Source: an uncultured Pseudomonadota bacterium
GTDB lineage: Bacteria > Pseudomonadota > Alphaproteobacteria > JACZXZ01
DNA: 37,168 nucleotides
Assembly: GCA_963842155.1 (NCBI GenBank)
Contig: CAWJFP010000037.1
Coordinates: 1 to 37,168 of the forward strand
Direction: 5' to 3'
Shown: one piece after another, positions 1-37,168 of the stretch
Layout of the letters: the number at the start of each line of letters is the position of its first letter
Numbering within the stretch: the stretch's first letter is position 1
The notes under the pieces: model-generated
What the model was told of the DNA's origin: nothing
Databases searched by the model: none
The model's input: the letters and a program-made list of their open reading frames with translations, nothing else
Position numbers and translations under genes: made by a program

Positions 1-589
1 CAAGCTCGACCACGCCCTTTTTCAAGCCCTGCAGCTCATCGCCGGCGCCCGGCAGCATGAGCACCAGAAAAAAGTCGGTCATGTCGGCGACCGCGATTTC
101 CGACTGGCCGACCCCGACCGTCTCGACCAGCACCGCGTCATAGCCCGCAGCCTCGCAGAGCAGCATGGTCTCGCGGGTTTTTGCTGCCACGCCGCCGAGG
201 GTGCCGGAAGCGGGGGAGGGGCGGATGAAGGCGTTGGCGTCGTTGGCGAGATGGGCCATCCGGGTCTTGTCGGCGAGGATCGATCCGCCGGTGCGCCGCG
301 ACGAAGGATCGACCGCGAGCACCGCAACCTTGCGACCCTGTTTGGTCAGCATGATGCCCAGCGCATCGATGGTGGTCGATTTGCCGACGCCCGGCGCGCC
401 GGTGATGCCGACACGCACCGCGTTGCCGGTCGTCGGCAAGAGCGCCTGGGTCAGCGCGGCGGCGGTGCGGCGGTGATCGGCGCGCTTGCTTTCGATCAGC
501 GTAATGGCGCGCGAAAGCAGGGCACGATCGCCGGCACGAATGCCGCGCGCCAGGCGGTCCGTATCGGAAAGCGGGATGGAAGACGCCAT
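1..589 (-). CDS. meaB: Methylmalonyl-CoA mutase-associated GTPase MeaB/ArgK family (N-terminal 196 aa; gene continues past window start)
   Basis: Minus-strand translation from ATG (complement of cat 587-589) gives [97 protein letters not shown]... It carries the Walker A motif GAPGVGKST and the LAVDPSS motif diagnostic of MeaB/ArgK. There is no stop before position 1. Confidence 0.8.
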
Positions 590-798
590 GATTTGTCTTC
601 GGCGAGCATGCGCCTGCCGTCAAGCATTGCGCAGGCGCAGGTGTTTACATTTTTCCATTCTCGCCCACCCGCCCAACCGGATTTTATCGCCGAATGACCC
701 TGATGTCGTCGAATTGAAGCCGCATCGGCGGGCTGTCATCCGCATGTTACCCGCACGGGGCGCCGCGGCGCTCGTCCGTCCTCAACAGGGAGACATCG

Positions 799-1009
799 AT
801 GAACTGGGATCAAGATTCAGGTCGATTGGGTGCAATTCAAGGGCAAGGTTCGGAGCAACTGGATCAAACTCACCGACGAAGATCTTACCCGCATCGGTGG
901 CCGCCGCGACGAGCTGATCCGACGCTTGCAAGCGCGTTACGGCTTTGCCAAAGCCGAAGCCGAGCACGAGATCGAGGCGTGGATGAAGGCGCAACGGCGC
1001 GCCGCGTGA
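799..1009 (+). CDS. csbD: CsbD-like general stress protein, apparently interrupted by a +1 frameshift after codon 5
   Basis: ATG at 799 encodes MNWDQ. After one extra base (g814) the adjacent frame reads IQVDWVQFKGKVRSNWIKLTDEDLTRIGGRRDELIRRLQARYGFAKAEAEHEIEAWMKAQRRAA* (stop 1007-1009). This matches the CsbD consensus MNWDQIKGNWKQFKGKVKEQWGKLTDDDL... The ATG frame itself gives nonsense (ORF 799..1347). Confidence 0.6.
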
Positions 1010-1014
1010 GGCCA

Positions 1015-1041
1015 AGCGCCGCCGCTTATCCCGGCGGCGCT
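1015..1041. terminator. Bidirectional hairpin between the convergent csbD-like and metE-like genes
   Basis: Perfect 10-bp inverted repeat agcgccgccg / cggcggcgct with a 7-nt loop (cttatcc), directly after the csbD stop and 10 bp from the metE-like stop. Confidence 0.45.
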
Positions 1042-1050
1042 CTCACTTCC

Positions 1051-2256
1051 TCAGCGCCAAAGCGCGCGGCTCGCCAGAGCCGCGCCCTGCGCCAGCGCCT
1101 CGAGCTTGGCCCAGGCGATCATCGGGTGGACGCGGCCGCCGAGGCCGCAATCGGTCGAGGCAATGACGCGTTCGCGGCCGACGCCTTCGGCGAAGCGCAG
1201 AATGCGCTGGGCGACGAGTTCGGGGTGCTCGACCACGTTGGTGGCGTGGCTGACGACGCCGGGCAGAATGAGCTTGCCCTCGGGCAGTTTGACGTCCTGC
1301 CACACATTCCACTCGTGTTCGTGGCGGACGTTGCCGGCTTCGAATGAGTAAGCTTGGCAGTTCACCGCCAGCATTACGTCGACAATGTCCCGCATCGGGA
1401 TATCGGTCGTGTGCGGCCCGTGCCAGCTGCCCCAGCACAAGTGAAAACGGATGCGGTCTTGCGGCAGACCTCGGATGGCATGGTTGAGCGCCTCGATCCG
1501 GACCATGGTGAATTTCTGATAGCCCTCTACGGAAGGCTCGGGATTGATCATGTCCCAATTCTCGGCGATGGCGGGATCGTCGAGCTGGAGGATCAATCCG
1601 GCATCGACGATAGCCTTGTATTCCTCGCGCATGGCTTCGCCGACGGCGAACATGAATTCTTCGTCGGTCTTGTAGTAGACGTTCTTGAACCGCGCGGCGC
1701 TCGCCGGCGCGACCGATGTCATAAAGCCTTCTTCGATCCCAGATGCCTTGAGCGCGGTCTTGAAGTGCGCGATGTCGGATTTGATGGCTTCTTGCCCTTT
1801 ATAGAAGACCGGGGCGGTGCACACGGGCCAGTGTGCCATTCCGGGCCCGGTCGTTACTTCTTCTTTGTAGACCGCCATGAATCTGGTTCGGTCGCGGCGG
1901 TCGGCGAAGCCGGTGAGCACGACCTCGCCGGGGCGAGCGCGCTTCGGCGAACCTTCGTAAAGGTTGGGTCCGGCCAGGTCGAGACCGCCGAGACGATTGA
2001 AGCAGTAGCTCCACCACGCCCGGTAGTTCACCTTGTGACCCATCGACTTGCCGAATTCGCCGTCACCCGGCACCTCGATGCCGGCCTGCTTTTGCCGACG
2101 GACAACGTCGACGACGGCCGCTTGCAGCGTCTCCTGGTAGGCGCGTTCGTCGGTGGTTTCCCCGGCCTCGCGGGCGCGGTTGGCTTCAATCAGATCGTCC
2201 GGACGCGGCAGGCTCCCGGCGTGGCTCGTTAGAATATGATCGCGGCTCATTCTCAT
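1051..2256 (-). CDS. Cobalamin-independent methionine synthase II family protein (MetE C-terminal-domain-like, COG0620)
   Basis: The 401-aa ORF has HAGSLPRP near the N-terminus and conserved ...HLCWGSWHGPH..., ...CGLGG... and ...AWAKLEALAQGAALAS... motifs typical of the ~370-400 aa MetE-like family. The alternative ATG at 2250 would give MSRDH... Confidence 0.8.
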   Translation of the reverse strand: MRMSRDHILTSHAGSLPRPDDLIEANRAREAGETTDERAYQETLQAAVVDVVRRQKQAGIEVPGDGEFGKSMGHKVNYRAWWSYCFNRLGGLDLAGPNLYEGSPKRARPGEVVLTGFADRRDRTRFMAVYKEEVTTGPGMAHWPVCTAPVFYKGQEAIKSDIAHFKTALKASGIEEGFMTSVAPASAARFKNVYYKTDEEFMFAVGEAMREEYKAIVDAGLILQLDDPAIAENWDMINPEPSVEGYQKFTMVRIEALNHAIRGLPQDRIRFHLCWGSWHGPHTTDIPMRDIVDVMLAVNCQAYSFEAGNVRHEHEWNVWQDVKLPEGKLILPGVVSHATNVVEHPELVAQRILRFAEGVGRERVIASTDCGLGGRVHPMIAWAKLEALAQGAALASRALWR

Positions 2257-2426
2257 TTGCTCATCGGACGACGTACGACGGATGGCGGAGGGCGAACAAG
2301 AAATCCGTCCTCGTCGTCTGTCAGTCCATCGTCTGTCCTCTCTTCTTGGATTGAAGGGAACTTCCTTCGGATCGGCGGGCGAGCCGATCTTATCGGCGAC
2401 GTATGAGGGCGTCTAAGCCCGTGTTG

Positions 2427-3110
2427 CTATTTTTTCTGCGACTTCACATAGGCAATATACCCGCGCACGTCGGCAGCGGGTTCAGAATAGGCCTTGCCCA
2501 AGGAACTCTCCATGCCAGCCGTGTAGTTTTTGGCCCAAGACGGCAGCGGATAATCGACAGCAGCAAGAAATTCCAGGGTAGCTGCAAGCCTTATGTCGGC
2601 GATTGAGGGCGTGGCGCCGCCGATGAAGGGCTTCCCGTCCATGTAGAACTTGTGGAACACGTCGAGCGGCTCGGCGATAGCCGCAATCGCTGCCTTTTGC
2701 GCCGCCGTCTTTGCCGAGGCGTCGGCATCGCTGGCGCCCACCTCGCCTGGATATTGCGGGAAGCCGAGCGCCGGGTAAGTGGCACGCGCGACCAGAGGAT
2801 ACAGCGTGCCAATGATATAAAACATGGCGCTGTCGATGGTGGCGCGCTGCTCGGCGTTCTTCGGATAGAATTTGCTGATGTCATGCTTGTTGCACAGGTA
2901 CTGCATGATGGCACAGCTCTCCCACAGGCCACCCTTCGGCAATTCTGTTGTTTCCAGCATCGGCGTCAGGTGCGCCGGATTTTTCGCCAGGAAATCTGCT
3001 GTGCGGGTCTTGCCGTAGACATCATCTTCCGTGAAATCCAGATTGGCCGCACGCATAAAGACGCGCACAGCCATGTTGTTCACACTTGGCTTCAGCACAT
3101 TCAGTTTCAT
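2427..3110 (-). CDS. Glutathione S-transferase family protein
   Basis: The ORF 2427..3155 has an internal start MKLNVLKPSVNN... at 3110 preceded by a GGAGGG Shine-Dalgarno. The N-terminal thioredoxin-like segment (KNPAHLTPMLE, LWESCAIMQYL) and the C-terminal helical segment (ATPSIADIRLAATLEF) are GST-like. Confidence 0.75.
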   Translation of the reverse strand: MKLNVLKPSVNNMAVRVFMRAANLDFTEDDVYGKTRTADFLAKNPAHLTPMLETTELPKGGLWESCAIMQYLCNKHDISKFYPKNAEQRATIDSAMFYIIGTLYPLVARATYPALGFPQYPGEVGASDADASAKTAAQKAAIAAIAEPLDVFHKFYMDGKPFIGGATPSIADIRLAATLEFLAAVDYPLPSWAKNYTAGMESSLGKAYSEPAADVRGYIAYVKSQKK

Positions 3111-3357
3111 AGCGTCCCTCCCCTTTGTGTTTCTCATGCCATCAGCTGCGCTCAATGGCGGTTCTTCGGCGACCTATCGGTGGAGAGCATCGCAATTCCC
3201 CCCATGGGCGCCATCCGTCGCACTACTCTAGAGCATCTTTGCGGCTCGTGAAATGCGGAGTCCTGCCCACACTAGGTGGACGACCGGCGCGATGGGCAGA
3301 GACCGGCCGATCACGACGGTCAGCCCGTGGCGAGGTGCCATCGCGCCCGGGGATCCT

Positions 3358-4239
3358 TCATCGCTGCGGCTTGGCCTTTGTCACCACATCGGCGATGAAG
3401 CGTGGCAGCGCAAAGGCGGCGGCGTGGACCTCCGGCGTCCAATATTTGGTCGGAAAGCTGCCGGTCTTGCGATAACGCGCGGCAAGCGTTTTAAGCGCGG
3501 TCTGGCGCAGCCGCCGTTCGTCGGTCGCCCAGCCCATCGCCATGTGGCCACCGACATAGGTCGGAATGGCGGCGACGTAGCAGGCGCCGTCCGCGAATAG
3601 CCTCCGAAACTTTGTAATGCTTGAGAGGAGCTCGCGCGGCTGGAAGAACGGCACGCCGTTCTGCGTGACCAGCACGCCGCCCTTGTTCATGCAGCGTTTG
3701 CAGGCCGCGTAGAACTTTTGGCTGAACAGGACCTTTCCCGGCCCCTGCGGATCGGTAGAGTCGACGATGATGACGTCGAAACGCCGCTCGGTCCGGGCGG
3801 CGAATTTCATACCGTCATCGATCACGCTCTCGAAGCGCTTGTCGGCGAACACCGGCTTGGTGAATTCCGGGAAATGCTCCTTGGCGAACGCAATGACCGC
3901 AGGGTCGATCTCGACCTGGGTGAGGCGCTTGACGCTGTTGTGCTTGAGCACCTCCTCGGCGATGCCGCAGTCGCCGCCGCCGATGATCAGCACTTCGCGC
4001 GCATTGCCGTGGGCAAAAAGCGGCACGTGCGACATCATCTCCTGATAGATGAATTCGTCGCGCTTGGTGATCTGGGTTGCGCCGTCGAGCATCAGCATCT
4101 TGCCGAAGAACGGCTGCTCGAACAGCACGAGATGCTGGTGCCCGGTTTGCGTTTCATGGAGCACCTTGTCGACCCGGTAGCTCATGCGAAAGCCGAGGTC
4201 GTCGAATAGCGTCTCGGCAATCCAGCGCTGTTCGGCCAT
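3358..4239 (-). CDS. speE: Spermidine synthase (polyamine aminopropyltransferase)
   Basis: The 293-aa product aligns along its length with E. coli SpeE, including MLMLDGATQITKRDEFIYQEMMSHVPL, LIIGGGDCG and VIIVDSTDPQGPG. Confidence 0.9.
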   Translation of the reverse strand: MAEQRWIAETLFDDLGFRMSYRVDKVLHETQTGHQHLVLFEQPFFGKMLMLDGATQITKRDEFIYQEMMSHVPLFAHGNAREVLIIGGGDCGIAEEVLKHNSVKRLTQVEIDPAVIAFAKEHFPEFTKPVFADKRFESVIDDGMKFAARTERRFDVIIVDSTDPQGPGKVLFSQKFYAACKRCMNKGGVLVTQNGVPFFQPRELLSSITKFRRLFADGACYVAAIPTYVGGHMAMGWATDERRLRQTALKTLAARYRKTGSFPTKYWTPEVHAAAFALPRFIADVVTKAKPQR

Positions 4240-4322
4240 GACACCCTCTGGTGCGTGTTTGCAGAAAGAAAAACGGCCGGGATCTGGCCCGGCCGCTCAA
4301 GCCCGATAGGCGGTAGCCTCGC

Positions 4323-4808
4323 TCAGGCACCCTGTCCGCGCAAGATTTCGTTGACGCCGACGCGCTTCGCGGAAAACGCCTCGCGTAACACCGGAATGCA
4401 CTTGTCGGGATCGGCTGAGCCGCACATGAAAACATCGAGCGCGGCATAGCCCGCCTCCGGCCAAGTGTGGATGGAGATGTGGCTCTCCGCCAGCACGGCC
4501 ACGCCGGATACGCCGTTCGGCTGGAAATGATGGACGTGCATGTGCAAAAGCGTGGCGCGCGCGGCCTCGACGCAGCGGCGCAGCGTCGTCTCGATGTGCT
4601 CGATGTCGTCGAGCCGTTCCGCGCCGTGCAGATCGACGATCAGATGCACGCCGGCGCAACGCACCCCGTTGCGAACCGCGAAATGATCTGGACGGTCCTC
4701 CGCCGGCGCCGGAGCGGCCACTTTGAGTTTGGTCTTCCTGTCTTCCTTTCGGGCGGTACCTGGGATCCCCAAGCCCTTCACCGATCGCAAGAGGGCGTTT
4801 TGGCTCAT
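4323..4808 (-). CDS. speH: S-adenosylmethionine decarboxylase proenzyme, SpeH type
   Basis: Internal start MSQNALLRSVKGL at 4808 with a GGAGG Shine-Dalgarno. It has the serine auto-processing motif AESHISIHTWPE. It lies immediately upstream of speE on the same strand, the classic speH-speE operon. Confidence 0.85.
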   Translation of the reverse strand: MSQNALLRSVKGLGIPGTARKEDRKTKLKVAAPAPAEDRPDHFAVRNGVRCAGVHLIVDLHGAERLDDIEHIETTLRRCVEAARATLLHMHVHHFQPNGVSGVAVLAESHISIHTWPEAGYAALDVFMCGSADPDKCIPVLREAFSAKRVGVNEILRGQGA

Positions 4809-5126
4809 GCCGTCCTCCCCAACCAGAGATAAGAACCCGAGATGCCGGCAAGCCGGCGCCACGGAAAGCGAATGCCGCCCGATCGTGTCCACATGGACTG
4901 ATCAATAGCGGCAAAGTCCCCAAATAAATGCAAACAGCGGCGAGTCAAGTGGATTCTGCAAGGAAACATTTAAAGCTTCGTCTCGTTCCACGTCGACTGC
5001 GCGGTGAGGAGGCGGCAACGGCGCCGCGCACCACTACGCGCGCCGCGCCGGATCGCCGATCGCGCGATCGGCGGCCGCCTACGACTTCCGGCCTGCCGAT
5101 CGTGCTCCGATCGACACTTGCGATGC

Positions 5127-6098
5127 TTAGAGGTTGACGGCCACAGCCGGCGAGATCGTCGACTGCGCCGGTTTCTTTAGCCGGGTGCGGAAAAAATCGA
5201 GCACGCGGCGGGCGGTCACGGCCTGCAAACGCTCGAAGCTCAACAGCGCGTGATCGAGGTCCGTCGCCGACATGCCGCGGTCGGCGGCCCGCAGTAGCAG
5301 GATGGCCTTGGTCGTCGATGACGACAGGCCCGCCACCTTGGCGAGGATGAGAATAATCTCGGCGGTCGGATCGAGCAGCGCCCGCTCGACGAGGTCGATC
5401 GGCGTGTCGCACAGGATCGACAGCGCTAGCGCGGTTTCCTCGAATTTGCGGTCGCGCGCATAGCGATAGACCTCGGCTTCGCTGATGCGGCCAAGGCGAT
5501 CGAGGTTCTGTGCACCCGCCGGCACGGTGGAACGCGCGTGAGGGGTAGGGCTGCGCAGTCCGATCGCGGTTGCCAGGTCTTCATCGTCGGCGGCGCGCTC
5601 GACGAGCATGCGGAAGCCGGTTTCGGAAAAACGGCCGCCGGCGTTGTTGACGAGCGCACGAAGGACCTTGCGGTCGCCACGTTCGATCAGCACGTCGGTC
5701 ACGCTTTCGCTCAGCGATCGGCGCAGGGCGATGGCCAAGAGGTGTCGGTGGCTCTTGCTACCGGCGTTGGCGCGAAGGGCGGAATCTTGCAGCCGTTCCG
5801 ACTGGCCGAGAATGGGCCTCGCAACTTCGATCTCGTCATCGAACGCCAGCATGTGCGTCAGGCTCGATGGCGCGTTTGCGATCGGCGCCAGCCGCTGCGC
5901 CAGCTTGGCGCGTGCGTCGGCGCCGACGGAGCCGGCGAGCCGCACCATGACGTCATCGAATACGCCGACCTGTTCTTCGGAATAGCGCGCCGCCTCGCTG
6001 ACGAACAGCTCGGTGATGCGCGCGAGCATCTCGACGCGGCGCGCGGCATCGGAGGTCAGGGCGGCTTCGAGCTCGGCGATGAGGGGGAGGGCTTGCAT
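5127..6098 (-). CDS. Hypothetical protein, DUF2336-like (alphaproteobacterial conserved family)
   Basis: The 323-aa ORF has good codon usage and no homolog I can name with certainty. Its Ala/Leu/Arg-rich helical composition resembles DUF2336 proteins. Confidence 0.45.
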   Translation of the reverse strand: MQALPLIAELEAALTSDAARRVEMLARITELFVSEAARYSEEQVGVFDDVMVRLAGSVGADARAKLAQRLAPIANAPSSLTHMLAFDDEIEVARPILGQSERLQDSALRANAGSKSHRHLLAIALRRSLSESVTDVLIERGDRKVLRALVNNAGGRFSETGFRMLVERAADDEDLATAIGLRSPTPHARSTVPAGAQNLDRLGRISEAEVYRYARDRKFEETALALSILCDTPIDLVERALLDPTAEIILILAKVAGLSSSTTKAILLLRAADRGMSATDLDHALLSFERLQAVTARRVLDFFRTRLKKPAQSTISPAVAVNL

Positions 6099-6538
6099 GA
6101 TGCTACTGGCGCCGCCACACCATTAAGACGCCTGCAACAATGCCGCGAGAACGGTGAACAAAGCCTTGCGGCGAGCCTAAAGGGCGAGCAGCTGGCGGCT
6201 TTAAGAACTCATGGGTGAATGACGCGACATCCTGCGCAACACCGCCGCTTCGGCTTGGCGCAGCCGCGGGCTACTTTCGTGAGGCGTTCCGGGGCCTTCC
6301 GCTGTCAAAAACACCCATCCGGTTTTGCACACCGGTGCCGTAAAACCGGTCGGCGCGCTTGGCTGAGGTTCTTGTTGCACAGAATCCTACTCGCGTTCGC
6401 GGCCATCGCTCAGTTCAATCCCGCCTGAAATCTGAGTTCTTCACGGACGACTACTTGGTTTCTGTCGGGCGCAAAAAAGCCTCACGGAACAATACCAAGT
6501 AACGCTAGACGCTACTGAGCGATACGGTCGCGTTAGAA

Positions 6539-6577
6539 TTTCAAGACCGGTGCCTTAAACCACTCGGCCACCCTTCC
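6539..6577 (-). tRNA. tRNA-Ser(UGA) 5' half only, truncated in the anticodon loop (pseudo-tRNA fragment)
   Basis: The minus strand reads GGAAGGGTGGCCGAGTGGTTTAAGGCACCGGTCTTGAAA. This is essentially identical to the first 38 nt of bacterial tRNA-Ser(UGA): acceptor 5' strand, D-arm, and anticodon stem 5' strand plus loop CUUGAAA. The next bases are ttcta instead of the ACCGG needed to close the anticodon stem. No T-arm or matching acceptor 3' strand follows. Confidence 0.7.
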
Positions 6578-6770
6578 ATCGCAGCAACATCAAACACTTA
6601 GCACAGGGCAGGGGAGAACAAAAAGCGGACAATTGGCACCGCGCGAAAGCAGAGACGGCGGCGAGCCTGCCGATGTTCCGTGATGCCTACGTACGCCGCC
6701 ACTGCATAATCCTCGATCCGATAACCACGTTGGTAGCGTAAGTTTCGAGCAGCATGGAAAGGTGTGGAGC

Positions 6771-7433
6771 ATGAGAATTATAGTCATCGGCGCCACTGGC
6801 ACTATTGGGGGCGAGGTCGTGAAGGCGCTCGCTCTGAAGATGCATGATGTTGTCCGCGCGTCGCGCAACGGCGACGTGAAGGTCAATCTCGACGACCCGA
6901 CGACCATCCGTGCCATGTTCGAGAAAGTCCGCGACGTCGACGCGGTGATCTCGTGTGCCGGTAGAGCGGCCTTCAAGCCCTTCGCCGACCTGACGGACGC
7001 CGACTATGAGCTTGGACTTCGTTCCAAGCTGATGGGACAGGTCTCGCTTGCCCGCATGGCGAAGGATCACCTCCGTGACGGAGGCTCGATCACGTTGACC
7101 ACTGGGGTACTCGCGATGCATCCGATGCCGGGAAGCGCATCCGTCTCGATGGTCAACGCCGGCCTCGAGGGTTTCGTGCGCGCCGCTGCGCTCGAGATGC
7201 CGCGCAAGATCCGCATCAATGCCGTCAGCCCCCCATGGGTGAAAGAAACGATGGTGAAATTCGGCATGGACCCGACGCCGGGTCTCGCTTCGGCCACCGT
7301 CGCGAAGGCCTACGTCGCCGCAGTAGAGGGTTCACACCAAGGCAGGATCCTCGACCCAGGGTCAAGAGCTGACCACTTCCCTACCGCGGAGCGGTTTAGT
7401 GCAACATTGTTTTCCCGACCTATCGCAGGATGA
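6771..7433 (+). CDS. Short-chain dehydrogenase/reductase, NAD(P)-binding (atypical short SDR)
   Basis: MRIIVIGATGTIGGEVVKAL is a Rossmann GxxGxxG motif at the N-terminus. It is followed by DAVISCAGRAAF and LTTGVLAMHPMPGSASVSMVNAGLEGFVRAAALE. The ATG at 6762 is also possible. Confidence 0.7.
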   Translation: MRIIVIGATGTIGGEVVKALALKMHDVVRASRNGDVKVNLDDPTTIRAMFEKVRDVDAVISCAGRAAFKPFADLTDADYELGLRSKLMGQVSLARMAKDHLRDGGSITLTTGVLAMHPMPGSASVSMVNAGLEGFVRAAALEMPRKIRINAVSPPWVKETMVKFGMDPTPGLASATVAKAYVAAVEGSHQGRILDPGSRADHFPTAERFSATLFSRPIAG

Positions 7434-7634
7434 AGGAATAGTTACGCAACCAGAGACCCTCCTGAAAACGGACAATCGTTGGTGATCTCGATGCCGGTGC
7501 GCTGGCTCGGCAGACCCGCAGTGGTGTCACCGGTGTCGCCGTCGAAGAAGAGCTCGGAGTCCTGGTGCAGGTAGAAAAGACTGATCGAGCTGTCGAAACC
7601 GGCGCGGCCACGGGGGCAGCGCCTGCGTGGGTTG

Positions 7635-7960
7635 TCAATCCTCTAGCACTTTCACCACGTCAGACGTTTCCCAAAGCTTGTCCGTGACACCAGCGGCCAT
7701 CACCGGGGTGACCTTCAAGGTTTGATGGATGCGCACGAAATTGTAGTGCATGAAGTAGATCGCCATCATGTGAGCGTGGTTTGCAGTCTTCTTTGAGAAC
7801 GCATTGGTGAGGCGCGTCATGCACCGATTGCCCATCCGCATTGAAAAATTTTGGCGCTCGGCAAAGCTGGTCGAAACGTGCTTGGGGTCGGGATTGGCTT
7901 CGACGCGATGCTTTACCGCGCCGATACATTCTGCCGGACTATAGCGGCGTTGACCCTCGG
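7635..7960 (-). pseudogene. IS1-family transposase (InsB-like) C-terminal remnant; N-terminal half of the gene is missing
   Basis: The minus-strand ORF contains ...AERQNFSMRMGNRCMTRLTNAFSKKTANHAHMMAIYFMHYNFVRIHQTLKVTPVMAAGVTDKLWETSDVVKVLED*. Its TRLTNAFSKK...HYNFVRIH...TPAMAAG tail is characteristic of IS1-family transposases (compare E. coli InsB [26 protein letters not shown]). Only about 110 aa of homology is present, and no inverted repeats were recognised. Confidence 0.6.
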
Positions 7961-8400
7961 GCGCCTGTACCACGATCCGAATAAGCCTCGCATTGCGGTT
8001 GATTACTTCGCTGGGACAGCTGGGTGGATTTCGAACCACCGACCTCACAGTTATGGTCGGCCCCCGTTCCGCGGCCGGCTAGCCAATCCCGCACGCAGCC
8101 GATGCCCAAGAGCACCGTGATCACAGTCGAGAACAAAATTGGCGCGAAGAAGAAGTACACCCAAGCAATGATGCTGCCCGCCGCATGGCTTAGGAACAGG
8201 GACCACGTGACCAGCGCGAGCGCGAGCCGGTCGCGAGCAGTTCTTCCTCCCAAGTACCACGTCATGACGGCCGAGAAGATAAAGAACACGGAGACGAACC
8301 AGCCGAAGCCCCGATAGAAGCCGTACCAGGTGGCATCGGCACCCTGTGCAACGACGTGGACCGACTTCATCATCGACACGACCGAGATCACTTGCGGCAC
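7939..8400 (-). CDS. Small integral membrane protein (3 predicted TM helices); C-terminus appears replaced by read-through into inserted DNA from about position 8105 downward
   Basis: The first ~100 aa (WYGFYRGFGWFVSVFFIFSAVMTWYL... LALALVTWSLFLSHAAGSIIAWVYFFFAPILFSTVITVLLGIG) are strongly hydrophobic and protein-like. The last ~50 aa are hydrophilic and are encoded by the tRNA-like fragment and the IS1-remnant flank. Confidence 0.45.
   Translation of the reverse strand: MPQVISVVSMMKSVHVVAQGADATWYGFYRGFGWFVSVFFIFSAVMTWYLGGRTARDRLALALVTWSLFLSHAAGSIIAWVYFFFAPILFSTVITVLLGIGCVRDWLAGRGTGADHNCEVGGSKSTQLSQRSNQPQCEAYSDRGTGARGSTPL
8005..8045 (-). other. tRNA-like 3' fragment (T-arm plus acceptor 3' strand ending C-CCA)
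   Basis: The minus strand reads ggtcGGTGGttcgaaatCCACCcagctgtCCCAgcg: a 5-bp stem GGTGG/CCACC around a TTCGAAAT loop (1 nt longer than the canonical T-loop), then a 7-nt strand, a discriminator and CCA. No complementary 5' acceptor strand lies upstream, so it is not a complete tRNA. Confidence 0.3.
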
Positions 8401-8531
8401 CGAACTCCGGCGTTGCCAAGCCAGTCCGCAAGGGCGCGGCCGGGCAGCAGGTGCTGCCCCTCAGAGGTCAACATAAAGGTTGCCAATTGCGGTACCGGCA
8501 TCAGGTCCGCAATCGATTTTACCTGTCTTGC

Positions 8532-10490
8532 TCAGCGCACCTTGCGCTTGCCGAAGGTGGGCTGCACTTCCGGAATAGGCGGCATCTGCCAGGTGCCGAC
8601 GACGGGCATGCTCGTGTCGCGGTTGATGACCACGTCGATGAGGGTCGGAATGTCGGCGCGGATCGCTTCGCGATAGGCGTCGCCGAATTGGTCGGGGTGT
8701 TCGACGCGGATGCCGCGCCCGCCCATGGCTTCGGCCATCTTGGCGAAATCCGGATTCCACAGCTTGCCCGTGCTTTCATTGATGAAGCTCGTGCCGATTT
8801 CACGCCCATCGTGATAGACGCGCTGCAGGTCGCGGATGGTGCCAATGGCGTAGTTGTTCTGCAGCACCCACACAGCGGGGAGATTGTATTCGACGGAGGT
8901 GGCGATGGCATGCGACATCATCATGAAGCTGCCGTCGCCGCACAGCGTCACGCAGGGCGAATTGGGCCGGGCAAGCCTTGCGCCCAAGACGCCGGCCACA
9001 CCGAAGCCCATGGGGGCGAAGCCACCGGCCGTTATGTGCGTGCCGGGGGTCCGCGGCTTCCAGTATTGTTCCGACCAGACTTGGCAGTTGCCGACGTCGT
9101 CGACCATCACCGTGTCGGGCGGGGAGATCTTGTTCATCTCCGCCATCATGCGGCGCGGCTCTATGGGCACTTCATTCGAGCGTTCGAAGGGTTCGCAGAA
9201 ATTGCGCCAGTCCGTACGCCAGGCTTCGATTTCCTTGTGCCAGGAGCTGCCATAGCCTAGACGGTTGCCCTTGGCGCGCGCGATCCTCACCGCTTGGGCG
9301 AGGAAGGTCTTGGCATCGCCGACTATGCCGACCTCGACCGGATAGTTGCGCCCAATTTCGTCCGGGTCGATGTCGACCTGGATGAGGCGTGTCGGCGGGA
9401 TGTTGTAGACATAGCCCGGAATCCACGAGCCCGTATGGAGGTCGTTGAAGCGGGCGCCGATAGCGAGGATCACATCGGCACTGCGGGCGGCTTCGGTGGC
9501 CGGATACTCGCCCCAGACACCGGCGACGCCGAGATTGAGCCGGTGATCGGAGGGAAGCACGCTTTTGCCCATGAAGGACGTATAGACAGGAATGTCGAGT
9601 TGTTCGGCGAGCGCCTTTAATTCCTCATAGGCGCGGGCGACCCGCACGCCGCCGCCGGCGAGGATCAACGGCCGTTGGACGCTGACGAGAAGGTTGAGCG
9701 CCTTCTCGACGGTCTCGTCGGCAACCGTGGTGCGCCAGTTGAGCGGGTGTACATTCGGGTCGGGGGTCGAGACCGGCGCGGTTCTCATATAGAGGTCGTA
9801 GGGCATGTCGAAGTGCACGGGTCCCGGCCTGCCGCTGCGCATCATCGAGAAGGCGTCGGGCAGCGCTTTGACCAGATCCTCAACCTTGCGAATGCGCCAG
9901 GATTTCTTGACGATCGGCGCGAACATCGAGGACATGTCGCCGTGGTAACGGTAGTCGTCCTGCAGGGCGCCGGTGTTGAACTGGGTCGTCGGCACCTGCC
10001 CGGTGATGAGGAAGAACGCTGAGCAGTCATAGAAGGCGTTGGCCACCGAGATCATCATGTTCATGGGGCCCGGACCGGTGGAGGTATAGACGGCGAGCGG
10101 CTGCCCGGTGAGGCGATAGTAGACGTCGGCCATGAAACCGCCTGCCTGCTCTATGCGGGGCGAGATATGGCGGATGCGGTCGGTCTTTTTGTAGAGCCCG
10201 TCGAGTAGGCCGATGGCGCCATGTCCGGCATAGCCGAGGATGTAGGGGACTTTCTCCTTGAACAGATACTCGGCGATGATGTCGGTGCCGCGCATCTCGT
10301 TGGAACCGCCGGGGTAGGGTGAACCTCGTGCCTGCGACCCATAGGGCGAGTAATCAGACGATGTAGTGCCGCGCATCTCGTTGGAACCGCCGGGGTAGGT
10401 TGAACCTCGTGCCTGCGACCCATAGGGCGAGTAACCAGACGATGTGGATTGGGATCCGTAGCCTTCATACGATCTGGGCCGGTCCTGCAT
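8532..10490 (-). CDS. Thiamine-pyrophosphate-dependent enzyme (acetolactate synthase / sulfoacetaldehyde acetyltransferase-like) with a 65-aa S/Y/G-rich low-complexity N-terminal extension
   Basis: The core from DIIAEYLFKEKVPYILGYAGHGAIGLL onward has the Pyr domain, a central domain and the TPP-binding motif LCGDGSFMMMSHAIATSVEYNLPAVWVLQNN (GDG...NN). The ORF starts at 10490 with a strong GGAGG Shine-Dalgarno (caggaggactaaccATG). The internal candidate start M66 (10295) has no Shine-Dalgarno. Confidence 0.8.
   Translation of the reverse strand: MQDRPRSYEGYGSQSTSSGYSPYGSQARGSTYPGGSNEMRGTTSSDYSPYGSQARGSPYPGGSNEMRGTDIIAEYLFKEKVPYILGYAGHGAIGLLDGLYKKTDRIRHISPRIEQAGGFMADVYYRLTGQPLAVYTSTGPGPMNMMISVANAFYDCSAFFLITGQVPTTQFNTGALQDDYRYHGDMSSMFAPIVKKSWRIRKVEDLVKALPDAFSMMRSGRPGPVHFDMPYDLYMRTAPVSTPDPNVHPLNWRTTVADETVEKALNLLVSVQRPLILAGGGVRVARAYEELKALAEQLDIPVYTSFMGKSVLPSDHRLNLGVAGVWGEYPATEAARSADVILAIGARFNDLHTGSWIPGYVYNIPPTRLIQVDIDPDEIGRNYPVEVGIVGDAKTFLAQAVRIARAKGNRLGYGSSWHKEIEAWRTDWRNFCEPFERSNEVPIEPRRMMAEMNKISPPDTVMVDDVGNCQVWSEQYWKPRTPGTHITAGGFAPMGFGVAGVLGARLARPNSPCVTLCGDGSFMMMSHAIATSVEYNLPAVWVLQNNYAIGTIRDLQRVYHDGREIGTSFINESTGKLWNPDFAKMAEAMGGRGIRVEHPDQFGDAYREAIRADIPTLIDVVINRDTSMPVVGTWQMPPIPEVQPTFGKRKVR
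10284..10445. repeat. 81-bp in-frame tandem duplication (2 copies, about 96% identical) inside the 5' end of the TPP-enzyme gene
   Basis: gtgccgcgcatctcgttggaaccgccggggtagg(g/t)tgaacctcgtgcctgcgacccatagggcgagtaa(t/c)cagacgatgt(a/gg) occurs at 10285 and again at 10366. It encodes TSS(G/D)YSPYGSQARGS(T/P)YPGGSNEMRGT twice. Confidence 0.85.
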
Positions 10491-10816
10491 GGTTAGTCCT
10501 CCTGTTGTTTCCTTCGGGTCGATTGGGTTGGTTCAGTGAGCCGTGGTCAGGAATGGGGCGCGCATCGCATCTCTTGCTCGACTATGGCGCCGCTCCCGAA
10601 GGGCAAACCCAGCGCCCCCACCCGTCGCGACCGCCGGTCTCGCTTAAAATGGCGGCCAACCGCCCAACAGAAAATACCCTGAGGAACGAAAGTTTCACGC
10701 AAAAAAGCTAAGCCGGCGTTAGCCGACCCGCGCATATTGTGCCGCCTTTCGGCGTCGCGTGCGTGGCGTCTCGGCCGCGCACTGGCGCGGCCGAGAGCTT
10801 TGTCCACTTGTCGCGG

Positions 10817-12080
10817 CTAGTCGTAGACCTTCTTGCACACCGGCACTTCGCGCCCGGGCAGGCCGATTCTGTCGAAGACCGCCTTGGAAAAGCCAAGCCT
10901 CTCGTTCACGTCGGGCACGACCTTGACGACCTTGGTGACGAGATTGCCGTCCTTGTCCTTGACAACTTCGGTGACGAAAACCGTGCCGATCGCTTGGCGA
11001 TTCTCATCGAGCTTGATCTGTCCGTTCGGCGCGTCGAGCACGAGCGACGCCAGCGCTGCACGGTATTTCTTCTGGCCGTCGCTGAGATCGCCGTTGACCT
11101 TGTCGAGCGCCAGCAGCGCGGCGGTCGTCTCGTCGTAATAATTGACGGCGCAAAACGATGGGCTAGTGAAGCGCTTCTCCGGCGGCCAGGCGTCCTGGTA
11201 CGCCTTCACGAACGCCTGCCAACGCGGATCGTCCCAGGTATCGGCGAAGTGGGCTGCGGAGGCGACGCCGATCAGCGTCTCTTTCGCCTTGCCCTTCGAC
11301 GACAGTATGGTCTGGTCGATCATGATCGAGCCGCCGATGAGCTTGGCATTGCCGCCGGCCTGCTGGTACTGGTTGAGGAAGTTCACGGCATCGGCGCCGC
11401 CGAGGCCGAGATAGATGGCATCGACGTCATCCGGCAGCGACGCGATGGTGGAGGCGAAGTCCTTGGTGCCGAGCGGCACCCACAGGCGCTTGGTGATCTC
11501 GCCGCCGAGCGGGCAATAATCGAGCGCGAGGCCGAACACCTGCGTGTAGGTGAACGCATAGTCCTCGGCGAGCGTCGCGATCTTCTTGTAGTGCTTGACG
11601 TTGTAGATGTACTCGCCCAGCCCCTTATGGATCTGGGCGCCGTCGAGGTTGAAGCGGAAGAAATTCGGCGCCGGATCGACATAGGTCGTCTCCAGCGCGG
11701 CGGAGCAGCCGTTGAGGAACGTGACCTGCGGCTGGGTCTTCGCATAATCATGTATCGCGATGCCTTCCGCGCCCGACAGCGGGGCGATGAGGATATCGAC
11801 CTTGTCCTGCTCGACCAGCTTCTTGGCGGCGCGCAGCGCCGAATCCGGAGTCGTGTCCGATGAGCCTCTGAAGATCTCGAGGTCCTTGCCGCCCGCCTTG
11901 TTGTGATGCTGCATCAGGGCGAGGTCGAAGCCGCGCTGGCCGTCCTCGCCGAGACTGGTGTAGGTACCTTCAAGCGTCGAGAAGAAGCCGATTTTGATCT
12001 TGTCGGCAGCGTTGGCCGATCCGATGCCGACGAGCGCGGCCAACGCGGCCGCGACTACCAATTCCAGTACCCTTACGCAT
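10817..12080 (-). CDS. ABC transporter substrate-binding protein, branched-chain amino acid (LivK/LivJ, PBP type I) family; signal-peptide region carries an apparent +1 frameshift
   Basis: The 414-aa ORF has LIV-binding-protein architecture (KIGFFSTLEGTYTSLG..., ...AIYLGLGGADAVNFLNQYQQAGG...). The in-frame start is only TTG at 12061, giving a truncated, uncharged signal peptide. ATG at 12080 with an AGGAGGG Shine-Dalgarno lies one frame off. Removing one G from aaGGGt restores MRKVLELVVAAALAALVGIGSANA|ADKIKIG, a textbook signal peptide. Confidence 0.75.
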
Positions 12081-12404
12081 GGGTGGTTCCCTCCTGTGTC
12101 CGAGCGCCGTTAGACGGTGTCGTTTGCCGACCGAATGCGTTTGCGTGTTTTCGGGATGTGACCGTCGCCCCGTGCCCAGCCGACTATTAATCATCGTAGC
12201 AGTGGGCGCCCCGGGGCCACAAGCCCGACCACGGTCGAAGCGCATCGCGCCGCCGTGTCTGGCAGTCTGATTCTTGGACCCGCGCGGGGTCGATCGCCAT
12301 GGTTGGCCACCCGCGGCCACAGCAAGGCACCCACTTGTCAACGACGCCCCGCCAGCGTTTAATCCGGCAAACAAAACAATAACCTGCGCGTTGGGAGGCA
12401 ACTT

Positions 12405-13232
12405 ATGAGTACGGCTTTGGCGGTCTGTCATGGGTCGTTCGGCCGTATGGCAGTCTATCGGCTGGACAAACCGATGCGCACCCACGCCCATCGCGAGGGC
12501 CATTTGACCTTTCAGCTCGGCGGCCCGCCGGCGGTCGTGACCATTTCGGACGTTCCCCATTTGGTTGATGAAGCTGCGGGCGTCGCGATCAACCCTTGGC
12601 AACCGCATTCCTTTCAGCCTTGTTCGGAGGATAAACCCTCGGTTTTTCTGGTCGCCTACATCTGTGATCGCTGGCTCGACCGCGATCACGACGGCCGTGG
12701 CAGCCTTCGTTTTGGTGCCAATGGGATTCGAGTCGGCACGACCATTCGCTCGATCTGCGCCAGTCTCGCGCACACCCTGGTGACGAACGCGAGTTATCGA
12801 CTGGTGAATCGCTATTTGAATCAGCTCCTTGACGCGAGTTTCGACGCATCCTGGAAGAGTGGCGAGCGAGCCAACTTGGCGCCGCTGCCGCGCGCGTCGG
12901 TCGACTTCCGCGTTCGCAAATCGCTGCGCATTTTGGACGAGGGCATTACTGAGGGCATCGAACTCGACGCGGTGGCGCGTGATGCCGGCCTGTCGCGCCC
13001 GCATTTCTTCAAGCTGTTCCGCGAAACCACTGGCGTGACGCCCGCGCTCTATGCCAACACGATACGCGTCGAGCGGGCACTTGATCGGCTCGTGAGCTCG
13101 CGAACCTCGATCACCGACATCAGCTACGAACTCGGCTTTTGCTCACAGAGCCATTTCACCCATTTCTTTTCTGCACATGTCGGGATTGCGCCCATGCTTT
13201 ACCGGACCGTCGCGCGGGTCGTCAGCGAATAG
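12405..13232 (+). CDS. AraC-family transcriptional regulator
   Basis: The C-terminal dual helix-turn-helix has typical AraC signatures (...LDAVARDAGLSRPHFFKLFRETTGVTPALYANTIRVERALDRL...ITDISYELGFCSQSHFTHFFSAHVGIAPMLYR). It is transcribed divergently from the SBP gene and lies upstream of the permease operon. Confidence 0.85.
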   Translation: MSTALAVCHGSFGRMAVYRLDKPMRTHAHREGHLTFQLGGPPAVVTISDVPHLVDEAAGVAINPWQPHSFQPCSEDKPSVFLVAYICDRWLDRDHDGRGSLRFGANGIRVGTTIRSICASLAHTLVTNASYRLVNRYLNQLLDASFDASWKSGERANLAPLPRASVDFRVRKSLRILDEGITEGIELDAVARDAGLSRPHFFKLFRETTGVTPALYANTIRVERALDRLVSSRTSITDISYELGFCSQSHFTHFFSAHVGIAPMLYRTVARVVSE

Positions 13233-13314
13233 CTAACAGCGCGAAAATCAGACTAACAAGCATGTCTCGGCGCCCTCGCTCGGGTAGTTTTCGGCAAAAG
13301 TCGGAGGGAGGTAG

Positions 13315-14382
13315 GTGGCCACGACTTTTGGCGATGACGGCGGAGTGCAGGTGTCGGCGCGCGGCGATGCGCTTGGCCGCTGGGTCGGGCGTCACCCCGT
13401 CGCCGCACTTATCATTGCCGTTGCGATCATTGTTGTGCTCTGGCTCGTCCTGGCACCGTGGCCGGCGGGATTCGAGGACGTGTTCGGGAAGAAGCGCCTC
13501 TTTATCAACGCGCTCTTCAACGGCATCACGCTCGGGGGCTTGTATTTTCTCGTCGCCACCGGCTTCACGCTGATCTTCGGCCTCATGCGCAACGTCAACC
13601 TCGCGCATGGCTCGCTCTACCTGTTCGGCGGTTATATGGGCTACGAGGCCGGCCAGTGGACCGGCTCGTGGCTCTTTAGCTACGTCGTTGCATTTGCTTG
13701 TTGCGCCATAATCGGCGTCGCCATGCAGGTCCTTATCTTTCGCCGGATGGAGGGGCAGGACCTGCGCCAGACGCTGGTCACGCTCGGCCTCTCGATCATC
13801 TTCTCCGACCTCATGGTCTGGGTCTGGGGCGGGGACGCGGTCCAGATCGATACGCCAAACTATTTGTCAGGCCCGGTCCCGACCCCCATCGTTGTTGCCG
13901 TCAAATCAAGCGGCGAGGCGGTCTTTCTTCAATATCCGCGCGTGAGACTTGTCATTTTCGCCGCGGCGGTCCTCATCGGCGTAGGGATGTGGCTCGCTCT
14001 CCATCGCACGCGGATCGGCGTGATGATCCGCGCCGGCGTCGACGATCGCGACATGCTGTCGGTCCTCGGATACCGGGTTCAGCTGCTCTTCGTCCTCGTA
14101 TTCGCGTTCGGCGCCGGGCTCGCGGGAATGGCGGGCATCGTCGGCGGGACCTTTACATCGATCTCGCTCGGCGAAGATTCGCATTTCCTGCTGGCGTCGC
14201 TGCAGGTGGTCATCGTCGGCGGCATGGGGTCGATACCGGGCGCGGCGCTCGGGGCCCTCATCATTGGCTGCTCCGAACAATTCGGCCAAGTCTACTTCCA
14301 GAACTACGCAATCGTCTCGACCTTCCTGATCATGGTCATCGTTCTCGCCATTCGTCCGCAGGGGCTGTTGGGAAAACGCTGA
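13315..14382 (+). CDS. Branched-chain amino acid ABC transporter permease (LivH family)
   Basis: GTG start with a GGAGGGAGG Shine-Dalgarno. Multiple TM helices and the conserved LivH signature ...GITLGGLYFLVATGFTLIFGLMRNVNLAHG... Confidence 0.8.
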   Translation: MATTFGDDGGVQVSARGDALGRWVGRHPVAALIIAVAIIVVLWLVLAPWPAGFEDVFGKKRLFINALFNGITLGGLYFLVATGFTLIFGLMRNVNLAHGSLYLFGGYMGYEAGQWTGSWLFSYVVAFACCAIIGVAMQVLIFRRMEGQDLRQTLVTLGLSIIFSDLMVWVWGGDAVQIDTPNYLSGPVPTPIVVAVKSSGEAVFLQYPRVRLVIFAAAVLIGVGMWLALHRTRIGVMIRAGVDDRDMLSVLGYRVQLLFVLVFAFGAGLAGMAGIVGGTFTSISLGEDSHFLLASLQVVIVGGMGSIPGAALGALIIGCSEQFGQVYFQNYAIVSTFLIMVIVLAIRPQGLLGKR

Positions 14383-15456
14383 ATGGCACTGGCGCAGACC
14401 ACGGAATCCGGCCCCGTCGGCTTTGGCAGCGCGCAGCGCAGCTTAGCGCCGCGCTGGGCGTCCCAGCTCTCGCCGATCCTGCTGCTCGGCCTTCTCCTGG
14501 TGCTTCTCCCGGTGGTTGCGAGCGATTTCGTGCTCGACCAGATCGTCGGCTGGGCCTTGGTCCTCGGCATGATCGCGCTGTCGCTGATGTTCCTCGCCGG
14601 CTATGGCGGCATGGTCAGCTTGGTGCAGATGACCGTCGCAGGCGTCGCCGGATACATGATCACCGTGCTCGGAGCGAGTTCACATCCCTCGATCAGCCTG
14701 TTCTGGCCGTGGTGGGTGGCGGCGCCGGTGGCGATCGTGATCGCCGTCGCCTTCGGGACGCTCGCCGGCGCGCTCTCCGCGCGCACCGAGGGCATCTATA
14801 CGATCATGATCACGCTGGCGATCGCCGCCGCTTTCTTCTACCTGACCCTTCAGAACTACTCGATTTTTAACGGTTTCAACGGGTTCACGACGATTCCGGC
14901 GCCGCTAGTTCCTTCGGCGTCAATTGGAAAGCGCCGATCCCGCTCTATTACCTGATTCTGTTTTTCGCCGCGCTCAGCTACGCCGTTGTCGTCGTACGTC
15001 TCCCGCGCGCCGTTCGGCCTCGCTCTGCAAGGCGTGCGCGACAACCCGCGCCGCATGGCGGCGATCGGCTACAACGTCACCGCGCACCGCATCGCGGCGT
15101 ACGCCTTCGCGGCGCTCATCGCGGCGATCGGCGGCATCCTGATGGTGTGGCTCAACAACCAGATCTCTCCCGGCACGGCCGGCATCGAGGCGACGATCGA
15201 CCTTCTCGTCATCGCGGTCGTCGGCGGGCTCGGCCATCCGATCGGCGCCTTTGTCGGCGCGATCATCTACGTCATCCTGCGCACGTTCGCGCTTGACGCG
15301 CTTATCGCGGTCGGACTCGACGGCCGCCGCTTCCAGACCATCATCGGGCTCGGCTTTCTCGTCGTCGTGCTTTTTTCGCCCGATGGAGTGATCGGCCTTT
15401 GGCGGCGGTGGTCGGCGTGGCGCGTCCGCACCTCTGGCGGGAGGAACGGCCGGTGA
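14383..15456 (+). CDS. Branched-chain amino acid ABC transporter permease (LivM family), interrupted by a compensating -1/+1 frameshift pair about 85 bp apart
   Basis: ORFs 14383..14955 and 14986..15456 are in the same frame (both coordinates = 1 mod 3). The 28 codons between them read as genuine hydrophobic LivM sequence (SFGVNWKAPIPLYYLILFFAALSYAVVV) only in the -1 frame. A missing T at about 14910 (gtt-cc) and an extra G at about 14994 (gtcgtcGtac) explain this. In the main frame the connecting segment gives PSASIGKRRSRSIT* with a stop. Confidence 0.7.
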
Positions 15457-16235
15457 GCTCGATCGCCGAACGGATGGCTGCGGCCGGCACCGGCAACGCG
15501 ATCGAATTGCGCGGTGTGAGCCGCTTTTTCGGCGCGCTCGCGGCCTTGACCGACATCACGCTCGGCGTGCGACCCGGAGAGCGACGCGCCGTGCTCGGAT
15601 CGAACGGCGCGGGCAAGACGACGCTGCTCAATTGCGTGACCGGCGATTTTCCACCGACGTCGGGAACCGTGCGATTCTTCGGCGAGGACGTCACGACGCT
15701 GCCGCCGCACGAGCGCATTCGCCGCGGGCTCCGTCGCACCTACCAGATTTCGCTGCTGTTCCAGCGCCTCTCGGTGCGCGACAACGTCTATCTCGCCTGC
15801 CGCGGCGTCTCGCGCGGCCGCTTCTCCTTCATCCGCACGCGCGCGAGTGACGCGCTCATGCAGTCGGTCGCGGACCTCATCTCGCTGGTCCATCTCGAAT
15901 CGGTGACCGATCGTCTGGTCGGGGAGCTGGCGCACGGCCAGCAGCGCCAGCTCGAAATCGCGCTGGCGCTTGCCGGCGCGCCGCGCTTCATCCTTTTCGA
16001 CGAGCCGGCGGCGGGCCTTTCGCCAAACGAACGGGCCGATCTGGTCGCGATCCTCACCGCACTTCCCGCCCATATCGGCTACATCATCATCGAGCATGAC
16101 ATGGACGTCGCGCTGCGGGTCGTCGAGAGCGTCACGATGATGCACAACGGACGCATCTTCAAGGAAGGTTCGCCGCGCGAGATCGAGGCGGATCCCGAGG
16201 TGCAGCAATTGTATTTGGGTGGCGGCCATGCCTGA
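15453..16235 (+). CDS. ABC transporter ATP-binding protein (LivG family)
   Basis: Walker [10 protein letters not shown], signature [15 protein letters not shown] and Walker B FILFDEP; ends ...[12 protein letters not shown]. The GTG start overlaps the LivM stop (GTGA) and has a GGGAGGA Shine-Dalgarno. The internal ATG at 15474 is also possible. Confidence 0.8.
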
Positions 16236-18444
16236 GCGTCGTCCCCCCAACCTGTTGGAGATCAATGGGCTCAACGTCTTCTATGGCCGCAGCCACGCAC
16301 TTCAGGGCGTGGATTTAAAGCTCGAGCACGGCGTGCTTTCGCTGGTGGGACGCAACGGGATGGGAAAGACGACGCTGTGCAATGCGATCGTCGGCCTGAT
16401 CCCGGTCGCCAGCGGCTCGATCCGTTTCATGGGAGAGGAGCTCGTCGGCCGCACGCCAGCCGAGATCGCGCGGCTGGGCCTCGGCTACGTGCCGCAGGGC
16501 CGACGGCTGTGGCCTTCGCTCACGGTCGACGAGCATTTGCGGCTCGCCGCCGGCAATGGCCGGTCGCAGTGGACCATCGCACGCATCTACGAAACATTCC
16601 CGCGGCTGGCGGAACGGCGCACCAATCGCGGTAACCAGCTCTCCGGCGGCGAGCAGCAGATGCTCGCCATTTCGCGCGCGCTCCTTCTCAATCCGCGCCT
16701 GCTCATCATGGACGAGCCGACCGAGGGACTTGCTCCGATCATCGTCGAGCAAGTCGAAGAGATCGTGCTCGGCCTCGGCGAGCAGGGCGACATCGGAGTT
16801 GTCGTTGTCGAGCAGAACATCGGGGTCGCAACCGCAATCGCCGAGAAAGTCGCGATCATGATCAACGGACGGATCAACCGGATCATGGAAGCAGCGCGTC
16901 TGGAGGCGGACCGCGAACTGCAACAGAGATTGCTTGGCGTCGGCGAGCAGGGCGAGGCGGAACCGCCCGTAGAGCCTGGCGAGGCGCCGACCGCGGAAGG
17001 CGGGCGCCGACCGGCGAAGGCGCGCGGGCCGGTCCGCGTCTACGTTTCAAACCCGACGATGCCGACGCGCTGGTCACAGCCGGTCCCCGCCACTCAGATT
17101 GAAACCGCAGCACGCACGCATACAGTTGCGCCCGAGCCCGCAACGTCGGGCGCTGCGCCCGCTGTCGAGCTGCGGCCGATCCATCGCGGCGGCGCGGCGC
17201 CGGTGATCGTCGCAGGAACGCTCGACACCAAAGGCGCTGAACTGCGCTTCATTCGCGACCAGATCGCCGCCGCCGGGGTGCGCGTAATTCTGGTCGATCT
17301 TTCCACCTCTGGCGAGCCGTCGCCCGCCGACGTGCCGCCGCACCATGTCGCGACATATTTCCGCGGCGGGCCAAACGCGGTCTTCACCGGCGAGCGGGGC
17401 GCCGCGATCACAGCGATGGCGGAGGCGTTCGAGGCGTGGATCCGGCGGCAGGAACCGGTCGGCGGTCTCATTTCGGCGGGCGGATCAGGCGGTAGTTCGC
17501 TGGTCGCGCCGGCGATGCGGGCGCTGCCGATCGGCGTGCCCAAGGTCCTCATCTCGTCGGTCGCCTCGGGCAATGTCGCGCCTTATGTCGGTCCGTCGGA
17601 TATCATGATGCTCTACTCCGTGACCGACGTCGCCGGCCTCAATTCAGTGACGCGCCAGGTTCTCGGCAACGGGGCCGCGGCTATGGTCGGCATGGTGAAG
17701 GCGCGCGCCGCCAGCGTCGAGCGCGATCGGGTGCCTGCGCGGCGCGGCGGCGGTAAGCCGGCGATCGGCCTCACCATGTTCGGGGTGACGACGCCCTGCG
17801 TCGACGCGGTGGTCGACGCGCTCGAAGAGGACTTCGAGTGTCTCGTTTTCCACGCGACGGGCATCGGCGGGCAATCCATGGAGAAGCTCGTCGATTCCGG
17901 CGTCCTCGCGGGAGTGATCGACATTACAACAACCGAGGTCTGCGATCTTCTGTGCGGCGGGGTGTTTCCGGCCACCGAGGATCGGTTCGGAGCGATCGTG
18001 CGCACCAGAGTCCCTTATGTCGGTTCATGCGGGGCGCTCGACATGGTGAACTTCGGGTCCATGGACAGCGTCCCCGAGCGCTATCGCGGCCGCAACCTCC
18101 ACATCCACAATCCCACCGTGACGCTGATGCGCACGACGCCCGAGGAGAACGTGCGGATCGGACGCTGGATCGGAGAGCGGCTCAACTTGATGGACGGCCC
18201 GGTGCGCTTTTTCCTGCCGGAGGGCGGCGTCTCGGCGCTTGACGCGCCGGGTCGGCCGTTTTCGGATCCGATCGCCGACGAAGAGCTGTTCAGATCGCTC
18301 GAAGCAACCGTTCGACAAACCGCCTCGCGCCGCCTCATCCGGCTGCAGGCGCATATCAACGACCCGCGCTTCTCGGCAGAAATCGTCGCCGAATTTCGTC
18401 GGTTGTTCGGTGGCCGGCTCGCCCGCCGGCGGGCAAAGGGGTAG
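16219..18444 (+). CDS. Continuous 741-aa ORF: LivF-like ABC ATPase (aa 1-240), PAE-rich low-complexity linker (about 90 aa), and UPF0261 / Tm-1-like domain (aa ~320-741)
   Basis: N-terminus: Walker [10 protein letters not shown], signature [15 protein letters not shown], Walker B LLIMDEP; the LivF body ends around ...[10 protein letters not shown]. There is no stop after that point. The ORF continues ...[21 protein letters not shown]...[15 protein letters not shown] and then [35 protein letters not shown]...[32 protein letters not shown]...[11 protein letters not shown]...FHATGIGG, which is typical of the UPF0261 family. The start is GTG 16219 or ATG 16228, overlapping the LivG stop. Confidence 0.6.
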
Positions 18445-18448
18445 CCGC

Positions 18449-19283
18449 ATGCCGCGCATCCCGCGCTCCGACATTCTCGCGCGGCTCCACGCGATGAAAG
18501 CGCGGGGCGAACCGATCATCGGCGCGGGCGCCGGGACGGGCCTCTCGGCGAAGGGCGAGGAGGAGGGCGGCGCCGATCTTATTGTCATCTACAATTCGGG
18601 GCGGTACCGCATGGCCGGCCGGGGGTCGCTCGCCGGCATGATGCCATATGGCGACGCCAACGGCGTCGTGCTCGAAATGGCCCGCGAGGTGCTGCCCGTC
18701 GTCACCCGCACGCCGATCCTCGCCGGGGTGTGCGGCACCGACCCCTTCCGCCAAATGGATCACTTTTTGGATGAAGTCGCACAGCTGGGCTTCAGCGGTG
18801 TGCAGAATTTCCCGACCGTCGGGCTCATCGACGGCCGCTTTCGGGCGGGGCTCGAGGAGACGGGCATGGGCTATGCCCGCGAAGTCGAGATGATCGCCAA
18901 GGCGCGCGCACGCGACCTTCTGACCACGCCCTACGTGTTCGACCCCCCAGAAGCCGCCGCGATGGCGCGCGCGGGCGCCGACGTCCTGGTCTGCCACTTC
19001 GGCCTGACCGTCGGCGGCTCGATCGGGGCCGCGACGTCGACCCGGCTGGAGAATTGTCCGACGTTGACCGACGCGATGGCCGAGGCGGCGCTCGCGGTGA
19101 ACCGCGACGTTTTTATCCTCGTTCACGGCGGGCCGCATCGCCGAGCCGGCCGACGCCGAGTATGTCCTGGCGCGGGCTCGCCACTGCCACGGCTTCTATG
19201 GCGCTTCGTCGATGGAGCGTCTGCCGGTCGAGCGCGCGCTATGTGCCCAGGTTGCAAAATTCAAAGCGATCAAGAAAGCTTAG
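18449..19283 (+). CDS. PEP-hydrolase-like TIM-barrel protein (PF09370-type; canonical partner of UPF0261, fused to it in plant Tm-1), with an apparent +1 frameshift near the C-terminus
   Basis: [85 protein letters not shown]... matches the family. After ...FILVHGGP the conserved tail [48 protein letters not shown] (stop 19281-19283) lies in the +1 frame. An extra C at about 19136 (ccgCatc) explains the shift. Confidence 0.7.
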
Positions 19284-19339
19284 TGGAGTGAAGAACAGGC
19301 CCGCGTCGGACCAACGGTCGGCGGGCGGGAGGAAGTAAG

Positions 19340-22300
19340 ATGTCCGTCGCCATTCTCGGTAGCCTGATCATCTGGCTGATCGTCGCGGTCATCGTCATCG
19401 CGATCGTCGTCTATTTCGTCAACTGGCTCTACCACCGTTCCTCGAAGGAAGTCTCCTTCGTGCGCACCGGCCTGTTCGGCGAAAAGGTGGTGATCAACAG
19501 CGGGGCCTTCGTTCTGCCGTTCATTCACGAGGTCACCCCGGTCAACATGAACGTCCTGCGCATGCAGGTCGTCCGCAACCGCGATGACGCGCTCATCACC
19601 AAGGACCGGATGCGCGTCGACATCGAGTCGGAGTTTTACGTCCGGGTGCCGCCGACGCGGGAGGCGGTGACGATCGCCGCCGCAACGCTCGGCCGGCGCA
19701 CGACCAACGTCGCCGAGCTCGACACGCTGTTATCCGGCAAGTTCATCTCCGCCCTGCGCTCGGTCGCCTCCGAGATGACGATGGTGGAGATGCACGAGCG
19801 GCGCGGCGAATACGTCGCCCGGGTCAAGGAATCGGCGCTGGAAAGCCTCAAGCAGAACGGCCTCGAACTCGAATCGGTGGCGATCACTGATCTCGACCAG
19901 ACCGACCTTGAATTTTTCAATCCGTCGAACCGCTTCGACGCCGAAGGTCTGACCAAGCTGATCGAGGACATCGAAGCGCGGCGCAAGCTGCGCAACGACA
20001 TCGAACAGGAATCGATGATCCTCATTCGCAGCCGCAATCTCGAAGCCGAGAAACAGGCGCTGGACATTGATCGCGAAAGCGAGACCGCACGCCTCAATCA
20101 GGAACGTGACATCGAGGTGAGACGCGCGGTTCAGCGCGCCGAACTCGCCCGCGAGCGCTCCTTGCGCGACACCGAGGCGGAGCAGGCCCAAATCTCCGGC
20201 CGCGAGGAGGTCGAGAAGACACGCATCGCCCATGAGCGCACCCTCGCCGAGGCGCGCATCACTTCCGAGCGCGAAATTCGCGAGCGCGAGATCGAGCGTG
20301 GTCGCCAGATCGACGAGGCGGAGATCGCTGCGCGCGAACGCGTCGAGCGCGCGCGCATCGCCCAGGAACGGGTCGTCACCGAGGCGCGGATCGCCCGCGA
20401 GGAAGACGACCAGCGACGTGAAATCGAACGCACGCGCAACGTCGAGCAGGCCGAAATTGTCGCGCGCGAGGAGACCGAGAAAGCGCGCATCGCGCAGGAG
20501 GTCGCAGTGACCGCGGCGCGCATCGCCCAGGAGCGAGGAGAATAGGCGCCTCGAGATCGAGCGCGCGCGCAACTTGGAGCAGGCCGAGATCGCGGCTCGC
20601 GAGACCACCGAGCGCGCGCGTATCGCGCAGGAGCGCGTGGTCACTGACGAACGCATCGCGCTCGAAGAAGAAATCCGGCGCCGCGAGATCTCGCGCAACC
20701 GCGCGATCGACGAGGAAGAGATCGCCGCTGCGAAGGCCACAGAAGCCGCCCGCATCGCTCGCGAAAAGGCGCTCGCCGCCGAGCGCATCGCCTCCGAGCT
20801 CGCCACCCGGACGCTCGAAATCGAGCGGACGCGGTCGCTGGAGGAAACCGATATCGCGGCGCGAGAAGTCACGGCCGCGGCGCGCATCCAGCAGGAGGAG
20901 CGCATCCGAGCGCTCGACATCGCCCGCAACCGCTCGATCGAGGAGGCCGAGATCGCGGCGCGCGAGGCGGTCGAGGCGTCGCGTATCGCCCAGGAGAAGA
21001 AGATCGCCGTCGAGCGGATCGCCGCCGAGGAGCTGACGAGGAGCCGCGAGATCGGGCGAATCAAGACCATCGAGGCCGCCGAAATCGCCGCCCGCGAGTC
21101 GACCGAGACCGCGCGCATCGCCCTCGACAAGAAGATCGCCGCGGACCGTATCGGCGCCGACCAGGAGACCCGCGGGCTGGAGATCGCCCGCAACGAAGCG
21201 ATCGAGTCCGCCGAGATCGCCTCGCGCCAGGTCGTCGAATCGGTCCGCATTCTGGAGGACCGCAAGATCGCCGCGGAGAAAATATCGCGCGATGAAGAGG
21301 TGCGCTCGCTGGAGATTGCCCGCAATCGCGCGGTCGATACGGCCGAGATCGCGGCGCGCGAGGCGGTCGAGGCGACGCGTATCGCCCAGGAGAAGAGGAT
21401 CGCCGCGGAGCGCATCGCGGCCGAACAGGAGACCAAATCGCGCGACATTGCGCGCGAGCAGGCGATCGAAGACGCCGAGATCAGGCGGCGCGAGGCCGTC
21501 GAGGCCGCGCGCATCGCGGTCGAACTTGCGCTGGAGCAGGAGAGGATCGAGTCGTCGAAGACGCGCGATGTACTCGACGTCGAGCGCCGGAAAGTCTTGG
21601 AGATCGCCGAGCAGGATCGCTCGATCGAAGTCGCAGCCAAGCTTGCCGAGCGTGCTGACGCCGATCGTCGGGTGAAGGAAGCCGATATCGTCGCGGCGCA
21701 GCACGTGGGGCGCACAGACGTTGTGCGCGAGCAGACCCTCGATCTGGCCCGGCTCGAACGCCGAAGGGCGGTGGAGCAATTCGAGGTCGCCCGCTCACAG
21801 TCACTGCAGGAAGCCGAGATCGCGGCCCGCGAGGAGGTCGAGCGTGCGCGCATCGCCTCGGAACGTGGCATCGACGAGGCGCGCATCCTGCGCGACCGGG
21901 AACTGCGTCAGCTCGAAATCGGCCGCGAAACGGCGGTCGAGACCGCCCGCATGGAGAGCACCATCGAAATCCACCGCAAGTCGCGCGAACAGTCGGCGGC
22001 ACAGGCCGACGCCGAGACGGCCCGCGCCCAAGCGGTCGAGGCCGAGGAGCGGGTCAAGACGGTACGCGAGAGCGAGGCGGCGCGCCGCCGGCGCGCGGTC
22101 GAAGTGCTCATCGCCGAGAAGGAGGCCGACGAAGTGCGGATCGCGGCGGCTGCCGAACAGGTGCGCTCCGCGGTCGAGGCCGACGCGCAGCGGCTCCTCA
22201 ACGAAGCCGAGAACGTTCTCACCGACGCGGCCCGCGCGTCGCTGTTCCGCCGCAGGCTGCTCGAGCGTATCGAAGGCATCGTCCGCGAGAGCGTCAAGCC

Positions 22301-22595
22301 GATGGAGAAGATCGAGGGCATCCGCATCCTGCAGGTCGACGGCCTCAACGGCGGGCGCGGCGGCTCGGGTGGGCGCAGCGCCACCGATGAGGTCATCGAT
22401 TCGGCGCTGCGTTACCGCGTGCAGGCGCCGATGATCGACCAGATCCTCGCCGAGATCGGCATCGAGGGCGGCAGCCTCTCGCGAATGCCGGGCCTCATTC
22501 GCGAGGCGCGCGATATGCAGGGCATCCGCAAGGAGGCGGCGCCGAAGAAGCCGCCCGAAGAGGGCGGAGGCGGATCATCGTCGGGGCAGACCTGA
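19340..22595 (+). CDS. Giant flotillin / SPFH (band-7) family protein (~1085 aa) with an expanded coiled-coil repeat region; one apparent +1 frameshift at about 20535-20545
   Basis: N-terminal TM helix (ILGSLIIWLIVAVIVIAIVVYFV), then an SPFH domain (EVSFVRTGLFGEKVVINSGAFVLPFIHEVTPVNMNVLRMQVV...). A long E/A/R/I-rich repeat region follows, then a flotillin-type C-terminus (...IRILQVDGLNGGRGGSGG...). ORFs 19340..20545 and 20574..22595 join if one G is removed from cgagGag: ...ARIAQER(E)ENRRLEIERARNLEQAEIAARE... continues the repeat pattern without a break. Confidence 0.7.
20040..21650. repeat. About twelve tandem 132-bp (44-codon) coding repeats inside the flotillin-like gene
   Basis: Example: gccgagatcgcggcgcgcgaggcggtcgaggcg(t/a)cgcgtatcgcccaggagaag(a/g)a(g)gatcgccg appears at about 20948 and again at about 21345 (3 x 132 bp) with 2-3 mismatches. 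The protein-level unit is RxLEIxRxRxxExAEIAAREAVEAxRIAQEKxIAAERIAAEQET. Confidence 0.8.
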
Positions 22596-22625
22596 CGGCG
22601 GTCCGAGGAACAAGGAAGGAGCGAA

Positions 22626-23063
22626 ATGCCCCGCGTCTATGTCTCGAGCGTCATCAACGGTCGCTCCGACCGCGTCTGGGCGCGGGTGCGCGATTTCAAT
22701 GGCTTGCCCTCCTGGCATCCGGGGATCGCGGAGAGTCGGATCGAGAACGGCGAACCGGCGGACAAGGTCGGCTGCGTGCGCGACTTCCGCCTGCGCAACG
22801 GCGACCGAATCCGGGAAAAGCTTCTCGGTCTGTCGGACTTCGATCTGTTCTGCACCTATTCGATCCTCGAATCCCCCATGGGCGTCGAGAATTACGTGGC
22901 GACGCTCCGTCTCACCCCGATCACCGACGGAGAGCGGACCTTCGTCGAGTGGACGGCGGAATTCGACTGCCCGCCGGAGCGCGAGGCCGAGCTCGTCTCG
23001 ACGATCGGAGGCGGCGTTTTCCAGGGCGGTTTCGACGCCCTGAAACGCCAGTTCGCAGGATGA
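22626..23063 (+). CDS. SRPBCC-superfamily protein (polyketide cyclase / START / CoxG-like fold)
   Basis: 145 aa; begins MPRVYVSSVINGRSDRVWARVRDFNGLPSWHPGIAES... with the typical SRPBCC opening (x-I-x-A-P-x-D-x-VW); a GGAGCG Shine-Dalgarno precedes the ATG. Confidence 0.6.
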   Translation: MPRVYVSSVINGRSDRVWARVRDFNGLPSWHPGIAESRIENGEPADKVGCVRDFRLRNGDRIREKLLGLSDFDLFCTYSILESPMGVENYVATLRLTPITDGERTFVEWTAEFDCPPEREAELVSTIGGGVFQGGFDALKRQFAG

Positions 23064-23084
23064 GCCCATGACTAGGATGAGGTC

Positions 23085-23546
23085 ATGATCCGGATTGTCC
23101 GCTCGACGATCATCGACGCGCCGACTGACCGCGTCTGGGCGTTCCTGCGCGATTTCAACGGGCACGAACGCTGGCATCCGGCCGTCGCCAAGAGCGCGAT
23201 CGAGCGCGGCCAGAGCGCCGACAAACTGGGTTGTGTGCGGCGCTTCTTCCTGCGCGACGGCTCGGAGCTCCGCGAGCGTCTGCTGACACTCTCCGACCTC
23301 GAGCAGAGCTTTACCTATTGCCTGCTCGAGACGCCGATTCCGCTATTCAATTATACTGCCCATGTCCGCCTCGCGCCGGTCACCGATGGCGACCGGACGT
23401 TCTGGGAGTGGCGGTGTTCGTTCTCGACGAGGAAAGGCGAGGAGGCTGAAATGACGCGCCTCGTCGGCGAGGACATCTATGACGCGGGATTCGCCGCCGT
23501 TCGTGCTCATCTCGCCGCATCCTCGGGATTGGAGGGCCGCGCGTGA
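23085..23546 (+). CDS. SRPBCC-superfamily protein, tandem paralog of the preceding gene
   Basis: MIRIVRSTIIDAPTDRVWAFLRDFNGHERWHPAVAKSAIE... is about 45% identical to the upstream paralog. Its stop overlaps the GTG start of the FAD subunit (GTGA). Confidence 0.6.
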   Translation: MIRIVRSTIIDAPTDRVWAFLRDFNGHERWHPAVAKSAIERGQSADKLGCVRRFFLRDGSELRERLLTLSDLEQSFTYCLLETPIPLFNYTAHVRLAPVTDGDRTFWEWRCSFSTRKGEEAEMTRLVGEDIYDAGFAAVRAHLAASSGLEGRA

Positions 23547-24355
23547 GCATCACGGTAAAGACCTTCGCCCGATTAGCCGACGCGGCCGCGGCGCTCGCGA
23601 GCGAACGCGGGGCGCGCTTTCTCGGCGGCGGAACGCTGCTCATGCGCGCGGTCAATGAGGCCGACCCGGCGATCGAGACGATCGTGCGCTCGAGCGATCC
23701 CACCCTCCTCAACATCGCAGTCTCGTCGGGCCGCGTGGAGCTCGGCGGCGGCGCGACCATGGCCGCGATCCTCGCCGAGCGCGAACTCGCGTTTCTGCAT
23801 CCGGTGGCGCGCGTGGTCGGCAGCCCGGCGGTGCGCGAGGCGGCGACCGTCGGCGGCAATCTGTTTGCGACAAAAGGCGACTTCGCGACGGCGCTGCTCG
23901 CGCTCGACGCGACCGTGATGCTCGCTGGCGGCGTCGGTCAACGCGAGCTGCCGCTCGAAGAGTTTCTCGGTCGTCGCGAGCGGGGGGCCGCGCTCGTATC
24001 GAGCGTCGCGTTCAAGCGGCCGGCGGCCGACGCGTTCCGGTTTGCCAAGGTCACCCGCGTCCACCCCAAAGGCATGTCGGTCCTCTCGATCGCTGCCCAA
24101 TTGCCCCTTGTCAGCGGCCGGATAACCGGCGCGAGGATTGCCTATGGCGGGATGGATCGTACGCCAGTGAGGGCCAAGGCGGCTGAACGGGCACTCGAGA
24201 GCCGCGGGCTCGACGCGGCCGGCATCGCTCCGGCTCTCGCCGTAGCCGCCGACGGCACCTCACCCGCCGACGACGCGATCGCCAGCGCCTGGTGGCGGCG
24301 GGAAATCCTCCTTGTCCATCTGCGCCGGCTGCTGCTCGGCGTCGGCCAAGCGTGA
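23543..24355 (+). CDS. Molybdopterin-dehydrogenase FAD-binding (medium) subunit, CoxM/XdhB-like
   Basis: RFLGGGTLLM and ...REAATVGGNLF... FAD-binding motifs; 270 aa; GTG start coupled to the preceding gene. Confidence 0.75.
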   Translation: MSITVKTFARLADAAAALASERGARFLGGGTLLMRAVNEADPAIETIVRSSDPTLLNIAVSSGRVELGGGATMAAILAERELAFLHPVARVVGSPAVREAATVGGNLFATKGDFATALLALDATVMLAGGVGQRELPLEEFLGRRERGAALVSSVAFKRPAADAFRFAKVTRVHPKGMSVLSIAAQLPLVSGRITGARIAYGGMDRTPVRAKAAERALESRGLDAAGIAPALAVAADGTSPADDAIASAWWRREILLVHLRRLLLGVGQA

Positions 24356-24362
24356 GGCGCCG

Positions 24363-24842
24363 ATGAAGACGCCGATTCAATTTCGTCTCAATGATGAGGA
24401 TGTCGCCGCCTTCGCCGAGAGCGGCGCCAACCTGCTCGACGTGCTGCGCGAATCGGTCGGCGACCTGTCGGTGAAGGGCGGCTGCTGGCAGGGCACCTGC
24501 GGCGCGTGCACGGTGCTTGTCGACGGCGCGCCGCGCCTTGCCTGCGTAACACTGGCGGAAAGCTGCGCCGAGCGGTCGGTCGAGACCGTCGCGGGGCTGC
24601 GGCGCGGCCCCGACCTCCACCCCCTGCAAAGTGCCTTCATGGAGCGCTTCGCGGCCCAGTGCGGCTATTGCACGCCGGGCATGCTGATGGCAGCCAAGGC
24701 GCTCCTCGACCGCAATCCCAATCCCTCCCGGGAGGATGTCGTCGACGCCATTTCCGGCAATATCTGCCGCTGTACTGGCTATGAACCCATCATCCAGGCG
24801 GTCCTCGAAGCCGCCCGCGGCGACAGCCGTCGCCGCGCCTGA
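24363..24842 (+). CDS. (2Fe-2S)-binding small subunit, CoxS/XdhC-like
   Basis: MKTPIQFRLNDEDV... with plant-type ferredoxin cysteines CWQGTCGACTV and a second cluster motif QCGYCTPGMLM...GNICRCTGYEPI. GAGG Shine-Dalgarno 7 nt upstream. Confidence 0.85.
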   Translation: MKTPIQFRLNDEDVAAFAESGANLLDVLRESVGDLSVKGGCWQGTCGACTVLVDGAPRLACVTLAESCAERSVETVAGLRRGPDLHPLQSAFMERFAAQCGYCTPGMLMAAKALLDRNPNPSREDVVDAISGNICRCTGYEPIIQAVLEAARGDSRRRA

Positions 24843-24853
24843 AGGACACCGCC

Positions 24854-26475
24854 ATGCTCGAATTCCGCAAGGACATTTTCGCCGACGAACGCGACGACAA
24901 CCTGAAGGAGGTCGGCCACCCGACGCAGCGTCAGGACATGCTCGGGCACGTCACCGGGACCTCGGCCTATTACGATGATCACCGCTTCGCCAACCTGCTC
25001 CATCTGAAGGTTCTGCGCAGTCCGCATGCCCATGCGCGTATTCGCTCGATCGACGACTCGGTCGCGGCGCGCGCGCCGGGCGTCAAGCGGATCATTCGGG
25101 CGGCCGACGTTCCGGTCAATCTCAATACGCTCTTGAGCCTCATCCAATTCGGCAAGGACGACGAGCCTTCGCTCGCGACCGACGTCGTGCGCTACAAGGG
25201 CGAGCCGATCATCGGAGTAGTCGCGACCAGCGAGCGCGCGGCGCTTCAGGCCCTCGCCATGGTGCGCGTCTCCTACGATCCGCTGCCGGCAGTCTTCGAT
25301 GTAGAGGAGGCGCTGAAGCCGGGAGCCCCGTCGGTCAACGCAACCTATCCGAAGAACACGTTCGAATATTACGGCAAATACGACCACCAGAAGCTTCGTT
25401 TCGGCGACGCCGATACGGCCTTCGCGCAGGCCGACGTCGTGCTCGAAGAGCGCTATCAGATGTCGCCGATCGAGCATGCCCCGATCGAGACCAACGGCTC
25501 AATCGCCGTGCCGGACACGAACGGCCGATTTGTCGTTTACACCTCGACCCAGGCGCTCTTCTTCTCTTTGGACACCGCCGCCAAGATCAATGCGATGCCC
25601 TCGAACCAGTTGCATTTCATCGGCGGCACTGTCGGCGGCGGCTTTGGCGGCAAGGTCGACACCCTCACCGAGCCCCTCGTCATCCTCGCGGCGCGCCTGA
25701 CGGGCGCACCCGTGCGCTACCGGCTGAGCCGGCACGAGGAAATGCAGTTCGGCTCGCCCCGCGGCGCTGAGCGAATCTATGTCAAAGACGGCGTCATGCG
25801 GGATGGGCGGATCATCGCCCGCAAGGTGAGAGCTTATTTCGACAGCGGGGCCTACACGCGGCTTTCGAGCTACGCGGCAGTCAAATGCGCGGCCCATATT
25901 CCCGGACCCTATACGATCCCCAACGTCCACGCGGACATCTTCTGCGTTTTCACCAACCGAACACCGGCGACCGCAATGCGCGGGTTCGGCGTCACGGCGC
26001 TCGACTTCGCGCTTGAATGCCAAATGGACAAGCTCGCCGTTGCGGTCGAGATGGACCCTCTCGAGTTCCGCATTCTCAATGCTTACCGCGACGGCGACAT
26101 GAAAGCGCACCGGCGCGAGGCCAAGAACTGCGCGCTCATCGAATGCGCGCAGGTCGCCGCTGAAAAAGCCAACTGGCCGATCCGCGAGGAATTCCGCAGG
26201 ATGTCGTCGCGGGTCGGCGGGGGGCAGCGCGGACCGGCGGCGGCGCGACCCGGACCGGCGCACAGGCTCCTGTCGCCGCCCCCGCGCCCGCACAAACCGG
26301 GGCAGGCTCGCCCCAGCGTGTCCCGTACGATCGCGCCGCTGCGGCCGCGCCGGCACATAACGTGCCACCGCCGACGCCCGCGCGAAGCGCACCGCCACCC
26401 CCTGCCGCGCCGCCTGCCGGATCGACGCATGGGGCGCCGCGCTTTTCCTCAGTTTTTGGAACACGGAGGCGCTGA
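24854..26475 (+). CDS. Molybdopterin-binding subunit, N-terminal half (xanthine dehydrogenase / aldehyde oxidase family), with a probable Pro/Ala-rich C-terminal tail reached through a -1 shift in a G6 homopolymer
   Basis: Conserved to about aa 450 (...HFIGGTVGGGFGGKVDT..., ...TPATAMRGFGVTALDFALECQMDKLA...). After the G-run at 26219-26224 the annotated frame becomes Arg-rich nonsense and overruns the next start. The -1 frame instead gives AQAPVAAPAPAQTGAGSPQRVPYDRAAAAAPAHNVPPPTPARSAPPPPAAPPAGS... and stops at TGA 26473-26475, 3 nt before the next ATG, which has a GGAGG Shine-Dalgarno. Confidence 0.65.
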
Positions 26476-26478
26476 TCA

Positions 26479-27501
26479 ATGGCCAAGCATCGCGGACGCG
26501 GGGTGGCGACCATCAATTATCCGATCGGCATGAATCTCGGCGGCGATCCGAGCCAAGCGCTGGTTCATTCCAATCCGAGCGGAAAATTCACCGTCGCTCT
26601 TTCCTCGATCGACCTCGGACAGGGAATGAAATCGGTGACGCGGCAGATCTGCGCGGAGACGCTAGGCGTGCCGGTCGAGGACGTCTATGTCGACACCGCC
26701 GATTCGGACACCGGCCCGCATTGCATGGGCTCGTTCGCCTCGCGCGGAACGCACCGCGTCGGCAACGCGGTGATGGTAGCGGCGCGCGAGGCGCGCGCGG
26801 TCATGATGGAGGCGGCGGCGGAGGAGCTTGAAGTCGACCCAGGCGACCTCGAGACCGACGGGCGCGGCTCCATCCGGGTGAAGGGCGCGCCCCACCGGTC
26901 GATCTCCGTGCGCGACGTCGCTATCGCGGCCCAGTTCCGTCAGGGACGTACGATCTCCGGGCGCGGCATTTTCCTGGTGCCGTTGTCGGACGTCGATCCG
27001 GAAACCGGCGAGATGTCGCCGGCAACCTGCTACGCCCACGCCTGTCTCATTGTCGAAGTCGAGGTCGATGACGAGACCGGCGACGTCACCGTGCTGAAGA
27101 TGACAAGCGCCTACGAGGTTGGGCGCGCGATCAACCCCAAGCTCGTCGAACAGCAACTCGTCGGCGGCTCATGGATGGGCATGAGTCACGCGCTCTATGA
27201 GACTACGGAACCGTATTACCCGGATACCCGTGAGGGACCGCGGGACTTCAACGAATACCTGATGCCCGGCCCCGGCGACATCTGTCCGCACGACATTGTG
27301 GTGCTCGAACGGCCCGCCCCTGACGGCCCCTTCGGCGCGAAGGGCCTGGGCGAGATGTGCGCCAATCCCGTCCTGCCGGCGGTCGCCAACGCGATTTTCG
27401 CGGCGGTTGGTGTGCGTATCAACGAACTGCCAATCACGCCGGAGAAAGTTCTCAGGGCGCTGAAAGCGCGGGGCGGCGCGGCCCCGGCGCGCGCGCGGTG
27501 A
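26479..27501 (+). CDS. Molybdopterin-binding subunit, C-terminal half (separate ORF; split large subunit)
   Basis: MAKHRGRGVATINYPIGMNLGGDP... corresponds to the start of the C-terminal Mo-cofactor domain of single-chain XDH-family large subunits. It has its own GGAGG Shine-Dalgarno and ATG, and a conserved ...GPFGAKGLGEMCANPVLPAVANAI... tail. Confidence 0.75.
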   Translation: MAKHRGRGVATINYPIGMNLGGDPSQALVHSNPSGKFTVALSSIDLGQGMKSVTRQICAETLGVPVEDVYVDTADSDTGPHCMGSFASRGTHRVGNAVMVAAREARAVMMEAAAEELEVDPGDLETDGRGSIRVKGAPHRSISVRDVAIAAQFRQGRTISGRGIFLVPLSDVDPETGEMSPATCYAHACLIVEVEVDDETGDVTVLKMTSAYEVGRAINPKLVEQQLVGGSWMGMSHALYETTEPYYPDTREGPRDFNEYLMPGPGDICPHDIVVLERPAPDGPFGAKGLGEMCANPVLPAVANAIFAAVGVRINELPITPEKVLRALKARGGAAPARAR

Positions 27502-27507
27502 TCTGTC

Positions 27508-28389
27508 ATGGCGGTGCGCCGTACCATCGTCGGCATCGGCAGCCCGCGGGAGCTCGAGGAGGCGCTTCGCGCCGCCTACTACCTGGCCGACGAGGAGCTT
27601 TCGACCGCCGCCTATCTCGCGCTCGCCCTCGGCAAGCCGCTCTTGCTCGAAGGCGCGCCGGGCGTGGGCAAGACCGAAGCCGCCAAGGCGATTGCCGGCG
27701 TGCTCGGCCGCATCCTCCTCCGCCTGCAATGCTACGAGGGCATCGACGCGGCGGCGGCGCTCTACGAATGGAATTTTCCGCGCCAGATGCTCGCGCTGCG
27801 CCGGGAGGGCGCCGGCGAGGTCGACATCTATCGCGACGAGTTCCTTATCGAGCGGCCGATGCTCGCCTGCCTGCGGCGTCCCGAAGAAACAGTGCTGCTC
27901 ATCGACGAGATCGACCGCTCCGACCACGAGTTCGAGGCCTTCCTCCTCGAGTTTCTTTCCGACTTTCAGATTTCGATTCCCGAGCGAGGCACCATTCGCG
28001 CTTACGAGCGGCCGGTCGTGATCCTCACCTCCAATCGGACACGCGAATTGCATGAAGCATTGCGTCGCCGCTGCGTCTATCACTGGATCGATTATCCCGC
28101 GCCCGAGCGCGAAATGCGGATCATCATGATGCGCGCATCGGGTGTTGGCGAGCGGGCGGCGCGGGCCGTCGTCGCCGCAGTGGGACGATTGCGCCGCGAG
28201 CCGCTCGCCAAGCTCCCCGGGATCGCGGAGGCGGTCGAATGGGCGGAGGCCGCAACGCTCCTCAACGAACAGGGAACGCGGTGGCCGGAAGCCTTCCGGC
28301 GCTCGCTCGGCGTCGTCCTCAAGGACGAGGACGACTTCGTTCATGTCGCGCCGAAGATCGACGCCATTCTCGCGGAGGCGCAGGCATGA
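27508..28389 (+). CDS. MoxR-type AAA+ ATPase, CoxD-like maturation factor
   Basis: Walker A LLEGAPGVGKT, Walker B VLLIDEIDR, sensor ...ILTSNRTRELHEALRRRC...; it sits in the canonical position after the Mo subunit. Confidence 0.85.
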   Translation: MAVRRTIVGIGSPRELEEALRAAYYLADEELSTAAYLALALGKPLLLEGAPGVGKTEAAKAIAGVLGRILLRLQCYEGIDAAAALYEWNFPRQMLALRREGAGEVDIYRDEFLIERPMLACLRRPEETVLLIDEIDRSDHEFEAFLLEFLSDFQISIPERGTIRAYERPVVILTSNRTRELHEALRRRCVYHWIDYPAPEREMRIIMMRASGVGERAARAVVAAVGRLRREPLAKLPGIAEAVEWAEAATLLNEQGTRWPEAFRRSLGVVLKDEDDFVHVAPKIDAILAEAQA

Positions 28390-29498
28390 TCGACACGGCG
28401 CGTCCCATTGCCCACTTCCTCGGCTTCACCGCGCTGCTGCGGCGCGCGGGCTTCGCCGTCGCGCCCGAGCAGACGATGGCTTGGCTCGCCGCGATCGATC
28501 TTCTCGGACCCGAAGAGATCGGCGACGTCCGTCGCGCCGCCCGCGCCACGCTGGCGCCGCCGCCGGAGCGCTTCGCCGAATTCGACGCGCTGTTCGATGC
28601 GCATTTTCTCGGCGCGCTAGGCTCGCAACTGGAATCAGAGCCGAGCGACGAGGCGCCGCTGCGGGCTGCCGACGATTCGTCGGTTGGGCCCGAGCCGATT
28701 TTCGGCGAGGAGACGCGTGAATCGGGCGCCAAGGCGACTGGCGCCGAGAGACTCTCGGCGCGGCGCTTCGGACCCGGGGACCAGAACGAAACGCTGCGTC
28801 GCTTCGCCCGCGCTTTGCCGGCCCGCGTGCCGCGGCGACGCGGTTATCGCTGGCGGGCGGCGCGCGGCGGGCCCGGCACCGATGCGCGGCGCATGTTTCG
28901 CGACGCCATGCGCCACGCCGGCGAGTTCATCCGGCTGCGCCGCCGCAGGCGCCGTCTGCGGCAGCGCCGCATCGTCGTCCTTATCGATGTCTCCGGCTCG
29001 ATGAAGGAGCGCACGCAAGCCCATCTTGCCTTCGCCCATGCCCTGGCGCGCGCCGCCGAGACTGCCGAGGTGTTCACGATCGGGACGAGGCTCACACGCA
29101 TTACCCGGGCGTTGCGGCTGCGCAACCGCGAACGGGCGCTCGCCGCCGCGTCTTTGCTCGTTGCCGACTGGGACGGCGGCACCCGCATTGGTGAGGCGCT
29201 CGGGGCCTTTCTCGCCATTCCGCGCTTCGCCGCGCTGGCGCGCGGGGCGGCGCTCGTCGTCCTTTCGGACGGGCTCGAGCGCGGCGATCCGAGCGCGATG
29301 CGCGACGCGGTCGAGCGCTTCTCTCGGATCGCGTGGCGGACCGTGTGGCTGACGCCGCTCGCCGCCGATCCGGCCTTCGAGCCTCGCACCGCCGGCCTGA
29401 GCGCGGCGCGGCCCTTCCTCGACGAACTCGGCGACGGCGGCTCGATCGACAGCATCTGCGCCCATGTTCTCGATTTGGCGAACGCGAGGGCGGCATGA
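28386..29498 (+). CDS. VWA-domain protein, CoxE-like
   Basis: ATG overlaps the coxD-like stop (ATGA). VWA MIDAS motif ...RIVVLIDVSGSM... in the C-terminal half; N-terminal region typical of CoxE. Confidence 0.75.
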   Translation: MIDTARPIAHFLGFTALLRRAGFAVAPEQTMAWLAAIDLLGPEEIGDVRRAARATLAPPPERFAEFDALFDAHFLGALGSQLESEPSDEAPLRAADDSSVGPEPIFGEETRESGAKATGAERLSARRFGPGDQNETLRRFARALPARVPRRRGYRWRAARGGPGTDARRMFRDAMRHAGEFIRLRRRRRRLRQRRIVVLIDVSGSMKERTQAHLAFAHALARAAETAEVFTIGTRLTRITRALRLRNRERALAAASLLVADWDGGTRIGEALGAFLAIPRFAALARGAALVVLSDGLERGDPSAMRDAVERFSRIAWRTVWLTPLAADPAFEPRTAGLSAARPFLDELGDGGSIDSICAHVLDLANARAA

Positions 29499-30383
29499 CG
29501 GCGATCGTCGACGCCCATCACCACATCTGGCGGCGCCGCGACCTGCCCTGGCTCGACGGGCCGATGCAGCCACGCATCTTCGGCCCTTACGAGCCGATCC
29601 GCCGCGACTATCCGATCAGCGAATATCTGGAGGACATCGCGGGCTGCGACGTGACCCGATCCGTCTACGTCCAGGCCAATTGGGCCAAGGACGCCTTCGA
29701 GGACGAAGTCGCCTACGTGCAGCGCGCCGCCGACGAGAGCCGGTTATCCGCAGGCGATCGTTGGCTACGCCGACTTTCTCTTGAAGGACGTGCGCCCGCA
29801 GCTCGACCGCCTGACTAAATATCGCGGCATGCGCGGGTTGCGAATGCAGCTGCACTGGCACGAAAACCCGCAATACCGGTTCGCGGCGGACCCAGACCTA
29901 GCCCGCAACCCGACGCTGCAACGAAACGTCGCCCACCTCGCCGATTACAACTGGAGCTTCGATCTCCAGGTCTTCGCCGGTCAGATGGACGGCGCGGCGG
30001 ACCTCGCTGCCAGCTGTCCCAAGGTTATTTTCATCCTTCAGCACGCCGGCATGCTGGAAGACCTTTCCGCGACCGGATGGACGCAATGGCGCGCCGGGAT
30101 GCGCCGTCTCGCCGCGTGCCCGAACGTGGTTTCGAAGCTGTCCGGCCTCGGCTCGTTCATCCATAGCAACGATCCCGACCACATCACGGCCATCGTGCGC
30201 GAAACTGTCGAGGCGTTCGGTCCGACACGCTGTCTGTTCGGCTCGAATTTCCCGATCGAAAAATTGTGGACGTGGTATTCCGACCTCGTCGCGGCGTACC
30301 GAGGCGCGCTCGCGCCGTTCGGAGAAGCGGCGGCGGGCGCGGCGCTCCATGAAACGGCGGCAAGGGTTTATCGGCTCAATTGA
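29495..30383 (+). CDS. Amidohydrolase-2 family (PF04909) metal-dependent hydrolase/decarboxylase, with an apparent +1 frameshift at about 29741
   Basis: MTAIVDAHHHIWRRRDLPWL... carries the HxH metal motif. After ...VQRAADES the conserved continuation GYPQAIVGYADFLLKDVRPQLDRLTKYRGMRGLRMQLHWHENP...ILQHAGM...LFGSNFPIEK is in the +1 frame. An extra C (gagagcCggttat) explains it. ATG overlaps the coxE-like stop. Confidence 0.7.
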
Positions 30384-30416
30384 CTAGGGGTTTGGACCCC
30401 GAGCGGGGAGGAACGC

Positions 30417-31265
30417 ATGGCGCTCGAAATCAAGATTCTCGACTACGGCGATATCGAACTCGAATCGAGCTTCCTGGTGCTCTATCGCGATTGCGGCCGC
30501 ACGCGCCGGGTGCCGGTCTTCGGCTTTCTCGTTCTCGGCGGGACTTGGCCGGTGCTGGTCGACACCGGCTATCGCTCGAACCAGATCATGGAGACTCTCG
30601 GGATGCGCGGGCTGCAATCCCACGAGACTATGATCGAGAACCAACTGAAGAAGCACGGGCTGAAGCTCGGGGACGTGCGCTACGTCCTCCATACGCACCT
30701 GCATATCGACCATGCCGGCAAGGACGACCTCTTCCCCATGAACACGGCGGCCGTCATCAATCGGCGCGAGCTCGAATATTCGGTTTCGGGCCTCATGCAT
30801 CCGCAATATCCGGCGGTCGACATCAAGCATCTCGTCGATCGCCTCCACACCAAGGGGGCGCTGCGCTTTCTCGACCTCGAAATATCCGGGCCGACCGAAC
30901 TGATGCCAGGGCTCATCTGCGAGGCAGCCGGCGGCCATACCGAGGGCTCGATGAACGTCATCGTGAAGACCAGCGAAGGGGTCGCGACGATCTGCGGCGA
31001 CGTGATCTACGACATAAACGACCAGCTGGTCGAACCCTTCCGCGAAATCGGCGACATGGAGCCGCGCGTCACAGGCAACCACGGCACGACGAAGCGCCAG
31101 GAGAAGGCCGCGATCAAGAAGGTCGTCGCCAGCTCGCGCTTCGTGTTGCCGGTCCACGACCGTCCGGCGCTAATCGAGGCCGGGCAGGTTGTCGGCCGTC
31201 TGCAGGACTCGGTTCCGGGTGCAATCGTCCAGTCCTTGCCGAGACGCCAATGGTTCCCGGCGTGA
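30417..31265 (+). CDS. MBL-fold metallo-hydrolase (AHL-lactonase-like)
   Basis: HTHLHIDHAG (HxHxDH zinc motif) with downstream His/Asp ligands; 282 aa. Confidence 0.75.
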   Translation: MALEIKILDYGDIELESSFLVLYRDCGRTRRVPVFGFLVLGGTWPVLVDTGYRSNQIMETLGMRGLQSHETMIENQLKKHGLKLGDVRYVLHTHLHIDHAGKDDLFPMNTAAVINRRELEYSVSGLMHPQYPAVDIKHLVDRLHTKGALRFLDLEISGPTELMPGLICEAAGGHTEGSMNVIVKTSEGVATICGDVIYDINDQLVEPFREIGDMEPRVTGNHGTTKRQEKAAIKKVVASSRFVLPVHDRPALIEAGQVVGRLQDSVPGAIVQSLPRRQWFPA

Positions 31266-31281
31266 CGAAAGGGGACGTCCA

Positions 31282-32853
31282 ATGAACCACTCCGCCCTGC
31301 GTCGCGAATTTTCGGATTTGATCGATCTCGACGCGCCCGTGGAGCGGCTGGCGGGCGGGTTCACGTTCACCGAGGGGCCGATCTGGCACCCGCGCGATCA
31401 ATACCTCCTCTTCTCCGACATGCCGGCCGACGTGCGGCGCCGCTACGACGAGCACGGCGGCGTGCGCGAAGTAATGAAGCCTTCAAACAAGTGCAACGGC
31501 ATGACCTACGATGCGAACCTCGCGCTCGTTATCTGCGAGCATGCGACGTCGAGCCTGGTGCGCGAGCGCGACGGGCGGCGCGAGATTCTTGCATCGCACT
31601 TCGAGGGCAAGGAACTCAACAGCCCGAACGACGTGTGCGTGCGCTCGGACGGTTCGATCTATTTTTCCGATCCCTGGTACGGGCGGATGCCGGTCTACGG
31701 CGTCGAGCGGCCCCGGCAGCTCGGGTTTCAGGGCGTCTACCGCGTGCCGCCGAGCGGCGGCGAGCCTCAGCTTCTCGTCGATCGCAACCTCTTCGAGCAG
31801 CCGAACGGGCTCTGTTTTTCGCCCGACGAGCGGCAACTCTACGTCAACGACACGGTGCGCGCGTTGATCCGAGTGTTCGACGTGAACGCCGACGGCTCGC
31901 TCGGCCCCGACCGCATCTTCGCCTCCGGCATTCGCTCCGAACTGGAGCCGGGGGTGCCCGACGGCATGAAATGCGACAGCGCCGGCAATGTCTGGGTGAC
32001 GGCGCCGGGCGGCGTATGGGTCTATTCGCGCTCGGGCGCGGTGCTCGGCAAGGTCAGGGTTCCGGAGCTCGTCGCCAATCTGCACTGGGGCAAGTCCGAT
32101 TGGCGCACGCTGTTCATGTGCGCCACCCATTCGCTCTATGGGGTGCGTACCAAGATCGGCCCTCGCGTCGAGCCCTTCATGCGATCGAATGCCCCAGCCA
32201 GCACGGGTGCGACGGCGGCAGCGCCCGAGCGTGCCAGCGCGAAAGGTGGTCTCGCGCTCGATCCTGCGCGCTGCGCGCTCATTATCCAGGACATGCAGAA
32301 CGACGTAATGATGGAAGGCGGCGCCTTCGCCTCCTCGGGCTCGCCGCAACACGCCCGCGCGCAGAACGTCATCGAGAACATCCGCCGCCTAGCCGACGCT
32401 TGCCGGTCGCGCGGCGTAATGATTATCCACGTTTGGTTCGTCGTCGAACCGGGCGCGCTCGGCTTCACGCTCAACGCACCGCTGTTCGAAGGCGTCGTCG
32501 ACCAGAAGGCGATGGTGCGCGGAACCTGGGGCGCGGCGCCGGTCGCCGGACTCGAGCCGCAGCCCGGCGACCACATCGTCGAAAAGATGCGCATGAGCGC
32601 GTTCGAAGGAAGCAAGCTCGAAACCGTCCTCAGGTCAGGCGGTCGCGACACGATCATCGACACCGGTGCGTGGACCAACATGTCGATCGAGCACACCGCC
32701 CGTACGGCGGCCGACAAGGGCTATTTCGTCGTCGTGCCGGAGGACTGCTGCTCGACGATGAATGCCGACTGGCACCGCGCTTCCATCCAATACGCCATGC
32801 AGAACGTCGCCGCGGTGACGAAAGCAACCGAGGTCATCGCCGCCCTGGGTTAG
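31282..32853 (+). CDS. Two-domain protein: SMP-30/gluconolactonase/LRE-like beta-propeller (aa 1-300) fused to an isochorismatase-like cysteine hydrolase (aa ~330-523)
   Basis: N-terminal part: ...FTEGPIWHPRDQYLLFSDMPA..., ...NSPNDVCVRSDGSIYFSDP..., ...PNGLCFSPDERQLYVND... are SGL hallmarks. C-terminal part: ALIIQDMQNDV...VMIIHVWF...DTIIDTGAWTNMSIEHTARTAADKGYFVVVPEDCCS is an isochorismatase-family core (D...K...C triad context). The two are joined by RSNAPASTGATAAAPERASAKGG with no stop or internal start codon. ATG at 31282 with an AAGGGGA Shine-Dalgarno. Confidence 0.6.
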   Translation: MNHSALRREFSDLIDLDAPVERLAGGFTFTEGPIWHPRDQYLLFSDMPADVRRRYDEHGGVREVMKPSNKCNGMTYDANLALVICEHATSSLVRERDGRREILASHFEGKELNSPNDVCVRSDGSIYFSDPWYGRMPVYGVERPRQLGFQGVYRVPPSGGEPQLLVDRNLFEQPNGLCFSPDERQLYVNDTVRALIRVFDVNADGSLGPDRIFASGIRSELEPGVPDGMKCDSAGNVWVTAPGGVWVYSRSGAVLGKVRVPELVANLHWGKSDWRTLFMCATHSLYGVRTKIGPRVEPFMRSNAPASTGATAAAPERASAKGGLALDPARCALIIQDMQNDVMMEGGAFASSGSPQHARAQNVIENIRRLADACRSRGVMIIHVWFVVEPGALGFTLNAPLFEGVVDQKAMVRGTWGAAPVAGLEPQPGDHIVEKMRMSAFEGSKLETVLRSGGRDTIIDTGAWTNMSIEHTARTAADKGYFVVVPEDCCSTMNADWHRASIQYAMQNVAAVTKATEVIAALG

Positions 32854-32855
32854 AG

Positions 32856-32905
32856 CATGATCCCGAAAAGTGGAATCCGGTTTTCGAAAAAGATCATGCT
32901 CAATC
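32856..32905. terminator. AT-rich extended hairpin between the convergent SGL-isochorismatase gene and the SDR remnant
   Basis: gagcatgatc-ccgaaaa-gtggaatccgg-ttttcg-aaaaa-gatcatgctc: a 10-bp outer stem plus a 6-bp inner stem, starting 3 nt after the TAG stop. It is atypically low-GC for this genome. Confidence 0.35.
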
Positions 32906-33102
32906 GATATCTATACCGGTAGCGCAAGCCCTTCGCTGGCGAAGGCCCTTTGCACCGCGGGACGGGCGGCTCAGGCGCCGCTTGACCAAGATATCAAGCG
33001 GACGAAGCTGGCTAACGCCTCGATATCGTCCTGCGAGCGGACGTCGAGCTTGCGCAGCTTGGCGCGCAATCCCTGCAGTTTGTTCGGGTCCAGATCGGTC
33101 GC

Positions 33103-34376
33103 AATCACTTTAGGGCACCTCGAAAAATAGCCGCCTTAGCCAGTTTGTGCGAGTTCTAACTGATGAGGACAAGATTCGCAGAGGTGGGGCGATGGGACAA
33201 CTCGGATTTTTCGATGCGGACAAGCGGCTTGCGGCGATTTCTGCGAAGGGCGATCCGCTGGAGATGATCGATCGGGTGGTGCCGTTCGAGCGCTTCCGTG
33301 CCGAGATTGAGGCGGTAGTGTTGACGCCGGCGGAGGACAAGAAGAGCAGCGCTGGCCGCAAGCCGATCGATGTCATCGTGATGTTTCGGATGCTGGTGCT
33401 GCAATCGCTCTACAATCTTTCCGACGAGCAGGTCGAGTATCAAGTGAGCGACCGCATGTCGTTTACGCGGTTTCTGCGGCTTGGCATTGAGGATCGCGTA
33501 CCCGACGGCACGACGCTGTGGCTGTTCCGTGAGACGTTGGGGAAGGCCGGGCTGATCGAGAGGCTGTTCAAGCGCTTTAGCCGGCATTTGGAGGCGAAGG
33601 GCTACATTGCACGTGGCGGCCAGATGGTAGATGCCACGATCGTGCCGGTTCCCAAGCAACGTAATAGCCGCGAAGAGAATGAGGCCGTGAAGGCCGGCAA
33701 GACACCACAGGAATGGCAGAAGAACCCCGCGAAAAACCGGCAGAAAGACAAGGATGCGCGCTGGACCAAGAAGCACGGTAAGAGTTTCTACGGCTACAAG
33801 AACCACGTGAATGCGGATGCCAAGCACAAGCTGATCCGTCACTACGAGGTGACCGACGCGAGCGTGCATGACAGCCGGAAGTTCTATGGGCTTCTGAACA
33901 AGGCCAACACGTCTGCGAACGTATACGCGGACAGCGCGTATCGCTCGGCCGCGACCGAGGCGAAGCTCAAGGTGCGCGGCTTGCACAGTCACATTCATCA
34001 GCGTGCGAGCCGCAATCATACGCTATCGAAAGCACAGGAGAACGCCAACCACCAGAAGAGCAAGGTTCGGGCTCGCGTCGAGCACGTGTTCGGTGCTCAG
34101 CAAACATCGCCGGGTGGTCGGATTGTACGGACGATCGGTATCGTGCGGGCGAAAGCCAAGATCGGCCTGCAGAACCTCGCCTACAACATCCGCCGGCTTG
34201 TGACGCTGGAGCGGATGGTGGCCGCGGCATAACGGAGAAGTCCGACTGAAGGGCCCTGAACAGGGCACCTGCCGCAAAAAGCGGAGACGCATCCGCGCCA
34301 AATCAACAGTGGAAATGATCGTCGCGCCGCAGGGGTGGCCGAGCCAACGACAAAATCATCATTGTTCGAGGTTCCC
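33103..34376 (+). mobile_element. IS5-family insertion sequence (1274 bp) with imperfect 16-18 bp terminal inverted repeats and 4-bp TTTA target-site duplication
   Basis: Left end GGGCACCTCGAAAAATAG (33103-); right end reverse-complement GGGAACCTCGAACAATGA (-34376). TTTA lies immediately outside both ends (33099-33102 and 34377-34380). Removing the element restores the SDR reading frame. Confidence 0.75.
33192..34232 (+). CDS. IS5-family DDE transposase
   Basis: MGQLGFFDADKRLAAISAKGDPLEMIDRVVPFERFRAEIE... parallels IS5 Ins5 (MSHQLTFADSEF...EQILPWQ). DDE_Tnp_1 core ...GQMVDATIVPVP...YGYKNHVNADAKHKLIRHYEVTDASVHDS...ADSAYRS...; 346 aa; GAGGTGG Shine-Dalgarno. Confidence 0.85.
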   Translation: MGQLGFFDADKRLAAISAKGDPLEMIDRVVPFERFRAEIEAVVLTPAEDKKSSAGRKPIDVIVMFRMLVLQSLYNLSDEQVEYQVSDRMSFTRFLRLGIEDRVPDGTTLWLFRETLGKAGLIERLFKRFSRHLEAKGYIARGGQMVDATIVPVPKQRNSREENEAVKAGKTPQEWQKNPAKNRQKDKDARWTKKHGKSFYGYKNHVNADAKHKLIRHYEVTDASVHDSRKFYGLLNKANTSANVYADSAYRSAATEAKLKVRGLHSHIHQRASRNHTLSKAQENANHQKSKVRARVEHVFGAQQTSPGGRIVRTIGIVRAKAKIGLQNLAYNIRRLVTLERMVAAA

Positions 34377-35290
34377 TTTAGCGCCCTCGCCGGCGAATTT
34401 TTCTGCAATCGCCCGGCCGATGCCCTGGCCCGCGGCGGTCACCAGCGCGACCTTCCCTTCCAGTCTGCTGCTCATGCTCGCCTCAATACGAGCCAAAAAG
34501 GCATATTGCGATCTTCGAGGGCAGCGCTTAGTGCGCTGGTTGAATGGCCAACGCAGCTTTTACACCCATTCATGATTGGGCTGGACAACATACACACGGA
34601 ATGTCCTGTCGGGTCTTTCGACCACCCAGTTTAGATAATTCCCCAAAAATCTTGGAGGCTTATTGAAAGCTGTCACGCGATTTACCTTAGTTCGGCATTA
34701 TGCGGTCTGGCCCTGAATCCGATTTGGTCGATGGCATCCTAAGCTAATTTCATCTACTTTTCGAATTCCAAGGCCTCATATCAGATATCCGATGTTCGAG
34801 CGCCCGCATTTCGGGTTGCTGAACCGTTTGGTGCACTCGAACACGGCCGTCGTCTCGCATCGCCAAGCGAGAAATGACCGGTTCGCTGCCGCGCATCCAA
34901 GCGGCACATAACCCGGAATTATTATCGGACGGATCGCGCGTGCCGATGTTCGGACTGGCGCAAAAACCTAATCTGCAGTTATGGTTCCAGGCACTTGGCC
35001 AGGATTTGCTTGGCGACCAGAGCCGAGCTGGCAATGCCTAAACTGCACGCATTGTTTTCCTCCCAATTCTCTAACAGGCTCGCCTGAGACTTGCACAACC
35101 TTTGGTCAAGCGGAATTGATGTTGGCCGCACCGATCAGGAAGCTTAGCATTGGTAAGGAAGTGATACCCGGGGTCGCTTGCCCACTCGAATCATCATAGG
35201 TCGTAGGCTCAGCGGGGCCACATGCCTCATATCGTGCAAAGTTCGCTTCCGAACTAAAATGGCCCGAATTAACATTGGCGAGGATAAAAC

Positions 35291-35676
35291 ATGTCCAAGC
35301 GCGTATGCCCGGATGCCGCATTACTGATGCTGCACTGGCAGAACAGTGTTTGCGACCCCAAAGGGGTCTGGGGCAAGAACCTTTGTGCGCAGATCGAAAA
35401 GGGAAACTCGATCAGCAACGCGCAGAAGGTGCTGGCGACCGCGCGCAGCCGGAGCATGCTGACCATCTTCGTCAATATTGGCTGGCGTCCCGGTTTCCCC
35501 GAAATGCCTGAGAACCAGCACTATCCGCTGTTGCAGGGTGCGAAGGACGAAAACAAGGGAATCATCGGCAGTTGGGAGGTTGACGTTATCGACGCGCTCA
35601 AGCCGACCAACAACGACCTGATCGTGATCAATTACGGCTCGGACAGCTTTGAAGGCACCGACCTCGACCGGATTTG
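35291..35676 (+). pseudogene. Isochorismatase-family hydrolase, N-terminal about 128 codons only (truncated at a recombination junction), in a low-GC segment
   Basis: MSKRVCPDAALLMLHWQNSVCDPKGVWGKNL...MLTIFVNIGWRPGFPEMP...LIVINYGSDSFEGTDLDRI matches the isochorismatase fold through the conserved GTDLD motif. Immediately after RI the sequence and GC content switch to an unrelated AraC-type C-terminus. Confidence 0.6.
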
Positions 35677-35679
35677 CGC

Positions 35680-35950
35680 ATCAACGCCCTGGACAGCCTT
35701 GGCGACCTGGCCAGCCGCGCTGGCGGGCACCGGGCCCGGCAGTACGGCTTCGCCGCGCTGACCGGCATGAGCCCGATGGCCTACCTGCGTCAGGTCCGCT
35801 TGCAGCGCGCCGATGCCGAACTGCGCGCCGCGGATAGCGCGGCCCGCGGCGTGGCGAGCATCGCCAGCCGGTGGGGGTTCGCCAACTTCGGCCGGTTCGC
35901 CGCCGCCTACCGGATGCCGCTACGGGCGCACGCCATCCGAGACGCTGCGC
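35680..35950 (+). pseudogene. AraC-family regulator C-terminal HTH fragment (no N-terminal domain, no start)
   Basis: ...RQYGFAALTGMSPMAYLRQVRLQRADAELRAADSAARGVASIASRWGFANFGRFAAAYR... carries the second AraC HTH signature. It begins abruptly at the junction with the truncated isochorismatase gene. Confidence 0.55.
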
Positions 35951-36079
35951 CGGACTGGCTGAGCCCGCGAGCACAAGCTGCGCGAACTGGCCAGTGCCGG
36001 TGCGCATCGCGGATCGACCCTGCTCGCGTTCCCACCTGGAGCGTCGGGCGTATCCGAGCCGCATGCAGGAGGCGCCATC

Positions 36080-36500
36080 GTGACCGCCCAGCTCATGCCC
36101 GACGAAGCCGCGTTCGACTTCAACCCGATGACTAGCCCGCACCGGGAAGACCCGGCATGTGTTCTACCGGACGGCGCGCGACCGGCCGGTGAGGTTCAGC
36201 CCGTCGATCGGTGCGTACATGGTGACCCGCTACGCGATTTGGTTGCCGTGCTCGATGACCCGCAGACTTACTCGTCCAAGGCCGCCCTGCCGATGATCTA
36301 CGACAGCCCGCCTGAGGTCGTTGCCGTGCTGAAGGCCGGCCATGTGCCAGAGACGACCATGGTGGTGAACGAGGACGAGCCCGAGCACATAAGGTCTCCG
36401 CCGGGTGTTCGACGCCGGGTTCACCGGCGCGCGGGTGCCGGCCATGGCTCGCTGATGCGGGAATCGGCCGCCACCCTGATCTACAGTTTCGTTGGGATGA
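36080..36500 (+). pseudogene. Cytochrome P450 N-terminal region, decayed (several frameshifts)
   Basis: Stitching two frames gives MTAQLMPDEAAFDFNPMTSPHREDPACV|FYRTARDRPVRFSPSIGAYMVTRYA|DLVAVLDDPQTYSSKAALPMIYDSPPEVVAVLKAGHVPETTMVVNEDEPEH. This matches the P450 pattern DPYPxYxxLR...PVxxxxxGxWxVTRYxDVxxVLRDPRFSS...MDPPEHTRLRRLV. After EPEH the reading frame disintegrates. Confidence 0.5.
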
Positions 36501-36605
36501 TCCATACTCACTACCTTGCGGTTAATGGCGGAGAATGCCTAACTCTGGTTGGTTGTGATGATGGAATTGGGCGCGCTGATGGCCCGCGTCCGAAACGACG
36601 GTGTC

Positions 36606-37168
36606 ATGTCGGCCCAGACCTATCTGTTCCCCTGCCTTACCGATAATTTCGGCGTGCTCATCCGCGATCCGACGAGCGGCGCCACGGCGTCGATCGATGC
36701 GCCGGAGGCCGCCCCGGTCGAAGCCGCGCTGAAAACGACCGGCTGGGGGCTCACCGATATCCTCGTGACGCATCATCACTGGCGATCACACCGCCGGCAT
36801 CGGCGAGCTGAAGGCGCATCACAAGTGCCGCGTCGTTGCCCCGCGCAACGAGGCGCAGCGTATCGCCCATGTCGACGAAGCGGTCGGCGAGAGCGATACG
36901 GTGAAGGTCGGCGTGCTCGAGGGCCGTGTCATCGACACGCCCGGCCACACCGCCGGCCATATCTCAATCTCTTTCGCCGACAAGCTCGCCTTTGTCGGCT
37001 ATATGTTGTTCTCGATCGGTTGCGGCCGCGTCATCGAAGGCACTCCGGAGATGATGTGGAATTCGCTCGTCAAATTGCGGGTGCTGCCCGATGACACCCT
37101 GTTTTTCTGCGGCCACGACATACTGCCGCCAATATCCGCTTCGCCAAGACCATCGAGCCGAACAACAA
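36606..37168 (+). CDS. gloB: Hydroxyacylglutathione hydrolase (glyoxalase II), partial at window end, with two apparent single-nucleotide frameshifts
   Basis: [35 protein letters not shown]...ILVTHHHW then, after an extra C (tggCgatcac), [113 protein letters not shown] missing base near 37118 is needed to continue into [26 protein letters not shown] is the MBL/glyoxalase II zinc motif. Confidence 0.7.

Follow-up and report, generated by a model that had tools for sequence, protein, structure and literature searches.

The window, by which we mean the whole 37,168-nt stretch of DNA analyzed here, contains an orphan 5′ half of a tRNA-Ser(UGA) gene. The half sits in a heavily rearranged part of the chromosome and marks a break of synteny among truncated genes (Table 1). 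It is embedded in a surviving patch of 311 nt (6331–6641), which is flanked by truncated DUF6665 and SRAP genes.

The block 1–6330 is syntenic with related contigs, and the blastn similarity of three of these (L002–L004) to the window ends at 6330. In L002, the DUF6665 gene spans positions 9346–9828; in the window, tblastn recovers residues 142–160 only, the rest of the gene being gone. DUF6665 and DUF2336 are neighbours in more than 20 relatives. On the opposite side of the patch, SRAP lies upstream of an SDR gene in two relatives (L249 and L246). L249 is 98% identical to the window over 6642–8700, with a similarity that begins only at 6642: beyond the breakpoint at 6641/6642 it runs into SRAP where the window has the tRNA-Ser half. 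DUF6665 and SRAP, which are joined by the patch, are not neighbours in any relative, and the junctions 6330/6331 and 6641/6642 are known from one metagenome-assembled contig only.

Table 1. Coordinates of the features found in and around the patch with the tRNA-Ser(UGA) half (positions in the window).
Feature	Position	Strand	Description
DUF6665 gene remnant	6271–6330	−	Last 19 codons and stop; blastn, tblastn
A′, second degenerate tRNA-Ser-like stretch	6319–6354	−	tRNA positions 10–44; local alignment
Spacer	6355–6468	−	114 nt; no significant similarity to any fetched locus
P′-arm-like sequence	6469–6538	−	Directly past the crossover point; collinear similarity to L239 and L099
tRNA-Ser(UGA) 5′ half	6539–6577	−	Acceptor 5′ strand, D arm, anticodon stem 5′ strand and loop
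tRNA-Ser upstream region	6578–6641	−	GGTGCCAAT ... TTTGTTCT ... CTAAGTGTTTGAT; cut off at −64
SRAP gene remnant	6642–6741	+	About residues 80–102 fused to the last 10 residues, then stop; tblastn, alignment
SDR gene (PRK07578 type)	6771–7433	+	Native to 7363; last few codons swapped for a tail of about 22 residues
IS1-family transposase remnant	7638–7991	−	C-terminal part, about 40%; tblastn to annotated IS1 family transposases
LIC_13387-family membrane-protein ORF	7939–8400	−	Native over 8068–8400
tRNA-like 3′ fragment	8012–8052	−	Variable loop, T arm, acceptor 3′ strand, CCA
Thiamine-pyrophosphate enzyme gene block	8522–10635	−	Inverted relative to all related contigs

The neighbouring gene mosaic

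Downstream of the SRAP remnant lies the SDR gene, whose homologs are about 200 aa long and cover 90% of the query. In an earlier note on this DNA, the gene had been taken for possible cargo of the tRNA-Ser element. Since it adjoins SRAP in relatives L246 and L249, it is not cargo of that element. The IS1-family remnant described in the same note is confirmed by its match to annotated IS1 family transposases: residues 20–136 of the ORF at 7635–8048 correspond to about residues 157–275 of a 294-aa full-length reference. The remnant has no match in Pfam or NCBIfam and falls short of a full-length IS1 DDE transposase.

A T-arm/CCA-like fragment, previously assigned to 8005–8045, is tRNA-like, if weakly so, and is better placed at 8012–8052. 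Here, positions 36–71 of the Rfam tRNA model are matched with 13.5 bits (E 1.6), the T loop comprises 8 nt, and a single copy of the motif AGGTCNNNGGTTCGAA is present where 0.04 would be expected. Comparison with the tRNAs of the fetched loci gives CAU- or Thr-type tRNAs as the closest ones, which is an ambiguous assignment, and BLAST matches to plasmids are weak; the fragment is plausibly tRNA-derived. The homology of the membrane-protein ORF to its relatives ends at 8068, and its terminal codons, which are indeed non-native but number about 43 instead of the roughly 50 given before, run across the tRNA-like fragment and on into the IS1 remnant.

All of these pieces, namely the IS1 remnant, the fragment at 8012–8052, the membrane-protein read-through and the SDR gene, are present in L249, which lacks the tRNA-Ser half and continues into SRAP. 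Because L249 shares the mosaic yet is devoid of the half, the mosaic is not the other half of the scar, and the former view of a single scar linking all pieces has to be abandoned. As judged by sequence comparison, the pieces are a separate, older mosaic.

The tRNA-Ser(UGA) half and related proviruses

The 5′ half is identical in 39 out of 39 nt to 87 intact tRNA-Ser genes on metagenome contigs, and the identity stops after the last base of the anticodon loop. A perfect stretch of 38 nt ending inside this loop had been reported earlier; identity, location and a break at the loop hold true, while the length is 39 nt and the end lies behind the last loop base, not within the loop. Cut at 6539, the stretch matches positions 1–37 of the Rfam tRNA model (21.5 bits, E 0.011). 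Neither ARAGORN nor Rfam at the gathering threshold called a tRNA anywhere in the window, in line with the expectation in the earlier note that no intact tRNA would be found, and the 3′ half of tRNA-Ser is absent from the whole window in a search that tolerated as many as 5 mismatches in 25. When the orphan half was folded as RNA together with the arm, its stability was unremarkable (z = −0.43).

The exact 39-mer has 115 usable matches on metagenome contigs. While 87 of them run on as intact tRNA-Ser, 28 are orphans, all of which break at the same base into unrelated DNA. Two complete proviruses are bounded by this break. In UViG_3300048813_000187, one strand carries an orphan half (L225), phage genes over about 19.7 kb, an integrase gene and an intact tRNA-Ser (L235), and the integrase gene ends 70 nt ahead of the intact tRNA-Ser. 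UViG_2654588102_000002, which originates from an isolate genome, displays the same order across 10.8–13.7 kb (L240, L231). Both proviruses are thus ordered as orphan half, phage genes, integrase, arm of about 70 nt and intact tRNA-Ser, and the integrase in the elements was confirmed by Pfam (Phage_integrase).

At least 17 loci with an intact tRNA (attR) and at least 6 with an orphan half (attP) have an integrase homolog 73–190 nt upstream on the same strand, and direct repeats of the GGTGCCAAT, GGTAGCAAA or GGGTCCAA type come after these homologs. The upstream flank of the orphan L240 is the host flank of the ilvD context, which in L199, L188 and L124 accompanies an intact tRNA; evidence from host flanks is limited to this ilvD-context set. 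L103 and L110, considered as a pair with the same upstream flank in two states, were dropped, as phage-type arm repeats are present. L151 is the sole locus with a whole tRNA-Ser just past the P′ arm. Among cultured phages (INPHARED), matches were obtained only to whole tRNA-Ser genes; the record of Ralstonia phage YO105_4 ends with an intact tRNA.

Since the break recurs at the same base and bounds two complete proviruses, the orphan 39-mer can be regarded as a fragment of an attachment site. It starts at the 5′ end of the tRNA and stops at the anticodon loop, and its recurrent break delimits integrase-carrying elements, as expected for a displaced 5′ tDNA fragment. On these sequence features, the stretch in the window is a displaced or phage-borne 5′ tDNA fragment. 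The idea put forward earlier, that the break after the anticodon loop is the crossover signature of a tyrosine integrase, is supported by the 28 same-base orphans, by the two proviruses with a Phage_integrase gene and by the P′-arm-like sequence past the break.

The 311-nt patch and its possible origin

The region upstream of the half (6578–6641) is homologous to the upstream flanks of many tRNA-Ser loci. In addition, it is built like the P arms that adjoin integrase genes, which bear two to three direct repeats of GGTGCCAAT-type sites, and it may represent either a host promoter or a phage P arm. Accordingly, the patch would be either attL, with a flank from the host, or an unrecombined attP, with a flank from the phage; the flank breaks off at −64, precisely at the place expected for the second arm repeat.

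Past the break, the collinear similarity scores 18 to L239 (IMG/VR) and 17 to L099, the maximum among 717 null comparisons being 16, and blastn gives 87.5% identity over 6506–6577. This similarity is modest, with about 73% identity beyond the tRNA part, and fades after about 70 nt. Arm-type repeats, which L239, L099 and L225 have at +105 to +150, are missing from the aligned window arm, and a terminator-like hairpin can be observed at 6516–6498. Over about 70 nt only, the sequence at 6469–6538 resembles element (P′-arm) DNA. Between 6331 and 6538, no similarity to any of the fetched loci is found past the first 70 nt or so. A search of IMG/VR for further relatives of the P′ arm returned only L239 itself, and none were found there for A′.

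A′ has the same orientation as the orphan half and is situated 184 nt downstream of it. Its local alignment to the tRNA scores 21, compared with 6.6 ± 1.6 for the background and 12 for the best of the unrelated matches that come next. It lacks an acceptor stem. Positions 6331–6354 are specific for the window and score 15 against a background maximum of 12; positions 6319–6330 are the relatives’ own DUF6665 sequence and resemble the anticodon loop and the 3′ stem. In the relatives, where this site is uninterrupted, it reads CCGAGGTGCAAAACCGG and agrees with the anticodon arm in 12 of 17 positions; such 12/17 look-alike sites are frequent (2e-4 per strand-base, about one per 1.6 kb of duplex DNA). 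A′ is joined to the look-alike at the 3′ end of DUF6665 in register, at the position of the anticodon loop.

No integrase domain was detected in the window ORFs scanned and no integrase remnant by tblastn, nor are there phage genes among these ORFs. With neither a downstream cognate tDNA nor a tyrosine integrase gene in the window, the feature is a remnant and not an intact island. The patch is probably without present function. Membership of the patch in the phage family is suggested by a fragment of about 170 nt.

The orphan tRNA-Ser half is likely to derive from the attachment junction of a phage. In this reading, a family of temperate phages from soil Alphaproteobacteria would recombine in the anticodon loop of tRNA-Ser(UGA) by means of a tyrosine integrase. 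Directly after the integrase stop codon, these phages carry two to three arm-type repeats, a promoter-like segment and a perfect 5′ half of the tRNA. Upon integration, the host promoter and 5′ half would be stranded as an orphan at the prophage end distant from the integrase (attL). Beside the integrase (attR), the 5′ half brought by the phage and the 3′ half left in the host would together make up a working tRNA gene again. As the phage supplies promoter and 5′ half, an intact gene would be regenerated at the other end, so that integration normally leaves the cell with the tRNA. The window would contain the core of the junction only, with an upstream arm of 64 nt, the 39-nt half and a P′ arm that extends for about 70 nt. 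Beyond this arm, 114 nt of DNA are followed by A′ and its in-register fusion to the DUF6665 look-alike. Phage body, integrase and regenerated tRNA would have been lost from the window, with integrase-mediated recombination at a secondary site and subsequent deletion as the supposed order of events.

A more specific course, which we consider unlikely, takes the patch as an unrecombined attP core. The phage would have entered via A′, which is not the normal crossover site, and its integrase would have joined A′ to the anticodon-arm look-alike in DUF6665, thereby truncating this gene; a later deletion into SRAP would have fused the distant regions. If true, this would be a bacterial case in which the integrase of a 5′-half phage broke a gene via a secondary site and reshuffled the chromosome.

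It is similarly doubtful that the patch is a chimera of the assembly, or stray phage or att DNA captured during end-joining repair without local action of an integrase. The window is a single metagenome contig with several split genes elsewhere, which could reflect sequencing errors; at least three breakpoints fall within 311 nt, and neither junction was found in any other contig, exact-protein look-ups with the DUF2336, thiamine-pyrophosphate enzyme and SDR proteins having matched no record. However, chimeric assemblies usually arise at repeats common to both parts and do not contain a unique insert of 311 nt, and the neighbouring mosaic is independently confirmed in L249. Random capture, moreover, would not predict a DUF6665 junction that is in register with the anticodon arm at a 12/17 look-alike.

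Very improbable is a resident tRNA-Ser gene from which a deletion, mediated by IS1 or otherwise, removed the 3′ half in place, with the fragment at 8012–8052 as debris displaced on that occasion. The region is clearly prone to rearrangement, and the IS1-family remnant and other truncated genes are located within 1.5 kb. Yet no tRNA-Ser is present beside DUF2336 or DUF6665 in the 40 loci scanned out of 80 related loci retrieved, nor any tRNA beside the SRAP-SDR pair in relatives, which speaks against the decayed resident tRNA-Ser locus proposed in the earlier note. In addition, L249 possesses both the IS1 remnant and the T-arm fragment but not the half, the acceptor strand of that fragment (CAGCTGT) is unable to pair with GGAAGGG of the half, and the break is at the base shared by 28 independent orphans, with P′-arm-like sequence beyond. 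A split or intron-containing tRNA-Ser with its 3′ half further downstream, conceivable since bacterial tRNA group I introns reside at the anticodon loop, was ruled out for practical purposes, given that the window contains no 3′ half, that no intron or other RNA family is matched in 5800–8800 even at E up to 10, and that the sequence from 6330 downward is common to relatives without a tRNA.

Comparison with known systems

Most elements targeting tRNA genes carry the 3′ part of the gene. The scar described here belongs to a type that is already known, the minority class of islands with a 5′ tDNA fragment; it is an ordinary and well explained find and adds no new principle. For annotation, it implies that a lone tRNA 5′ half with its break at the anticodon loop is to be interpreted as an attachment-site fragment of a phage or island and not as a dying tRNA gene. 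Island finders that seek 3′ tRNA fragments only would miss the tRNA-Ser 5′-half family, which is common in soil Alphaproteobacteria, with orphans making up about a quarter of the exact 39-mer matches.

In the Islander database, a 5′ tDNA fragment is recorded for 159 of 3919 islands (PMC4383910, Table 1). The two provirus pairs fit this class exactly. The common traits are a gene-oriented tDNA end fragment upstream of the regenerated tDNA, a tyrosine integrase and a crossover in the anticodon loop. In contrast, the window has no island, integrase or regenerated tDNA and retains a remnant of about 170–310 nt out of its original context.

Islands at the 5′ end of the arg2 tDNA of Klebsiella pneumoniae likewise duplicate the 5′ part of the tRNA (bioRxiv 10.1101/2020.11.02.365908), and here too it is the 5′ and not the 3′ part of the gene that is recombined. 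However, the repeat of the arg2 islands comprises the acceptor 5′ strand, D stem and D loop, whereas the repeat in the tRNA-Ser family extends through the anticodon loop (39 nt), and both host group and tRNA differ.

Mycobacteriophages with tRNA-dependent lysogeny (Guerrero-Bustamante and Hatfull 2024, PMC10865867) also use a tyrosine integrase and a tRNA target, disrupt the host copy and integrate at secondary sites with low frequency. They have a core of about 10 bp and do not rebuild the tRNA gene but carry a whole replacement tRNA, whereas the tRNA-Ser family rebuilds the gene with the phage-borne 5′ half. This mode of lysogeny was rejected for the present family, as the related proviruses repeat the full 39-nt 5′ half and have an intact tRNA at the integrase end.

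Chromosomal rearrangement by the integrase of an element has been described for pTN3 of Thermococcales (PMC5495485). In both cases an integrase is proposed to join chromosome segments at att-like or look-alike sites and thereby to break synteny; unlike pTN3, the case in the window is bacterial and not archaeal, and is deduced from a junction alone, with no integrase.

Finally, classical islands that restore the 3′ part of the gene (P4-type and similar) share with the tRNA-Ser family the site-specific integration in a tRNA gene, the regeneration of this gene and the displacement of a fragment. In these islands, the 3′ part is duplicated and the integrase is located downstream of the tRNA, whereas in the tRNA-Ser family the 5′ half is duplicated together with the promoter and the integrase is positioned upstream, reading toward the tRNA.

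Surroundings of the orphan tRNA-Ser half

The 5' half of tRNA-Ser(UGA) comprises the acceptor 5' strand, the D arm, the 5' strand of the anticodon stem and the full anticodon loop. With the searched stretch cut at 6539 and truncated matches allowed, positions 1–37 of the Rfam tRNA model match it with 21.5 bits (E 0.011), confirming that the half is real. As anticipated in the earlier note, no intact tRNA is called in the window, neither by ARAGORN nor by Rfam at the gathering threshold. A tRNA-Ser 3' half was not found in the whole window at a tolerance of up to 5 mismatches in 25, and 5800–8800 gave no match to an intron or other RNA family.

Features of the window
Feature	Position	Strand	Remarks
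tRNA-Ser(UGA) 5' half	6577->6539	minus	reads GGAAGGGTGGCCGAGTGGTTTAAGGCACCGGTCTTGAAA
Second tRNA-Ser-like stretch	6354->6319	same as 5' half	184 nt downstream of 5' half
Window-specific patch	6331-6641		311 nt
SRAP remnant	6642-6741		all that the window keeps of SRAP
ORF with IS1-family remnant	7635-8048		residues 20-136 match
LIC_13387-family membrane ORF	7939-8400		homology to relatives stops at 8068
tRNA-like 3' fragment	8012-8052		13.5 bits, E 1.6, 8-nt T loop
Inverted TPP block	8522-10635		TPP (acetolactate-synthase-like) gene with about 130 nt upstream of it
Split, truncated or fused genes	14383-15456, 24854-27501, 29781-30383, 31189-32853		apparent
Palindromic repeat	32846-32908		~60 nt, GAGCATGATCCCGAAAAGTGGAATCCGGTTTTCGAAAAAGATCATGCTC
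IS5-type transposase	33147-34232		DDE_Tnp_1 + DUF772, apparently intact

A search with the DUF2336 protein yielded 80 loci in Xanthobacteraceae and related soil metagenome-assembled genomes. Window 1–6330 is collinear with the related loci L002–L004 at 91–95% identity. The match ends at 6330, where these relatives continue into DUF6665, a gene reduced to its last 19 codons in the window. DUF6665 adjoins DUF2336 in more than 20 relatives, and none of the 40 loci scanned out of the 80 has a tRNA at this position. On the other side, the 2.4-kb contig L249 is 98% identical to window 6642–8700. Besides an SDR gene cut short at its 3' end and the truncated membrane gene, it contains the IS1 remnant, the tRNA-like 3' fragment and the junction with the TPP block. 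Ten related contigs (L081–L090) have the TPP block of the window in the opposite orientation. Past the equivalent of 6642, L249 runs on into a SRAP gene, as does the more distant L246. The part specific to the window is the patch between truncated DUF6665 and truncated SRAP.

These comparisons do not support the single scar proposed in the earlier note, which had joined the tRNA-Ser half to the SDR gene, the membrane ORF, the IS1 remnant and the T-arm fragment. Since L249 carries the mosaic of T-arm fragment, IS1 and membrane gene followed by SRAP instead, the mosaic predates the tRNA-Ser half and is independent of it. Likewise, because the SDR gene adjoins SRAP in both L249 and L246, it is a neighbour of SRAP and not the cargo that it had been suggested to be. 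Individual parts of the mosaic hold up: the IS1 remnant matches annotated IS1 family transposases, corresponding to about residues 157–275 of a 294-aa transposase, and the loss of homology within the membrane ORF bears out its non-native end. The T-arm/CCA-like fragment does give a tRNA-like match, but a weak one; its motif AGGTCNNNGGTTCGAA occurs once versus 0.04 expected.

One further scar lies in this 2-kb stretch: an internal SRAP deletion, joining about residue 102 to the last 10 residues (residues around 103–220 are gone), is common to L249 (2028–2408) and the window. In L081–L090 TPP reads toward a periplasmic-binding-protein gene, and the DNA upstream of TPP varies among relatives (IS30-like integrase, IS110 transposase or AraC regulator). 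The contig of the closest relative, L001 (1–124), begins 229 nt upstream of DUF2336 and departs from all other relatives at another point, window 6204, suggesting that in several genomes the intergenic region beside DUF2336 is either unstable or difficult to assemble. L248 (6173–8603) has tRNA-Thr(GGU), then a Phage_integrase gene and, 490 nt further downstream, the SDR homolog; IS110, a serine recombinase and a gene of the PLD family are close by. The surroundings of SDR serve as an insertion zone for islands in other genomes as well.

Elsewhere, several genes seem split, truncated or fused: a branched-chain permease (one 354–356-aa gene in relatives) and the molybdopterin-binding subunit are each divided between two ORFs, an amidohydrolase is missing the first ~96 positions of its profile, and there is a fusion of SGL with isochorismatase. 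They are either genuine pseudogenes or frameshift errors introduced by the assembly. The palindromic repeat recurs at 86–94% identity in the loci of 13 relatives, with two copies in L050, gives weak sub-threshold Rfam matches to the Brucella sRNAs CI27 and CI408, and looks like a dispersed alphaproteobacterial repeat. Copies similar to the IS5-type transposase stand in tandem in L251, adjoining the homolog of the membrane protein.

Recurrence of the break and layout of proviruses

The exact 39-mer of the orphan half gave 115 usable matches in metagenome contigs. In 87 it continues into an intact tRNA-Ser (ACCGG...), and in the other 28 the sequence leaves the tRNA at the identical base into unrelated DNA. 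A shorter exact search in the viral database IMG/VR revealed both states on one strand in two contigs. In UViG_3300048813_000187 the orphan half (L225) is followed by about 19.7 kb with phage genes, an integrase of 390 aa and, 70 nt past its stop, an intact tRNA-Ser (L235). The other contig, UViG_2654588102_000002, comes from an isolate genome; its orphan half (L240) is followed by 10.8–13.7 kb including a terminase-like ORF, and by an integrase of 376 aa that stops 74 nt short of the intact tRNA-Ser (L231). Both integrases possess Phage_integrase and SAM-like domains. The upstream flank of the L240 orphan is the host's ilvD-context flank, which leads into an uninterrupted tRNA-Ser in L199, L188 and L124.

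Integrase homologs are found 73–190 nt upstream on the same strand at no fewer than 17 further intact loci, which represent attR-type junctions, and at no fewer than 6 orphan loci, which show the attP layout of integrase, P arm, 5' half and P' arm. The common P arm runs from the integrase stop codon through two to three direct repeats (GGTGCCAAT, GGTAGCAAA or GGGTCCAA type), TTTGTTCT and the promoter-like CTAAGTGnTTGA box to the tRNA 5' half; P' arms hold similar repeat pairs at +105 to +150.

The recurrent break, the provirus layout and the shared plan of integrase and P arm thus point to a tyrosine integrase that crosses over in the tRNA-Ser anticodon loop. The promoter and 5' half brought by the phage rebuild the tRNA gene at attR, and the host's own 5' half stays behind as an orphan at attL. 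The integrase origin proposed earlier for the break is well supported by the 28 identical breaks and by the two proviruses with an integrase beside an intact tRNA-Ser.

Two loci differ in layout. In L151 (700–1100, minus strand) a GGAAGGG-type orphan half is followed first by 104 nt with GCGTGCCAAC twice and then by a complete tRNA-Ser(UGA) that represents another allele (acceptor GGAGAGG, anticodon stem CCAGT/ACTGG); the arrangement may reflect a whole tRNA carried by a phage next to attP, or else a prophage that has collapsed. In L245 (391–1676) an opposite-strand integrase gene starts 93 nt past the orphan half, reads toward it and is followed by 13 kb of phage genes, suggesting a second element family with the same crossover point.

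Arms and DUF6665 junction of the window's copy

Window 6538->~6469 gives collinear alignments to the P' arm of the viral locus L239 (score 18) and to that of L099 (score 17), against a null with mean 7.9 and maximum 16 in 717 comparisons. The likeness fades after about 70 nt, and the arm repeats were not found past the break in the window. The 64 nt upstream (6578–6641) hold the usual TTTGTTCT and CTAAGTGTTTGAT boxes and one GGTGCCAAT; this flank is cut at -64, the place of the second repeat in the phage P arm, and is either host (attL) or phage (unrecombined attP) DNA. An integrase remnant was found nowhere in the window.

The second tRNA-Ser-like stretch scores 21 against tRNA positions 10–44 (background 6.6 ± 1.6, best unrelated match in the window 12). 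Its first 24 nt are window-specific, and the remaining 12 nt (GTGCAAAACCGG) belong to DUF6665 as found in the relatives. Of the 17 positions of the uninterrupted DUF6665 site in the relatives, CCGAGGTGCAAAACCGG, 12 agree with the anticodon arm, CCGGTCTTGAAAACCGG. Because the breakpoint falls in register on such a look-alike, which occurs at 2e-4 per strand-base and would be hit in this way by chance with a probability of roughly 0.001–0.003, the junction suggests integrase-mediated recombination at a secondary site. Less likely origins of the patch are a chimeric assembly or the capture of filler DNA.

Comparison with known elements

The orphan half is what decay has left of an element of a known kind, in a stretch that is rearranged and rich in pseudogenes. 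Secondary-site use is known for tRNA-targeting phages (PMC10865867), and the event proposed at the DUF6665 junction, read here from the junction sequence alone, resembles the integrase-driven chromosomal rearrangement known in Thermococcales (PMC5495485). In its polarity the element belongs to a known minority among those that target tRNA genes: Islander lists a 5' tDNA fragment in 159 islands versus a 3' fragment in 3760 (PMC4383910), and islands at the 5' end of a Klebsiella arg tDNA were described earlier (bioRxiv 10.1101/2020.11.02.365908). The orphan-half phages and the minority islands of Islander are alike in their displaced 5' tDNA fragment (PMC4383910).

What the first reader, a model, noticed from the sequence alone, without database searches (positions are those of the whole stretch)
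10284..10490. TPP-dependent enzyme with an S/Y/G-rich, FUS-like low-complexity N-terminal extension built from an 81-bp tandem duplication
The ORF starts at a strong GGAGG Shine-Dalgarno 65 codons upstream of the conserved catalytic core. The extension (SYEGYGSQSTSSGYSPYGSQARGSTYPGGSNEMRGTTSSDYSPYGSQARGSPYPGGSNEMRGT) is [S/G]Y[S/G]-rich, has no counterpart in acetolactate-synthase-family proteins, and contains two near-identical 27-aa repeats encoded by a 96%-identical 81-bp duplication.

This looks like a young, possibly length-variable disordered tail. In other systems such tails mediate self-association or condensate formation, which is unusual on a bacterial metabolic enzyme.

Alternatively the true start is M66, which has no Shine-Dalgarno, and the duplication has displaced the original ribosome-binding site.
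Basis: seen in the sequence. Interest (0 to 1): 0.5.

Follow-up and report, generated by a model that had tools for sequence, protein, structure and literature searches.

The report
Conserved tyrosine-rich disordered tail on enzyme
A thiamine-dependent enzyme carries a translated, floppy, tyrosine/serine/glycine/arginine-rich N-terminal tail that is conserved across Alphaproteobacteria rather than young, resembles eukaryotic "sticker" tails that make proteins cluster, and has an untested function.

Summary
ORF 8532-10490 (-) encodes a 652-aa ThDP enzyme. Its conserved core starts near residue 63-66. An AGGAGG Shine-Dalgarno lies 7 nt before the distal ATG. Residues 16-69 are two 27-codon units that match at 78/81 nt.

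The interpretation needs revising.

- **Age.** The tail is not young. 62 alphaproteobacterial species loci (core 71-93% identical) carry an S/Y/G/R/P/T-rich tail of about 16-88 aa. Orthologs from four other phyla start directly at MAE[M/Y/L]RGN.
- **Start codon.** M66 is not the family start. That position is I/T/L/V/R in 29 of 63 species and has no SD. Tail substitutions are concentrated at third codon positions (42/17/101).
- **The duplication.** It is old. Relatives carry diverged copies (48-67/81 identical) or one copy. This genome has homogenised its two copies.

The tail has prion-like-domain grammar. Aromatic columns are the best conserved. No tail has adjacent aromatics (27 expected). 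Net charge is 0 to +4 on an acidic core, and aliphatic residues are almost absent. It has no detectable homolog on any other protein family.

Most likely it is a multivalent sticker tail on an oligomeric enzyme that drives clustering, condensate partitioning or docking. That step is inferred, not shown.

The parts
10498..10503 (-). Shine-Dalgarno AGGAGG, 7 nt upstream of the start codon
   Evidence: Sequence read and upstream string (…CAGGAGGACTAACC ATG). The same arrangement, a GGAGG-type SD 3-12 nt before the distal ATG, occurs in 51 of 62 tail-bearing orthologous loci.
10488..10490 (-). ATG start codon of the 652-aa protein (the real start)
   Evidence: ORF list. Orthologs start at the equivalent M-x-[DE]-R-x-[RK]-S-Y position.
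10446..10490 (-). Residues 1-15 (MQDRPRSYEGYGSQS): conserved N-terminal basic/Tyr motif of the tail
   Evidence: Alignment of 16 Xanthobacteraceae-type and 22 Hyphomicrobiaceae-type tails. R4 and Y8 (window numbering) and their equivalents are invariant or nearly so.
10365..10445 (-). Repeat unit A, residues 16-42 (TSSGYSPYGSQARGSTYPGGSNEMRGT). It contains a copy of the core's first residues, SNEMRG
   Evidence: TRF. Unit extraction and pairwise identities.
10284..10364 (-). Repeat unit B, residues 43-69 (TSSDYSPYGSQARGSPYPGGSNEMRGT). Its last residues, SNEMRGT, are the start of the conserved core
   Evidence: 78/81 identical to unit A. N64, E65, R67 and G68 are invariant in the 26-sequence family alignment.
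10293..10295 (-).
   Evidence: No SD upstream (sequence). The equivalent residue is not Met in 29 of 63 species. 33 of 34 orthologous ATGs at this position have no SD-like match.
8532..10283 (-). Catalytic core, residues 70-652 plus the stop codon: TPP_enzyme_N, _M and _C domains of an uncharacterised ALS-like ThDP enzyme
   Evidence: Pfam E-values 1.7e-25, 2.6e-45 and 7.3e-40. Every NCBIfam equivalog scores below its cutoff. The closest PDB chain is BbmA, 8x3x.
10710..10729 (-). Terminator-like hairpin plus T-run between the upstream binding-protein gene and the TPP gene. It suggests the TPP gene has its own transcription unit
   Evidence: Consensus scan. This is inference only.
8481..8500 (-). 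Terminator-like hairpin just after the TPP stop codon
   Evidence: Consensus scan. This is inference only.

Best explanation
**What it is (shown).** Residues 1 to about 62 of this 652-aa ThDP enzyme form a translated, intrinsically disordered, low-complexity N-terminal tail. Translation starts at the ATG at 10490, behind AGGAGG.

The tail is a lineage-specific feature of this enzyme subfamily. It occurs across Alphaproteobacteria: Xanthobacteraceae, Roseiarcus, Hyphomicrobiaceae, Rhizobiaceae, Rhodobacteraceae, Thalassospiraceae and others. It is absent from orthologs in Desulfobacterales, Chloroflexota, Synergistota-like and Firmicutes genomes.

What is conserved is the following, not the sequence:
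- Composition: S 22%, G 13%, R 10%, Y 9%, P, T and A about 8% each. Lys and aliphatic residues are almost absent.
- The aromatic positions and their even spacing.
- A small positive net charge.
- Two short motifs: an N-terminal M-x-[DE]-R-x-[RK]-S-Y, and S-Y-x3-4-G-[ST]-N-E-[MI]-R-G at the junction with the core.

**How it grew (shown).** The tail grew by tandem duplication of a 27-codon unit that includes the first residues of the core (SNEMRG). That duplication is old in the Xanthobacteraceae-type lineage. In this genome the two copies were recently homogenised to 78/81 by gene conversion, or by collapse and re-duplication.

**How it most likely works (inferred).** ALS-family ThDP enzymes are homodimers or tetramers, so each particle displays 2-4 tails. 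Each tail carries 5-8 evenly spaced Tyr and about 5 Arg in polar spacers, on a net-acidic core. This is the sticker-and-spacer grammar of FUS-type prion-like domains.

The tail would give the enzyme weak multivalent Tyr-Tyr, Tyr-Arg and tail-core electrostatic contacts. The result would be concentration-dependent clustering, or partitioning into an existing membraneless compartment. Repeat number would tune the valence. The conserved terminal motifs may also dock a specific partner.
For: **Translation of the tail**
- 51 of 62 tail-bearing loci have an SD before the distal ATG. 33 of 34 internal ATGs have none.
- The M66-equivalent residue is not Met in 29 of 63 species.
- The frame stays open with in-frame indels in 60+ species.
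- Tail substitutions by codon position are 42/17/101 in eight independent close pairs, chi-square p = 7e-16.
- Tail GC3 matches core GC3 in many lineages.

**Clade-wide presence and polarity**
- Searches show the tail in alphaproteobacterial orthologs.
- Tail-less orthologs are L057-L060 and L062. The 45%-identical SAR116 paralogs (L072-L080) also lack it.

**Old duplication, homogenised here**
- Within-genome A-versus-B identity is 78/81 in the window. It is 67, 62, 60 and 48 in L001, L071, L004 and L002.
- A-to-A and B-to-B identity across L001 and L071 is 70/81, higher than A-to-B (62-67).
- L003 has a single unit. The two-unit pattern is visible across 16 species.

**Disorder**
- pLDDT is 25-32 with no secondary structure over residues 1-65.

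**Sticker grammar**
- Aromatic columns are conserved at 0.92 and 0.74 in the two groups, against Ser 0.69 and 0.54 and Pro 0.45 and 0.51.
- 0 of 61 tails have adjacent aromatics, against 27 expected. Spacing is more even than in shuffles in 80% of tails.
- For 20 representative tail types, the probability of no adjacency is 4e-6.
- Tail charge is 0 to +4. Mean core charge is about -10.
- Separate repeat expansions occur in other lineages: L052 SYQGG x4, L054 GYGSP repeats, L042.

**Background concept**
- Evenly spaced aromatic stickers are characteristic of liquid-like prion-like domains (PMC8638251).
Against: - No experimental evidence exists for self-association, condensation or any partner. 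The mechanism rests on analogy of sequence grammar.
- The tails are short (about 30-70 aa) compared with well-studied PLDs of 100 aa or more. They are Q/N-poor and P/T/R-rich, so FUS is only a partial analogue.
- In the window's own clade the tail shows no third-position bias ([8,9,5] and [11,8,9]), so constraint there may be relaxed.
- The AF2 model is poor overall (mean pLDDT 57.8), so low tail confidence is weak evidence on its own.
- The spacing statistics do not fully correct for shared ancestry.
- No conserved neighbouring gene points to a partner or compartment.
Confidence: 0.55

Rival explanations
1. The tail is translated and maintained, but it works through its two conserved short linear motifs. 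These are the N-terminal M-x-[DE]-R-x-[RK]-S-Y and the junction S-Y-S-G-M-P-G-S-N-E. In this view the tail is a flexible tether that docks a specific partner, the enzyme's own surface (autoregulation), or a protease or adaptor (degron). The S/Y/G region would be only a linker whose length is loosely constrained.
For: The terminal motifs are the most conserved parts of the tail across both tail types, while the middle varies in length and sequence. R4, Y8 and their equivalents are invariant. The tail has no homolog elsewhere, so any partner would be specific to this enzyme.
Against: A pure linker would not need conserved, evenly spaced aromatic residues, nor avoid aliphatic residues and Lys. 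No conserved neighbouring gene suggests a partner. This reading does not exclude the sticker model.
Confidence: 0.25
2. The tail is translated but has essentially no function. It would be a tolerated, drifting low-complexity appendage created by 5' duplications and start-codon migration, kept only because losing it is neutral.
For: Amino-acid change in the tail is faster than in the core: tail divergence is 1.5-4 times core divergence in most pairs. The window clade shows no codon-position bias. Length is highly variable.
Against: The tail persists in every alphaproteobacterial ortholog sampled, down to 71% core identity, and no lineage reverts to a short start. Several clades show strong third-position bias. 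Aromatic positions are selectively conserved and adjacent aromatics are completely avoided. Composition converges in independently expanded tails (L052, L054).
Confidence: 0.15
3. The true start is M66 (or M39). Under this reading the upstream 195 nt would be a 5' UTR in which a duplication displaced the ribosome-binding site.
For: Curated profiles and solved homologs begin at about residue 63-66. Some gene callers chose internal starts for relatives, giving 613-615-aa entries. Tail GC3 (0.65) is lower than core GC3 (0.83) in this genome.
Against: No SD precedes M66 or M39. The M66-equivalent is I/T/L/V/R in 29 of 63 species. The SD always sits before the distal ATG. The frame is conserved, and so are composition and motifs at the protein level. 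The substitution pattern is that of coding sequence. No Rfam family matches the region.
Confidence: 0.03
4. The near-identical 81-bp duplication is an assembly or sequencing artefact, and the real genome has diverged copies like its relatives, or a single copy.
For: No other available sequence has homogenised copies. The one metagenome contig sharing the 33-mer has L001-like diverged units. The window also contains an interrupted permease gene that may be a sequence error.
Against: The two copies differ at 3 positions and are in frame. The total length (652 aa) equals that of more than 20 related proteins with two units. Both copies are mosaics relative to the A and B types of relatives, as expected for gene conversion rather than a collapsed assembly.
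Confidence: 0.03

Closest known systems
FUS/FET-type prion-like low-complexity domains (sticker-and-spacer IDRs)
   Same: - [S/G]Y[S/G]-rich and disordered, with almost no aliphatic residues.
- The aromatic residues are the conserved elements and are evenly spaced with none adjacent. This is the property described for liquid-like PLDs (PMC8638251).
- Arg is available as a second sticker.
   Different: - Bacterial, and only about 30-70 aa long.
- Q/N-poor (about 7%) and richer in Arg, Pro and Thr.
- Attached to a metabolic enzyme, not an RNA-binding protein.
- Phase behaviour is untested.
Bacterial prion-like domains, for example Clostridium botulinum Rho (PMC4703818; survey PMC6400439)
   Same: A lineage-restricted, low-complexity N-terminal insertion or extension on an otherwise conserved bacterial protein. 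It is conserved in composition more than in sequence.
   Different: Those domains are N/Q-rich and amyloid-prone. This tail is S/Y/G/R-rich, is probably invisible to N/Q-based predictors, and shows no evidence of amyloid cores.
Alphaproteobacterial condensate scaffolds (RNase E C-terminal IDR in BR-bodies; PopZ)
   Same: Same taxonomic class. BR-bodies are acidic, negatively charged condensates with more than 100 clients, including a metabolic enzyme, aconitase (PMC13616956). A basic Tyr/Arg tail is the kind of element that could partition into them.
   Different: There is no sequence similarity and no evidence that this enzyme is a client. Most BR-body clients are net negative, and they are not known to use such tails.
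Acetolactate synthase / glyoxylate carboligase / BbmA-type ThDP enzymes (the core)
   Same: Three-domain TPP_enzyme_N/M/C architecture. The best PDB matches are BbmA 8x3x (E = 1e-87), yeast AHAS and glyoxylate carboligase.
   Different: Scores fall below every curated equivalog cutoff. None of the solved homologs has an S/Y-rich N-terminal tail; the N-terminal extensions of eukaryotic AHAS are organelle transit peptides (my own knowledge). The substrate is unknown.
N-terminal targeting peptides (Tat signal peptides, microcompartment encapsulation peptides)
   Same: An N-terminal appendage on a cofactor-containing enzyme. Many Hyphomicrobiaceae-type tails start M-[DE]-R-R-x-x-Y, a twin-arginine pair.
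   Different: There is no hydrophobic h-region at all: the window tail has 0 I/L/V/F/W/C residues. No amphipathic helix is predicted. No shell or encapsulin genes lie in the flanks of up to 8 kb fetched around 80 loci (ORFs within ~6 kb were clustered).

Membership tests
ThDP-dependent enzymes of the POX/ALS superfamily (Pfam TPP_enzyme_N/M/C) | Three consecutive domains, TPP_enzyme_N, TPP_enzyme_M and TPP_enzyme_C, each above its gathering score | tested here: met
   89.6, 153.9 and 136.7 bits against cutoffs of 26.8, 30.4 and 21.9, at residues 66-178, 261-399 and 465-620.
Biosynthetic acetolactate synthase large subunit (TIGR00118 and PRK equivalogs) | Score at or above the curated equivalog cutoff | tested here: not met
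   TIGR00118 scores 410.2 bits against a cutoff of 538.35. All other ALS equivalogs fall far below their cutoffs.
Glyoxylate carboligase / sulfoacetaldehyde acetyltransferase | Score at or above the curated equivalog cutoff | tested here: not met
   NF008431 scores 314 against 791. TIGR03457 scores 276 against 676.
FUS-like / prion-like low-complexity domain (functional class) | Low-complexity polar composition with Tyr as the main aromatic and few aliphatic or charged residues | tested here: met
   Pooled tails: S 22%, G 13%, Y 9%, T 8%, P 8%; I+L+V+F+W+C about 5%; K below 1%. They are, however, R 10% and Q+N about 7%.
FUS-like / prion-like low-complexity domain (functional class) | Aromatic stickers evenly spaced and preferentially conserved | tested here: met
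   0 of 61 tails have adjacent aromatics against 27 expected, and mean z is -0.78. Aromatic columns are the most conserved residue class. Correction for phylogeny is only approximate (20 representative tail types).
FUS-like / prion-like low-complexity domain (functional class) | Intrinsic disorder | tested here: inconclusive
   AF2 pLDDT is 25-32 with no secondary structure over residues 1-65. The whole model is weak, with mean pLDDT 57.8.
FUS-like / prion-like low-complexity domain (functional class) | Drives phase separation or self-association | not testable with these tools
   This needs purified protein or live-cell imaging.
Canonical N/Q-rich prion domain (PLAAC type) | Strong Asn/Gln enrichment | tested here: not met
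   Q is 3.8% and N is 3.6% in the pooled tails.
Tat/Sec signal peptide | Hydrophobic h-region after the basic n-region | tested here: not met
   The window tail contains no I/L/V/F/W/C residue, and other tails have 0-5 scattered ones.
Microcompartment or encapsulin cargo-targeting peptide | An amphipathic helix or known targeting motif, together with shell genes in the neighbourhood | tested here: not met
   No helix is predicted. No neighbour cluster is shared by more than 14 of 80 loci, and none encodes a shell protein.

The most novel reading that the evidence does not exclude
Alphaproteobacteria may have evolved, and kept across the class, a natural 'condensation tag'. It would be a short Tyr/Arg sticker tail that grows by tandem duplication of the gene's own 5' end. 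The tail would cause a catabolic ThDP enzyme to form its own metabolic condensate, or to partition into an acidic membraneless body such as BR-bodies or the PopZ microdomain. Repeat number would set the valence, and therefore the concentration threshold. This would be the first naturally PLD-tagged bacterial metabolic enzyme.
Probability: 0.2. Interest if true: 0.8.

Novelty: new variant of a known kind. Interest (0 to 1): 0.58.

Why it matters
Sticker-and-spacer low-complexity tails are a central organising principle in eukaryotic cells. In bacteria, the known condensate scaffolds use other grammars, and predictors trained on eukaryotes or on N/Q-rich prions miss tails like this one.

This case is a compact, class-wide natural example on an easily assayed enzyme. 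It offers:
- built-in natural variants: no tail, one unit, two units, and Gly-rich or SYQGG-repeat versions;
- conserved Tyr positions;
- tail-less orthologs as controls.

That makes one question directly testable with a small set of constructs: do bacteria use aromatic-sticker tails to organise metabolism?

It also has a practical annotation consequence. Gene callers that start these genes at the internal Met (the 613-615-aa entries) truncate a real, conserved part of the protein.

Tried and rejected
1. **Conserved partner gene.** tblastn of window neighbours against 80 loci, and de novo clustering of 729 flanking ORFs, found no neighbour shared by more than 14 loci. Context therefore gives no partner for the tail.
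2. **The tail on other protein families.** phmmer of residues 1-65 against 1.84 billion representatives returned only this enzyme (7 hits) plus 3 spurious repeat proteins. A composition scan of 1,854 ORFs in the fetched loci found the Tyr-rich window almost only in this enzyme, 40 of 42 hits.
3. **RNA-level explanation.** Rfam found nothing in 10100-10900 at E ≤ 1.
4. **Population-level copy-number variation.** An exact 33-mer scan of metagenome contigs found a single contig with L001-like diverged units. There is therefore no within-species data.
5. **Structure.** The AF2 model from a 26-sequence alignment was poor (pLDDT 57.8). I used it only for the tail's disorder and ran no fold search.
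6. **Organism and protein names for cultured hosts.** The cluster look-up gave only generic 'acetolactate synthase' labels.
7. **Literature on BbmA, the closest PDB homolog.** The held library had nothing relevant. Searches for a prior description of such a tail also found none.
8. **Tat signal, encapsulation peptide and N/Q prion domain.** I considered all three and rejected them; the reasons are in the membership tests.
Full report
**1. Checking the observation**

Pfam places TPP_enzyme_N at residues 66-178, TPP_enzyme_M at 261-399 and TPP_enzyme_C at 465-620. All NCBIfam ALS-type profiles, and most solved homologs, begin to align at residues 61-67 (a few from 53).

In gene orientation the upstream sequence reads …CAGGAGGACTAACC-ATG. 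AGGAGG lies at 10503-10498, followed by a 7-nt spacer and ATG at 10490-10488. Tandem Repeats Finder reports 10285-10445 with period 81, 2.0 copies and 97% matches. The two units are 78/81 identical. In codon register, unit A is 10365-10445 (residues 16-42) and unit B is 10284-10364 (residues 43-69).

Each unit ends in SNEMRGT. That is the beginning of the conserved core: N64, E65, R67 and G68 are invariant in the family alignment. The duplicated segment therefore spans the tail-core junction.

**2. The tail is a family feature, not a local novelty**

A search of 5.8 billion proteins returned 4,139 relatives. Every full-length member of the best 120 (73-94% identity) has an S/Y/G/P/T-rich extension of 24-75 residues before the N-E-[MI]-R-G-x-D-I-I-A-E-Y-L core. 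The exceptions are N-terminally truncated or short-start calls.

I fetched 80 species-level genomic loci and read the open frame upstream of the GHGAIGLLDG anchor in each. All alphaproteobacterial orthologs carry such a tail. They have 71-93% core identity and include Xanthobacteraceae, Roseiarcus, Pseudolabrys, Hyphomicrobiaceae, Anderseniella, Hoeflea, Rhizobiaceae, Phyllobacteriaceae, Microbaculum, Rhodobacteraceae, Thalassospiraceae, Rhodospirillaceae and Geminicoccales.

Orthologs at 62-66% identity from Desulfobacterales, Chloroflexota, Acetomicrobium, Thermodesulfobacteriota and a Firmicutes MAG start at MAE[M/Y/H/L]RGN[DE]II or MEYRGCDVI, directly behind a strong SD. A 45%-identical SAR116-type subfamily also lacks the tail. 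The tail is therefore a gain within Alphaproteobacteria.

**3. The tail is translated, and M66 is not the start**

- Of 62 tail-bearing loci, 51 have a GGAGG-type SD 3-12 nt before the distal start, and 58 have at least a 4-nt match.
- Only 34 loci have any start codon at the M66-equivalent position, and 33 of those have no SD-like match.
- The M66-equivalent residue is I (16), T (9), L (2), V (1) or R (1) in 29 of 63 species, and is not Met in 51 of 115 database proteins.
- In eight independent close pairs, tail substitutions fall 42/17/101 on codon positions 1/2/3, with chi-square p = 7e-16. This is a coding pattern under purifying selection.
- In many lineages tail GC3 equals core GC3.
- No Rfam family matches the region.

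One exception concerns the window's own clade. Differences from L001 and L071 show no position bias ([8,9,5] and [11,8,9]). Part of this comes from the homogenisation event described in section 4.

**4. History of the 81-bp repeat**

| Genome | Unit A vs unit B identity (of 81 nt) |
|---|---|
| Window | 78 |
| L001 | 67 |
| L071 | 62 |
| L004 | 60 |
| L002 | 48 |

Across L001 and L071, A-to-A and B-to-B identity is 70/81, which exceeds A-to-B (62-67). Roseiarcus L003 has a single unit. A 16-species alignment shows the same two-unit skeleton, Y-S-x-Y-G-S-Q-x-R-x-S-x-Y … [ST]-E-x-R-G, repeated across the whole Xanthobacteraceae-type group.

So the duplication is old, and the copies in this genome were recently homogenised. 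The cause could be gene conversion, or collapse to one unit followed by re-duplication; these cannot be told apart here. The one metagenome contig that shares a 33-mer of the unit has L001-type diverged copies.

Other lineages expanded their tails independently:
- L052 carries SYQGG/SYQSS four times.
- L054 has an 88-aa tail with 42 Gly and GYGSP repeats.
- L042 has an extra YTSPTPSYSS segment.

**5. What is conserved in the tail**

Pooled composition is S 22%, G 13%, R 10%, Y 9%, P 8%, T 8% and A 8%. Lys is below 1%, and I+L+V+F+W+C total about 5%. The window tail has none of these aliphatic or aromatic-hydrophobic residues. Net charge is 0 to +4 in every tail, while the core averages about -10.

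In alignments of the two main tail types, aromatic columns are the best-conserved residue class:

| Residue class | Xanthobacteraceae-type | Hyphomicrobiaceae-type |
|---|---|---|
| Aromatic | 0.92 | 0.74 |
| Ser | 0.69 | 0.54 |
| Pro | 0.45 | 0.51 |

Two short motifs stand out: M-x-[DE]-R-x-[RK]-S-Y at the N-terminus, and S-Y-S-G-M-P-G-[ST]-N-E-M-R-G at the junction.

None of 61 distinct tails has two adjacent aromatic residues, whereas 27 would be expected from shuffles. The minimum gap is 3 or more in all but one. Spacing is more even than random in 80% of tails. For 20 representative tail types, the chance of no adjacency is 4e-6.

AF2 gives pLDDT 25-32 and no secondary structure for residues 1-65, although the whole model is weak.

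The tail has no homolog on any other family among 1.84 billion representatives. Among 1,854 ORFs in the fetched loci, such a Tyr-rich window occurs almost only in this enzyme.

**6. Mechanism**

*Shown.* The tail is a translated, conserved, disordered, low-complexity N-terminal extension that grows by in-frame tandem duplication.

*Inferred.* ALS-family ThDP enzymes are obligate dimers and usually tetramers (established knowledge; the closest PDB entries hold 4-6 chains). Each particle would therefore present 2-4 basic tails, each with 5-8 evenly spaced Tyr plus Arg, around an acidic core.

Evenly spaced aromatic stickers in polar spacers define liquid-like prion-like domains (PMC8638251). Tyr-Arg pairs as the main stickers is my recollection of Wang et al. 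2018, which is cited in those papers. I therefore favour a multivalent sticker tail that promotes concentration-dependent clustering, or partitioning into an existing compartment.

The restriction to Alphaproteobacteria is suggestive but is not evidence. In this class, acidic RNase E bodies with more than 100 clients are conserved (PMC13616956). The conserved terminal motifs leave room for a specific docking or regulatory role, which is the main rival. A functionless drifting appendage fits the data poorly, for the reasons in section 5.

**7. The enzyme and its context**

The core is an uncharacterised ALS-like subfamily. It scores below all NCBIfam cutoffs, and its closest solved relative is BbmA, 8x3x. 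Terminator-like hairpins flank the gene, so it is probably monocistronic here.

Neighbourhoods vary. In about 14 loci, however, the tailed gene directly follows an operon on the same strand. That operon encodes:
- a CoxL-like Mo-hydroxylase;
- a MoxR AAA ATPase;
- a VWA_CoxE protein;
- a Lactamase_B-fold protein;
- an SGL-isochorismatase fusion.

The window contains that same operon at 23543-32853. An IS transposase (33147-34232) sits where the TPP gene would be. The TPP gene itself lies 22 kb away beside SBP, AraC and Liv-type ABC genes. This links the enzyme to a Mo-hydroxylase-dependent catabolic pathway, by inference only.

**8. Novelty and verdict**

I found no description of this tail in the searchable literature. 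Low-complexity and prion-like regions are known in bacteria (PMC4703818, PMC6400439). A class-wide, Tyr/Arg-sticker, Q/N-poor tail on a metabolic enzyme is a new variant of that kind.

The M66 alternative is refuted at the family level. Function remains untested. Interest is moderate to high because the system is small, has natural valence variants and tail-less controls, and is directly testable.

Noticed in passing
window 23543-34232 (+): An operon encodes a CoxM-like FAD subunit, a split CoxL-like Mo-hydroxylase, a MoxR AAA ATPase, VWA_CoxE, Lactamase_B and an SGL+isochorismatase fusion. In relatives (L081-L084 and about 14 loci) this operon ends directly with the tailed TPP gene. In the window an IS transposase (DUF772 + DDE_Tnp_1, 33147-34232) occupies that position, and the TPP gene is 22 kb away on the other strand.
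   Followed up: partly
window 14383-15456 (+): A LivM-like ABC permease is interrupted by an in-frame stop at 14953-14955, with non-permease-like residues just before it. This is either a pseudogene or a local sequence error.
   Followed up: partly
window 16219-18444 (+) and 18239-19291 (+): One open frame carries an ABC_tran ATPase domain followed by the UPF0261 N- and C-terminal domains (741 aa). The next gene is PEP_hydrolase-like. This is either a possible LivF-UPF0261 fusion or an over-extended ORF call.
   Followed up: no
window 20316-21517 (within ORFs 19340-20545 and 20574-22595, +): Diverged 132/133-bp tandem repeats, 2.6 and 4.6 copies at 67-69% matches, lie inside Band_7/SPFH and flotillin-like genes. 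They correspond to 44-aa coiled-coil-type protein repeats.
   Followed up: no
L054 2339-4489 and L052 7905-9785: A Rhodobacteraceae ortholog has an 88-aa tail with 42 Gly and GYGSP repeats. A Thalassospiraceae ortholog has a tail made of four SYQGG/SYQSS repeats. These are independent repeat expansions that converge on the same Tyr-in-polar-spacer grammar.
   Followed up: partly
L006 and L007 (same MAG, MFD05705.bin.1.150): Two contigs of one MAG each carry a tailed copy, and their tails differ at 7 nt. This is either a recent paralog pair or strain heterogeneity.
   Followed up: no
L036 about 8001-8200; L065 about 8001-8200: Frameshifts inside the tail-coding region in two MAGs. The N-terminal motif is readable, then the frame is lost. 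This is either assembly error in a low-complexity region or real pseudogenisation.
   Followed up: no
window 8532-8620 (-), residues 624-652: A C-terminal segment, G-T-W-Q-M-P-P-I-P-E-x-x-P-x-F-G-x-R-K-x-R, is nearly invariant across the family. It has pLDDT below 50 in the model. It may be a second flexible, basic element of this subfamily.
   Followed up: no
L016 9975-10379 (-): A small ORF beside the TPP gene has a Y/G/S-rich segment (SYSSRSYSAGAAGSYSRSGYGYGGRGRYGYY). It was one of only two non-TPP hits of the composition scan. It looks like a small secreted Gly/Tyr-rich protein and is probably unrelated.
   Followed up: partly

Follow-up and report, generated by a model that had tools for sequence, protein, structure and literature searches.

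A UPF0261 (Tm-1/MarK-type) domain fused to an ABC importer ATPase is conserved in hundreds of bacterial species

Does the gene of an ABC importer ATPase genuinely run on into a UPF0261 domain, and what might such a protein do at the transporter? The question arises from a 37,168-nucleotide contig (GCA_963842155.1, CAWJFP010000037.1; hereafter, the window) of an uncultured alphaproteobacterium of the lineage JACZXZ01, for which an earlier note had described this fusion as an unfamiliar architecture. The architecture is genuine but not rare: we found it conserved in hundreds of bacterial species and unstudied so far, and no account of the LivF-type ATPase/UPF0261 fusion was found in the literature. 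Proteins of the families UPF0261 and PF09370 co-evolve (PMC5028733), and the pair is widespread across bacteria, archaea, fungi, and plants, in which it makes up Tm-1. The view that UPF0261 lacks any demonstrated bacterial function no longer holds, given that MarK (Saro_1862; PDB 9MPY), a UPF0261 protein of Novosphingobium aromaticivorans, is an ATP-dependent aromatic kinase (PMC12624787); this activity, reported in 2025, is the sole biochemical activity described so far for the UPF0261/PF09370 pair. The fusion offers a concrete route to the function of the UPF0261 protein family.

The fusion is encoded by one gene whose 738-aa product comprises a LivF/UrtE-type ABC ATPase, a disordered linker of approximately 85 residues, and a complete UPF0261 domain (Table 1). 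Its frame is open without interruption from 16219 (GTG) or 16228 (ATG) to 18444, and both other frames contain stops across 16880-17260. The ATG overlaps the stop of the LivG-type gene (ATGCCTGA) and yields the same 738-aa product as the public gene calls (P0001). The ABC_tran profile (PF00005) matches aa 28 to 168 (1.4e-28), the domain matches PDB 1JI0 (1e-48), and the Walker A, signature, and Walker B motifs are invariant in 81/81 sequences. In the C-terminal part, both UPF0261 profiles pass their gathering score (27 bits), bearing out the earlier assignment to UPF0261, and the NCBIfam model NF002673 scores 586 bits (cut-off, 520). The D-T-K triplet of this half (17224-17232) lies within GTLDTKG (aa 330 to 336), and GT.DTK is kept in 81/81 sequences; across the same sequences the motifs [GA]GSG[GA], FHATGxGG, [ST]TTE[VI], GALDMVN[FW], and HN[PA] vary only by the bracketed substitutions. 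The UPF0261 domain is complete and, by its motifs, apparently active; both halves of the main fusion family look catalytically competent. The RefSeq label of the protein, "ABC transporter permease," is misleading; the JGI annotation carries both COG names.

Table 1. Features of the fusion gene and its neighborhood in the window
Feature	Coordinates	Strand	Remarks
Substrate-binding protein (Peripla_BP_6)	10817..12061	-	Pfam 3e-48; periplasmic; divergently placed
AraC-family regulator	12405..13232	+	HTH_18 / HTH_AraC
LivH-type permease	13315..14382	+	BPD_transp_2, 7e-30
LivM-type permease	14383..15456	+	Two ORFs in window: 14383-14955, 14986-15456
LivG/UrtD-type ATPase	15399..16235	+	Partner nucleotide-binding domain; ABC_tran + BCA_ABC_TP_C
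Fusion gene	16228..18444	+	738 aa: ABC ATPase, disordered tether, UPF0261 domain
ABC nucleotide-binding domain	16228..16935	+	aa 1-236; Walker A, signature LSGGEQQ, Walker B DEPTEG
Linker	16936..17190	+	aa 237-321; predicted disordered; acidic at first, Pro/Ala-rich thereafter
P-T-R-W motif in linker	17062..17073	+	Conserved across aligned loci
UPF0261 N-terminal (ATP-binding) domain	17203..17709	+	PF06792, aa 329-497, 4e-59, 199.9 bits
UPF0261 C-terminal domain	17755..18405	+	PF23189 (UPF0261_C), aa 513-729, 2.5e-90, 301.9 bits
PF09370 TIM barrel ("PEP hydrolase-like" / TBST)	18449..19283	+	Pfam 1e-105, 353 bits
Long flotillin (SPFH + Flot)	19340..22595	+	About 1070 aa once repaired; 1-nt insertion at 20534 splits gene
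Two SRPBCC (Polyketide_cyc2) proteins	22626-23063, 23085-23546	+	5e-27, 5e-20
Molybdenum hydroxylase module	23543..29498	+	FAD subunit, 2Fe-2S subunit, split large subunit (24854-26533, 26479-27501), CoxD-like AAA, CoxE-like VWA

The earlier note had cautioned that indels in this DNA might hide a lost stop codon. The caution is right for the neighboring genes: the TIM-barrel gene has an uncompensated 1-nt insertion at 19136, the flotillin gene has another at 20534, and the LivM-type gene is garbled at 14909-14993 by local indels relative to a 90%-identical locus (L063). Against the same locus, however, the fusion gene shows compensated gap pairs only. We retrieved 80 species-level loci, of at least 581 relatives, from Alpha- and Gammaproteobacteria (56 to 91% identity), and one ORF spans both halves in 80/80 of them, the poorly conserved linker notwithstanding; isolates with the fused ORF belong to Bradyrhizobium, Bosea, Azospirillum, Jannaschia, Fodinicurvata, and Mesorhizobium. 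The same three domains are found in more than 120 metagenomic protein clusters (736 to 741 aa; 86 to 100% identity) drawn from independent NCBI, JGI, and ENA assemblies, and representative clusters of the fusion reach down to 39% identity. The alternative that a sequencing indel or lost stop merged two ordinary genes, to which the frameshifts in adjoining genes lend some color, is already refuted by the 80 loci and the independent clusters and has a negligible probability, the more so because the fused form has a linker and a conserved motif that are both missing from the truly split genes of Thermomicrobium roseum (see below). Judged from these sequences, the fusion is real and old.

To which transporter does this ATPase belong? 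The fusion gene is accompanied by two permeases matching BPD_transp_2, by another ATPase of LivG type, and by a binding protein (Peripla_BP_5/6), and it thus encodes the ATPase in the LivF position of an ABC importer of the HAAT family. Pfam identified every component of the proposed LivH/LivM/LivG-type operon with its binding protein and AraC regulator. Homologs of the binding protein occur in 65/81 loci, the LivH-type permease occurs in 72/81, and the AraC regulator occurs in 44/81, all of type A; the LivM-type permease, whose two ORFs in the window match BPD_transp_2 profile positions 2-119 and 149-252, is intact in other loci (about 356 aa). The fusion ATPase reached neither equivalog cut-off tested (UrtE, 219 bits versus 285.8; LivF, 157.5 versus 441), and the best NCBIfam match of the LivG-type ATPase is UrtD (204 bits, under its cut-off). 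Since the closest models are UrtE/UrtD and no equivalog cut-off is reached, branched-chain amino acids are not implied, and the former description as a branched-chain-amino-acid-type importer holds at the level of the HAAT family. The nearest solved structures of the binding protein (weak similarities, E values of 1e-25 to 1e-28) are 4ZPJ, 4EVQ/4EVR, and 4EY3/4EYG/4EYK, of which we take 4EVQ and 4EY3 to be benzoate-derivative binders of Rhodopseudomonas palustris. The fusion ties the UPF0261/PF09370 pair covalently to an importer with its own binding protein and regulator, so that the substrate of the pair becomes findable: the ligand of the binding protein is a candidate substrate or ligand of the pair.

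An AlphaFold2 model of the fusion contains two folded domains, the ABC domain being one of them, with a disordered tether between (pLDDT of <50 across aa 237 to 321, with one short helix at 288 to 295). Such a layout would be expected of an enzyme on a tether, not of a rigid allosteric domain. The linker differs in length and sequence from locus to locus; it was previously likened to a natural low-complexity linker, but it also contains a conserved PTRW/PNRW motif. P-x-R-W is present in 80/81 loci (x is T or N in 78; otherwise D, Y, and one RTRW), and PTRW is invariant in all 18 sequences of alignment A1 and exact in 4/8 divergent fusions.

The next gene is, as had been proposed, the PF09370 partner of UPF0261. 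Its ATG (18449) lies 4 nt past the TAG of the fusion gene and is preceded by AAGGGG. The match covers PF09370 profile positions 2-223 only, with the C-terminal ~45 residues put out of frame by the insertion at 19136, and the protein resembles PDB 2P10 (Mll9387; 4e-91). The TIM gene directly follows the fusion in 72/80 loci and lies elsewhere in the locus in 2 more. Contrary to the earlier claim, the partnership is not obligate, since 6/80 loci and three divergent fusion loci have no TIM match and the MarK transcription unit, as described, consists of acvCDEF homologs only. The conserved unit is also larger than the span 16219-19283 originally delimited: the conserved order is LivH-LivM-LivG-fusion-TIM-long flotillin-SRPBCC, followed by a catabolic module. 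The flotillin (5' ORF, Band_7 at 3.5e-17; 3' ORF, Flot at 8e-36) directly follows the TIM barrel or the fusion in 77/81 loci and is a single gene in related loci (median, 963 aa). This dedicated flotillin is unusual, and few client systems have been defined for flotillins of bacteria. SRPBCC genes are present in 70/81 loci. The genes of the molybdenum hydroxylase module, assigned with Pfam and NCBIfam, occur individually in 18 to 44 of 81 loci and, as a module in the gene-order table, in about 45 (the type-A subset). Its large subunit is nearest to nicotinate dehydrogenase and 4-hydroxybenzoyl-CoA reductase, the best PDB match (9e-61) being 3HRD_A, a 425-aa chain of nicotinate dehydrogenase deposited under the name "large molybdopterin subunit." Type-B loci contain genes for an FAA hydrolase, an alpha/beta hydrolase, an amidohydrolase, and a quinone oxidoreductase. 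No terminators above chance were found in the cluster, which together with tight gene spacing makes co-transcription likely.

The relatives include a split form and several divergent fusions. In the megaplasmid cluster TRD_RS09660-09630 of T. roseum DSM 5159 (about 52% identity to both halves of the fusion), LivH-LivM-SBP-LivG-LivF is followed by separate Tm-1-like and TIM genes in the same order as in the fusion clusters, LivF and UPF0261 being separated by a stop and 12 nt with a Shine-Dalgarno sequence, with no linker and no PTRW motif. FAA hydrolase, XDH-family, and PEP-utilizing (dikinase-type) genes lie in or near this cluster, which lacks a flotillin. The association between transporter and UPF0261 thus predates the fusion. 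Seven divergent fusions (P0124, P0126, P0128, P0133, P0145, P0153, and P0161) keep the ABC motifs and have lost those of UPF0261. At 3/3 divergent fusion loci examined, the TIM gene is absent and the UPF0261 domain and flotillin are retained; at two of these loci the contig reaches far enough to show that SRPBCC and hydroxylase genes are retained as well. Since these lineages keep the domain without its motifs, UPF0261 catalysis must be dispensable there and the domain must also have a noncatalytic role, and they represent a natural experiment separating the catalytic from the structural role.

We tentatively favor, with somewhat less than even confidence, a reading in which the fusion tethers an ATP-dependent modifying enzyme, probably a MarK-like kinase, by which an aromatic or heteroaromatic acid, once imported, would be captured at the transporter. 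MarK phosphorylates phenolic aromatics with ATP, shows activity in vitro when purified by itself, and is activated by an ATP-contacting Lys of the D-T-K motif (MarK K16; Tm-1 K20) (PMC12624787). By analogy, the tether would keep a small-molecule-modifying enzyme, most likely a kinase working with the TIM barrel, at the cytoplasmic mouth of the importer, where the compound would be captured or activated on entry (i.e., metabolic trapping or channeling). The role of PF09370 is not explained by MarK, given that purified MarK is active alone and that its described transcription unit is limited to acvCDEF. Other points that count against the reading are the greater closeness of the UPF0261 half to Tm-1, the Leu in place of MarK His348, the weak similarities of the binding protein, and the divergent lineages without UPF0261 motifs. 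The compound is probably an aromatic or N-heteroaromatic acid; the nearest structures of the binding protein, the molybdenum large subunit, the type-B enzymes, and the PEP-utilizing genes of T. roseum form a catabolic context that points to aromatics. The modified compound would go on to the catabolic enzymes encoded alongside, in the window the nicotinate-dehydrogenase-like hydroxylase, with the flotillin and SRPBCC proteins probably organizing the assembly at the membrane and PTRW as a candidate docking site for one of them. As suggested earlier, the Tm-1-like module would be linked to the substrate of this transporter; the conserved synteny and the split Thermomicrobium form agree with this. 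Such a protein would be the first ABC importer ATPase with an enzyme-type domain on a flexible tether.

A regulatory role, though rather doubtful, is the next reading to be weighed: UPF0261 and the TIM barrel, as a ligand sensor, would report the ATP or metabolite status of the cytoplasm and switch the transporter ATPase on or off. Such trans-inhibition has precedents in the C-terminal domains of MalK, MetN, ModC, and OpuAA, and the extra domain is likewise C-terminal to the nucleotide-binding domain. PF09370 also serves as the N-terminal sensor of Fis-HTH regulators, some of which are encoded within type-B loci of the present system (c27), and the UPF0261 domain outlasts its motifs in the divergent lineages. 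Yet the main family strictly conserves all the enzyme-like motifs, an 85-residue disordered tether differs from the short rigid joins of known ABC ATPase regulatory domains, and the ATPase and UPF0261 are separate proteins in T. roseum.

We consider it unlikely that the tethered domain and PTRW act mainly physically, as a scaffold or adaptor with catalysis secondary, whether the UPF0261 dimer pairs transporters or the domain docks the importer to flotillin, SRPBCC proteins, and hydroxylase in a membrane-bound metabolon. The prevalence of flotillin after the fusion and its retention where the TIM barrel and UPF0261 motifs are lost are consistent with such a role, as is a short linear motif conserved within a variable, disordered linker. 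CoxG-type SRPBCC proteins, moreover, recruit CO dehydrogenase to the membrane. MarK is a homodimer in the crystal (PMC12624787). Set against this role, the ATP-site residues are conserved, which a pure scaffold would not need, and the ABC, UPF0261, and TIM proteins are associated in T. roseum without flotillin.

The tethered-enzyme reading can be extended to a kind of uptake machine not recognized before, an ABC importer with group-translocation-like chemistry, in which the kinase-type UPF0261 domain and PF09370 would modify the substrate on its emergence from the transporter and the whole unit, with the hydroxylase included, would be held on a flotillin platform via PTRW. This fuller version is improbable as a whole; if it is true, the UPF0261/PF09370 pair, the source of plant Tm-1, would gain a physiological function for the first time.

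Several known systems resemble the fusion in part. Other importer ATPases have C-terminal accessory domains, such as the regulatory domain of MalK, C2/NIL of MetN, TOBE of ModC, and CBS of OpuAA, and share with the fusion the position of the extra domain and a binding-protein-dependent importer. Such accessory domains are small modules that bind ligands or proteins and are attached rigidly, whereas the fusion has a 400-residue, enzyme-type two-domain module on a disordered tether with a separately encoded partner; after its nucleotide-binding domain, Pfam gives UPF0261 domains only, with no TOBE, NIL/C2, CBS, or MalK-RD fold. Transport-coupled modification is known from PTS group translocation, PnuC/NadR (nicotinamide-riboside uptake and phosphorylation), and FadL/FadD (vectorial acylation), in which a modifying enzyme at the transporter traps the incoming substrate. 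These serve as a working analogy only, as none has an enzyme joined covalently to an ABC importer and the coupling is one that we infer for the fusion system.

The UPF0261 half shares the two-domain fold family of MarK (phmmer, 1e-54 over aa 326 to 727) and has counterparts of Lys16, His219, and His304, the latter two conserved; the ketone-binding His348 is replaced by Leu (GVSALD versus GFSSHD). Both proteins are encoded in catabolic operons of Alphaproteobacteria. Unlike MarK, whose described transcription unit (acvCDEF; carboxylase/phosphatase) includes no mention of a transporter fusion or a TIM-barrel gene, the window protein has an ABC ATPase as its other half and a PF09370 gene directly after it, and no acvCDEF-type carboxylase/phosphatase genes were found among its conserved neighbors. 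The closest solved relatives of the UPF0261 half are tomato Tm-1 and plant Tm-1-like proteins (PDB 3WRV-3WRY; 3e-92), to which it is closer than to MarK. The known role of plant Tm-1 is the binding of viral replicase, and there UPF0261 is fused to the TIM barrel, whereas in the fusion described here UPF0261 is joined to the ATPase of a transporter and the TIM barrel has a gene of its own.

The earlier note had described a LivF-type ABC ATPase running in frame into a UPF0261 domain, with a PF09370 TIM barrel gene next in line, inside a Liv-type importer operon accompanied by genes for a substrate-binding protein (SBP) and an AraC regulator. An ORF scan combined with a Pfam search bore out this gene layout, assigning the C-terminal part of the frame to UPF0261 and the following ORF to PF09370 (see the table). 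The fusion occupies a single open frame, and stops are present in both remaining frames across the junction region. The ATG start overlaps the LivG stop (ATGCCTGA) and yields a 738-aa product, as in public gene calls (protein cluster P0001).

Coordinates of the fusion gene, its domains, and associated features (window positions unless indicated)
Feature	Position	Strand	Evidence or remark
Fusion gene	16219 (GTG) or 16228 (ATG) to TAG 18442-18444	+	ORF scan
ABC_tran	aa 28-168 of 741-aa ORF (numbered from GTG 16219)	+	Pfam
UPF0261 N domain	aa 329-497 of 741-aa ORF (GTG 16219)	+	Pfam, 4e-59
UPF0261_C	aa 513-729 of 741-aa ORF (GTG 16219)	+	Pfam, 2.5e-90
Linker motif P-[T/N]-R-W	17062-17073	+	
PF09370 TIM barrel	start 18449, 4 nt past fusion stop	+	Pfam, 1e-105; AAGGGG ahead
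LivG-, LivM-, and LivH-type genes, AraC regulator, divergent Peripla_BP_6 binding protein	5' of fusion		Pfam
Flotillin	19340-22595		directly 3' of TIM barrel
Molybdenum hydroxylase large subunit	24854-27501		two overlapping genes (MoCoBD_1 part, MoCoBD_2 part)
Type A cluster variant (window)	13315-29498		SBP and AraC upstream, molybdenum hydroxylase downstream
Type B cluster variant			SBP between LivM and LivG
LivM indel site	14909-14993		versus locus L063
TIM barrel indel site	19136		versus locus L063
Flotillin indel site	20534		versus locus L063; gene split by insertion
TPP-dependent, acetolactate-synthase-like ORF	8532-10490	-	
81-bp tandem duplication within this ORF	10285-10445		2.0 copies, 97% match

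The concern that an indel might have removed a stop codon was justified insofar as the window does hold indels. Compared with L063, a 90%-identical locus, the window has a split LivM, and a 1-nt uncompensated insertion disrupts each of the TIM barrel and flotillin genes; these interruptions could be assembly errors or early pseudogenization. Because of its insertion, the TIM barrel matches only positions 2 to 223 of the 267-position Pfam profile. The fusion gene is spared, being intact with compensated gap pairs only. When one genome was scanned for each species, at least 581 relatives were detected, from which 80 loci were retained for analysis, and both halves lie within one ORF in all 80 (identity, 56 to 91%). 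Proteins of 736 to 741 aa with the same domains form >120 clusters (90% identity) from independent NCBI, JGI, and ENA assemblies. These results rule out a lost stop codon or indel artifact, and there is no need to invoke a separate UPF0261 gene with its own internal start, since the frame stays open and every locus has a coding linker. Isolates among the 80 loci belong to Bradyrhizobium, Bosea, Mesorhizobium, Azospirillum, Jannaschia, Roseisalinus, Fodinicurvata, Hwanghaeella, Kumtagia, and Aquibium; gammaproteobacterial MAGs and one Terriglobia-binned contig are also represented. Carriers that can be cultivated include Bradyrhizobium sp. DOA9, B. tropiciagri, Bosea sp. BH3, Azospirillum rugosum, Jannaschia pohangensis, and Fodinicurvata. 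Further carriers, known from plasmid records, are Shinella, Yoonia, and Variovorax, and an exhaustive representative search recovered full-length fusions with identities as low as 39%. The fusion architecture is real, widespread, and uncharacterized.

The ABC half, a nucleotide-binding domain of the HAAT family, falls below the NCBIfam equivalog cutoffs of both LivF and UrtE; assignment to a branched-chain amino acid or urea transporter was accordingly rejected. Pfam and NCBIfam both place the UPF0261 half firmly within its family, and NCBIfam has no model for the fusion. The JGI annotation carries both COG names. In RefSeq/GenBank, the product name is "ABC transporter permease" (e.g., NZ_CP151764.1 from Yoonia and CP063167.1 from Variovorax), which is a systematic misannotation of a fusion protein without a membrane domain. 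The stand-alone UPF0261 representative closest to the fusion (P0139) lies on a 1.4-kb contig, where its upstream frame is open to the contig edge. Literature searches on the fusion and on flotillin/SRPBCC/hydroxylase clusters returned no description of the fusion or the cluster, and only papers on the aromatic kinase MarK and on the origin of Tm-1, the tomato antiviral protein, were relevant. The 2016 paper on the origin of Tm-1 documents the coevolution of UPF0261 and TBST (the PF09370 TIM barrel) but not the ABC fusion architecture (PMC5028733).

Gene clustering over 81 loci revealed the conserved core order LivH-LivM-LivG-fusion-TIM-flotillin-SRPBCC. The unit delimited in the earlier note (16219-19283) contains the genes as described, but the conserved cluster extends beyond it to include flotillin and SRPBCC genes. 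The flotillin, with SPFH and Flot domains and a median length of 963 aa, occurs in 77 of the 81 loci; its usual partner gene, NfeD, is absent. The window flotillin is unusually long, and its middle is highly repetitive and rich in Glu, Ala, and Arg. One or two SRPBCC (Polyketide_cyc2) proteins are encoded in 70/81 loci. The TIM gene lies directly 3' of the fusion in 72/80 loci. L059, L071, L073, and L074 (Kumtagia, two Mesorhizobium, and a Rhizobiaceae MAG) have all UPF0261 motifs and no TIM gene directly downstream. The motifs are also kept in L060 and L064 (Lichenihabitans and an unclassified alphaproteobacterial MAG), where the TIM match lies elsewhere in the locus, adjoining a second fusion-family gene on the opposite strand.

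The cluster occurs in two variants. In type A, the molybdenum hydroxylase comprises an FAD subunit, a 2Fe-2S subunit, and a two-gene large subunit, followed by CoxD-like AAA and CoxE-like VWA genes. The split of the large subunit is kept in 36 to 44 loci. In the PDB, the first half of this subunit matches 3HRD_A best; the entry labels that chain the nicotinate dehydrogenase "large molybdopterin subunit" (425 aa), and this label and length suggest that the Eubacterium barkeri enzyme is split likewise. Type B loci are flanked by genes for a GntR-FCD regulator, an FAA hydrolase, an alpha/beta hydrolase, an amidohydrolase, and an SRPBCC-quinone-oxidoreductase fusion. Some of them (L049, L056, L065, and L070) also encode a regulator that combines an N-terminal PF09370 domain (4e-56) with a Fis-type HTH (e.g., L065, positions 2775 to 4508); the TIM barrel fold therefore also serves as a sensor domain within the system. 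A promoter/terminator scan of window positions 12000 to 31000 gave counts at chance level. Farther upstream, the tandem duplication in the acetolactate-synthase-like ORF encodes a repeated 27-aa Ser/Gly/Tyr/Pro-rich N-terminal segment, and this N-terminal extension may in reality be noncoding.

A genuinely separate UPF0261 start with a Shine-Dalgarno sequence was found only in Thermomicrobium roseum, whose megaplasmid (L086; NC_011961.1, positions 4869 to 11836) carries the order LivH-LivM-SBP-LivG-LivF, followed by a Tm-1-like gene and a TIM gene. There, LivF is 244 aa long and ends in RYLGVSAWQAA before its stop, which is followed by 12 nt with a Shine-Dalgarno sequence (AGGGAGGG), the 412-aa Tm-1-like gene, and the TIM gene. 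In contrast to the fusion loci, LivF and UPF0261 are unfused, without a linker and without a flotillin. The association of importer, UPF0261, and TIM barrel is therefore independent of the fusion, which is classic Rosetta-stone evidence of shared function. Neighboring genes encode an FAA hydrolase, an XDH-family protein, and PEP/pyruvate-binding and PEP-utilizing enzymes, the latter two being of the dikinase type, as in the AcvAB/HpeHI aromatic kinases.

Both halves of the fusion retain their motifs throughout the main family (81 sequences). The Walker A (GRNGMGKTT), signature (LSGGEQQ), and Walker B (DEPTEG) motifs are kept in every sequence, and GT.DTK, [GA]GSG[GA], FHATGxGG, [ST]TTE[VI], GALDMVN[FW], and HN[PA] occur in 81/81 with only the bracketed substitutions. 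The nearest solved structures of the UPF0261 half are Tm-1 (3e-92) and MarK (9MPY; 1e-54). The Lys of D-T-K is the counterpart of Tm-1 K20 and occupies the position of E16K, the change that activates MarK (PMC12624787). Counterparts of MarK His219 and His304 are conserved, and that of His348, which binds the acetovanillone ketone (PMC12624787), is Leu. Orthology with MarK was rejected, given this missing His348, the closer relationship to Tm-1, and the absence of an acvCDEF context. AlphaFold2 predicted two confident domains (aa 1 to 236 and 322 to 730) joined by a linker (aa 237 to 321) with pLDDT values of <50, except for a short helix (aa 288 to 295) directly past P-T-R-W. Although linkers differ between sequences in both length and composition, P-[T/N]-R-W is present in nearly all of them. 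Because the pTM is 0.49, the model defines no fixed interdomain orientation. In the predicted structure, a long flexible tether bearing a short linear motif carries a folded module that resembles an enzyme.

Divergent fusions in P0124, P0126, P0128, P0133, P0145, P0153, and P0161 keep all ABC motifs and have lost D-T-K, FHATG, and HNP; with these ATP-site and His motifs gone, their UPF0261 domain looks like a pseudoenzyme domain. In the three such loci inspected (L082/L083 from P0128, L084 from P0145, and L085 from P0133), the TIM gene is absent from all and the flotillin is kept in all, and the SRPBCC pair and hydroxylase are kept in the two whose contigs reach far enough. As motifs and TIM gene are lost while the domain is kept, the predicted UPF0261 catalysis goes with the TIM barrel; since both are dispensable, the retained domain must have a noncatalytic role too.

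Our tentatively favored interpretation is that the tethered UPF0261 module is an enzyme that would modify the compound being imported, at the transporter and in an ATP-dependent manner, probably as a kinase in partnership with the TIM barrel. We favor it because the main family strictly conserves both active sites, MarK provides a precedent, the architecture is tethered, a split form exists, and the neighboring genes are catabolic. The substrate is probably an aromatic or N-heteroaromatic acid, as hinted at by the SBP and the hydroxylase. The former is similar (E value of about 1e-26) to 4EVQ/4EVR and 4EY3/4EYG/4EYK, which we take to be Rhodopseudomonas palustris binders of benzoate derivatives, and the latter is closest to nicotinate dehydrogenase and 4-hydroxybenzoyl-CoA reductase. 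A regulatory domain of the trans-inhibition type seems somewhat unlikely, although it is supported by the regulators in these loci that use PF09370 for sensing. It is unlikely that the module, as a scaffold or adaptor, serves to attach the importer to a flotillin platform via PTRW and UPF0261 dimerization, a role supported by the persistence of flotillin where predicted catalysis is lost. The enzymatic, regulatory, and scaffold roles are mutually compatible.

In the fusion, a domain has been appended to an ABC ATPase, and the gene lies inside a larger conserved cluster that has a dedicated flotillin. C-terminal accessory domains on ABC ATPases are well known (e.g., MalK, MetN, ModC, and OpuAA), and the fusion likewise carries an appended C-terminal domain. 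It differs from these proteins in its UPF0261 module and long disordered tether; to our knowledge, none of their domains is an enzyme-type UPF0261 module tethered in this manner.

Follow-up and report, generated by a model that had tools for sequence, protein, structure and literature searches.

The nicotinate dehydrogenase (NDH) of Eubacterium barkeri, NdhFSLM (PDB 3HRD), is built of four polypeptides, with the molybdenum (Mo) subunit divided between NdhL and NdhM. The 3-hydroxypyridine dehydrogenase HpdA of Ensifer adhaerens HP1 (HpdA1-4) requires a separate SRPBCC subunit and a kinase-type pair (bioRxiv 10.1101/2020.01.08.898148). In the cox cluster of Mo-CO dehydrogenase (Mo-CODH), three redox modules (CoxSML) are accompanied by the MoxR ATPase CoxD and the VWA protein CoxE for maturation and by the SRPBCC protein CoxG. 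[quoted passage not shown] MarK of Novosphingobium aromaticivorans (PDB 9MPY), an aromatic kinase, is the sole UPF0261 family member with known catalytic activity (PMC12624787).

The locus described here was compared with each of these systems. It lies in a window of 37,168 nucleotides, the whole stretch of DNA analysed, and all features given below are on its plus strand. As in NdhFSLM, there are four polypeptides, the Mo subunit is split at the same position with 3HRD as the best solved match of both halves, and the catalytic Gln and Glu have been retained. Unlike in NdhFSLM, the large part has an extra Pro/Ala-rich tail with a conserved RFSSVFGTRRR end, the position equivalent to bovine R880 is Lys instead of Arg, the accessory genes are CoxD/E-like, and the neighbourhood is unrelated, in an aerobic alphaproteobacterial host. 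HpdA, compared by description and not by sequence, is likewise a Mo hydroxylase with a free-standing SRPBCC protein, depends on neighbouring kinase-type genes and has an ABC transporter and a regulator in its cluster. However, its Mo subunit is unsplit, a signal peptide and a membrane segment are predicted for its SRPBCC protein, the kinase function falls to a PEP-utilising/PPDK pair and not to UPF0261, and its cluster continues with maleamate-pathway oxygenase genes that are absent here. The cox cluster shares the three redox modules, the MoxR and VWA maturation genes and the SRPBCC partner, but the present locus lacks CoxF and a Cys-containing active-site loop, its Mo subunit is split, and its SRPBCC proteins belong to another Pfam family and have no membrane anchor. 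The UPF0261 domain encoded upstream matches MarK at 2.7e-55; tomato Tm-1 is the nearer relative (8.5e-93), and in the present locus the domain is joined to an ABC-transporter ATPase and paired with a PEP_hydrolase-like TIM-barrel gene.

We consider it reasonably probable that the region is a conserved chromosomal catabolic operon, the core of which is a four-subunit xanthine-dehydrogenase-family molybdenum hydroxylase acting on a candidate organic ring compound, with hydrolases opening the product. This reading builds on the observed domain content, the natural split of the Mo subunit, the preservation of the catalytic Gln, Glu and Phe positions, the lack of a CODH loop, and the conserved linkage to hydrolases and to an upstream transporter block. 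The Pfam search gave the order SRPBCC (two genes), FAD, 2Fe-2S, Mo (two genes), MoxR ATPase, CoxE-like VWA, amidohydrolase-2, MBL and SGL::isochorismatase, and all the domain calls made in an earlier note on this DNA hold. The gene order given there stands as well, though both SRPBCC genes sit upstream of 23,543, where it had placed the cluster start. Packing is tight as had been stated, but start and stop codons, described as mostly overlapping, overlap at just 3 of 11 junctions (SRPBCC 2/FAD, CoxD/CoxE and CoxE/amidohydrolase-2), the others having gaps of 3-33 nt. Promoter and terminator scans of the locus gave no signal above chance. From spacing and synteny only, we infer that the block may be a single transcript.

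The subunits are FAD, 2x[2Fe-2S] and Mo, the last naturally split into NdhL-like and NdhM-like polypeptides, which is the architecture of E. barkeri nicotinate dehydrogenase. The FAD subunit (23,543-24,355; NdhF/CoxM-like; FAD_binding_5 and CO_deh_flav_C) starts 4 nt inside the end of SRPBCC 2. The iron-sulphur subunit (24,363-24,842; Fer2 and Fer2_2) retains both cysteine clusters. The large Mo part (24,854-26,475; Ald_Xan_dh_C and MoCoBD_1; 540 aa after repair) matches 3HRD_A at 1.2e-60, and the medium part (26,479-27,501; MoCoBD_2) matches 3HRD_B at 5.2e-51 in an alignment that begins at residue 2. The break thus corresponds to NdhM residue 2, as in E. barkeri NdhL/NdhM. The large part is 524-561 aa long in 78 of 79 related loci, and its stop lies 0-3 nt ahead of the ATG of the medium part in 77 of 79, with a 1-nt overlap in one. 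Since both halves match NdhL/NdhM best, break at the same residue and keep their junction in related loci, the split noted earlier is genuine. Many further clusters with a split M-type subunit are found at about 40% identity. The large part ends in a Pro/Ala-rich tail of about 90-100 aa that closes with HGAPRFSSVFGTRRR; the tail is intact in 75 of 79 related loci, and 3 more have close variants of the motif.

Both xanthine dehydrogenase/aldehyde oxidase motifs reported before were found in the large part, GGGFGGK at 25,634-25,654 and AMRGFG at 25,973-25,990, while the catalytic Glu is carried by the medium part (GLGE, 27,343-27,354). Of the active-site positions, the STQ Gln, the GLGE Glu and the F914 equivalent (in AMRGFG) are retained; the E802 equivalent is Val and the R880 equivalent Lys. 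The closest relatives of the Mo subunit are nicotinate dehydrogenase and 4-hydroxybenzoyl-CoA reductase, not PaoC-type or glyceraldehyde-type aldehyde oxidoreductases. None of the proteins reached an NCBIfam equivalog cutoff. The earlier statement that the exact substrate cannot be read from the sequence holds.

Two small SRPBCC proteins precede the FAD subunit, both encoded in 63 of 63 related loci that span the full region. The first (22,626-23,063; 145 aa; Polyketide_cyc2, PF10604, 5e-27) has no membrane helix and is matched best in the PDB by uncharacterised SRPBCC proteins rather than by CoxG; the second (23,085-23,546; PF10604, 4.6e-20) is its paralogue. As they belong to PF10604 and not to the CoxG family, with no membrane helix, a quinone-shuttle role is proposed by analogy only. 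The presumed maturation factors are a CoxD-like MoxR AAA+ ATPase (27,508-28,389; AAA, AAA_5) and a CoxE-like VWA protein (28,386-29,498; VWA_CoxE, 2.2e-48) whose gene overlaps its neighbour by 4 nt on each side.

Three hydrolase genes follow, and the nearest relatives of their products are lactonases. The amidohydrolase-2 (29,495-30,383; Amidohydro_2 in two frames; 295 aa after repair) is of the L-fuconolactonase-like subgroup. At E<=1e-3 its PDB relatives are L-fucono-1,5-lactonase BmulJ_04915 (4DLF, 3e-19) and the unnamed entry 6UVZ only, with no ACMSD-, PicC- or LigI-type chain among these matches. The match to 4DLF, the closest solved relative, is full-length but of only 73 bits, and L-fucono-1,5-lactonase, the closest NCBIfam model, scores 96 bits against an equivalog cutoff of 400; the match points to a common subgroup and does not establish a common enzyme. 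The MBL-fold hydrolase (30,417-31,265; Lactamase_B; HLHIDH at 30,696-30,713) is lactonase-like, with weak matches to AHL lactonases and 4-pyridoxolactonase. The third gene (31,282-32,853; SGL and Isochorismatase; 3E5Z 7.8e-47, 3KL2 1.1e-28) fuses a gluconolactonase-like SGL domain, nearest to gluconolactonases, to an isochorismatase-like domain, and is one ORF in 59 of 70 related loci. Its isochorismatase domain has Ser (TNMSIEHT, 32,674-32,697; Ser in 68 of 70 loci) where amidases of the NicF, RutB and PncA type have the nucleophilic Cys. The pathway analogies drawn earlier, to ACMSD/PicC/LigI, NicF and lactonases, are therefore loose: the lactonase-like part is borne out, but the amidohydrolase-2 is nearer L-fuconolactonase and Ser replaces the NicF Cys. 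The hydrolases do belong with the dehydrogenase, as had been proposed, for in the 63 full-span loci the SGL::isochorismatase gene is present in all, the MBL gene in 62 and the amidohydrolase-2 gene in 47. An amidohydrolase-2 gene comes after CoxE also in distant Sinorhizobium and Nonomuraea clusters; its absence from 16 of 63 loci indicates that the pathway can do without it.

The block extends further upstream than had been noted, with an ABC importer, a LivF::UPF0261 fusion, a TIM-barrel gene and a flotillin gene. The HAAT-type importer (13,315-16,235; BPD_transp_2, ABC_tran), with two permeases and a LivG-like ATPase, is syntenic upstream of the cluster in relatives. It is followed by a LivF-like ATPase fused to a Tm-1/MarK-like UPF0261 domain (16,219-18,444; ABC_tran, UPF0261 and UPF0261_C; a single ORF in 63 of 70 related loci), by a PEP_hydrolase-like TIM-barrel protein, the usual UPF0261 partner (18,449-19,291, start approximate; PF09370, 2.3e-105), and by a flotillin/SPFH protein with a long repeat region (19,340-22,595; Band_7, Flot), present in 63 of 63 loci. 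In Yoonia the entire block is present and the SRPBCC start abuts the flotillin stop. An AraC-family regulator (12,405-13,232; HTH_18, HTH_AraC) probably regulates the block; over its full length it is 33% identical (E 2e-47) to the AraC protein of Sinorhizobium sp. BG8, whose gene is immediately upstream of SRPBCC-XDH-CoxDE-amidohydrolase-2. In Sinorhizobium and Nonomuraea, a regulator of the AraC or GntR type adjoins the minimal module XDH-CoxDE-amidohydrolase-2.

The cluster is syntenic in 63 of 63 full-span loci and the operon is common to many Bradyrhizobium and Xanthobacteraceae genomes, with the same neighbours around the block in Xanthobacteraceae MAGs, Bradyrhizobium isolates, Shinella and Yoonia. 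Its composition is that of its flanks, and no transposase was found in any of the 63 related loci. The description as a catabolic island does not survive these results; because synteny with the larger upstream block is conserved, the locus is a normal chromosomal operon rather than a mobile island. An IS5-like insertion sequence outside the operon (33,112-34,377; DDE_Tnp_1 and DUF772; 17-nt inverted repeats) bounds it downstream in this window alone, being absent from all 63 related loci.

As a best guess, the substrate would be a hydroxylated or heteroaromatic ring, which undergoes hydroxylation and subsequent hydrolytic opening. The compound, most likely an acid of the hydroxylated aromatic or N-/O-heteroaromatic kind, would be imported by the HAAT-type system, perhaps phosphorylated by the UPF0261 kinase-like domain, and hydroxylated with oxygen from water at the Mo centre, matured by the MoxR and VWA proteins. 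The 2Fe-2S clusters and FAD would relay electrons to a quinone, possibly presented by one or both SRPBCC proteins in the way that CoxG serves CODH. The product, as its lactone or lactam tautomer, would then be opened by hydrolysis, for which the amidohydrolase-2, the lactonase-like MBL enzyme and the SGL::isochorismatase-like fusion are the candidates. As no oxygenase is encoded, ring opening must be hydrolytic. The lack of any match at equivalog level, the absence of the amidohydrolase-2 gene from 16 of 63 loci and the lack of the usual Cys nucleophile in the isochorismatase domain stand against this reading, and the Yoonia operon adds SDR-FAH-SDR genes of sugar-acid type, which fit a non-aromatic substrate equally well.

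These genes bear on an unlikely alternative, a sugar-acid or aliphatic lactone route in which the Mo enzyme would be an aldehyde or lactol oxidoreductase, and the three lactonase-like hydrolases, with SDR and FAH enzymes encoded elsewhere, would process 6-deoxy-sugar-type aldonolactones. The L-fucono-1,5-lactonase and gluconolactonase relatives point this way, as do the Yoonia FAH protein (412 bits on the 2,4-didehydro-3-deoxy-L-rhamnonate hydrolase model) and homologous SDRs downstream in Xanthobacteraceae loci. However, all the supporting scores are under curated cutoffs, the block has no aldonate dehydratase, the transporter is of HAAT/Liv and not sugar type, and the nearest relatives of the Mo subunit are not aldehyde oxidoreductases. 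The SDR and FAH genes, moreover, are missing from the window and on the opposite strand in most relatives.

Somewhat less likely still is that the enzyme is an orthologue of nicotinate dehydrogenase that, like its E. barkeri counterpart, introduces a hydroxyl group at C6 of nicotinate. Besides the shared best match and split point, the NDH Tyr13M position, which we take to lie in the active site, is conserved as the Y of INYPIG. Azorhizobium, of the Xanthobacteraceae, hydroxylates nicotinate by a membrane-linked enzyme according to older literature. Yet the margin of 3HRD over the next matches is modest (209 against 165 bits for the large part, 177 against 159 for the medium part), the R880 position is Lys where NDH has Arg, and the F1009/T1010 region differs too. 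Downstream genes of both known nicotinate pathways (6-hydroxynicotinate reductase and enamidase; NicC, NicX, NicD and NicE) are absent, and the isochorismatase domain does not have the NicF-type Cys.

Compared with intact orthologues, 19 kb of the window carry at least six single-base indels. The frame of the large Mo part is broken at a G-run (26,219-26,224) that is one base short. The ORF at 24,854-26,533 was rejected as the first Mo gene, being a frameshift artefact: the conserved tail HGAPRFSSVFGTRRR sits in another frame and the gene ends at 26,475. A 1-nt insertion near 29,739 disrupts the amidohydrolase-2 into two ORFs (29,333-29,818 and 29,781-30,383), and this two-piece gene was absent from the earlier note. 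The flotillin gene is split by a 1-nt insertion near 20,534; it is a single ORF in two related loci, L002 and L006, and a 1083-aa gene in relatives. The TIM-barrel gene has a 1-nt insertion near 19,136 and changes frame relative to the same two loci, and two compensating indels about 80 nt apart leave the second permease out of frame at about 14,920-15,000.

That these frameshifts are real and the locus a decaying pseudogene array, with the IS5 insertion part of the same erosion, is improbable. The number of indels, most of them outside long homopolymers, the IS element abutting the cluster with downstream synteny lost, and the loss of amidohydrolase-2 in 16 of 63 relatives would be in keeping with decay. 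However, away from the indels the identity to the L002 proteins is 87-97% and neither premature stops nor other signs of decay are seen, the paired indels in the permease are a pattern typical of local miscalls, and the same kind of broken matches occurs in long-read MAG loci of the comparison set. The frameshifts in the large Mo part and the amidohydrolase are most likely sequence errors, and the indels of the window as a whole are probably so.

A divergent (form II-like) CODH is very improbable: MoxR, VWA_CoxE and SRPBCC genes do go with CODH operons and M. smegmatis CoxL is the second-best PDB match of the large part, but the active-site loop is AMRGFG and neither the Cys-containing CSFR loop nor an RGAGR motif is present, so that the enzyme is not a CODH, as the earlier note had held; the scores on the NCBIfam CODH models (166-168 bits) fall short of the cutoffs (950-991), coxF was not found, the SRPBCC proteins are outside the CoxG family, and CoxD/E-like genes also accompany other family members (PMC12202499). 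The nearest NCBIfam model of the CoxD-like ATPase is the MadB family ATPase, matched under its cutoff.

Pfam searches recovered the gene order claimed in the earlier note, all on the + strand between 22.6 and 32.9 kb. Two SRPBCC (Polyketide_cyc2) proteins (22626-23063 and 23085-23546) are followed by the FAD subunit (23543-24355), the 2x[2Fe-2S] subunit (24363-24842), the NdhL-like large part of a split Mo subunit (Mo-L, Ald_Xan_dh_C and MoCoBD_1, from 24854), its NdhM-like medium part (Mo-M, MoCoBD_2, 26479-27501), a MoxR-type AAA ATPase (27508-28389), a VWA_CoxE protein (28386-29498), an Amidohydro_2 protein (29495-30383), an MBL-fold hydrolase (30417-31265) and a single ORF with SGL and isochorismatase domains (SGL::ISO, 31282-32853). 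What the note had observed was largely right. Both SRPBCC genes precede the start it had assigned (23543), and two frameshift-broken genes had gone unrecognised. Overlapping start and stop codons, reported there for most junctions, were found at three; at the remaining eight, 3-33 nt separate the genes. A promoter and terminator scan of 13.3-33.2 kb gave counts not above those of shuffled sequence and was thus uninformative on operon structure. When near-identical annotated DNA was sought by megablast against plasmids, the only match was an unannotated Shinella sequence at 77%. No protein reached a curated cutoff in an NCBIfam scan, and the cluster was not described in the literature searched on MadB/MadC, SRPBCC with CoxD/CoxE, or flotillin with molybdopterin.

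A scan of one genome per species yielded 80 related loci (79-94% identity), from Xanthobacteraceae MAGs and many Bradyrhizobium isolates. All 63 loci of sufficient length for a judgement keep the order flotillin, SRPBCC x2, FAD, FeS, Mo-L, Mo-M, CoxD, CoxE, MBL, SGL::ISO, except that Shinella lacks the MBL gene. Amidohydrolase-2 is present in 47 of these 63 and a transposase in none. This conserved linkage supports the view that the hydrolases belong with the dehydrogenase. The same-strand block also reaches upstream, through ABC permeases and ATPases, an ABC-ATPase::UPF0261 fusion and a PEP_hydrolase-like TIM-barrel gene. The whole block is found on a Yoonia plasmid, where the operon is extended by SDR-FAH-SDR (18418-20752 of locus L082). 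In Xanthobacteraceae loci, SDRs 52-55% identical to those of Yoonia lie downstream in convergent orientation (18837-20590 in the related locus L002). Reduced forms were seen in Sinorhizobium sp. BG8 (AraC, SRPBCC, XDH, CoxDE, amidohydrolase-2), in Nonomuraea (GntR, XDH, CoxDE, amidohydrolase-2) and in the haloarchaeon Salinigranum (ABC transporter, split XDH, cyclase-family protein, SRPBCC). On the Salinigranum rubrum plasmid (9328-14434 of locus L083) the same split enzyme, with an M part 62% identical to that of the window and without a Pro/Ala-rich tail, adjoins the cyclase-family and SRPBCC genes. The haloarchaeal copy suggests that the genes have passed between domains. The locus represents a known enzyme system, in a variant that is widespread and uncharacterised and has some unexplained accessory features; the enzyme family is well understood, so the find does not amount to a new type of system. 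In practical terms it is of value because it defines a widespread orthologous operon without an assigned substrate, found in Bradyrhizobium, Shinella, Yoonia and soil MAGs of the Xanthobacteraceae and, in reduced form, in Sinorhizobium, Nonomuraea and one haloarchaeon. Since several culturable Bradyrhizobium isolates carry it, among them Bradyrhizobium sp. STM 3562, B. pachyrhizi PAC 48 and B. jicamae PAC 68, the operon is testable by genetics.

Ald_Xan_dh_C, MoCoBD_1 and MoCoBD_2, together with the 2x[2Fe-2S] and CODH-type FAD subunits, place the enzyme in the xanthine dehydrogenase / molybdenum hydroxylase family, all its Pfam domains scoring above gathering thresholds. The Fe-S subunit has both of its cysteine clusters, and the GGGFGGK and AMRGFG motifs lie where the earlier note had placed them. 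On alignment, the STQ Gln, AMRGFG Phe and GLGE Glu match catalytic positions in 1FIQ and 3HRD (Eubacterium barkeri nicotinate dehydrogenase). We take these to be, in bovine numbering, Q767 (the Gln near Mo=O), F914 (in the xRGFG loop) and E1261 (the general base). The bovine E802 position is Val in the window and the R880 position is Lys, whereas the latter, a pocket position, is Arg in nicotinate dehydrogenase. The NCBIfam models for CODH, xanthine dehydrogenase, 4-hydroxybenzoyl-CoA reductase, glyceraldehyde dehydrogenase and PaoC all scored far below their cutoffs. Thus the enzyme is an uncharacterised family member, with nicotinate dehydrogenase as its closest relative and 4-hydroxybenzoyl-CoA reductase as the next, as ranked by PDB bit scores, a rough substitute for a phylogeny with PicA, KdhL, QorL and HpdA. 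A review of nicotinate dehydrogenase added nothing on substrate-binding residues.

The hydrolases were compared with solved structures and curated models. The repaired amidohydrolase-2 matched only 4DLF (L-fuconolactonase) and the unnamed entry 6UVZ in the PDB at E<=1e-3, with no ACMSD-, PicC- or LigI-type chain among these matches. Its only NCBIfam match, L-fucono-1,5-lactonase (NF052480), reached 96.3 bits against a cutoff of 400 and so falls short of an equivalog. The MBL protein has the HxHxDH motif and weak matches to AHL lactonases and 4-pyridoxolactonase, and the SGL domain matches bacterial gluconolactonases. SGL::ISO is a single ORF in 59 of 70 loci, the exceptions all being long-read MAG (MFD) loci. 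In 68 of 70 orthologues the isochorismatase-like domain carries Ser at the nucleophile position (TNMS[IV]EHT). The Asp-Lys-Cys triad of NicF, RutB, PncA and BiuH, with Cys in TNxC(V)E, is absent from this domain, and the NCBIfam RutB and BiuH models scored below their cutoffs on it; the motif was aligned to RutB on what we take to be the pattern of that family. The analogies to nic and pic pathways drawn earlier are therefore weak, the amidohydrolase-2 not being nearest to ACMSD, PicC or LigI and the isochorismatase domain lacking the NicF-type Cys. From these profile and motif matches, the suite is better described as three lactonase-like enzymes and an atypical isochorismatase-like domain.

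The redox modules, catalytic residues and maturation genes are present and their linkage is conserved. In the route that we propose, a ring compound would be imported and then hydroxylated at the Mo centre, with electrons leaving via FAD, and the oxo tautomer (a lactone or lactam) would be opened by hydrolysis. No oxygenase was found in the block. A sugar-lactone route is kept as a rival to the ring-compound route. It is favoured by the fuconolactonase-like amidohydrolase-2, by the gluconolactonase-like SGL domain and by the Yoonia FAH, which resembles an enzyme of the rhamnonate pathway and scored 412 bits, against a cutoff of 500, on the 2,4-didehydro-3-deoxy-L-rhamnonate hydrolase model.

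The ABC genes are preceded by an AraC-family regulator (12405-13232), a full-length homologue of the Sinorhizobium sp. BG8 AraC; by this homology the dehydrogenase and the upstream transporter genes are linked to a single type of regulator. The Sinorhizobium homologue itself adjoins the reduced XDH cluster. A LivF-like ABC-transporter ATPase and a UPF0261 (Tm-1/MarK-like) domain share one ORF at 16219-18444, and the UPF0261 domain has strong matches to MarK and Tm-1. That this fusion is an artefact was rejected, as it is a single ORF in 63 of 70 related loci; in Yoonia it is one annotated CDS. The flotillin/SPFH gene (19340-22595), present in 63 of 63 related loci, has a long internal repeat region of EIAAREA-like units; 30 nt separate it from the first SRPBCC gene, which follows it. 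The constant flotillin linkage and the transporter-ATPase::UPF0261 fusion could repay study, as could the conserved C-terminal peptide of Mo-L and the Ser-type isochorismatase domain.

Three published precedents make the accessory genes intelligible. HpdA (3-hydroxypyridine dehydrogenase) requires a separate SRPBCC component and a neighbouring pair of kinase-type genes (bioRxiv 10.1101/2020.01.08.898148). The sole known catalytic activity of UPF0261 is that of MarK, the ATP-dependent phosphorylation of aromatic hydroxyl groups (PMC12624787), and the SRPBCC protein CoxG delivers quinone to the FAD site in Mo-CODH as well as in other family members (PMC12202499). In contrast to CoxG, both SRPBCC proteins of the window belong to another Pfam family (PF10604) and are without a membrane helix, and a role for them in shuttling quinone may thus be proposed by analogy only. 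Neither has the CoxG-family SRPBCC domain, the linker or the C-terminal membrane helix, and at 145-153 aa they are too short for the domain to be followed by a linker and helix. In the PDB they fall next to uncharacterised SRPBCC proteins. It is conceivable, if quite improbable, that the block from AraC to the hydrolases forms one membrane-organised metabolon. The transporter-fused UPF0261 would then couple uptake to substrate phosphorylation, the RFSSVFGTRRR peptide on its flexible Pro/Ala-rich tether would hold the hydroxylase at a flotillin microdomain, and the SRPBCC proteins would ferry quinone to the FAD site. If true, this would be a new way to wire a soluble Mo hydroxylase to transport and respiration.

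Comparison with the intact orthologues in two related loci (L002 and L006) revealed at least six single-base indels in the window (14.9-29.8 kb, within 19 kb). Two compensating indels lie in the second permease (14383-15456), and others in the PEP_hydrolase-like gene (~19136), in flotillin, which is split by a 1-nt insertion (~20534), in Mo-L (G-run 26219-26224) and in amidohydrolase-2 (~29739). As protein identity to the orthologues is 87-97% outside the indels, and similar breaks are seen in long-read MAG loci of the comparison set, the indels are probably sequence errors of an error-prone assembly; real decay is a minor alternative. With single-base indels so frequent in the window, ORF-level oddities there are not to be taken as biology.

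The split of the Mo subunit is natural. Its best solved relatives are NdhL for Mo-L (3HRD_A, 1.2e-60) and NdhM for Mo-M (3HRD_B, 5.2e-51; Mo-M residues 3-331 align to 3HRD_B residues 2-328), and the architecture is of the NdhL/NdhM type, two polypeptides with the break between MoCoBD_1 and MoCoBD_2. Close Mo-L homologues are almost all 510-560 aa long and without MoCoBD_2. Mo-L measures 524-561 aa in 78 of 79 related loci, and its stop lies 0-3 nt before the Mo-M ATG in 77 of 79, with a 1-nt overlap in one. The split claimed in the earlier note is borne out by the 3HRD match and by this conservation in 78 of 79 loci. Among 1.84 billion cluster representatives searched, neighbours at ~40% identity were a mix of split (~330-345 aa) and unsplit (~760 aa) forms, which argues that the split architecture is common in this branch of the family.

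The ORF 24854-26533 does not represent the true gene. Every intact Mo-L homologue has a ~90-aa Pro/Ala-rich tail ending ...HG..RFSSVFGTRRR, and the window holds exactly this tail in the frame of the downstream gene. One G added to the G-run at 26219-26224 gives a 540-aa Mo-L with its stop at 26475. The few 'fused' database entries of 855-881 aa are the same kind of frameshift read-through. The tail motif is kept at the protein level with synonymous differences, and its last Arg codons include the GGAGG ribosome-binding site for Mo-M. A GC3 frame plot left the frame of the tail undecided, since codons for Pro and Ala are rich in GC at every position; homology settled it. A programmed frameshift at the G-run was rejected, as 78 of 79 relatives run into the tail in one frame. 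Within the tail (26190-26475), the HGxxRFSSVFGTRRR end is almost invariant, the Shinella variant being NRFSSISGLRRR. The E. barkeri NdhL differs from Mo-L of the window in having no Pro/Ala-rich tail.

An aerobic Mo-Cu CO dehydrogenase is ruled out, in agreement with the earlier note, by low NCBIfam CODH scores and by the CODH loop position, which on alignment to M. smegmatis CoxL and bovine xanthine oxidase reads ATAMRGFGV, neither the form I loop (AYxCSFR) nor the form II loop (AYRGAGR) occurring anywhere in the protein.

The term island, as the locus had been called, does not fit it: the same block and neighbours occur in 63 of 63 loci across genera, and its GC content does not stand out from the flanks. 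Genomic islands are marked by a patchy distribution, by atypical composition and by mobility genes to either side, and the locus does not show this pattern; composition is uniform, and housekeeping genes, spermidine synthase and SAM decarboxylase among them, lie in the flanks. The sole mobile element is a downstream IS5-like copy (33112-34377) unique to this window; it has 17-nt inverted repeats and encodes a transposase with DDE_Tnp_1 and DUF772 domains (33147-34232). The element coincides with a loss of downstream synteny, and the genes that follow in the relatives (GST, SDRs) are absent from the window. Beyond the IS lies a second, short isochorismatase-domain ORF (35291-35761, 156 aa) with partial profile coverage, to which nothing corresponds in the related loci. 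Immediately past the stop of SGL::ISO, ~50 nt (32851-32903) are 92-96% identical to Mesorhizobium and Sinorhizobium plasmid sequence and probably represent a small dispersed repeat.

Follow-up and report, generated by a model that had tools for sequence, protein, structure and literature searches.

A split molybdenum hydroxylase subunit with a conserved proline/alanine-rich tail, interrupted by a probable one-base assembly error

Two adjacent genes in the analysed DNA encode the halves of the large (Mo) subunit of a hydroxylase that, by its domains and motifs, belongs to the xanthine dehydrogenase family. The window, that is the whole stretch of 37,168 nucleotides from an uncultured alphaproteobacterium, is one G short in the first of these genes. 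We consider it highly probable that the missing base is an error and that the true locus consists of two coupled genes, the first of which ends in a natural, disordered tail rich in proline and alanine. Comparison with related loci establishes that neither the split nor the tail is an artefact and that both are conserved.

A large subunit divided between two genes

As written, the first open reading frame (ORF1, 24854-26533, 559 aa) has Pfam matches to PF01315 Ald_Xan_dh_C, the a/b hammerhead (7.6e-25), and PF02738 MoCoBD_1 (1.9e-69), while the second (ORF2) matches PF20256 MoCoBD_2 (6.5e-62). Read in order across both frames, these are the three domains of the Mo subunit family. The genes for a FAD subunit (CoxM-like) and a 2x[2Fe-2S] subunit (CoxS-like) lie alongside (Table 1). 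The N-half carries GGGFGGK at residue 261 and MRGFG at residue 375, the C-half GLGE at residue 289. We take GGGFGGK and xRGFG to be cofactor and catalytic motifs of the xanthine dehydrogenase family, in which G-x-G-E presumably holds the catalytic Glu.

Table 1. Features of the split Mo subunit locus in the window
Feature	Position	Strand	Basis or remark
Upstream partners, same operon	22626..24842	+	Pfam; gene order in relatives
Two SRPBCC/CoxG-like proteins	22626-23063, 23085-23546	+	Pfam
FAD subunit (CoxM-like)	23543-24355	+	FAD_binding_5 and CO_deh_flav_C matches
2Fe-2S subunit (CoxS-like)	24363-24842	+	Fer2 and Fer2_2 matches
N-half gene, split Mo subunit (hammerhead, MoCoBD_1, tail)	24854..26475	+	Pfam, corrected translation, orthologs
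G6 run, apparent frameshift site	26219..26224	+	One G short of conspecific G7
P/A-rich tail, predicted to be disordered, coding	26225..26472	+	As written, shifted by one base against the preceding codons
Mid-tail island PQRVPYDR	26311..26334	+	Orthologs PQRV(A/T)YER or QQRT(T/S)YDR
Near-invariant C-terminal motif HGAPRFSSVFGTRRR	26428..26472	+	83 distinct loci
Shine-Dalgarno GGAGG of the C-half gene	26465..26469	+	9 nt upstream of ATG, inside the last N-half Arg codons
C-half gene, Mo subunit, MoCoBD_2, 340 aa (ORF2)	26479..27501	+	Pfam; 3HRD alignment
MoxR-type AAA+ (CoxD-like)	27508-28389	+	Pfam; tblastn vs L001 orthologs
VWA (CoxE-like)	28386-29498	+	Pfam; tblastn vs L001 orthologs

The gene order upstream of the Mo subunit is identical in loci L001-L008, L089, L090 and L098. 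The Pfam scan for the 2Fe-2S subunit used ORF 24312-24842, which contains the gene given in Table 1. An IS-type transposase lies just beyond the end of the syntenic block.

Among solved structures, 3HRD, the nicotinate dehydrogenase of Eubacterium barkeri, is matched best by each half, with E = 8.9e-62 for the N-half and 5.2e-51 for the C-half. An earlier note on this DNA had likened the split to that of NdhL/NdhM, and the alignment bears this out: NdhL 8-415 corresponds to N-half 20-439 and NdhM 2-328 to C-half 3-331, so that the split point is identical and the two genes are divided between MoCoBD_1 and MoCoBD_2. NdhL/NdhM are likewise accompanied by separately encoded FAD and 2Fe-2S subunits, the four genes being described as transcriptionally coupled (PMC10331938). 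However, the similarity is at the family level only. NdhL is a tail-less protein of 425 aa, whereas ∼87-90 further residues follow the equivalent end here. The neighbourhood also differs from that of E. barkeri in encoding a flotillin, two SRPBCC proteins, CoxD/CoxE-like proteins, an amidohydrolase, a metallo-beta-lactamase-fold protein and an SGL-isochorismatase. UPF0261/PEP-hydrolase-like genes and an ABC transporter also belong to the cluster. No NCBIfam equivalog reaches its cut-off. With similarity at the family level, no equivalog and a neighbourhood unlike the E. barkeri cluster, the enzyme was not assigned as a nicotinate dehydrogenase by function. Aerobic CO dehydrogenase was rejected as well, as the VAYRCSFR loop of form I and the AYRGAGR loop of form II are both absent. 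CoxD/CoxE/CoxG-like neighbours are present; they are not defining features of CO dehydrogenase.

Fused large subunits, such as the alpha subunit of 4-hydroxybenzoyl-CoA reductase (1RM6), CoxL, XDH and quinoline oxidoreductase, possess the same three Pfam domains in the same order and share the GGGFGGK, MRGFG and G-x-G-E motifs with the split enzyme. In contrast, they are single chains in which ∼8 residues bridge the split point (1RM6 residue 425 corresponds to N-half 442, residue 433 to C-half 3).

The G run and the missing base

The G6 run occupies codons 456-457 of ORF1. Past this run, the frame as written continues for 102 codons that are rich in Arg (R 21%), the last 55 nt of it overlapping ORF2. 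The earlier note had described such an overrun into the downstream start, correctly except for its length, which it gave as about 110 codons. If one G is inserted, equivalent to the -1 shift that it had proposed, the result is an N-half of 540 aa with an 87-aa AP-rich tail ending ...STHGAPRFSSVFGTRRR. The stop codon TGA (26473-26475) is followed by TCA and then by the ATG of the C-half at 26479, which has its own GGAGG as the note had said; the 3-nt distance between stop and start was likewise reproduced. GC3 by frame across 26225-26478 is distorted by the P/A codons of this low-complexity stretch and does not discriminate between the frames. The frame was decided by comparison with related sequences.

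Conspecific contigs were reached via the 2Fe-2S and CoxD proteins. L089/L095 (98.8-99.1% nucleotide identity to the window) and L090 (98.1%) have G7 at the site; they read GGCGGGGGGGC, where the window reads GGCGGGGGGC. In these contigs the locus is called as an N-half of 539/540 aa and a C-half of 340 aa, with the TGA-TCA-ATG spacer shared with the window. The deletion is also private to the window in comparison with L009, L017 and L021. More widely, the corrected N-half is covered over its full length (100%) by >100 database orthologs of 511-570 aa at 71-89% identity. The tail is encoded in frame in all intact orthologs, the result of the comparison of split Mo subunits that had been proposed for checking its conservation. 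It is in frame in >80 orthologous loci from Xanthobacteraceae, Bradyrhizobium and Chelatococcus, and together with its terminal motif in 83 distinct loci, among them complete Bradyrhizobium genomes. N-half and C-half are two genes in all intact orthologous loci, from which 79 N/C pairs were extracted. The Arg-rich frame as written has no conservation in any relative compared.

These alignments demonstrate a deletion relative to conspecifics and orthologs. The true run would be G7 (GGC GGG GGG GCA), with one G lost from the window most likely by a sequencing or assembly error, and we infer that the deletion is an artefact and not a real mutation. The suggestion of a homopolymer error in front of a natural PA-rich tail thus agrees with the G7 of contigs that are 98-99% identical and with the in-frame tail of the orthologs. 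It fits what has been reported of long-read data: the MFD MAGs were assembled from Nanopore data (PMC12313526), and assemblies of this kind have a known weakness in homopolymer indels (PMC9262707). As there, the change would be a single-base undercall, here in a G7 run. Similar frame breaks affect the same gene in the Nanopore MAG sister records L007, L031, L084, P0033, P0038, P0040 and P0057.

Alternatively, the one-base deletion could be real, which we regard as unlikely. The N-half would then be frameshifted, with its conserved tail lost and an Arg-rich one gained. Translation would end 55 nt inside the C-half gene and leave a crippled enzyme, with the gene a young pseudogene or in the 'off' state of a slippage-prone G tract. 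G7 tracts can slip in replication, and the tract length does differ between the window and its conspecifics. Breaks in several genes nearby are likewise what a decaying cluster would show, and the IS-type transposase sits where the syntenic block has just ended. The tract is G7 in two conspecific contigs and G6 in the window, where the shorter length may itself be an error. It is absent from other species, and its lack of conservation among orthologs makes an evolved switch unlikely. Private indels of 1-2 nt that are not multiples of three lie at 14909/14994, 19136, 20535, 26222 and 29739, and break five conserved genes, the N-half and four more, within 18 kb that is otherwise 81-95% identical to orthologs at the amino acid level. 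Across 22626-28838 (∼6 kb), the window has one private frameshift and no private codon substitution, a ratio that is implausible for natural mutation. Together with the absence of private substitutions, the further private indels point to an indel-prone assembly. In line with this, their count resembles that of Nanopore-derived MFD loci (8-13) and not that of the non-MFD SPRUCE MAG locus L009 (3). Unlike classic homopolymer errors of long reads, the three other coding frameshifts in the window are 1-nt insertions outside long homopolymers.

The tail and its conserved end

In the window, the corrected tail consists of 25% A, 20% P and 14% G. The 76 distinct tails of the close clade span 68-108 aa, with 23% P, 18% A and 13% R; one more distant relative has a tail of ∼160 aa. 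The tail is predicted to be intrinsically disordered. AlphaFold2 gave only a moderate model of the N-half alone (P0001, mean pLDDT 62.7), with a disordered tail that has pLDDT values of 24-40. The fold of the N-half is evident from its sequence matches to solved structures. Within the mid-tail island, R484, Y487 and R489 are nearly invariant in the ortholog alignment.

The earlier note had considered the tail a possible vestige of a former interdomain linker, which does not agree with the ∼8-residue link in 1RM6 or with the nearest split relatives. The latter are metagenome proteins P0124, P0128, P0134 and P0137 (41-52% identity), which have the same split point, a C-half gene that abuts or overlaps the N-half stop, and FAD and FeS genes upstream, as here. 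Unlike the window's protein, they have neither the P/A-rich extension nor RFSSVFGTRRR. Their N-halves (436-463 aa) end a few residues from MSS(K/R), the tail start here; P0137, for instance, ends ...KMSSKSGREG*. The short link in fused relatives and the tail-less split relatives therefore identify the tail as a later, clade-specific extension, which may have been added after the Mo subunit was split.

The end of the tail is near-invariant, with the consensus HGAxRFSSVFGTRRR. For the two penultimate Arg codons, AGG stands in 77 of the 83 loci and AGG/AGA in 70/13, giving the sequence AGGAGG. The final Arg codons of the N-half thus have a second use, as Shine-Dalgarno site for the C-half gene. 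The distance from stop to ATG varies among loci, the extremes being an overlap of 1 nt and a gap of 3 nt, and no promoter or terminator was found between the N-half and C-half genes. The C-half gene is translationally coupled to the N-half gene.

This arrangement raises the question whether the tail end is kept for RNA reasons only, as part of the translation-initiation region of the C-half and with no role for the peptide. The almost constant AGG AGG would fit this, as would the FSSVF codons, which are unusually T-rich for a genome of 64% GC. However, we consider it improbable: H-G-A-x-R-F-S-S-V-F-G is invariant while third positions are free. The Ser at -9 is encoded by TCT in 32, TCC in 25, TCA in 13 and TCG in 11 of the 83 loci, and the Phe, Val and His codons vary as well. 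In the more distant P0121 (64% identity), whose tail is much longer, the end still reads ...SRFLSGSRRR. As the residues are fixed while synonymous codons vary, comparison of the 83 loci demonstrates protein-level selection on the terminal motif, with the AGG AGG codons in dual use.

We infer that the tail may serve as a flexible tether, with a terminal peptide that would bind a partner; a possible docking segment had also been suggested in the earlier note. Candidate partners would be the C-half, another subunit, or proteins encoded in the cluster, namely the AAA+/VWA pair or the flotillin and SRPBCC proteins. That the tail is a functional module in this specific sense, a clade-specific disordered tether with an invariant end docking onto a cluster-encoded protein (the C-half, MoxR/VWA, the giant flotillin or SRPBCC), is a tentative proposal that we hold to be possible rather than probable. 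If true, the tail would govern how the Mo hydroxylase is assembled, how its cofactor matures or how it is localised to membrane microdomains. The AAA+/VWA pair was considered as a feature specific to the tailed clade and rejected, as a MoxR/CbbQ-type AAA+ gene lies downstream in the tail-less locus L100 as well. Since the AAA+ gene occurs in tail-less relatives too, co-occurrence singles out no partner. The literature searched yielded no relevant description of a tail on split Mo subunits. The modest biological interest of the tail lies in the wide conservation of an uncharacterised extension to a split Mo hydroxylase subunit. The tail occurs in Xanthobacteraceae, including many cultured Bradyrhizobium, for example Bradyrhizobium oligotrophicum S58 and B. 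betae, and its terminal motif and the coding overlap with the partner gene's ribosome-binding site are testable in culturable strains.

Recoding and fused records

Two further readings invoke recoding; both have next to no likelihood. In the first, a programmed -1 shift of the ribosome on the G run would yield the tailed protein from the sequence as written, which corresponds to the authentic frameshift that the earlier note had offered as its other option. A shift on GGG GGG does restore the conserved frame exactly, but the conspecifics and all orthologs carry the tail in the zero frame, and the zero-frame product as written is not conserved in any relative. Neither a conserved slippery heptamer nor conservation of both frames was found in the ortholog loci; the Gly triplet is GGC GGC GGC or similar in most of them, and the longest G run measures 2-3 nt in 77 of 85 loci. 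No stimulatory RNA structure was found downstream of the run, where folding is no better than in shuffled controls (MFE -40.7 kcal/mol; mean of the shuffled sequences -42.6; z = +0.57). The second reading joins the halves into one gene, read through at TGA or with selenocysteine there, to give a fused subunit of 880 aa. The 3-nt spacer of the window, L089, L090 and L021 does put the tail frame and ORF2 in one frame. However, neither the spacer length nor the stop codon is constant among orthologs, and this reading is rejected on that ground: most have a spacer of 2, 1 or 0 nt or overlapping codons, which sets the genes out of frame, and 10 of 83 loci have TAA or TAG instead of TGA. The Shine-Dalgarno site and ATG are conserved, and the only fused records are frameshift artefacts.

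These records, proteins P0033, P0038, P0040 and P0057 and loci L031 and L084, were considered as examples of the uninterrupted large subunit that would have spoken for a pseudogene here, and were dismissed because the tail is read out of frame in all of them. Proteins P0275, P0281 and P0287, 'C-halves' with an N-terminal extension, are gene-calling artefacts that run through an open third frame. For annotation, this means that the 559-aa ORF as written and the 'fused' database entries of 855-881 aa are artefacts, and that 540 + 340 aa is the correct model. For assembly quality, it means that 1-nt indels, in homopolymers or elsewhere, create false frameshifts, fusions and pseudogenes in long-read metagenomes, with at least five in the window. 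The 741-aa ABC_tran-UPF0261 ORF (16219-18444) was examined as a further frameshift artefact; it is intact and of equal length in L009, and is therefore a natural fusion.

Reading frame of the split Mo subunit

The locus encodes a four-subunit-type hydroxylase of the xanthine dehydrogenase family, with FAD, 2x[2Fe-2S], Mo-N and Mo-C subunits. An earlier note had read the Mo subunit as two ORFs, the second with its own GGAGG Shine-Dalgarno sequence; domain content and the GGAGG (table) bear this out. This split is an already known architecture. NdhL/NdhM of Eubacterium barkeri nicotinate dehydrogenase (3HRD), named as its precedent, is the closest solved structure for both halves and is split at the same residue position (PMC10331938).

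As written, ORF1 runs on through an Arg-rich stretch after the G6 run and overlaps ORF2 by 55 nt. The overlap stands as noted earlier, but the overrun measures 102 codons rather than about 110. One added G, equivalent to a -1 shift, yields a 540-aa N-half whose tail of 87 aa (A 25%, P 20%, G 14%) ends ...STHGAPRFSSVFGTRRR and, as proposed, stops 3 nt ahead of the C-half ATG. GC3 by frame did not decide on the true frame in this low-complexity stretch.

Features of the window discussed in the text
Feature	Position	Description
ORF1 (Mo N-half)	24854-26533	559 aa as written; a/b-hammerhead + MoCoBD_1
ORF2 (Mo C-half)	26479-27501	340 aa; MoCoBD_2
G6 run	26219-26224	codons 456-457 of ORF1
GGAGG	26465-26469	ahead of C-half ATG 26479
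Stop of corrected N-half	26473-26475	TGA, then TCA, then ATG 26479
Spacer	26476-26478	3 nt
LivM-like permease	14909, 14994	private frame-breaking indels (+2, +1)
PEP-hydrolase-like gene	19136	private frame-breaking indel (+1)
Giant flotillin	20535	private frame-breaking indel (+1, extra G)
Amidohydro_2 amidohydrolase	29739	private frame-breaking indel (+1)
Intergenic private indels	19281, 19326	19326: deletion in GGGCGGGG run just ahead of flotillin start
ABC-UPF0261 ORF	16219-18444	741 aa
Flotillin-type protein	19340-22595	~1,100-1,200 aa
17-nt insertion	23056-23072	end of first SRPBCC gene
DDE transposase	33147-34232	DDE_Tnp_1 + DUF772

Searching with the corrected N-half found more than 100 orthologous proteins (71-89% identity, 511-570 aa for the most part), which cover 100% of the query including the tail and all terminate in ...HGAxRFSSVFGTRRR. 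Alignment with orthologous split subunits, which the earlier note had suggested, thus finds the PA-rich tail conserved in frame. Scanning species-representative genomes, complete ones among them, turned up 80 loci from Xanthobacteraceae MAGs, Pseudolabrys, Roseiarcus, Chelatococcus and many cultured Bradyrhizobium. Residues 1-540 were matched as a single segment in nearly all of these, the exceptions being L035 (cut at a contig end) and L084 (frame-broken). In every intact locus, an N-half of 521-561 aa precedes a C-half encoded by its own gene (338-352 aa). The few records of an uninterrupted large subunit are all frame-broken across the tail: in proteins P0033, P0038, P0040 and P0057 (855-881 aa) and at loci L031 and L084, the tail is read out of frame into the C-half.

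Many public gene models of this pair are artefactual, among them P0033, P0038, P0040, P0048, P0053, P0057, P0275, P0281, P0287, P0289 and P0295, and loci L007, L031 and L084. Some are "fused" large subunits created by a frameshift in the tail; in others the C-half has a false N-terminal extension of ~100-120 aa, because the third frame is also open across the GC-rich tail.

The two halves are coupled cistrons, not a broken gene. No promoter or terminator was found between the two genes. The spacing between stop and ATG differs among loci, with a 1-nt overlap at one extreme and 3 nt at the other; in most orthologs 2, 1 or 0 nt separate the two, or they overlap as TGATG. The 3-nt spacer (TGA TCA ATG), which places tail and C-half in the same frame, is common to the window species (L089, L090) and the related locus L021, so that the extra A reflects natural variation and is no further error.

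The missing G

The 2Fe-2S and CoxD proteins of the window are found identical on two independent contigs, JGI 3300079084 Ga0665309_00014528 (L089/L095; 98.8-99.1% nucleotide identity) and NCBI GCA_052916045.1 JBLFKX010163559.1 (L090; 98.1%). Both read GGC GGG GGG GC at the site, that is, G7 against G6 in the window, which is thus one base short of its own species. On both, the gene calls are 539/540 aa and 340 aa, and the spacer is that of the window.

The 559-aa ORF model is very probably wrong and the missing G an artefact, as the homopolymer sequencing error considered earlier would predict. In four other conserved genes of the 18-kb syntenic block, the frame is disrupted by indels that are private to the window against orthologs and of a length not divisible by three (table). 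The count of such private indels in the same alignment is 13 and 8 for two MFD loci derived from Nanopore data, and 3 for L009, a non-MFD SPRUCE MAG locus. MFD MAGs are Nanopore assemblies (PMC12313526), for which homopolymer indels are a known weakness (PMC9262707). Between 22626 and 28838, no codon substitution sets the window apart from the two conspecifics, yet the private frameshift does. Such an indel-only spectrum fits consensus error and speaks against mutation. Together with the other broken genes and the likeness to Nanopore assemblies, it argues for an artefact. In the 37 kb of the window, twelve homopolymers reach exactly 6 nt and none is longer, as homopolymer compression might produce. 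Outside the G run, its private indels are mostly 1-nt insertions away from long homopolymers. A genuine recent deletion or tract-length variant at the G run is improbable. Programmed frameshifting, the remaining reading of an authentic frameshift, is excluded: the slippery site is not conserved, since Gly-Gly-Gly in other species is GGC GGC GGC or similar with a longest G run of 2-3 nt in 77 of 85 sequences, the conspecifics have G7, and no stimulatory RNA fold beyond shuffled controls was found 3' of the run (z = +0.57).

Seen against L009, L017 and L021, the 17-nt insertion falls at the junction of the first SRPBCC gene with the intergenic spacer. The window, L089 and L090 align there without an indel, so that it is species-specific and not an error.

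Origin and possible role of the tail

The tail had also been viewed as a possible vestige of the former interdomain linker. This is rejected. In fused 4-hydroxybenzoyl-CoA reductase alpha (1RM6), ~8 residues span the split point, and the closest split relatives not belonging to the clade (41-52% identity, 436-463 aa) are tail-less, ending at most a few residues from the MSS(K/R) motif at which the tail starts. A 64%-identical relative, set in the same gene cluster, carries ~160 aa of tail ending ...SRFLSGSRRR. Hence, the tail is a clade-specific C-terminal extension gained after the split, with a spacer of variable length and a fixed terminal peptide.

The 76 distinct tails in the close clade measure 68-108 aa (median 77), with a composition of P 23%, A 18% and R 13%. 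Conserved islands lie mid-tail (PQRVxYER/QQRTxYDR) and at the very end (H-G-A-x-R-F-S-S-V-F-G-T-R-R-R). The terminal residues are invariant while their synonymous sites are free (Ser at -9: TCT 32, TCC 25, TCA 13, TCG 11), indicating constraint on the peptide itself. The two penultimate Arg codons, nearly always AGG AGG(A), form the Shine-Dalgarno sequence of the C-half gene. AlphaFold2 on ortholog P0001 (101-sequence alignment) gave pLDDT 24-40 without secondary structure for residues 454-535, and the tail is accordingly predicted to be disordered in isolation.

The proposed mechanism is that the tail is a flexible tether offering a short C-terminal peptide to a partner. As a rough division, docking within the complex is the leading, though tentative, candidate. 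A handle for the CoxD/CoxE-like AAA+/VWA pair is unlikely, as is a peptide without function, and attachment to a flotillin/SRPBCC membrane scaffold is more doubtful still. Co-occurrence does not discriminate, since a MoxR AAA+ gene lies downstream in a tail-less relative as well. The conserved tail is apparently an undescribed variant and mildly interesting; the case as a whole is of low to moderate interest.

Gene cluster

The conserved cluster comprises UPF0261/PEP-hydrolase-like genes, a 1,100-1,200-aa flotillin, two SRPBCC (CoxG-like) genes, the four subunits, MoxR AAA+ (CoxD-like), VWA (CoxE-like), Amidohydro_2, a metallo-beta-lactamase-fold protein and an SGL-isochorismatase fusion. A CODH identity is rejected because the active-site loop is missing, and no NCBIfam equivalog claims the enzyme.

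In every related locus, the flotillin-type gene, which is interrupted in the window, directly precedes the SRPBCC pair and the hydroxylase. It has an N-terminal Band_7/SPFH and a C-terminal Flot domain around a long, internally repetitive middle (self-match at 63-73% nucleotide identity). In the 741-aa ORF, which the PEP-hydrolase-like gene follows, the ATPase domain of an ABC transporter is joined to both the N- and the C-terminal domain of UPF0261 (Tm-1-like); being intact in L009, this ORF is a natural fusion and not an artefact. The transposase lies just beyond the synteny end at 32853. On either side of it are short matches to one L009 ORF (about 32992-33117 and 34377-34481), suggestive of an IS insertion.

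Follow-up and report, generated by a model that had tools for sequence, protein, structure and literature searches.

Can a lactonase-type propeller and an isochorismatase-like hydrolase be encoded by a single gene and, if so, what would the resulting protein do? The question is raised by an open reading frame at positions 31282–32853 (+ strand) of the window, the whole 37,168-nucleotide stretch of DNA from an uncultured Pseudomonadota bacterium analysed here, in which a first-pass annotation had proposed two complete domains. The frame runs from an ATG at 31282 to a TAG at 32851–32853, encodes 523 residues followed by the stop, and contains no internal stop codon. A Shine-Dalgarno-like motif (AAGGGGA) lies 5′ of the ATG, which is 16 nt past the stop of the upstream MBL-fold gene and was taken as the start in preference to an upstream TTG at 31189 because homologues begin at the equivalent Met. 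The reading frame is complete, and its product aligns collinearly with the intact orthologue of locus L001, in one frame and with 90% identity over aa 1–524. The window protein itself was absent from the exact-sequence look-up, and genomic contexts were read from its homologues P0001, P0077, and P0112.

Domain architecture and reality of the fusion

A Pfam scan matched both proposed domains over nearly their full profile lengths. Both are complete, with scores far above chance. The SGL (SMP-30/gluconolactonase/LRE) domain PF08450 covers aa 29–281 (31366–32124, +; profile positions 1–244 of 246, E 7.5e-50, 170.3 bits against a cut-off of 26.3), and the isochorismatase domain PF00857, here termed isochorismatase-like (IHL), covers aa 331–516 (32272–32829, +; profile positions 1–174 of 175, E 2.4e-49, 168.2 bits against a cut-off of 27). 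Both motifs that had been quoted for the protein, ALIIQDMQND and DTGAWTNMSIEHTARTAADKGY, are found in it.

The two domains are separated by an Ala/Ser/Gly/Pro-rich linker, aa 303–325 (32188–32256, +), which is predicted to be disordered, with pLDDT values below 50 for aa 303–322 in the AF2 model. The whole-protein AF2 model (pTM 0.66) gave no confident inter-domain geometry, and the loops of its IHL half were of low confidence. In agreement with the earlier reading, the linker contains neither a stop nor a plausible start: the sole start-like codon in its vicinity is that of Met300, which is part of the conserved SGL C terminus EPFMRS and is not preceded by a Shine-Dalgarno motif. Across 108 family members the linker ranges from 21 to 42 residues, with 20 different lengths, all of them in frame.

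The first-pass annotation had cautioned that a sequencing or assembly indel within 32150–32260 might have joined two separate genes, and the frameshifts that the window carries in three or more of the genes nearby, together with the occurrence of the SGL and IHL orthologues as separate genes in Actinobacteriota, would fit such an error. The evidence against it is extensive. The fusion frame of the window stays in a single frame and is collinear with its orthologues, and the linker varies in length yet never leaves the frame. Moreover, the full-length fusion is present in all of the best 120 clusters listed (74–90% identity) and in all of the best 80 of 581 candidate species genomes (71–91% identity), recurring across sequencing technologies in complete Bradyrhizobium genomes as well as on replicons of Shinella zoogloeoides (67% identity) and Yoonia (59%). 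Two-gene orthologues, which the annotation had named as grounds for abandoning the fusion, do exist in Actinobacteriota, but every closer relative is fused. As the split orthologues are only 53–59% identical and the closer relatives are all fused, the arrangement reflects an evolutionary fusion event and not an assembly artefact, a possibility that can be dismissed with near certainty. The fusion gene is thus confirmed as genuine despite the frameshifts in the surrounding window.

Fused and split forms of the pair

Judging from the homologues recovered, hundreds of alphaproteobacteria from soil and sea share the conserved two-domain gene. In Actinobacteriota (Egibacter and Gaiellaceae) the SGL gene is followed by a separate, adjacent IHL gene, with an intergenic spacer of 11–49 nt at the position of the linker. 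These split loci comprise Egibacter L087, its relatives L093 and L094, and the Gaiellaceae-type loci L089, L090, and L095, and their spacers carry a Shine-Dalgarno motif. The Egibacter pair, spaced by 25 nt, is 59% (SGL) and 53% (IHL) identical to the two halves of the fusion. Orthologues of both halves therefore occur elsewhere as separate, adjacent, and co-oriented genes, the pattern described by the Rosetta-stone criterion, and their adjacency in other phyla supports a functional link between the two halves. This link has exceptions, since a 61%-identical SGL protein occurs alone in Paraburkholderia. The fusion probably originated from such adjacent genes by loss of the stop, the spacer, and the start between them.

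Full-text literature searching returned no paper on an SGL–IHL fusion or on its gene cluster, but the earlier remark that this was not a described architecture does not hold, as it is common in public databases, where it is labelled "isochorismatase family protein" or "gluconolactonase". Such names can mislead, "gluconolactonase" being attached to IHL-only proteins and "cysteine hydrolase" to proteins that lack the cysteine. When matches were clustered at 50%, P0121 was the only full-length entry among the 150 best matches listed. Several candidates for independent SGL–IHL fusions (P0135, P0142, P0146, P0175, and others), each with two matched stretches in a search of 1.84 billion representatives, proved by Pfam to be tandem SGL propellers.

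The SGL propeller

The N-terminal half is modelled as a six-bladed β-propeller, with pLDDT mostly 84–95 over aa 1–300 (AF2), and superposes on the gluconolactonase structures 3e5z and 3dr2 with target TM-scores of 0.87–0.89 (Foldseek). Residues E31 (31372–31374), N116 (31627–31629), N175 (31804–31806), and D227 (31960–31962), all on the + strand, align with the metal site of these enzymes and are invariant among 26 family members. In XC5397 from Xanthomonas campestris (3dr2) the corresponding ligands are presumably E48, N134, N191, and D242. The six-bladed fold and the four metal residues are thus common to the fusion, XC5397, and the putative gluconolactonase 3e5z, and a lactonase activity is predicted for the propeller. 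The resemblance to 3dr2 and 3e5z (E 3e-47 and 6e-38 over aa 4–292) corresponds to only 32–34% identity, and, unlike these gluconolactonases, the SGL half is fused or adjacent to an IHL domain and is found in a molybdenum hydroxylase island, not in a setting of sugar-acid metabolism.

The isochorismatase-like domain and its nucleophile position

The assignment of the C-terminal domain rests on Pfam, on alignment to RutB and 3kl2, and on Foldseek, with a target TM-score of 0.81–0.85 against 3kl2. The triad positions are occupied by D337 (32290–32292), K435 (32584–32586), and Ser468 (codon TCG, 32683–32685), all on the + strand. D337 and K435 align to D24 and K133 of RutB (RutB numbers counted by hand from alignment ranges), and Ser468, within the local motif TNM-S468-IEHT, aligns onto the catalytic Cys of RutB and 3kl2. 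The CCS triplet that had been read as the catalytic core is located elsewhere, in VPEDCCST, and that reading was mistaken. Among 237 relatives the nucleophile position is Ser in 232, Ala in 5, and Cys in none. Ser468 is invariant within the fused family, and Ala is found in orthologues from Egibacter-type clusters, where the gene pair and its context are unchanged.

The remainder of the site is strongly conserved. Family alignments revealed D337, K435, Q339, N340, D341, E470, H471, R474, and D478 to be invariant, and Asp337 and Lys435, along with many polar residues of the pocket, are unchanged across fused and split forms whose overall identity is 52–63%. Across loci the IHL half is as conserved (72–92%) as the SGL half (73–95%) and is therefore under selection.

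The best sequence matches of the domain are Cys-type amidohydrolases of the same fold, namely RutB (8bkd), BiuH, TrtA, and 3kl2 from Streptomyces avermitilis (E 2e-29 to 1e-12), whose Asp, Lys, and TNxxxExT motif are kept; where these enzymes have their nucleophilic Cys, however, the fusion has Ser468 and some orthologues have Ala. A second group, comprising EntB, PhzD, and YecD (D-K-G), resembles the IHL half in possessing Asp and Lys without a thiol nucleophile (PMC5353710, PMC12553813). YecD (1j2r) is a clear sequence match (E 2e-15), and EntB (2fq1, E 7.5e-10) and PhzD (1nf9, E 2e-7) are distant ones. All three have Gly at the nucleophile position where the fusion family has Ser or Ala, and EntB and PhzD differ further in serving siderophore and phenazine biosynthesis, with no adjoining molybdenum hydroxylase and no SGL partner.

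The gene island around the fusion

From the gene order shared among loci, the fusion appears as the terminal gene in a mobile island of ~13–14 genes, at whose centre is a four-subunit molybdenum hydroxylase, and the catabolic cluster context suggested for it was borne out as a catabolic-looking neighbourhood. The hydroxylase (23543–27501, +) was assigned by Pfam and consists of an FAD subunit (23543–24355), a 2Fe-2S subunit (24363–24842), and a Mo-binding large subunit split into L_N (24854–26533) and L_C (26479–27501). The closest solved relative of L_N is NdhL of the Eubacterium barkeri nicotinate dehydrogenase (3hrd_A, E 9e-61 over ~420 aa). This enzyme (NdhF/S/L/M, 3hrd) shares the FAD and 2Fe-2S subunits and the NdhL/NdhM split with the island hydroxylase, although the match is modest and no NCBIfam equivalog threshold is reached. 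Identification as a CO dehydrogenase was considered and rejected, since CoxL is a more distant relative of the large subunit than are nicotinate and xanthine dehydrogenases and 4-hydroxybenzoyl-CoA reductase. The split-L hydroxylase is syntenic with the pair in ~65 of 66 fused loci with enough flanking sequence and in six of seven split loci; at split locus L092 there is no molybdenum hydroxylase within 9 kb.

Downstream of the hydroxylase, on the + strand, lie genes for a CoxD-like MoxR AAA ATPase (27508–28389) and a CoxE-like VWA protein (~28404–29498), together spanning 27508–29498. They are followed by an Amidohydro_2 hydrolase gene (29495–30383, +), distantly L-fucono-1,5-lactonase-like, which passes from frame 2 to frame 3 near 29742–29755 in the window and is intact, at 295 aa, in L001. 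Directly upstream of the fusion and in the same operon is the MBL-fold hydrolase (30417–31265, +; Pfam, with NCBIfam below cut-off), which is AHL-lactonase/4-pyridoxolactonase-like; its gene is syntenic in 83 of 85 loci and absent in Shinella. The hydroxylase genes are preceded by two SRPBCC (CoxG-like) proteins (22626–23063 and 23085–23546; 22626–23546 overall, +) and by a conserved upstream part (17180–22595, +) whose gene order is shared with the Shinella and Yoonia replicons. There, Pfam revealed a UPF0261 domain in the frame at 16219–18444 (+), a PEP-hydrolase-like gene at 18239–19291 (+), and an SPFH/flotillin protein of ~1100 aa (19340–22595, +), which is split in the window. Synteny ends downstream at an IS5-type DDE transposase (33147–34232, +), which lies outside the system and is replaced by different genes at other loci; a search for inverted repeats around this element gave no convincing terminal repeats.

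Scores against the NCBIfam equivalogs for fuconolactonase, pyridoxolactonase, AiiA, xanthine and CO dehydrogenases, and MadB were all far below the cut-offs, which precludes the transfer of any specific name. Separate SRPBCC proteins, as in the island, are known from the HpdA system of Ensifer adhaerens (bioRxiv 10.1101/2020.01.08.898148), and neither the nicotinate nor the 3-hydroxypyridine (3hpd) clusters compared contain SGL or IHL genes (same source for 3hpd). The family and its island occur in hundreds of species, among them the abundant soil genus Bradyrhizobium and soil Gaiellaceae, and on marine Rhodobacterales plasmids.

Proposed function and its alternatives

The reading that we favour, and consider somewhat probable, is that of a vertically conserved fused hydrolase that would carry out two hydrolytic steps after the hydroxylase, with the IHL domain acting by Asp/Lys acid-base catalysis. 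The steps would start from the product of the hydroxylase (xanthine-dehydrogenase family, nicotinate-dehydrogenase-like) or a near-downstream intermediate, probably a hydroxylated heterocycle. In the first step the propeller, with its Glu/Asn/Asn/Asp metal site, would open a cyclic ester or amide by lactonase-type chemistry, and in the second the C-terminal IHL domain would process the opened product; this order is presumptive, as is any channelling between the domains of the kind envisaged in the first-pass annotation. Acid-base catalysis is the most likely mechanism for the second step because the Asp337–Lys435 pair is kept and Ser468, Ala in some orthologues, replaces the nucleophilic Cys. 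The domain may thus resemble the Cys-less true isochorismatases, which act on enol ethers, EntB and PhzD (D-K-G) being vinyl-ether hydrolases (PMC7948467, PMC5353710, PMC12553813). One candidate reaction would be the hydrolytic cleavage of an enol ether or an enamine-type group. The pattern of fused and split forms provides strong, testable evidence that the SGL and Cys-less IHL proteins cooperate downstream of a molybdenum hydroxylase, and the substrate, once solved, would establish a new route of heterocycle catabolism as well as new chemistry for the Ser/Ala-type IHL site.

A more far-reaching version of this reading, which we regard as rather improbable, is that the pair constitutes an unrecognized module for hydrolytic, oxygenase-independent ring opening. 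A heterocycle would be hydroxylated by the nicotinate-dehydrogenase-like, split-subunit molybdenum hydroxylase, the resulting pyridone- or pyrone-like compound would be opened by the propeller, serving as lactamase or lactonase, and the Cys-less IHL domain would release ammonia or an alcohol through enamine or enol-ether hydrolysis, a reaction new to the fold outside isochorismate chemistry. If true, this would represent a new catabolic pathway that is widespread in the dominant soil Bradyrhizobium and Gaiellaceae.

The acid-base mechanism of the favoured reading must be weighed against a catalytic role for Ser468, which could be an alternative nucleophile given that the nearest solved IHL relatives, 3kl2 and RutB, are Cys enzymes. 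In one such scheme, an unlikely one in our view, Ser468, Lys435, and Asp337 would form the triad of a serine esterase or lactonase acting on an ester, so that both halves of the protein would hydrolyse esters, the intermediate being a dilactone or a lactone-ester. Other hydrolase families offer well-established cases of Ser/Lys catalysis. The prevalence of Ser at this position and the succession of Amidohydro_2, MBL, and SGL lactonase-like genes or domains, suggestive of lactone or ester chemistry, are consistent with this scheme. The Ala-bearing orthologues of the Egibacter-type clusters would, however, be inactive by this mechanism and are nevertheless conserved with their SGL partner, and our literature search gave no precedent for an IHL enzyme with a Ser nucleophile.

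The first-pass annotation had envisaged a lactonase::amidase. That view is partly supported: its two complete domains in one frame stand, but the amidase label does not agree with a nucleophile position that is Ser or Ala and never Cys, and with Ser468 in that place a thiol amidase is unlikely. It is decidedly doubtful that the domain instead works covalently, as an amidohydrolase of the RutB, BiuH, or NicF kind with Ser468 as its nucleophile on an amide or ureide. RutB, biuret hydrolase, and 3kl2 are its closest sequence relatives, the Asp, the Lys, and the surrounding motif are kept, and a nitrogen-heterocycle context would be plausible. Within the IHL fold, however, Cys is needed for amidase and lactamase chemistry (PMC7948467, PMC5353710, PMC12553813): the C162S mutant of TrtA is inactive (PMC7948467), and the Cys-less YecD acquired amidase or lactamase activity only through the G145C substitution (PMC12553813). 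The best RutB match is to the Ser variant 8bll (TNVSVEST, compared with TNVCVEST in 8bkd), which is not a natural Ser form, and the NCBIfam equivalogs RutB, BiuH, and PRK11440 score only 78–81 bits against cut-offs of 195–378. The orthologues with Ala retain the gene pair and its context, which again argues against covalent catalysis at this position.

It is similarly improbable that the IHL domain is non-catalytic, a scaffold for oligomerization or a ligand-binding module that multimerizes the SGL lactonase or regulates it. Loss of the canonical nucleophile would suit such a role, as would the fact that IHL proteins are obligate oligomers with inter-subunit active sites (PMC7948467); the invariance of Asp337, Lys435, and the polar pocket residues in fused and split forms alike, a level of conservation equal to that of the SGL half, and the persistence of the IHL protein as a gene of its own in other phyla all argue against it.

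The Gaiellaceae pair comes straight after the maturation genes coxD-coxE-xdhC, in the same orientation, so that a role outside catabolism is conceivable, and in alphaproteobacteria the fusion lies two genes past coxD-coxE. It is nevertheless very unlikely that the pair serves the molybdenum hydroxylase as an accessory or maturation factor, engaged in cofactor processing or protection and not with a pathway substrate: we know of no molybdenum cofactor maturation step that requires an SGL or IHL fold, Egibacter-type clusters have no coxD/E and carry an IclR regulator between the pair and the hydroxylase, the pair at L092 has no nearby hydroxylase, and obvious catabolic genes continue 3′ of the pair, those found in other lineages encoding an aldehyde dehydrogenase, FAH-family hydrolases, SDRs, a tautomerase, RidA, and an amidase.

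Architecture of the Fusion Protein

The fusion gene lies on the forward strand in an open reading frame bounded by a TTG at 31189 and the stop codon at 32851–32853, with no internal stops. The start used biologically is the ATG at 31282, which lies 16 nt past the stop of the MBL-fold hydrolase gene, is preceded by AAGGGGA and encodes the Met found at the N terminus of all homologues aligned (pattern M-x-H-[ST]-A-L-R-R-E-F). The 523-residue product comprises an SMP-30/gluconolactonase β-propeller (SGL; PF08450, residues 29–281, profile positions 1–244 of 246, E = 7.5e-50) and an isochorismatase-like hydrolase domain (IHL; PF00857, residues 331–516, profile positions 1–174 of 175, E = 2.4e-49). 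Both Pfam matches are near full length in one frame without a stop, as the first-pass annotation had described for 31282–32853, and its view that no plausible start separates the domains is borne out: Met300, the sole start-like codon near the junction, sits in the conserved SGL C terminus with no Shine-Dalgarno motif before it. The AF2 model of the full-length protein (pTM 0.66) has no confident domain interface, and the linker (residues 303–322) is modelled as disordered (pLDDT < 50). No solved structure covers both halves, with a query TM-score of at most 0.51 in Foldseek. Directly after the stop codon (32853–32903) is a perfect 10-nt inverted repeat, GAGCATGATC...GATCATGCTC, around ~30 nt, which we take to resemble a repeated palindromic element or terminator common in Bradyrhizobium-type genomes.

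The Fusion Is Not an Indel Artefact

The caveat that an indel might have created the fusion holds for the window and not for the fusion itself. Alignment to the window of the proteins encoded by L001, the closest intact locus, revealed frame changes in three neighbours of the fusion gene, whereas the fusion aligned in a single frame over residues 1–524 with 90% identity. A search of related genomes for the same architecture, with each GTDB species represented by one genome, gave at least 581 confirmed relatives, the best 80 of which are all full-length (71–91% identity) and come from short-read and long-read metagenome-assembled genomes as well as cultured strains with complete genomes, including Bradyrhizobium oligotrophicum S58, B. 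sp. ma5, and B. ganzhouense. The best 120 database clusters (74–90% identity) likewise have both Pfam domains and, apart from fragments, span 100% of the query; fused full-length copies are also found on a Shinella zoogloeoides replicon (67% identity) and a Yoonia plasmid (Rhodobacterales; 59%). The linker that separates the conserved EPxM and xDPxRCA motifs is rich in Ala, Ser, Gly, Arg, and Pro and takes 20 different lengths (21–42 residues) in 108 family members, every one in frame. A random indel could not yield such a pattern across relatives, and an indel or assembly artefact is therefore rejected.

The Amidohydro_2 gene (29495–30383) changes frame near 29742–29755, with residues 1–87 encoded by 29495–29755 and residues 83–295 by 29742–30380; its L001 orthologue is intact (295 residues), and the frameshift is either a sequencing indel or the mark of a pseudogene. 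In L_N, the N-terminal polypeptide of the molybdenum hydroxylase large subunit (24854–26533), the C-terminal 60–90 residues lie in another frame (26215–26472) from the rest (24854–26344), giving a 559-residue ORF, compared with 540 residues in the orthologue, that overlaps the start of its partner, L_C. The SPFH/flotillin-like gene (19340–22595) is present as two ORFs (19340–20545 and 20574–22595) with a frame change near 20530–20575. A 741-residue ORF at 16219–18444 joins an ABC-transporter ATPase (residues 28–168) to the N- and C-terminal UPF0261 domains (residues 329–729) and, as frameshifts occur elsewhere in the window, may be an indel-made fusion of two genes.

Origin from Adjacent Genes

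The stand-alone proteins most closely related to the C-terminal half come from Actinobacteriota and have ~202 residues, and in every readable locus an SGL gene of ~300 codons lies directly upstream on the same strand. Such pairs occur in Egibacter rhizosphaerae (L087) and a relative (L093/L094), in a Gaiellaceae locus (L090) and two others of the same gene organisation (L089 and L095), and in L092, where the SGL gene is fragmented. The Egibacter SGL and IHL proteins are 59 and 53% identical to residues 9–302 and 326–522 of the window protein, respectively. The split SGL terminus (...LGYM[NRS]*) corresponds to EPFMRS at residues 297–302 and the split IHL start (M-D-R-I-D-P-K-x-A-A-x-x-I-Q-D) to L-A-L-D-P-A-R-C-A-L-I-I-Q-D at residues 324–337, with an intervening spacer of 11–49 nt that carries a GGAGG-type Shine-Dalgarno motif. 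This correspondence indicates that the fused protein arose when a linker took the place of the stop, spacer, and start. SGL and IHL consequently stand in a classical Rosetta-stone relationship, which argues that the two enzymes act together. Orthologues encoded as two genes had been proposed as evidence against the fusion; they do exist in Actinobacteriota, but since all relatives above ~59% identity are fused, they record an evolutionary event and do not refute the fusion.

Among the best 150 matches listed from a database clustered at 50% identity (1.84 billion representatives) there is one full-length entry, the one SGL-IHL fusion family in that list. Other proteins with two matching stretches were considered as further fusions and rejected, those scanned being tandem SGL propellers by Pfam. 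An SGL gene on a Paraburkholderia sp. D15 plasmid (L097, 12001–12903; 61% identical to the N-terminal half), unannotated in the PLSDB table, has no IHL partner and lies in a hydroxyquinol-type context with an intradiol dioxygenase and a maleylacetate reductase.

Genomic Context

In alphaproteobacteria, where it is fused, the gene stands at the end of an island that is rigidly conserved in the order UPF0261, PEP-hydrolase-like, flotillin-like (~1100 residues), two SRPBCC (CoxG-like), FAD subunit, 2Fe-2S subunit, L_N, L_C, MoxR/CoxD ATPase, VWA/CoxE, Amidohydro_2, MBL-fold hydrolase, and SGL-IHL. Its core, which begins with the flotillin gene and ends with the fusion, is present in 64–72 of 85 loci, the others being contig ends, and hence in essentially every locus with enough flank. 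The window, Shinella, and Yoonia share synteny of the UPF0261 and PEP-hydrolase-like genes, and the Shinella island has no MBL-fold gene. Downstream genes differ between loci (GST/SDR, PEP-hydrolase, zwf-pgl-gnd, SDR-FAH-SDR, or, in the window, an IS5 transposase), so the island ends with the fusion gene.

The transposase (33147–34232; DUF772 and DDE_Tnp_1) is of the IS5-type DDE class and adjoins the fusion gene at a place where other genomes have unrelated genes, and a search around it gave no clear terminal inverted repeats. The UPF0261 and PEP-hydrolase-like TIM-barrel genes, which each correspond to one half of plant Tm-1-like proteins, lie ahead of the flotillin and Mo hydroxylase part of the island at 17180–19291 in the window, 1–1351 in L096, and 3462–5365 in L098; in L004 a PEP-hydrolase-like gene is downstream of the fusion. 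The giant SPFH/flotillin, syntenic with the hydroxylase in nearly all loci, may have to do with membrane anchoring with the CoxG-like SRPBCC proteins. A Bradyrhizobium-type island at Bradyrhizobium-like identity (74%) is found on a contig labelled "Frankia sp. RB7" (L070, JAUEPE010000001.1), a record that is probably misassigned or contaminated.

The Mo-binding subunit consists of two polypeptides, L_N and L_C, and its best solved relative, NdhL of Eubacterium barkeri nicotinate dehydrogenase (3hrd_A, E = 9e-61), is likewise split. The NCBIfam models for xanthine dehydrogenases and 4-hydroxybenzoyl-CoA reductase come closer to it than those for CO dehydrogenase, all at scores far under every equivalog cut-off. 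The split SGL/IHL pairs of Actinobacteriota adjoin the same kind of hydroxylase in six of seven loci. In the Egibacter type the order is M-S-L_N-L_C-cyclase-EthD-IclR-SGL-IHL, followed by FAH, SDR, FAH, aldehyde dehydrogenase, and an RraA-like gene. In the Gaiellaceae type a tautomerase, a cupin, and a divergent L_C-L_N-S-M lie upstream of coxD-coxE-xdhC-SGL-IHL-aldehyde dehydrogenase-NIPSNAP-SDR-cupin-TPP enzyme-RidA-amidase. The recurring core is therefore a split-L Mo hydroxylase with SGL and IHL, surrounded by lineage-specific hydrolases and lower-pathway genes, an arrangement that speaks for a catabolic function after the hydroxylase step and for the catabolic cluster context of the first-pass annotation. 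The pair may instead serve in maturation of the hydroxylase, as its position after coxD-coxE-xdhC in the Gaiellaceae suggests; however, some clusters have no coxD/E, and catabolic genes run on downstream of the pair.

Active Sites of the Two Halves

The SGL half is a clear member of its superfamily, matching the gluconolactonases 3e5z and 3dr2 in sequence (E = 3e-47 and 6e-38, respectively) and superposing on both as a model (Foldseek target TM-score 0.87–0.89). Alignment to these structures places Glu31, Asn116, Asn175, and Asp227, all invariant in the family, on the metal-binding positions. As judged from sequence and model, it carries all features expected of an active metal-dependent lactonase-type hydrolase.

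The best solved relatives of the IHL half are 3kl2 (E = 2e-29), RutB, biuret hydrolase, and YecD. Two residues of the catalytic triad, Asp and Lys, correspond to Asp337 and Lys435 in the alignment, and the nucleophile position reads TNM-S468-IEHT compared with TNV-C-VEST in RutB and TNC-C-VEST in 3kl2; the top RutB match, 8bll, has TNVSVEST as its aligned motif, and 8bkd has TNVCVEST. The "CCS" previously taken as the catalytic core belongs to the last β-strand motif (VPEDCCST), the catalytic position being Ser468, whose TCG codon is two changes from Cys. Ser occupies this position in 117 of 117 motif-bearing fused proteins and in 115 of 120 stand-alone relatives, the other five, Egibacter-type partners, having Ala and none Cys. 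In the amidase subgroups of this fold the triad is D-K-C, and triuret hydrolase loses its activity on C162S substitution (PMC7948467). Among Cys-less subgroups, PhzD (D38-K122-G155) and EntB (D37-K123-G156) are enol-ether (isochorismate) hydrolases, and YecD has no lactamase/amidase activity until G145C is introduced (PMC5353710, PMC12553813). Given the absence of Cys and its published role, the thiol-amidase function implied by the earlier "amidase" label is unlikely. The IHL half shares a superfamily with the Cys-type amidases but lacks their defining Cys, and resembles the D-K-G isochorismatases in part only; within the Cys-less class it represents a Ser/Ala variant, of which no description was found in the literature.

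Ser468 may be a true nucleophile acting on an ester, against which stand the orthologues with Ala, or the domain may be a Ser-amidase, which the C-to-S inactivation data disfavour. That it may be a non-catalytic scaffold fits poorly with its invariant pocket residues. Gln339, Asn340, Asp341, His357, His383, Arg413, Trp416, Glu434, Arg437, Glu470, His471, Arg474, Asp478, and Trp497 are invariant in fused and split forms, and conservation of the IHL half equals that of the SGL half, which shows that it is under selection and very probably functional.

In the Gaiellaceae-type locus L095 the Ser-type gene has a second IHL paralogue directly behind it (10606–11205; GAWTNWAIEHT, nucleophile position Ala), and a Zn-ADH comes after that. 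Within 35291–36135 the window holds a truncated second IHL ORF (156 residues, profile 1–112 of 175, LHWQN at the place of the catalytic Asp motif) that overlaps an AraC-type HTH ORF (35674–36135) and is probably a frameshifted or decayed gene.

Proposed Role and Database Names

One chain thus carries two intact hydrolase domains with conserved catalytic-type residues, the SGL and IHL genes are obligately paired across phyla, the lone Paraburkholderia SGL gene excepted, and they are constantly found with a Mo hydroxylase of the nicotinate-dehydrogenase-like kind, other hydrolases, and lower-pathway genes, though in the split loci the link to the hydroxylase holds for six of seven. The fusion is a solid finding that prompts experiments; every element is familiar, both halves coming from known superfamilies, and we infer the following role. 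The Mo hydroxylase would convert a heterocycle to a hydroxy- or oxo-derivative (a cyclic amide or ester tautomer), the ring of which the SGL propeller would hydrolyse with metal assistance. By analogy with isochorismatases, the IHL domain would next act through Asp337/Lys435 acid-base catalysis to hydrolyse a labile group that opening of the ring exposes, such as an enol-ether or enamine. In lineages that encode them nearby, aldehyde dehydrogenases, FAH-type enzymes, SDRs, and tautomerases would complete the pathway.

The subject is an uncharacterised module of SGL and Cys-less IHL tied to a Mo hydroxylase. The architecture had been considered undescribed, and a full-text literature search indeed found no paper on the fusion or island, but hundreds of database entries exist, named "isochorismatase family protein" (NCBI) or "gluconolactonase" (JGI). 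The stand-alone proteins of ~202 residues (P0312–P0422), which have PF00857 only, are called "cysteine hydrolase" in NCBI, though none has the Cys, and "gluconolactonase" in JGI, a name probably transferred from the fused proteins.
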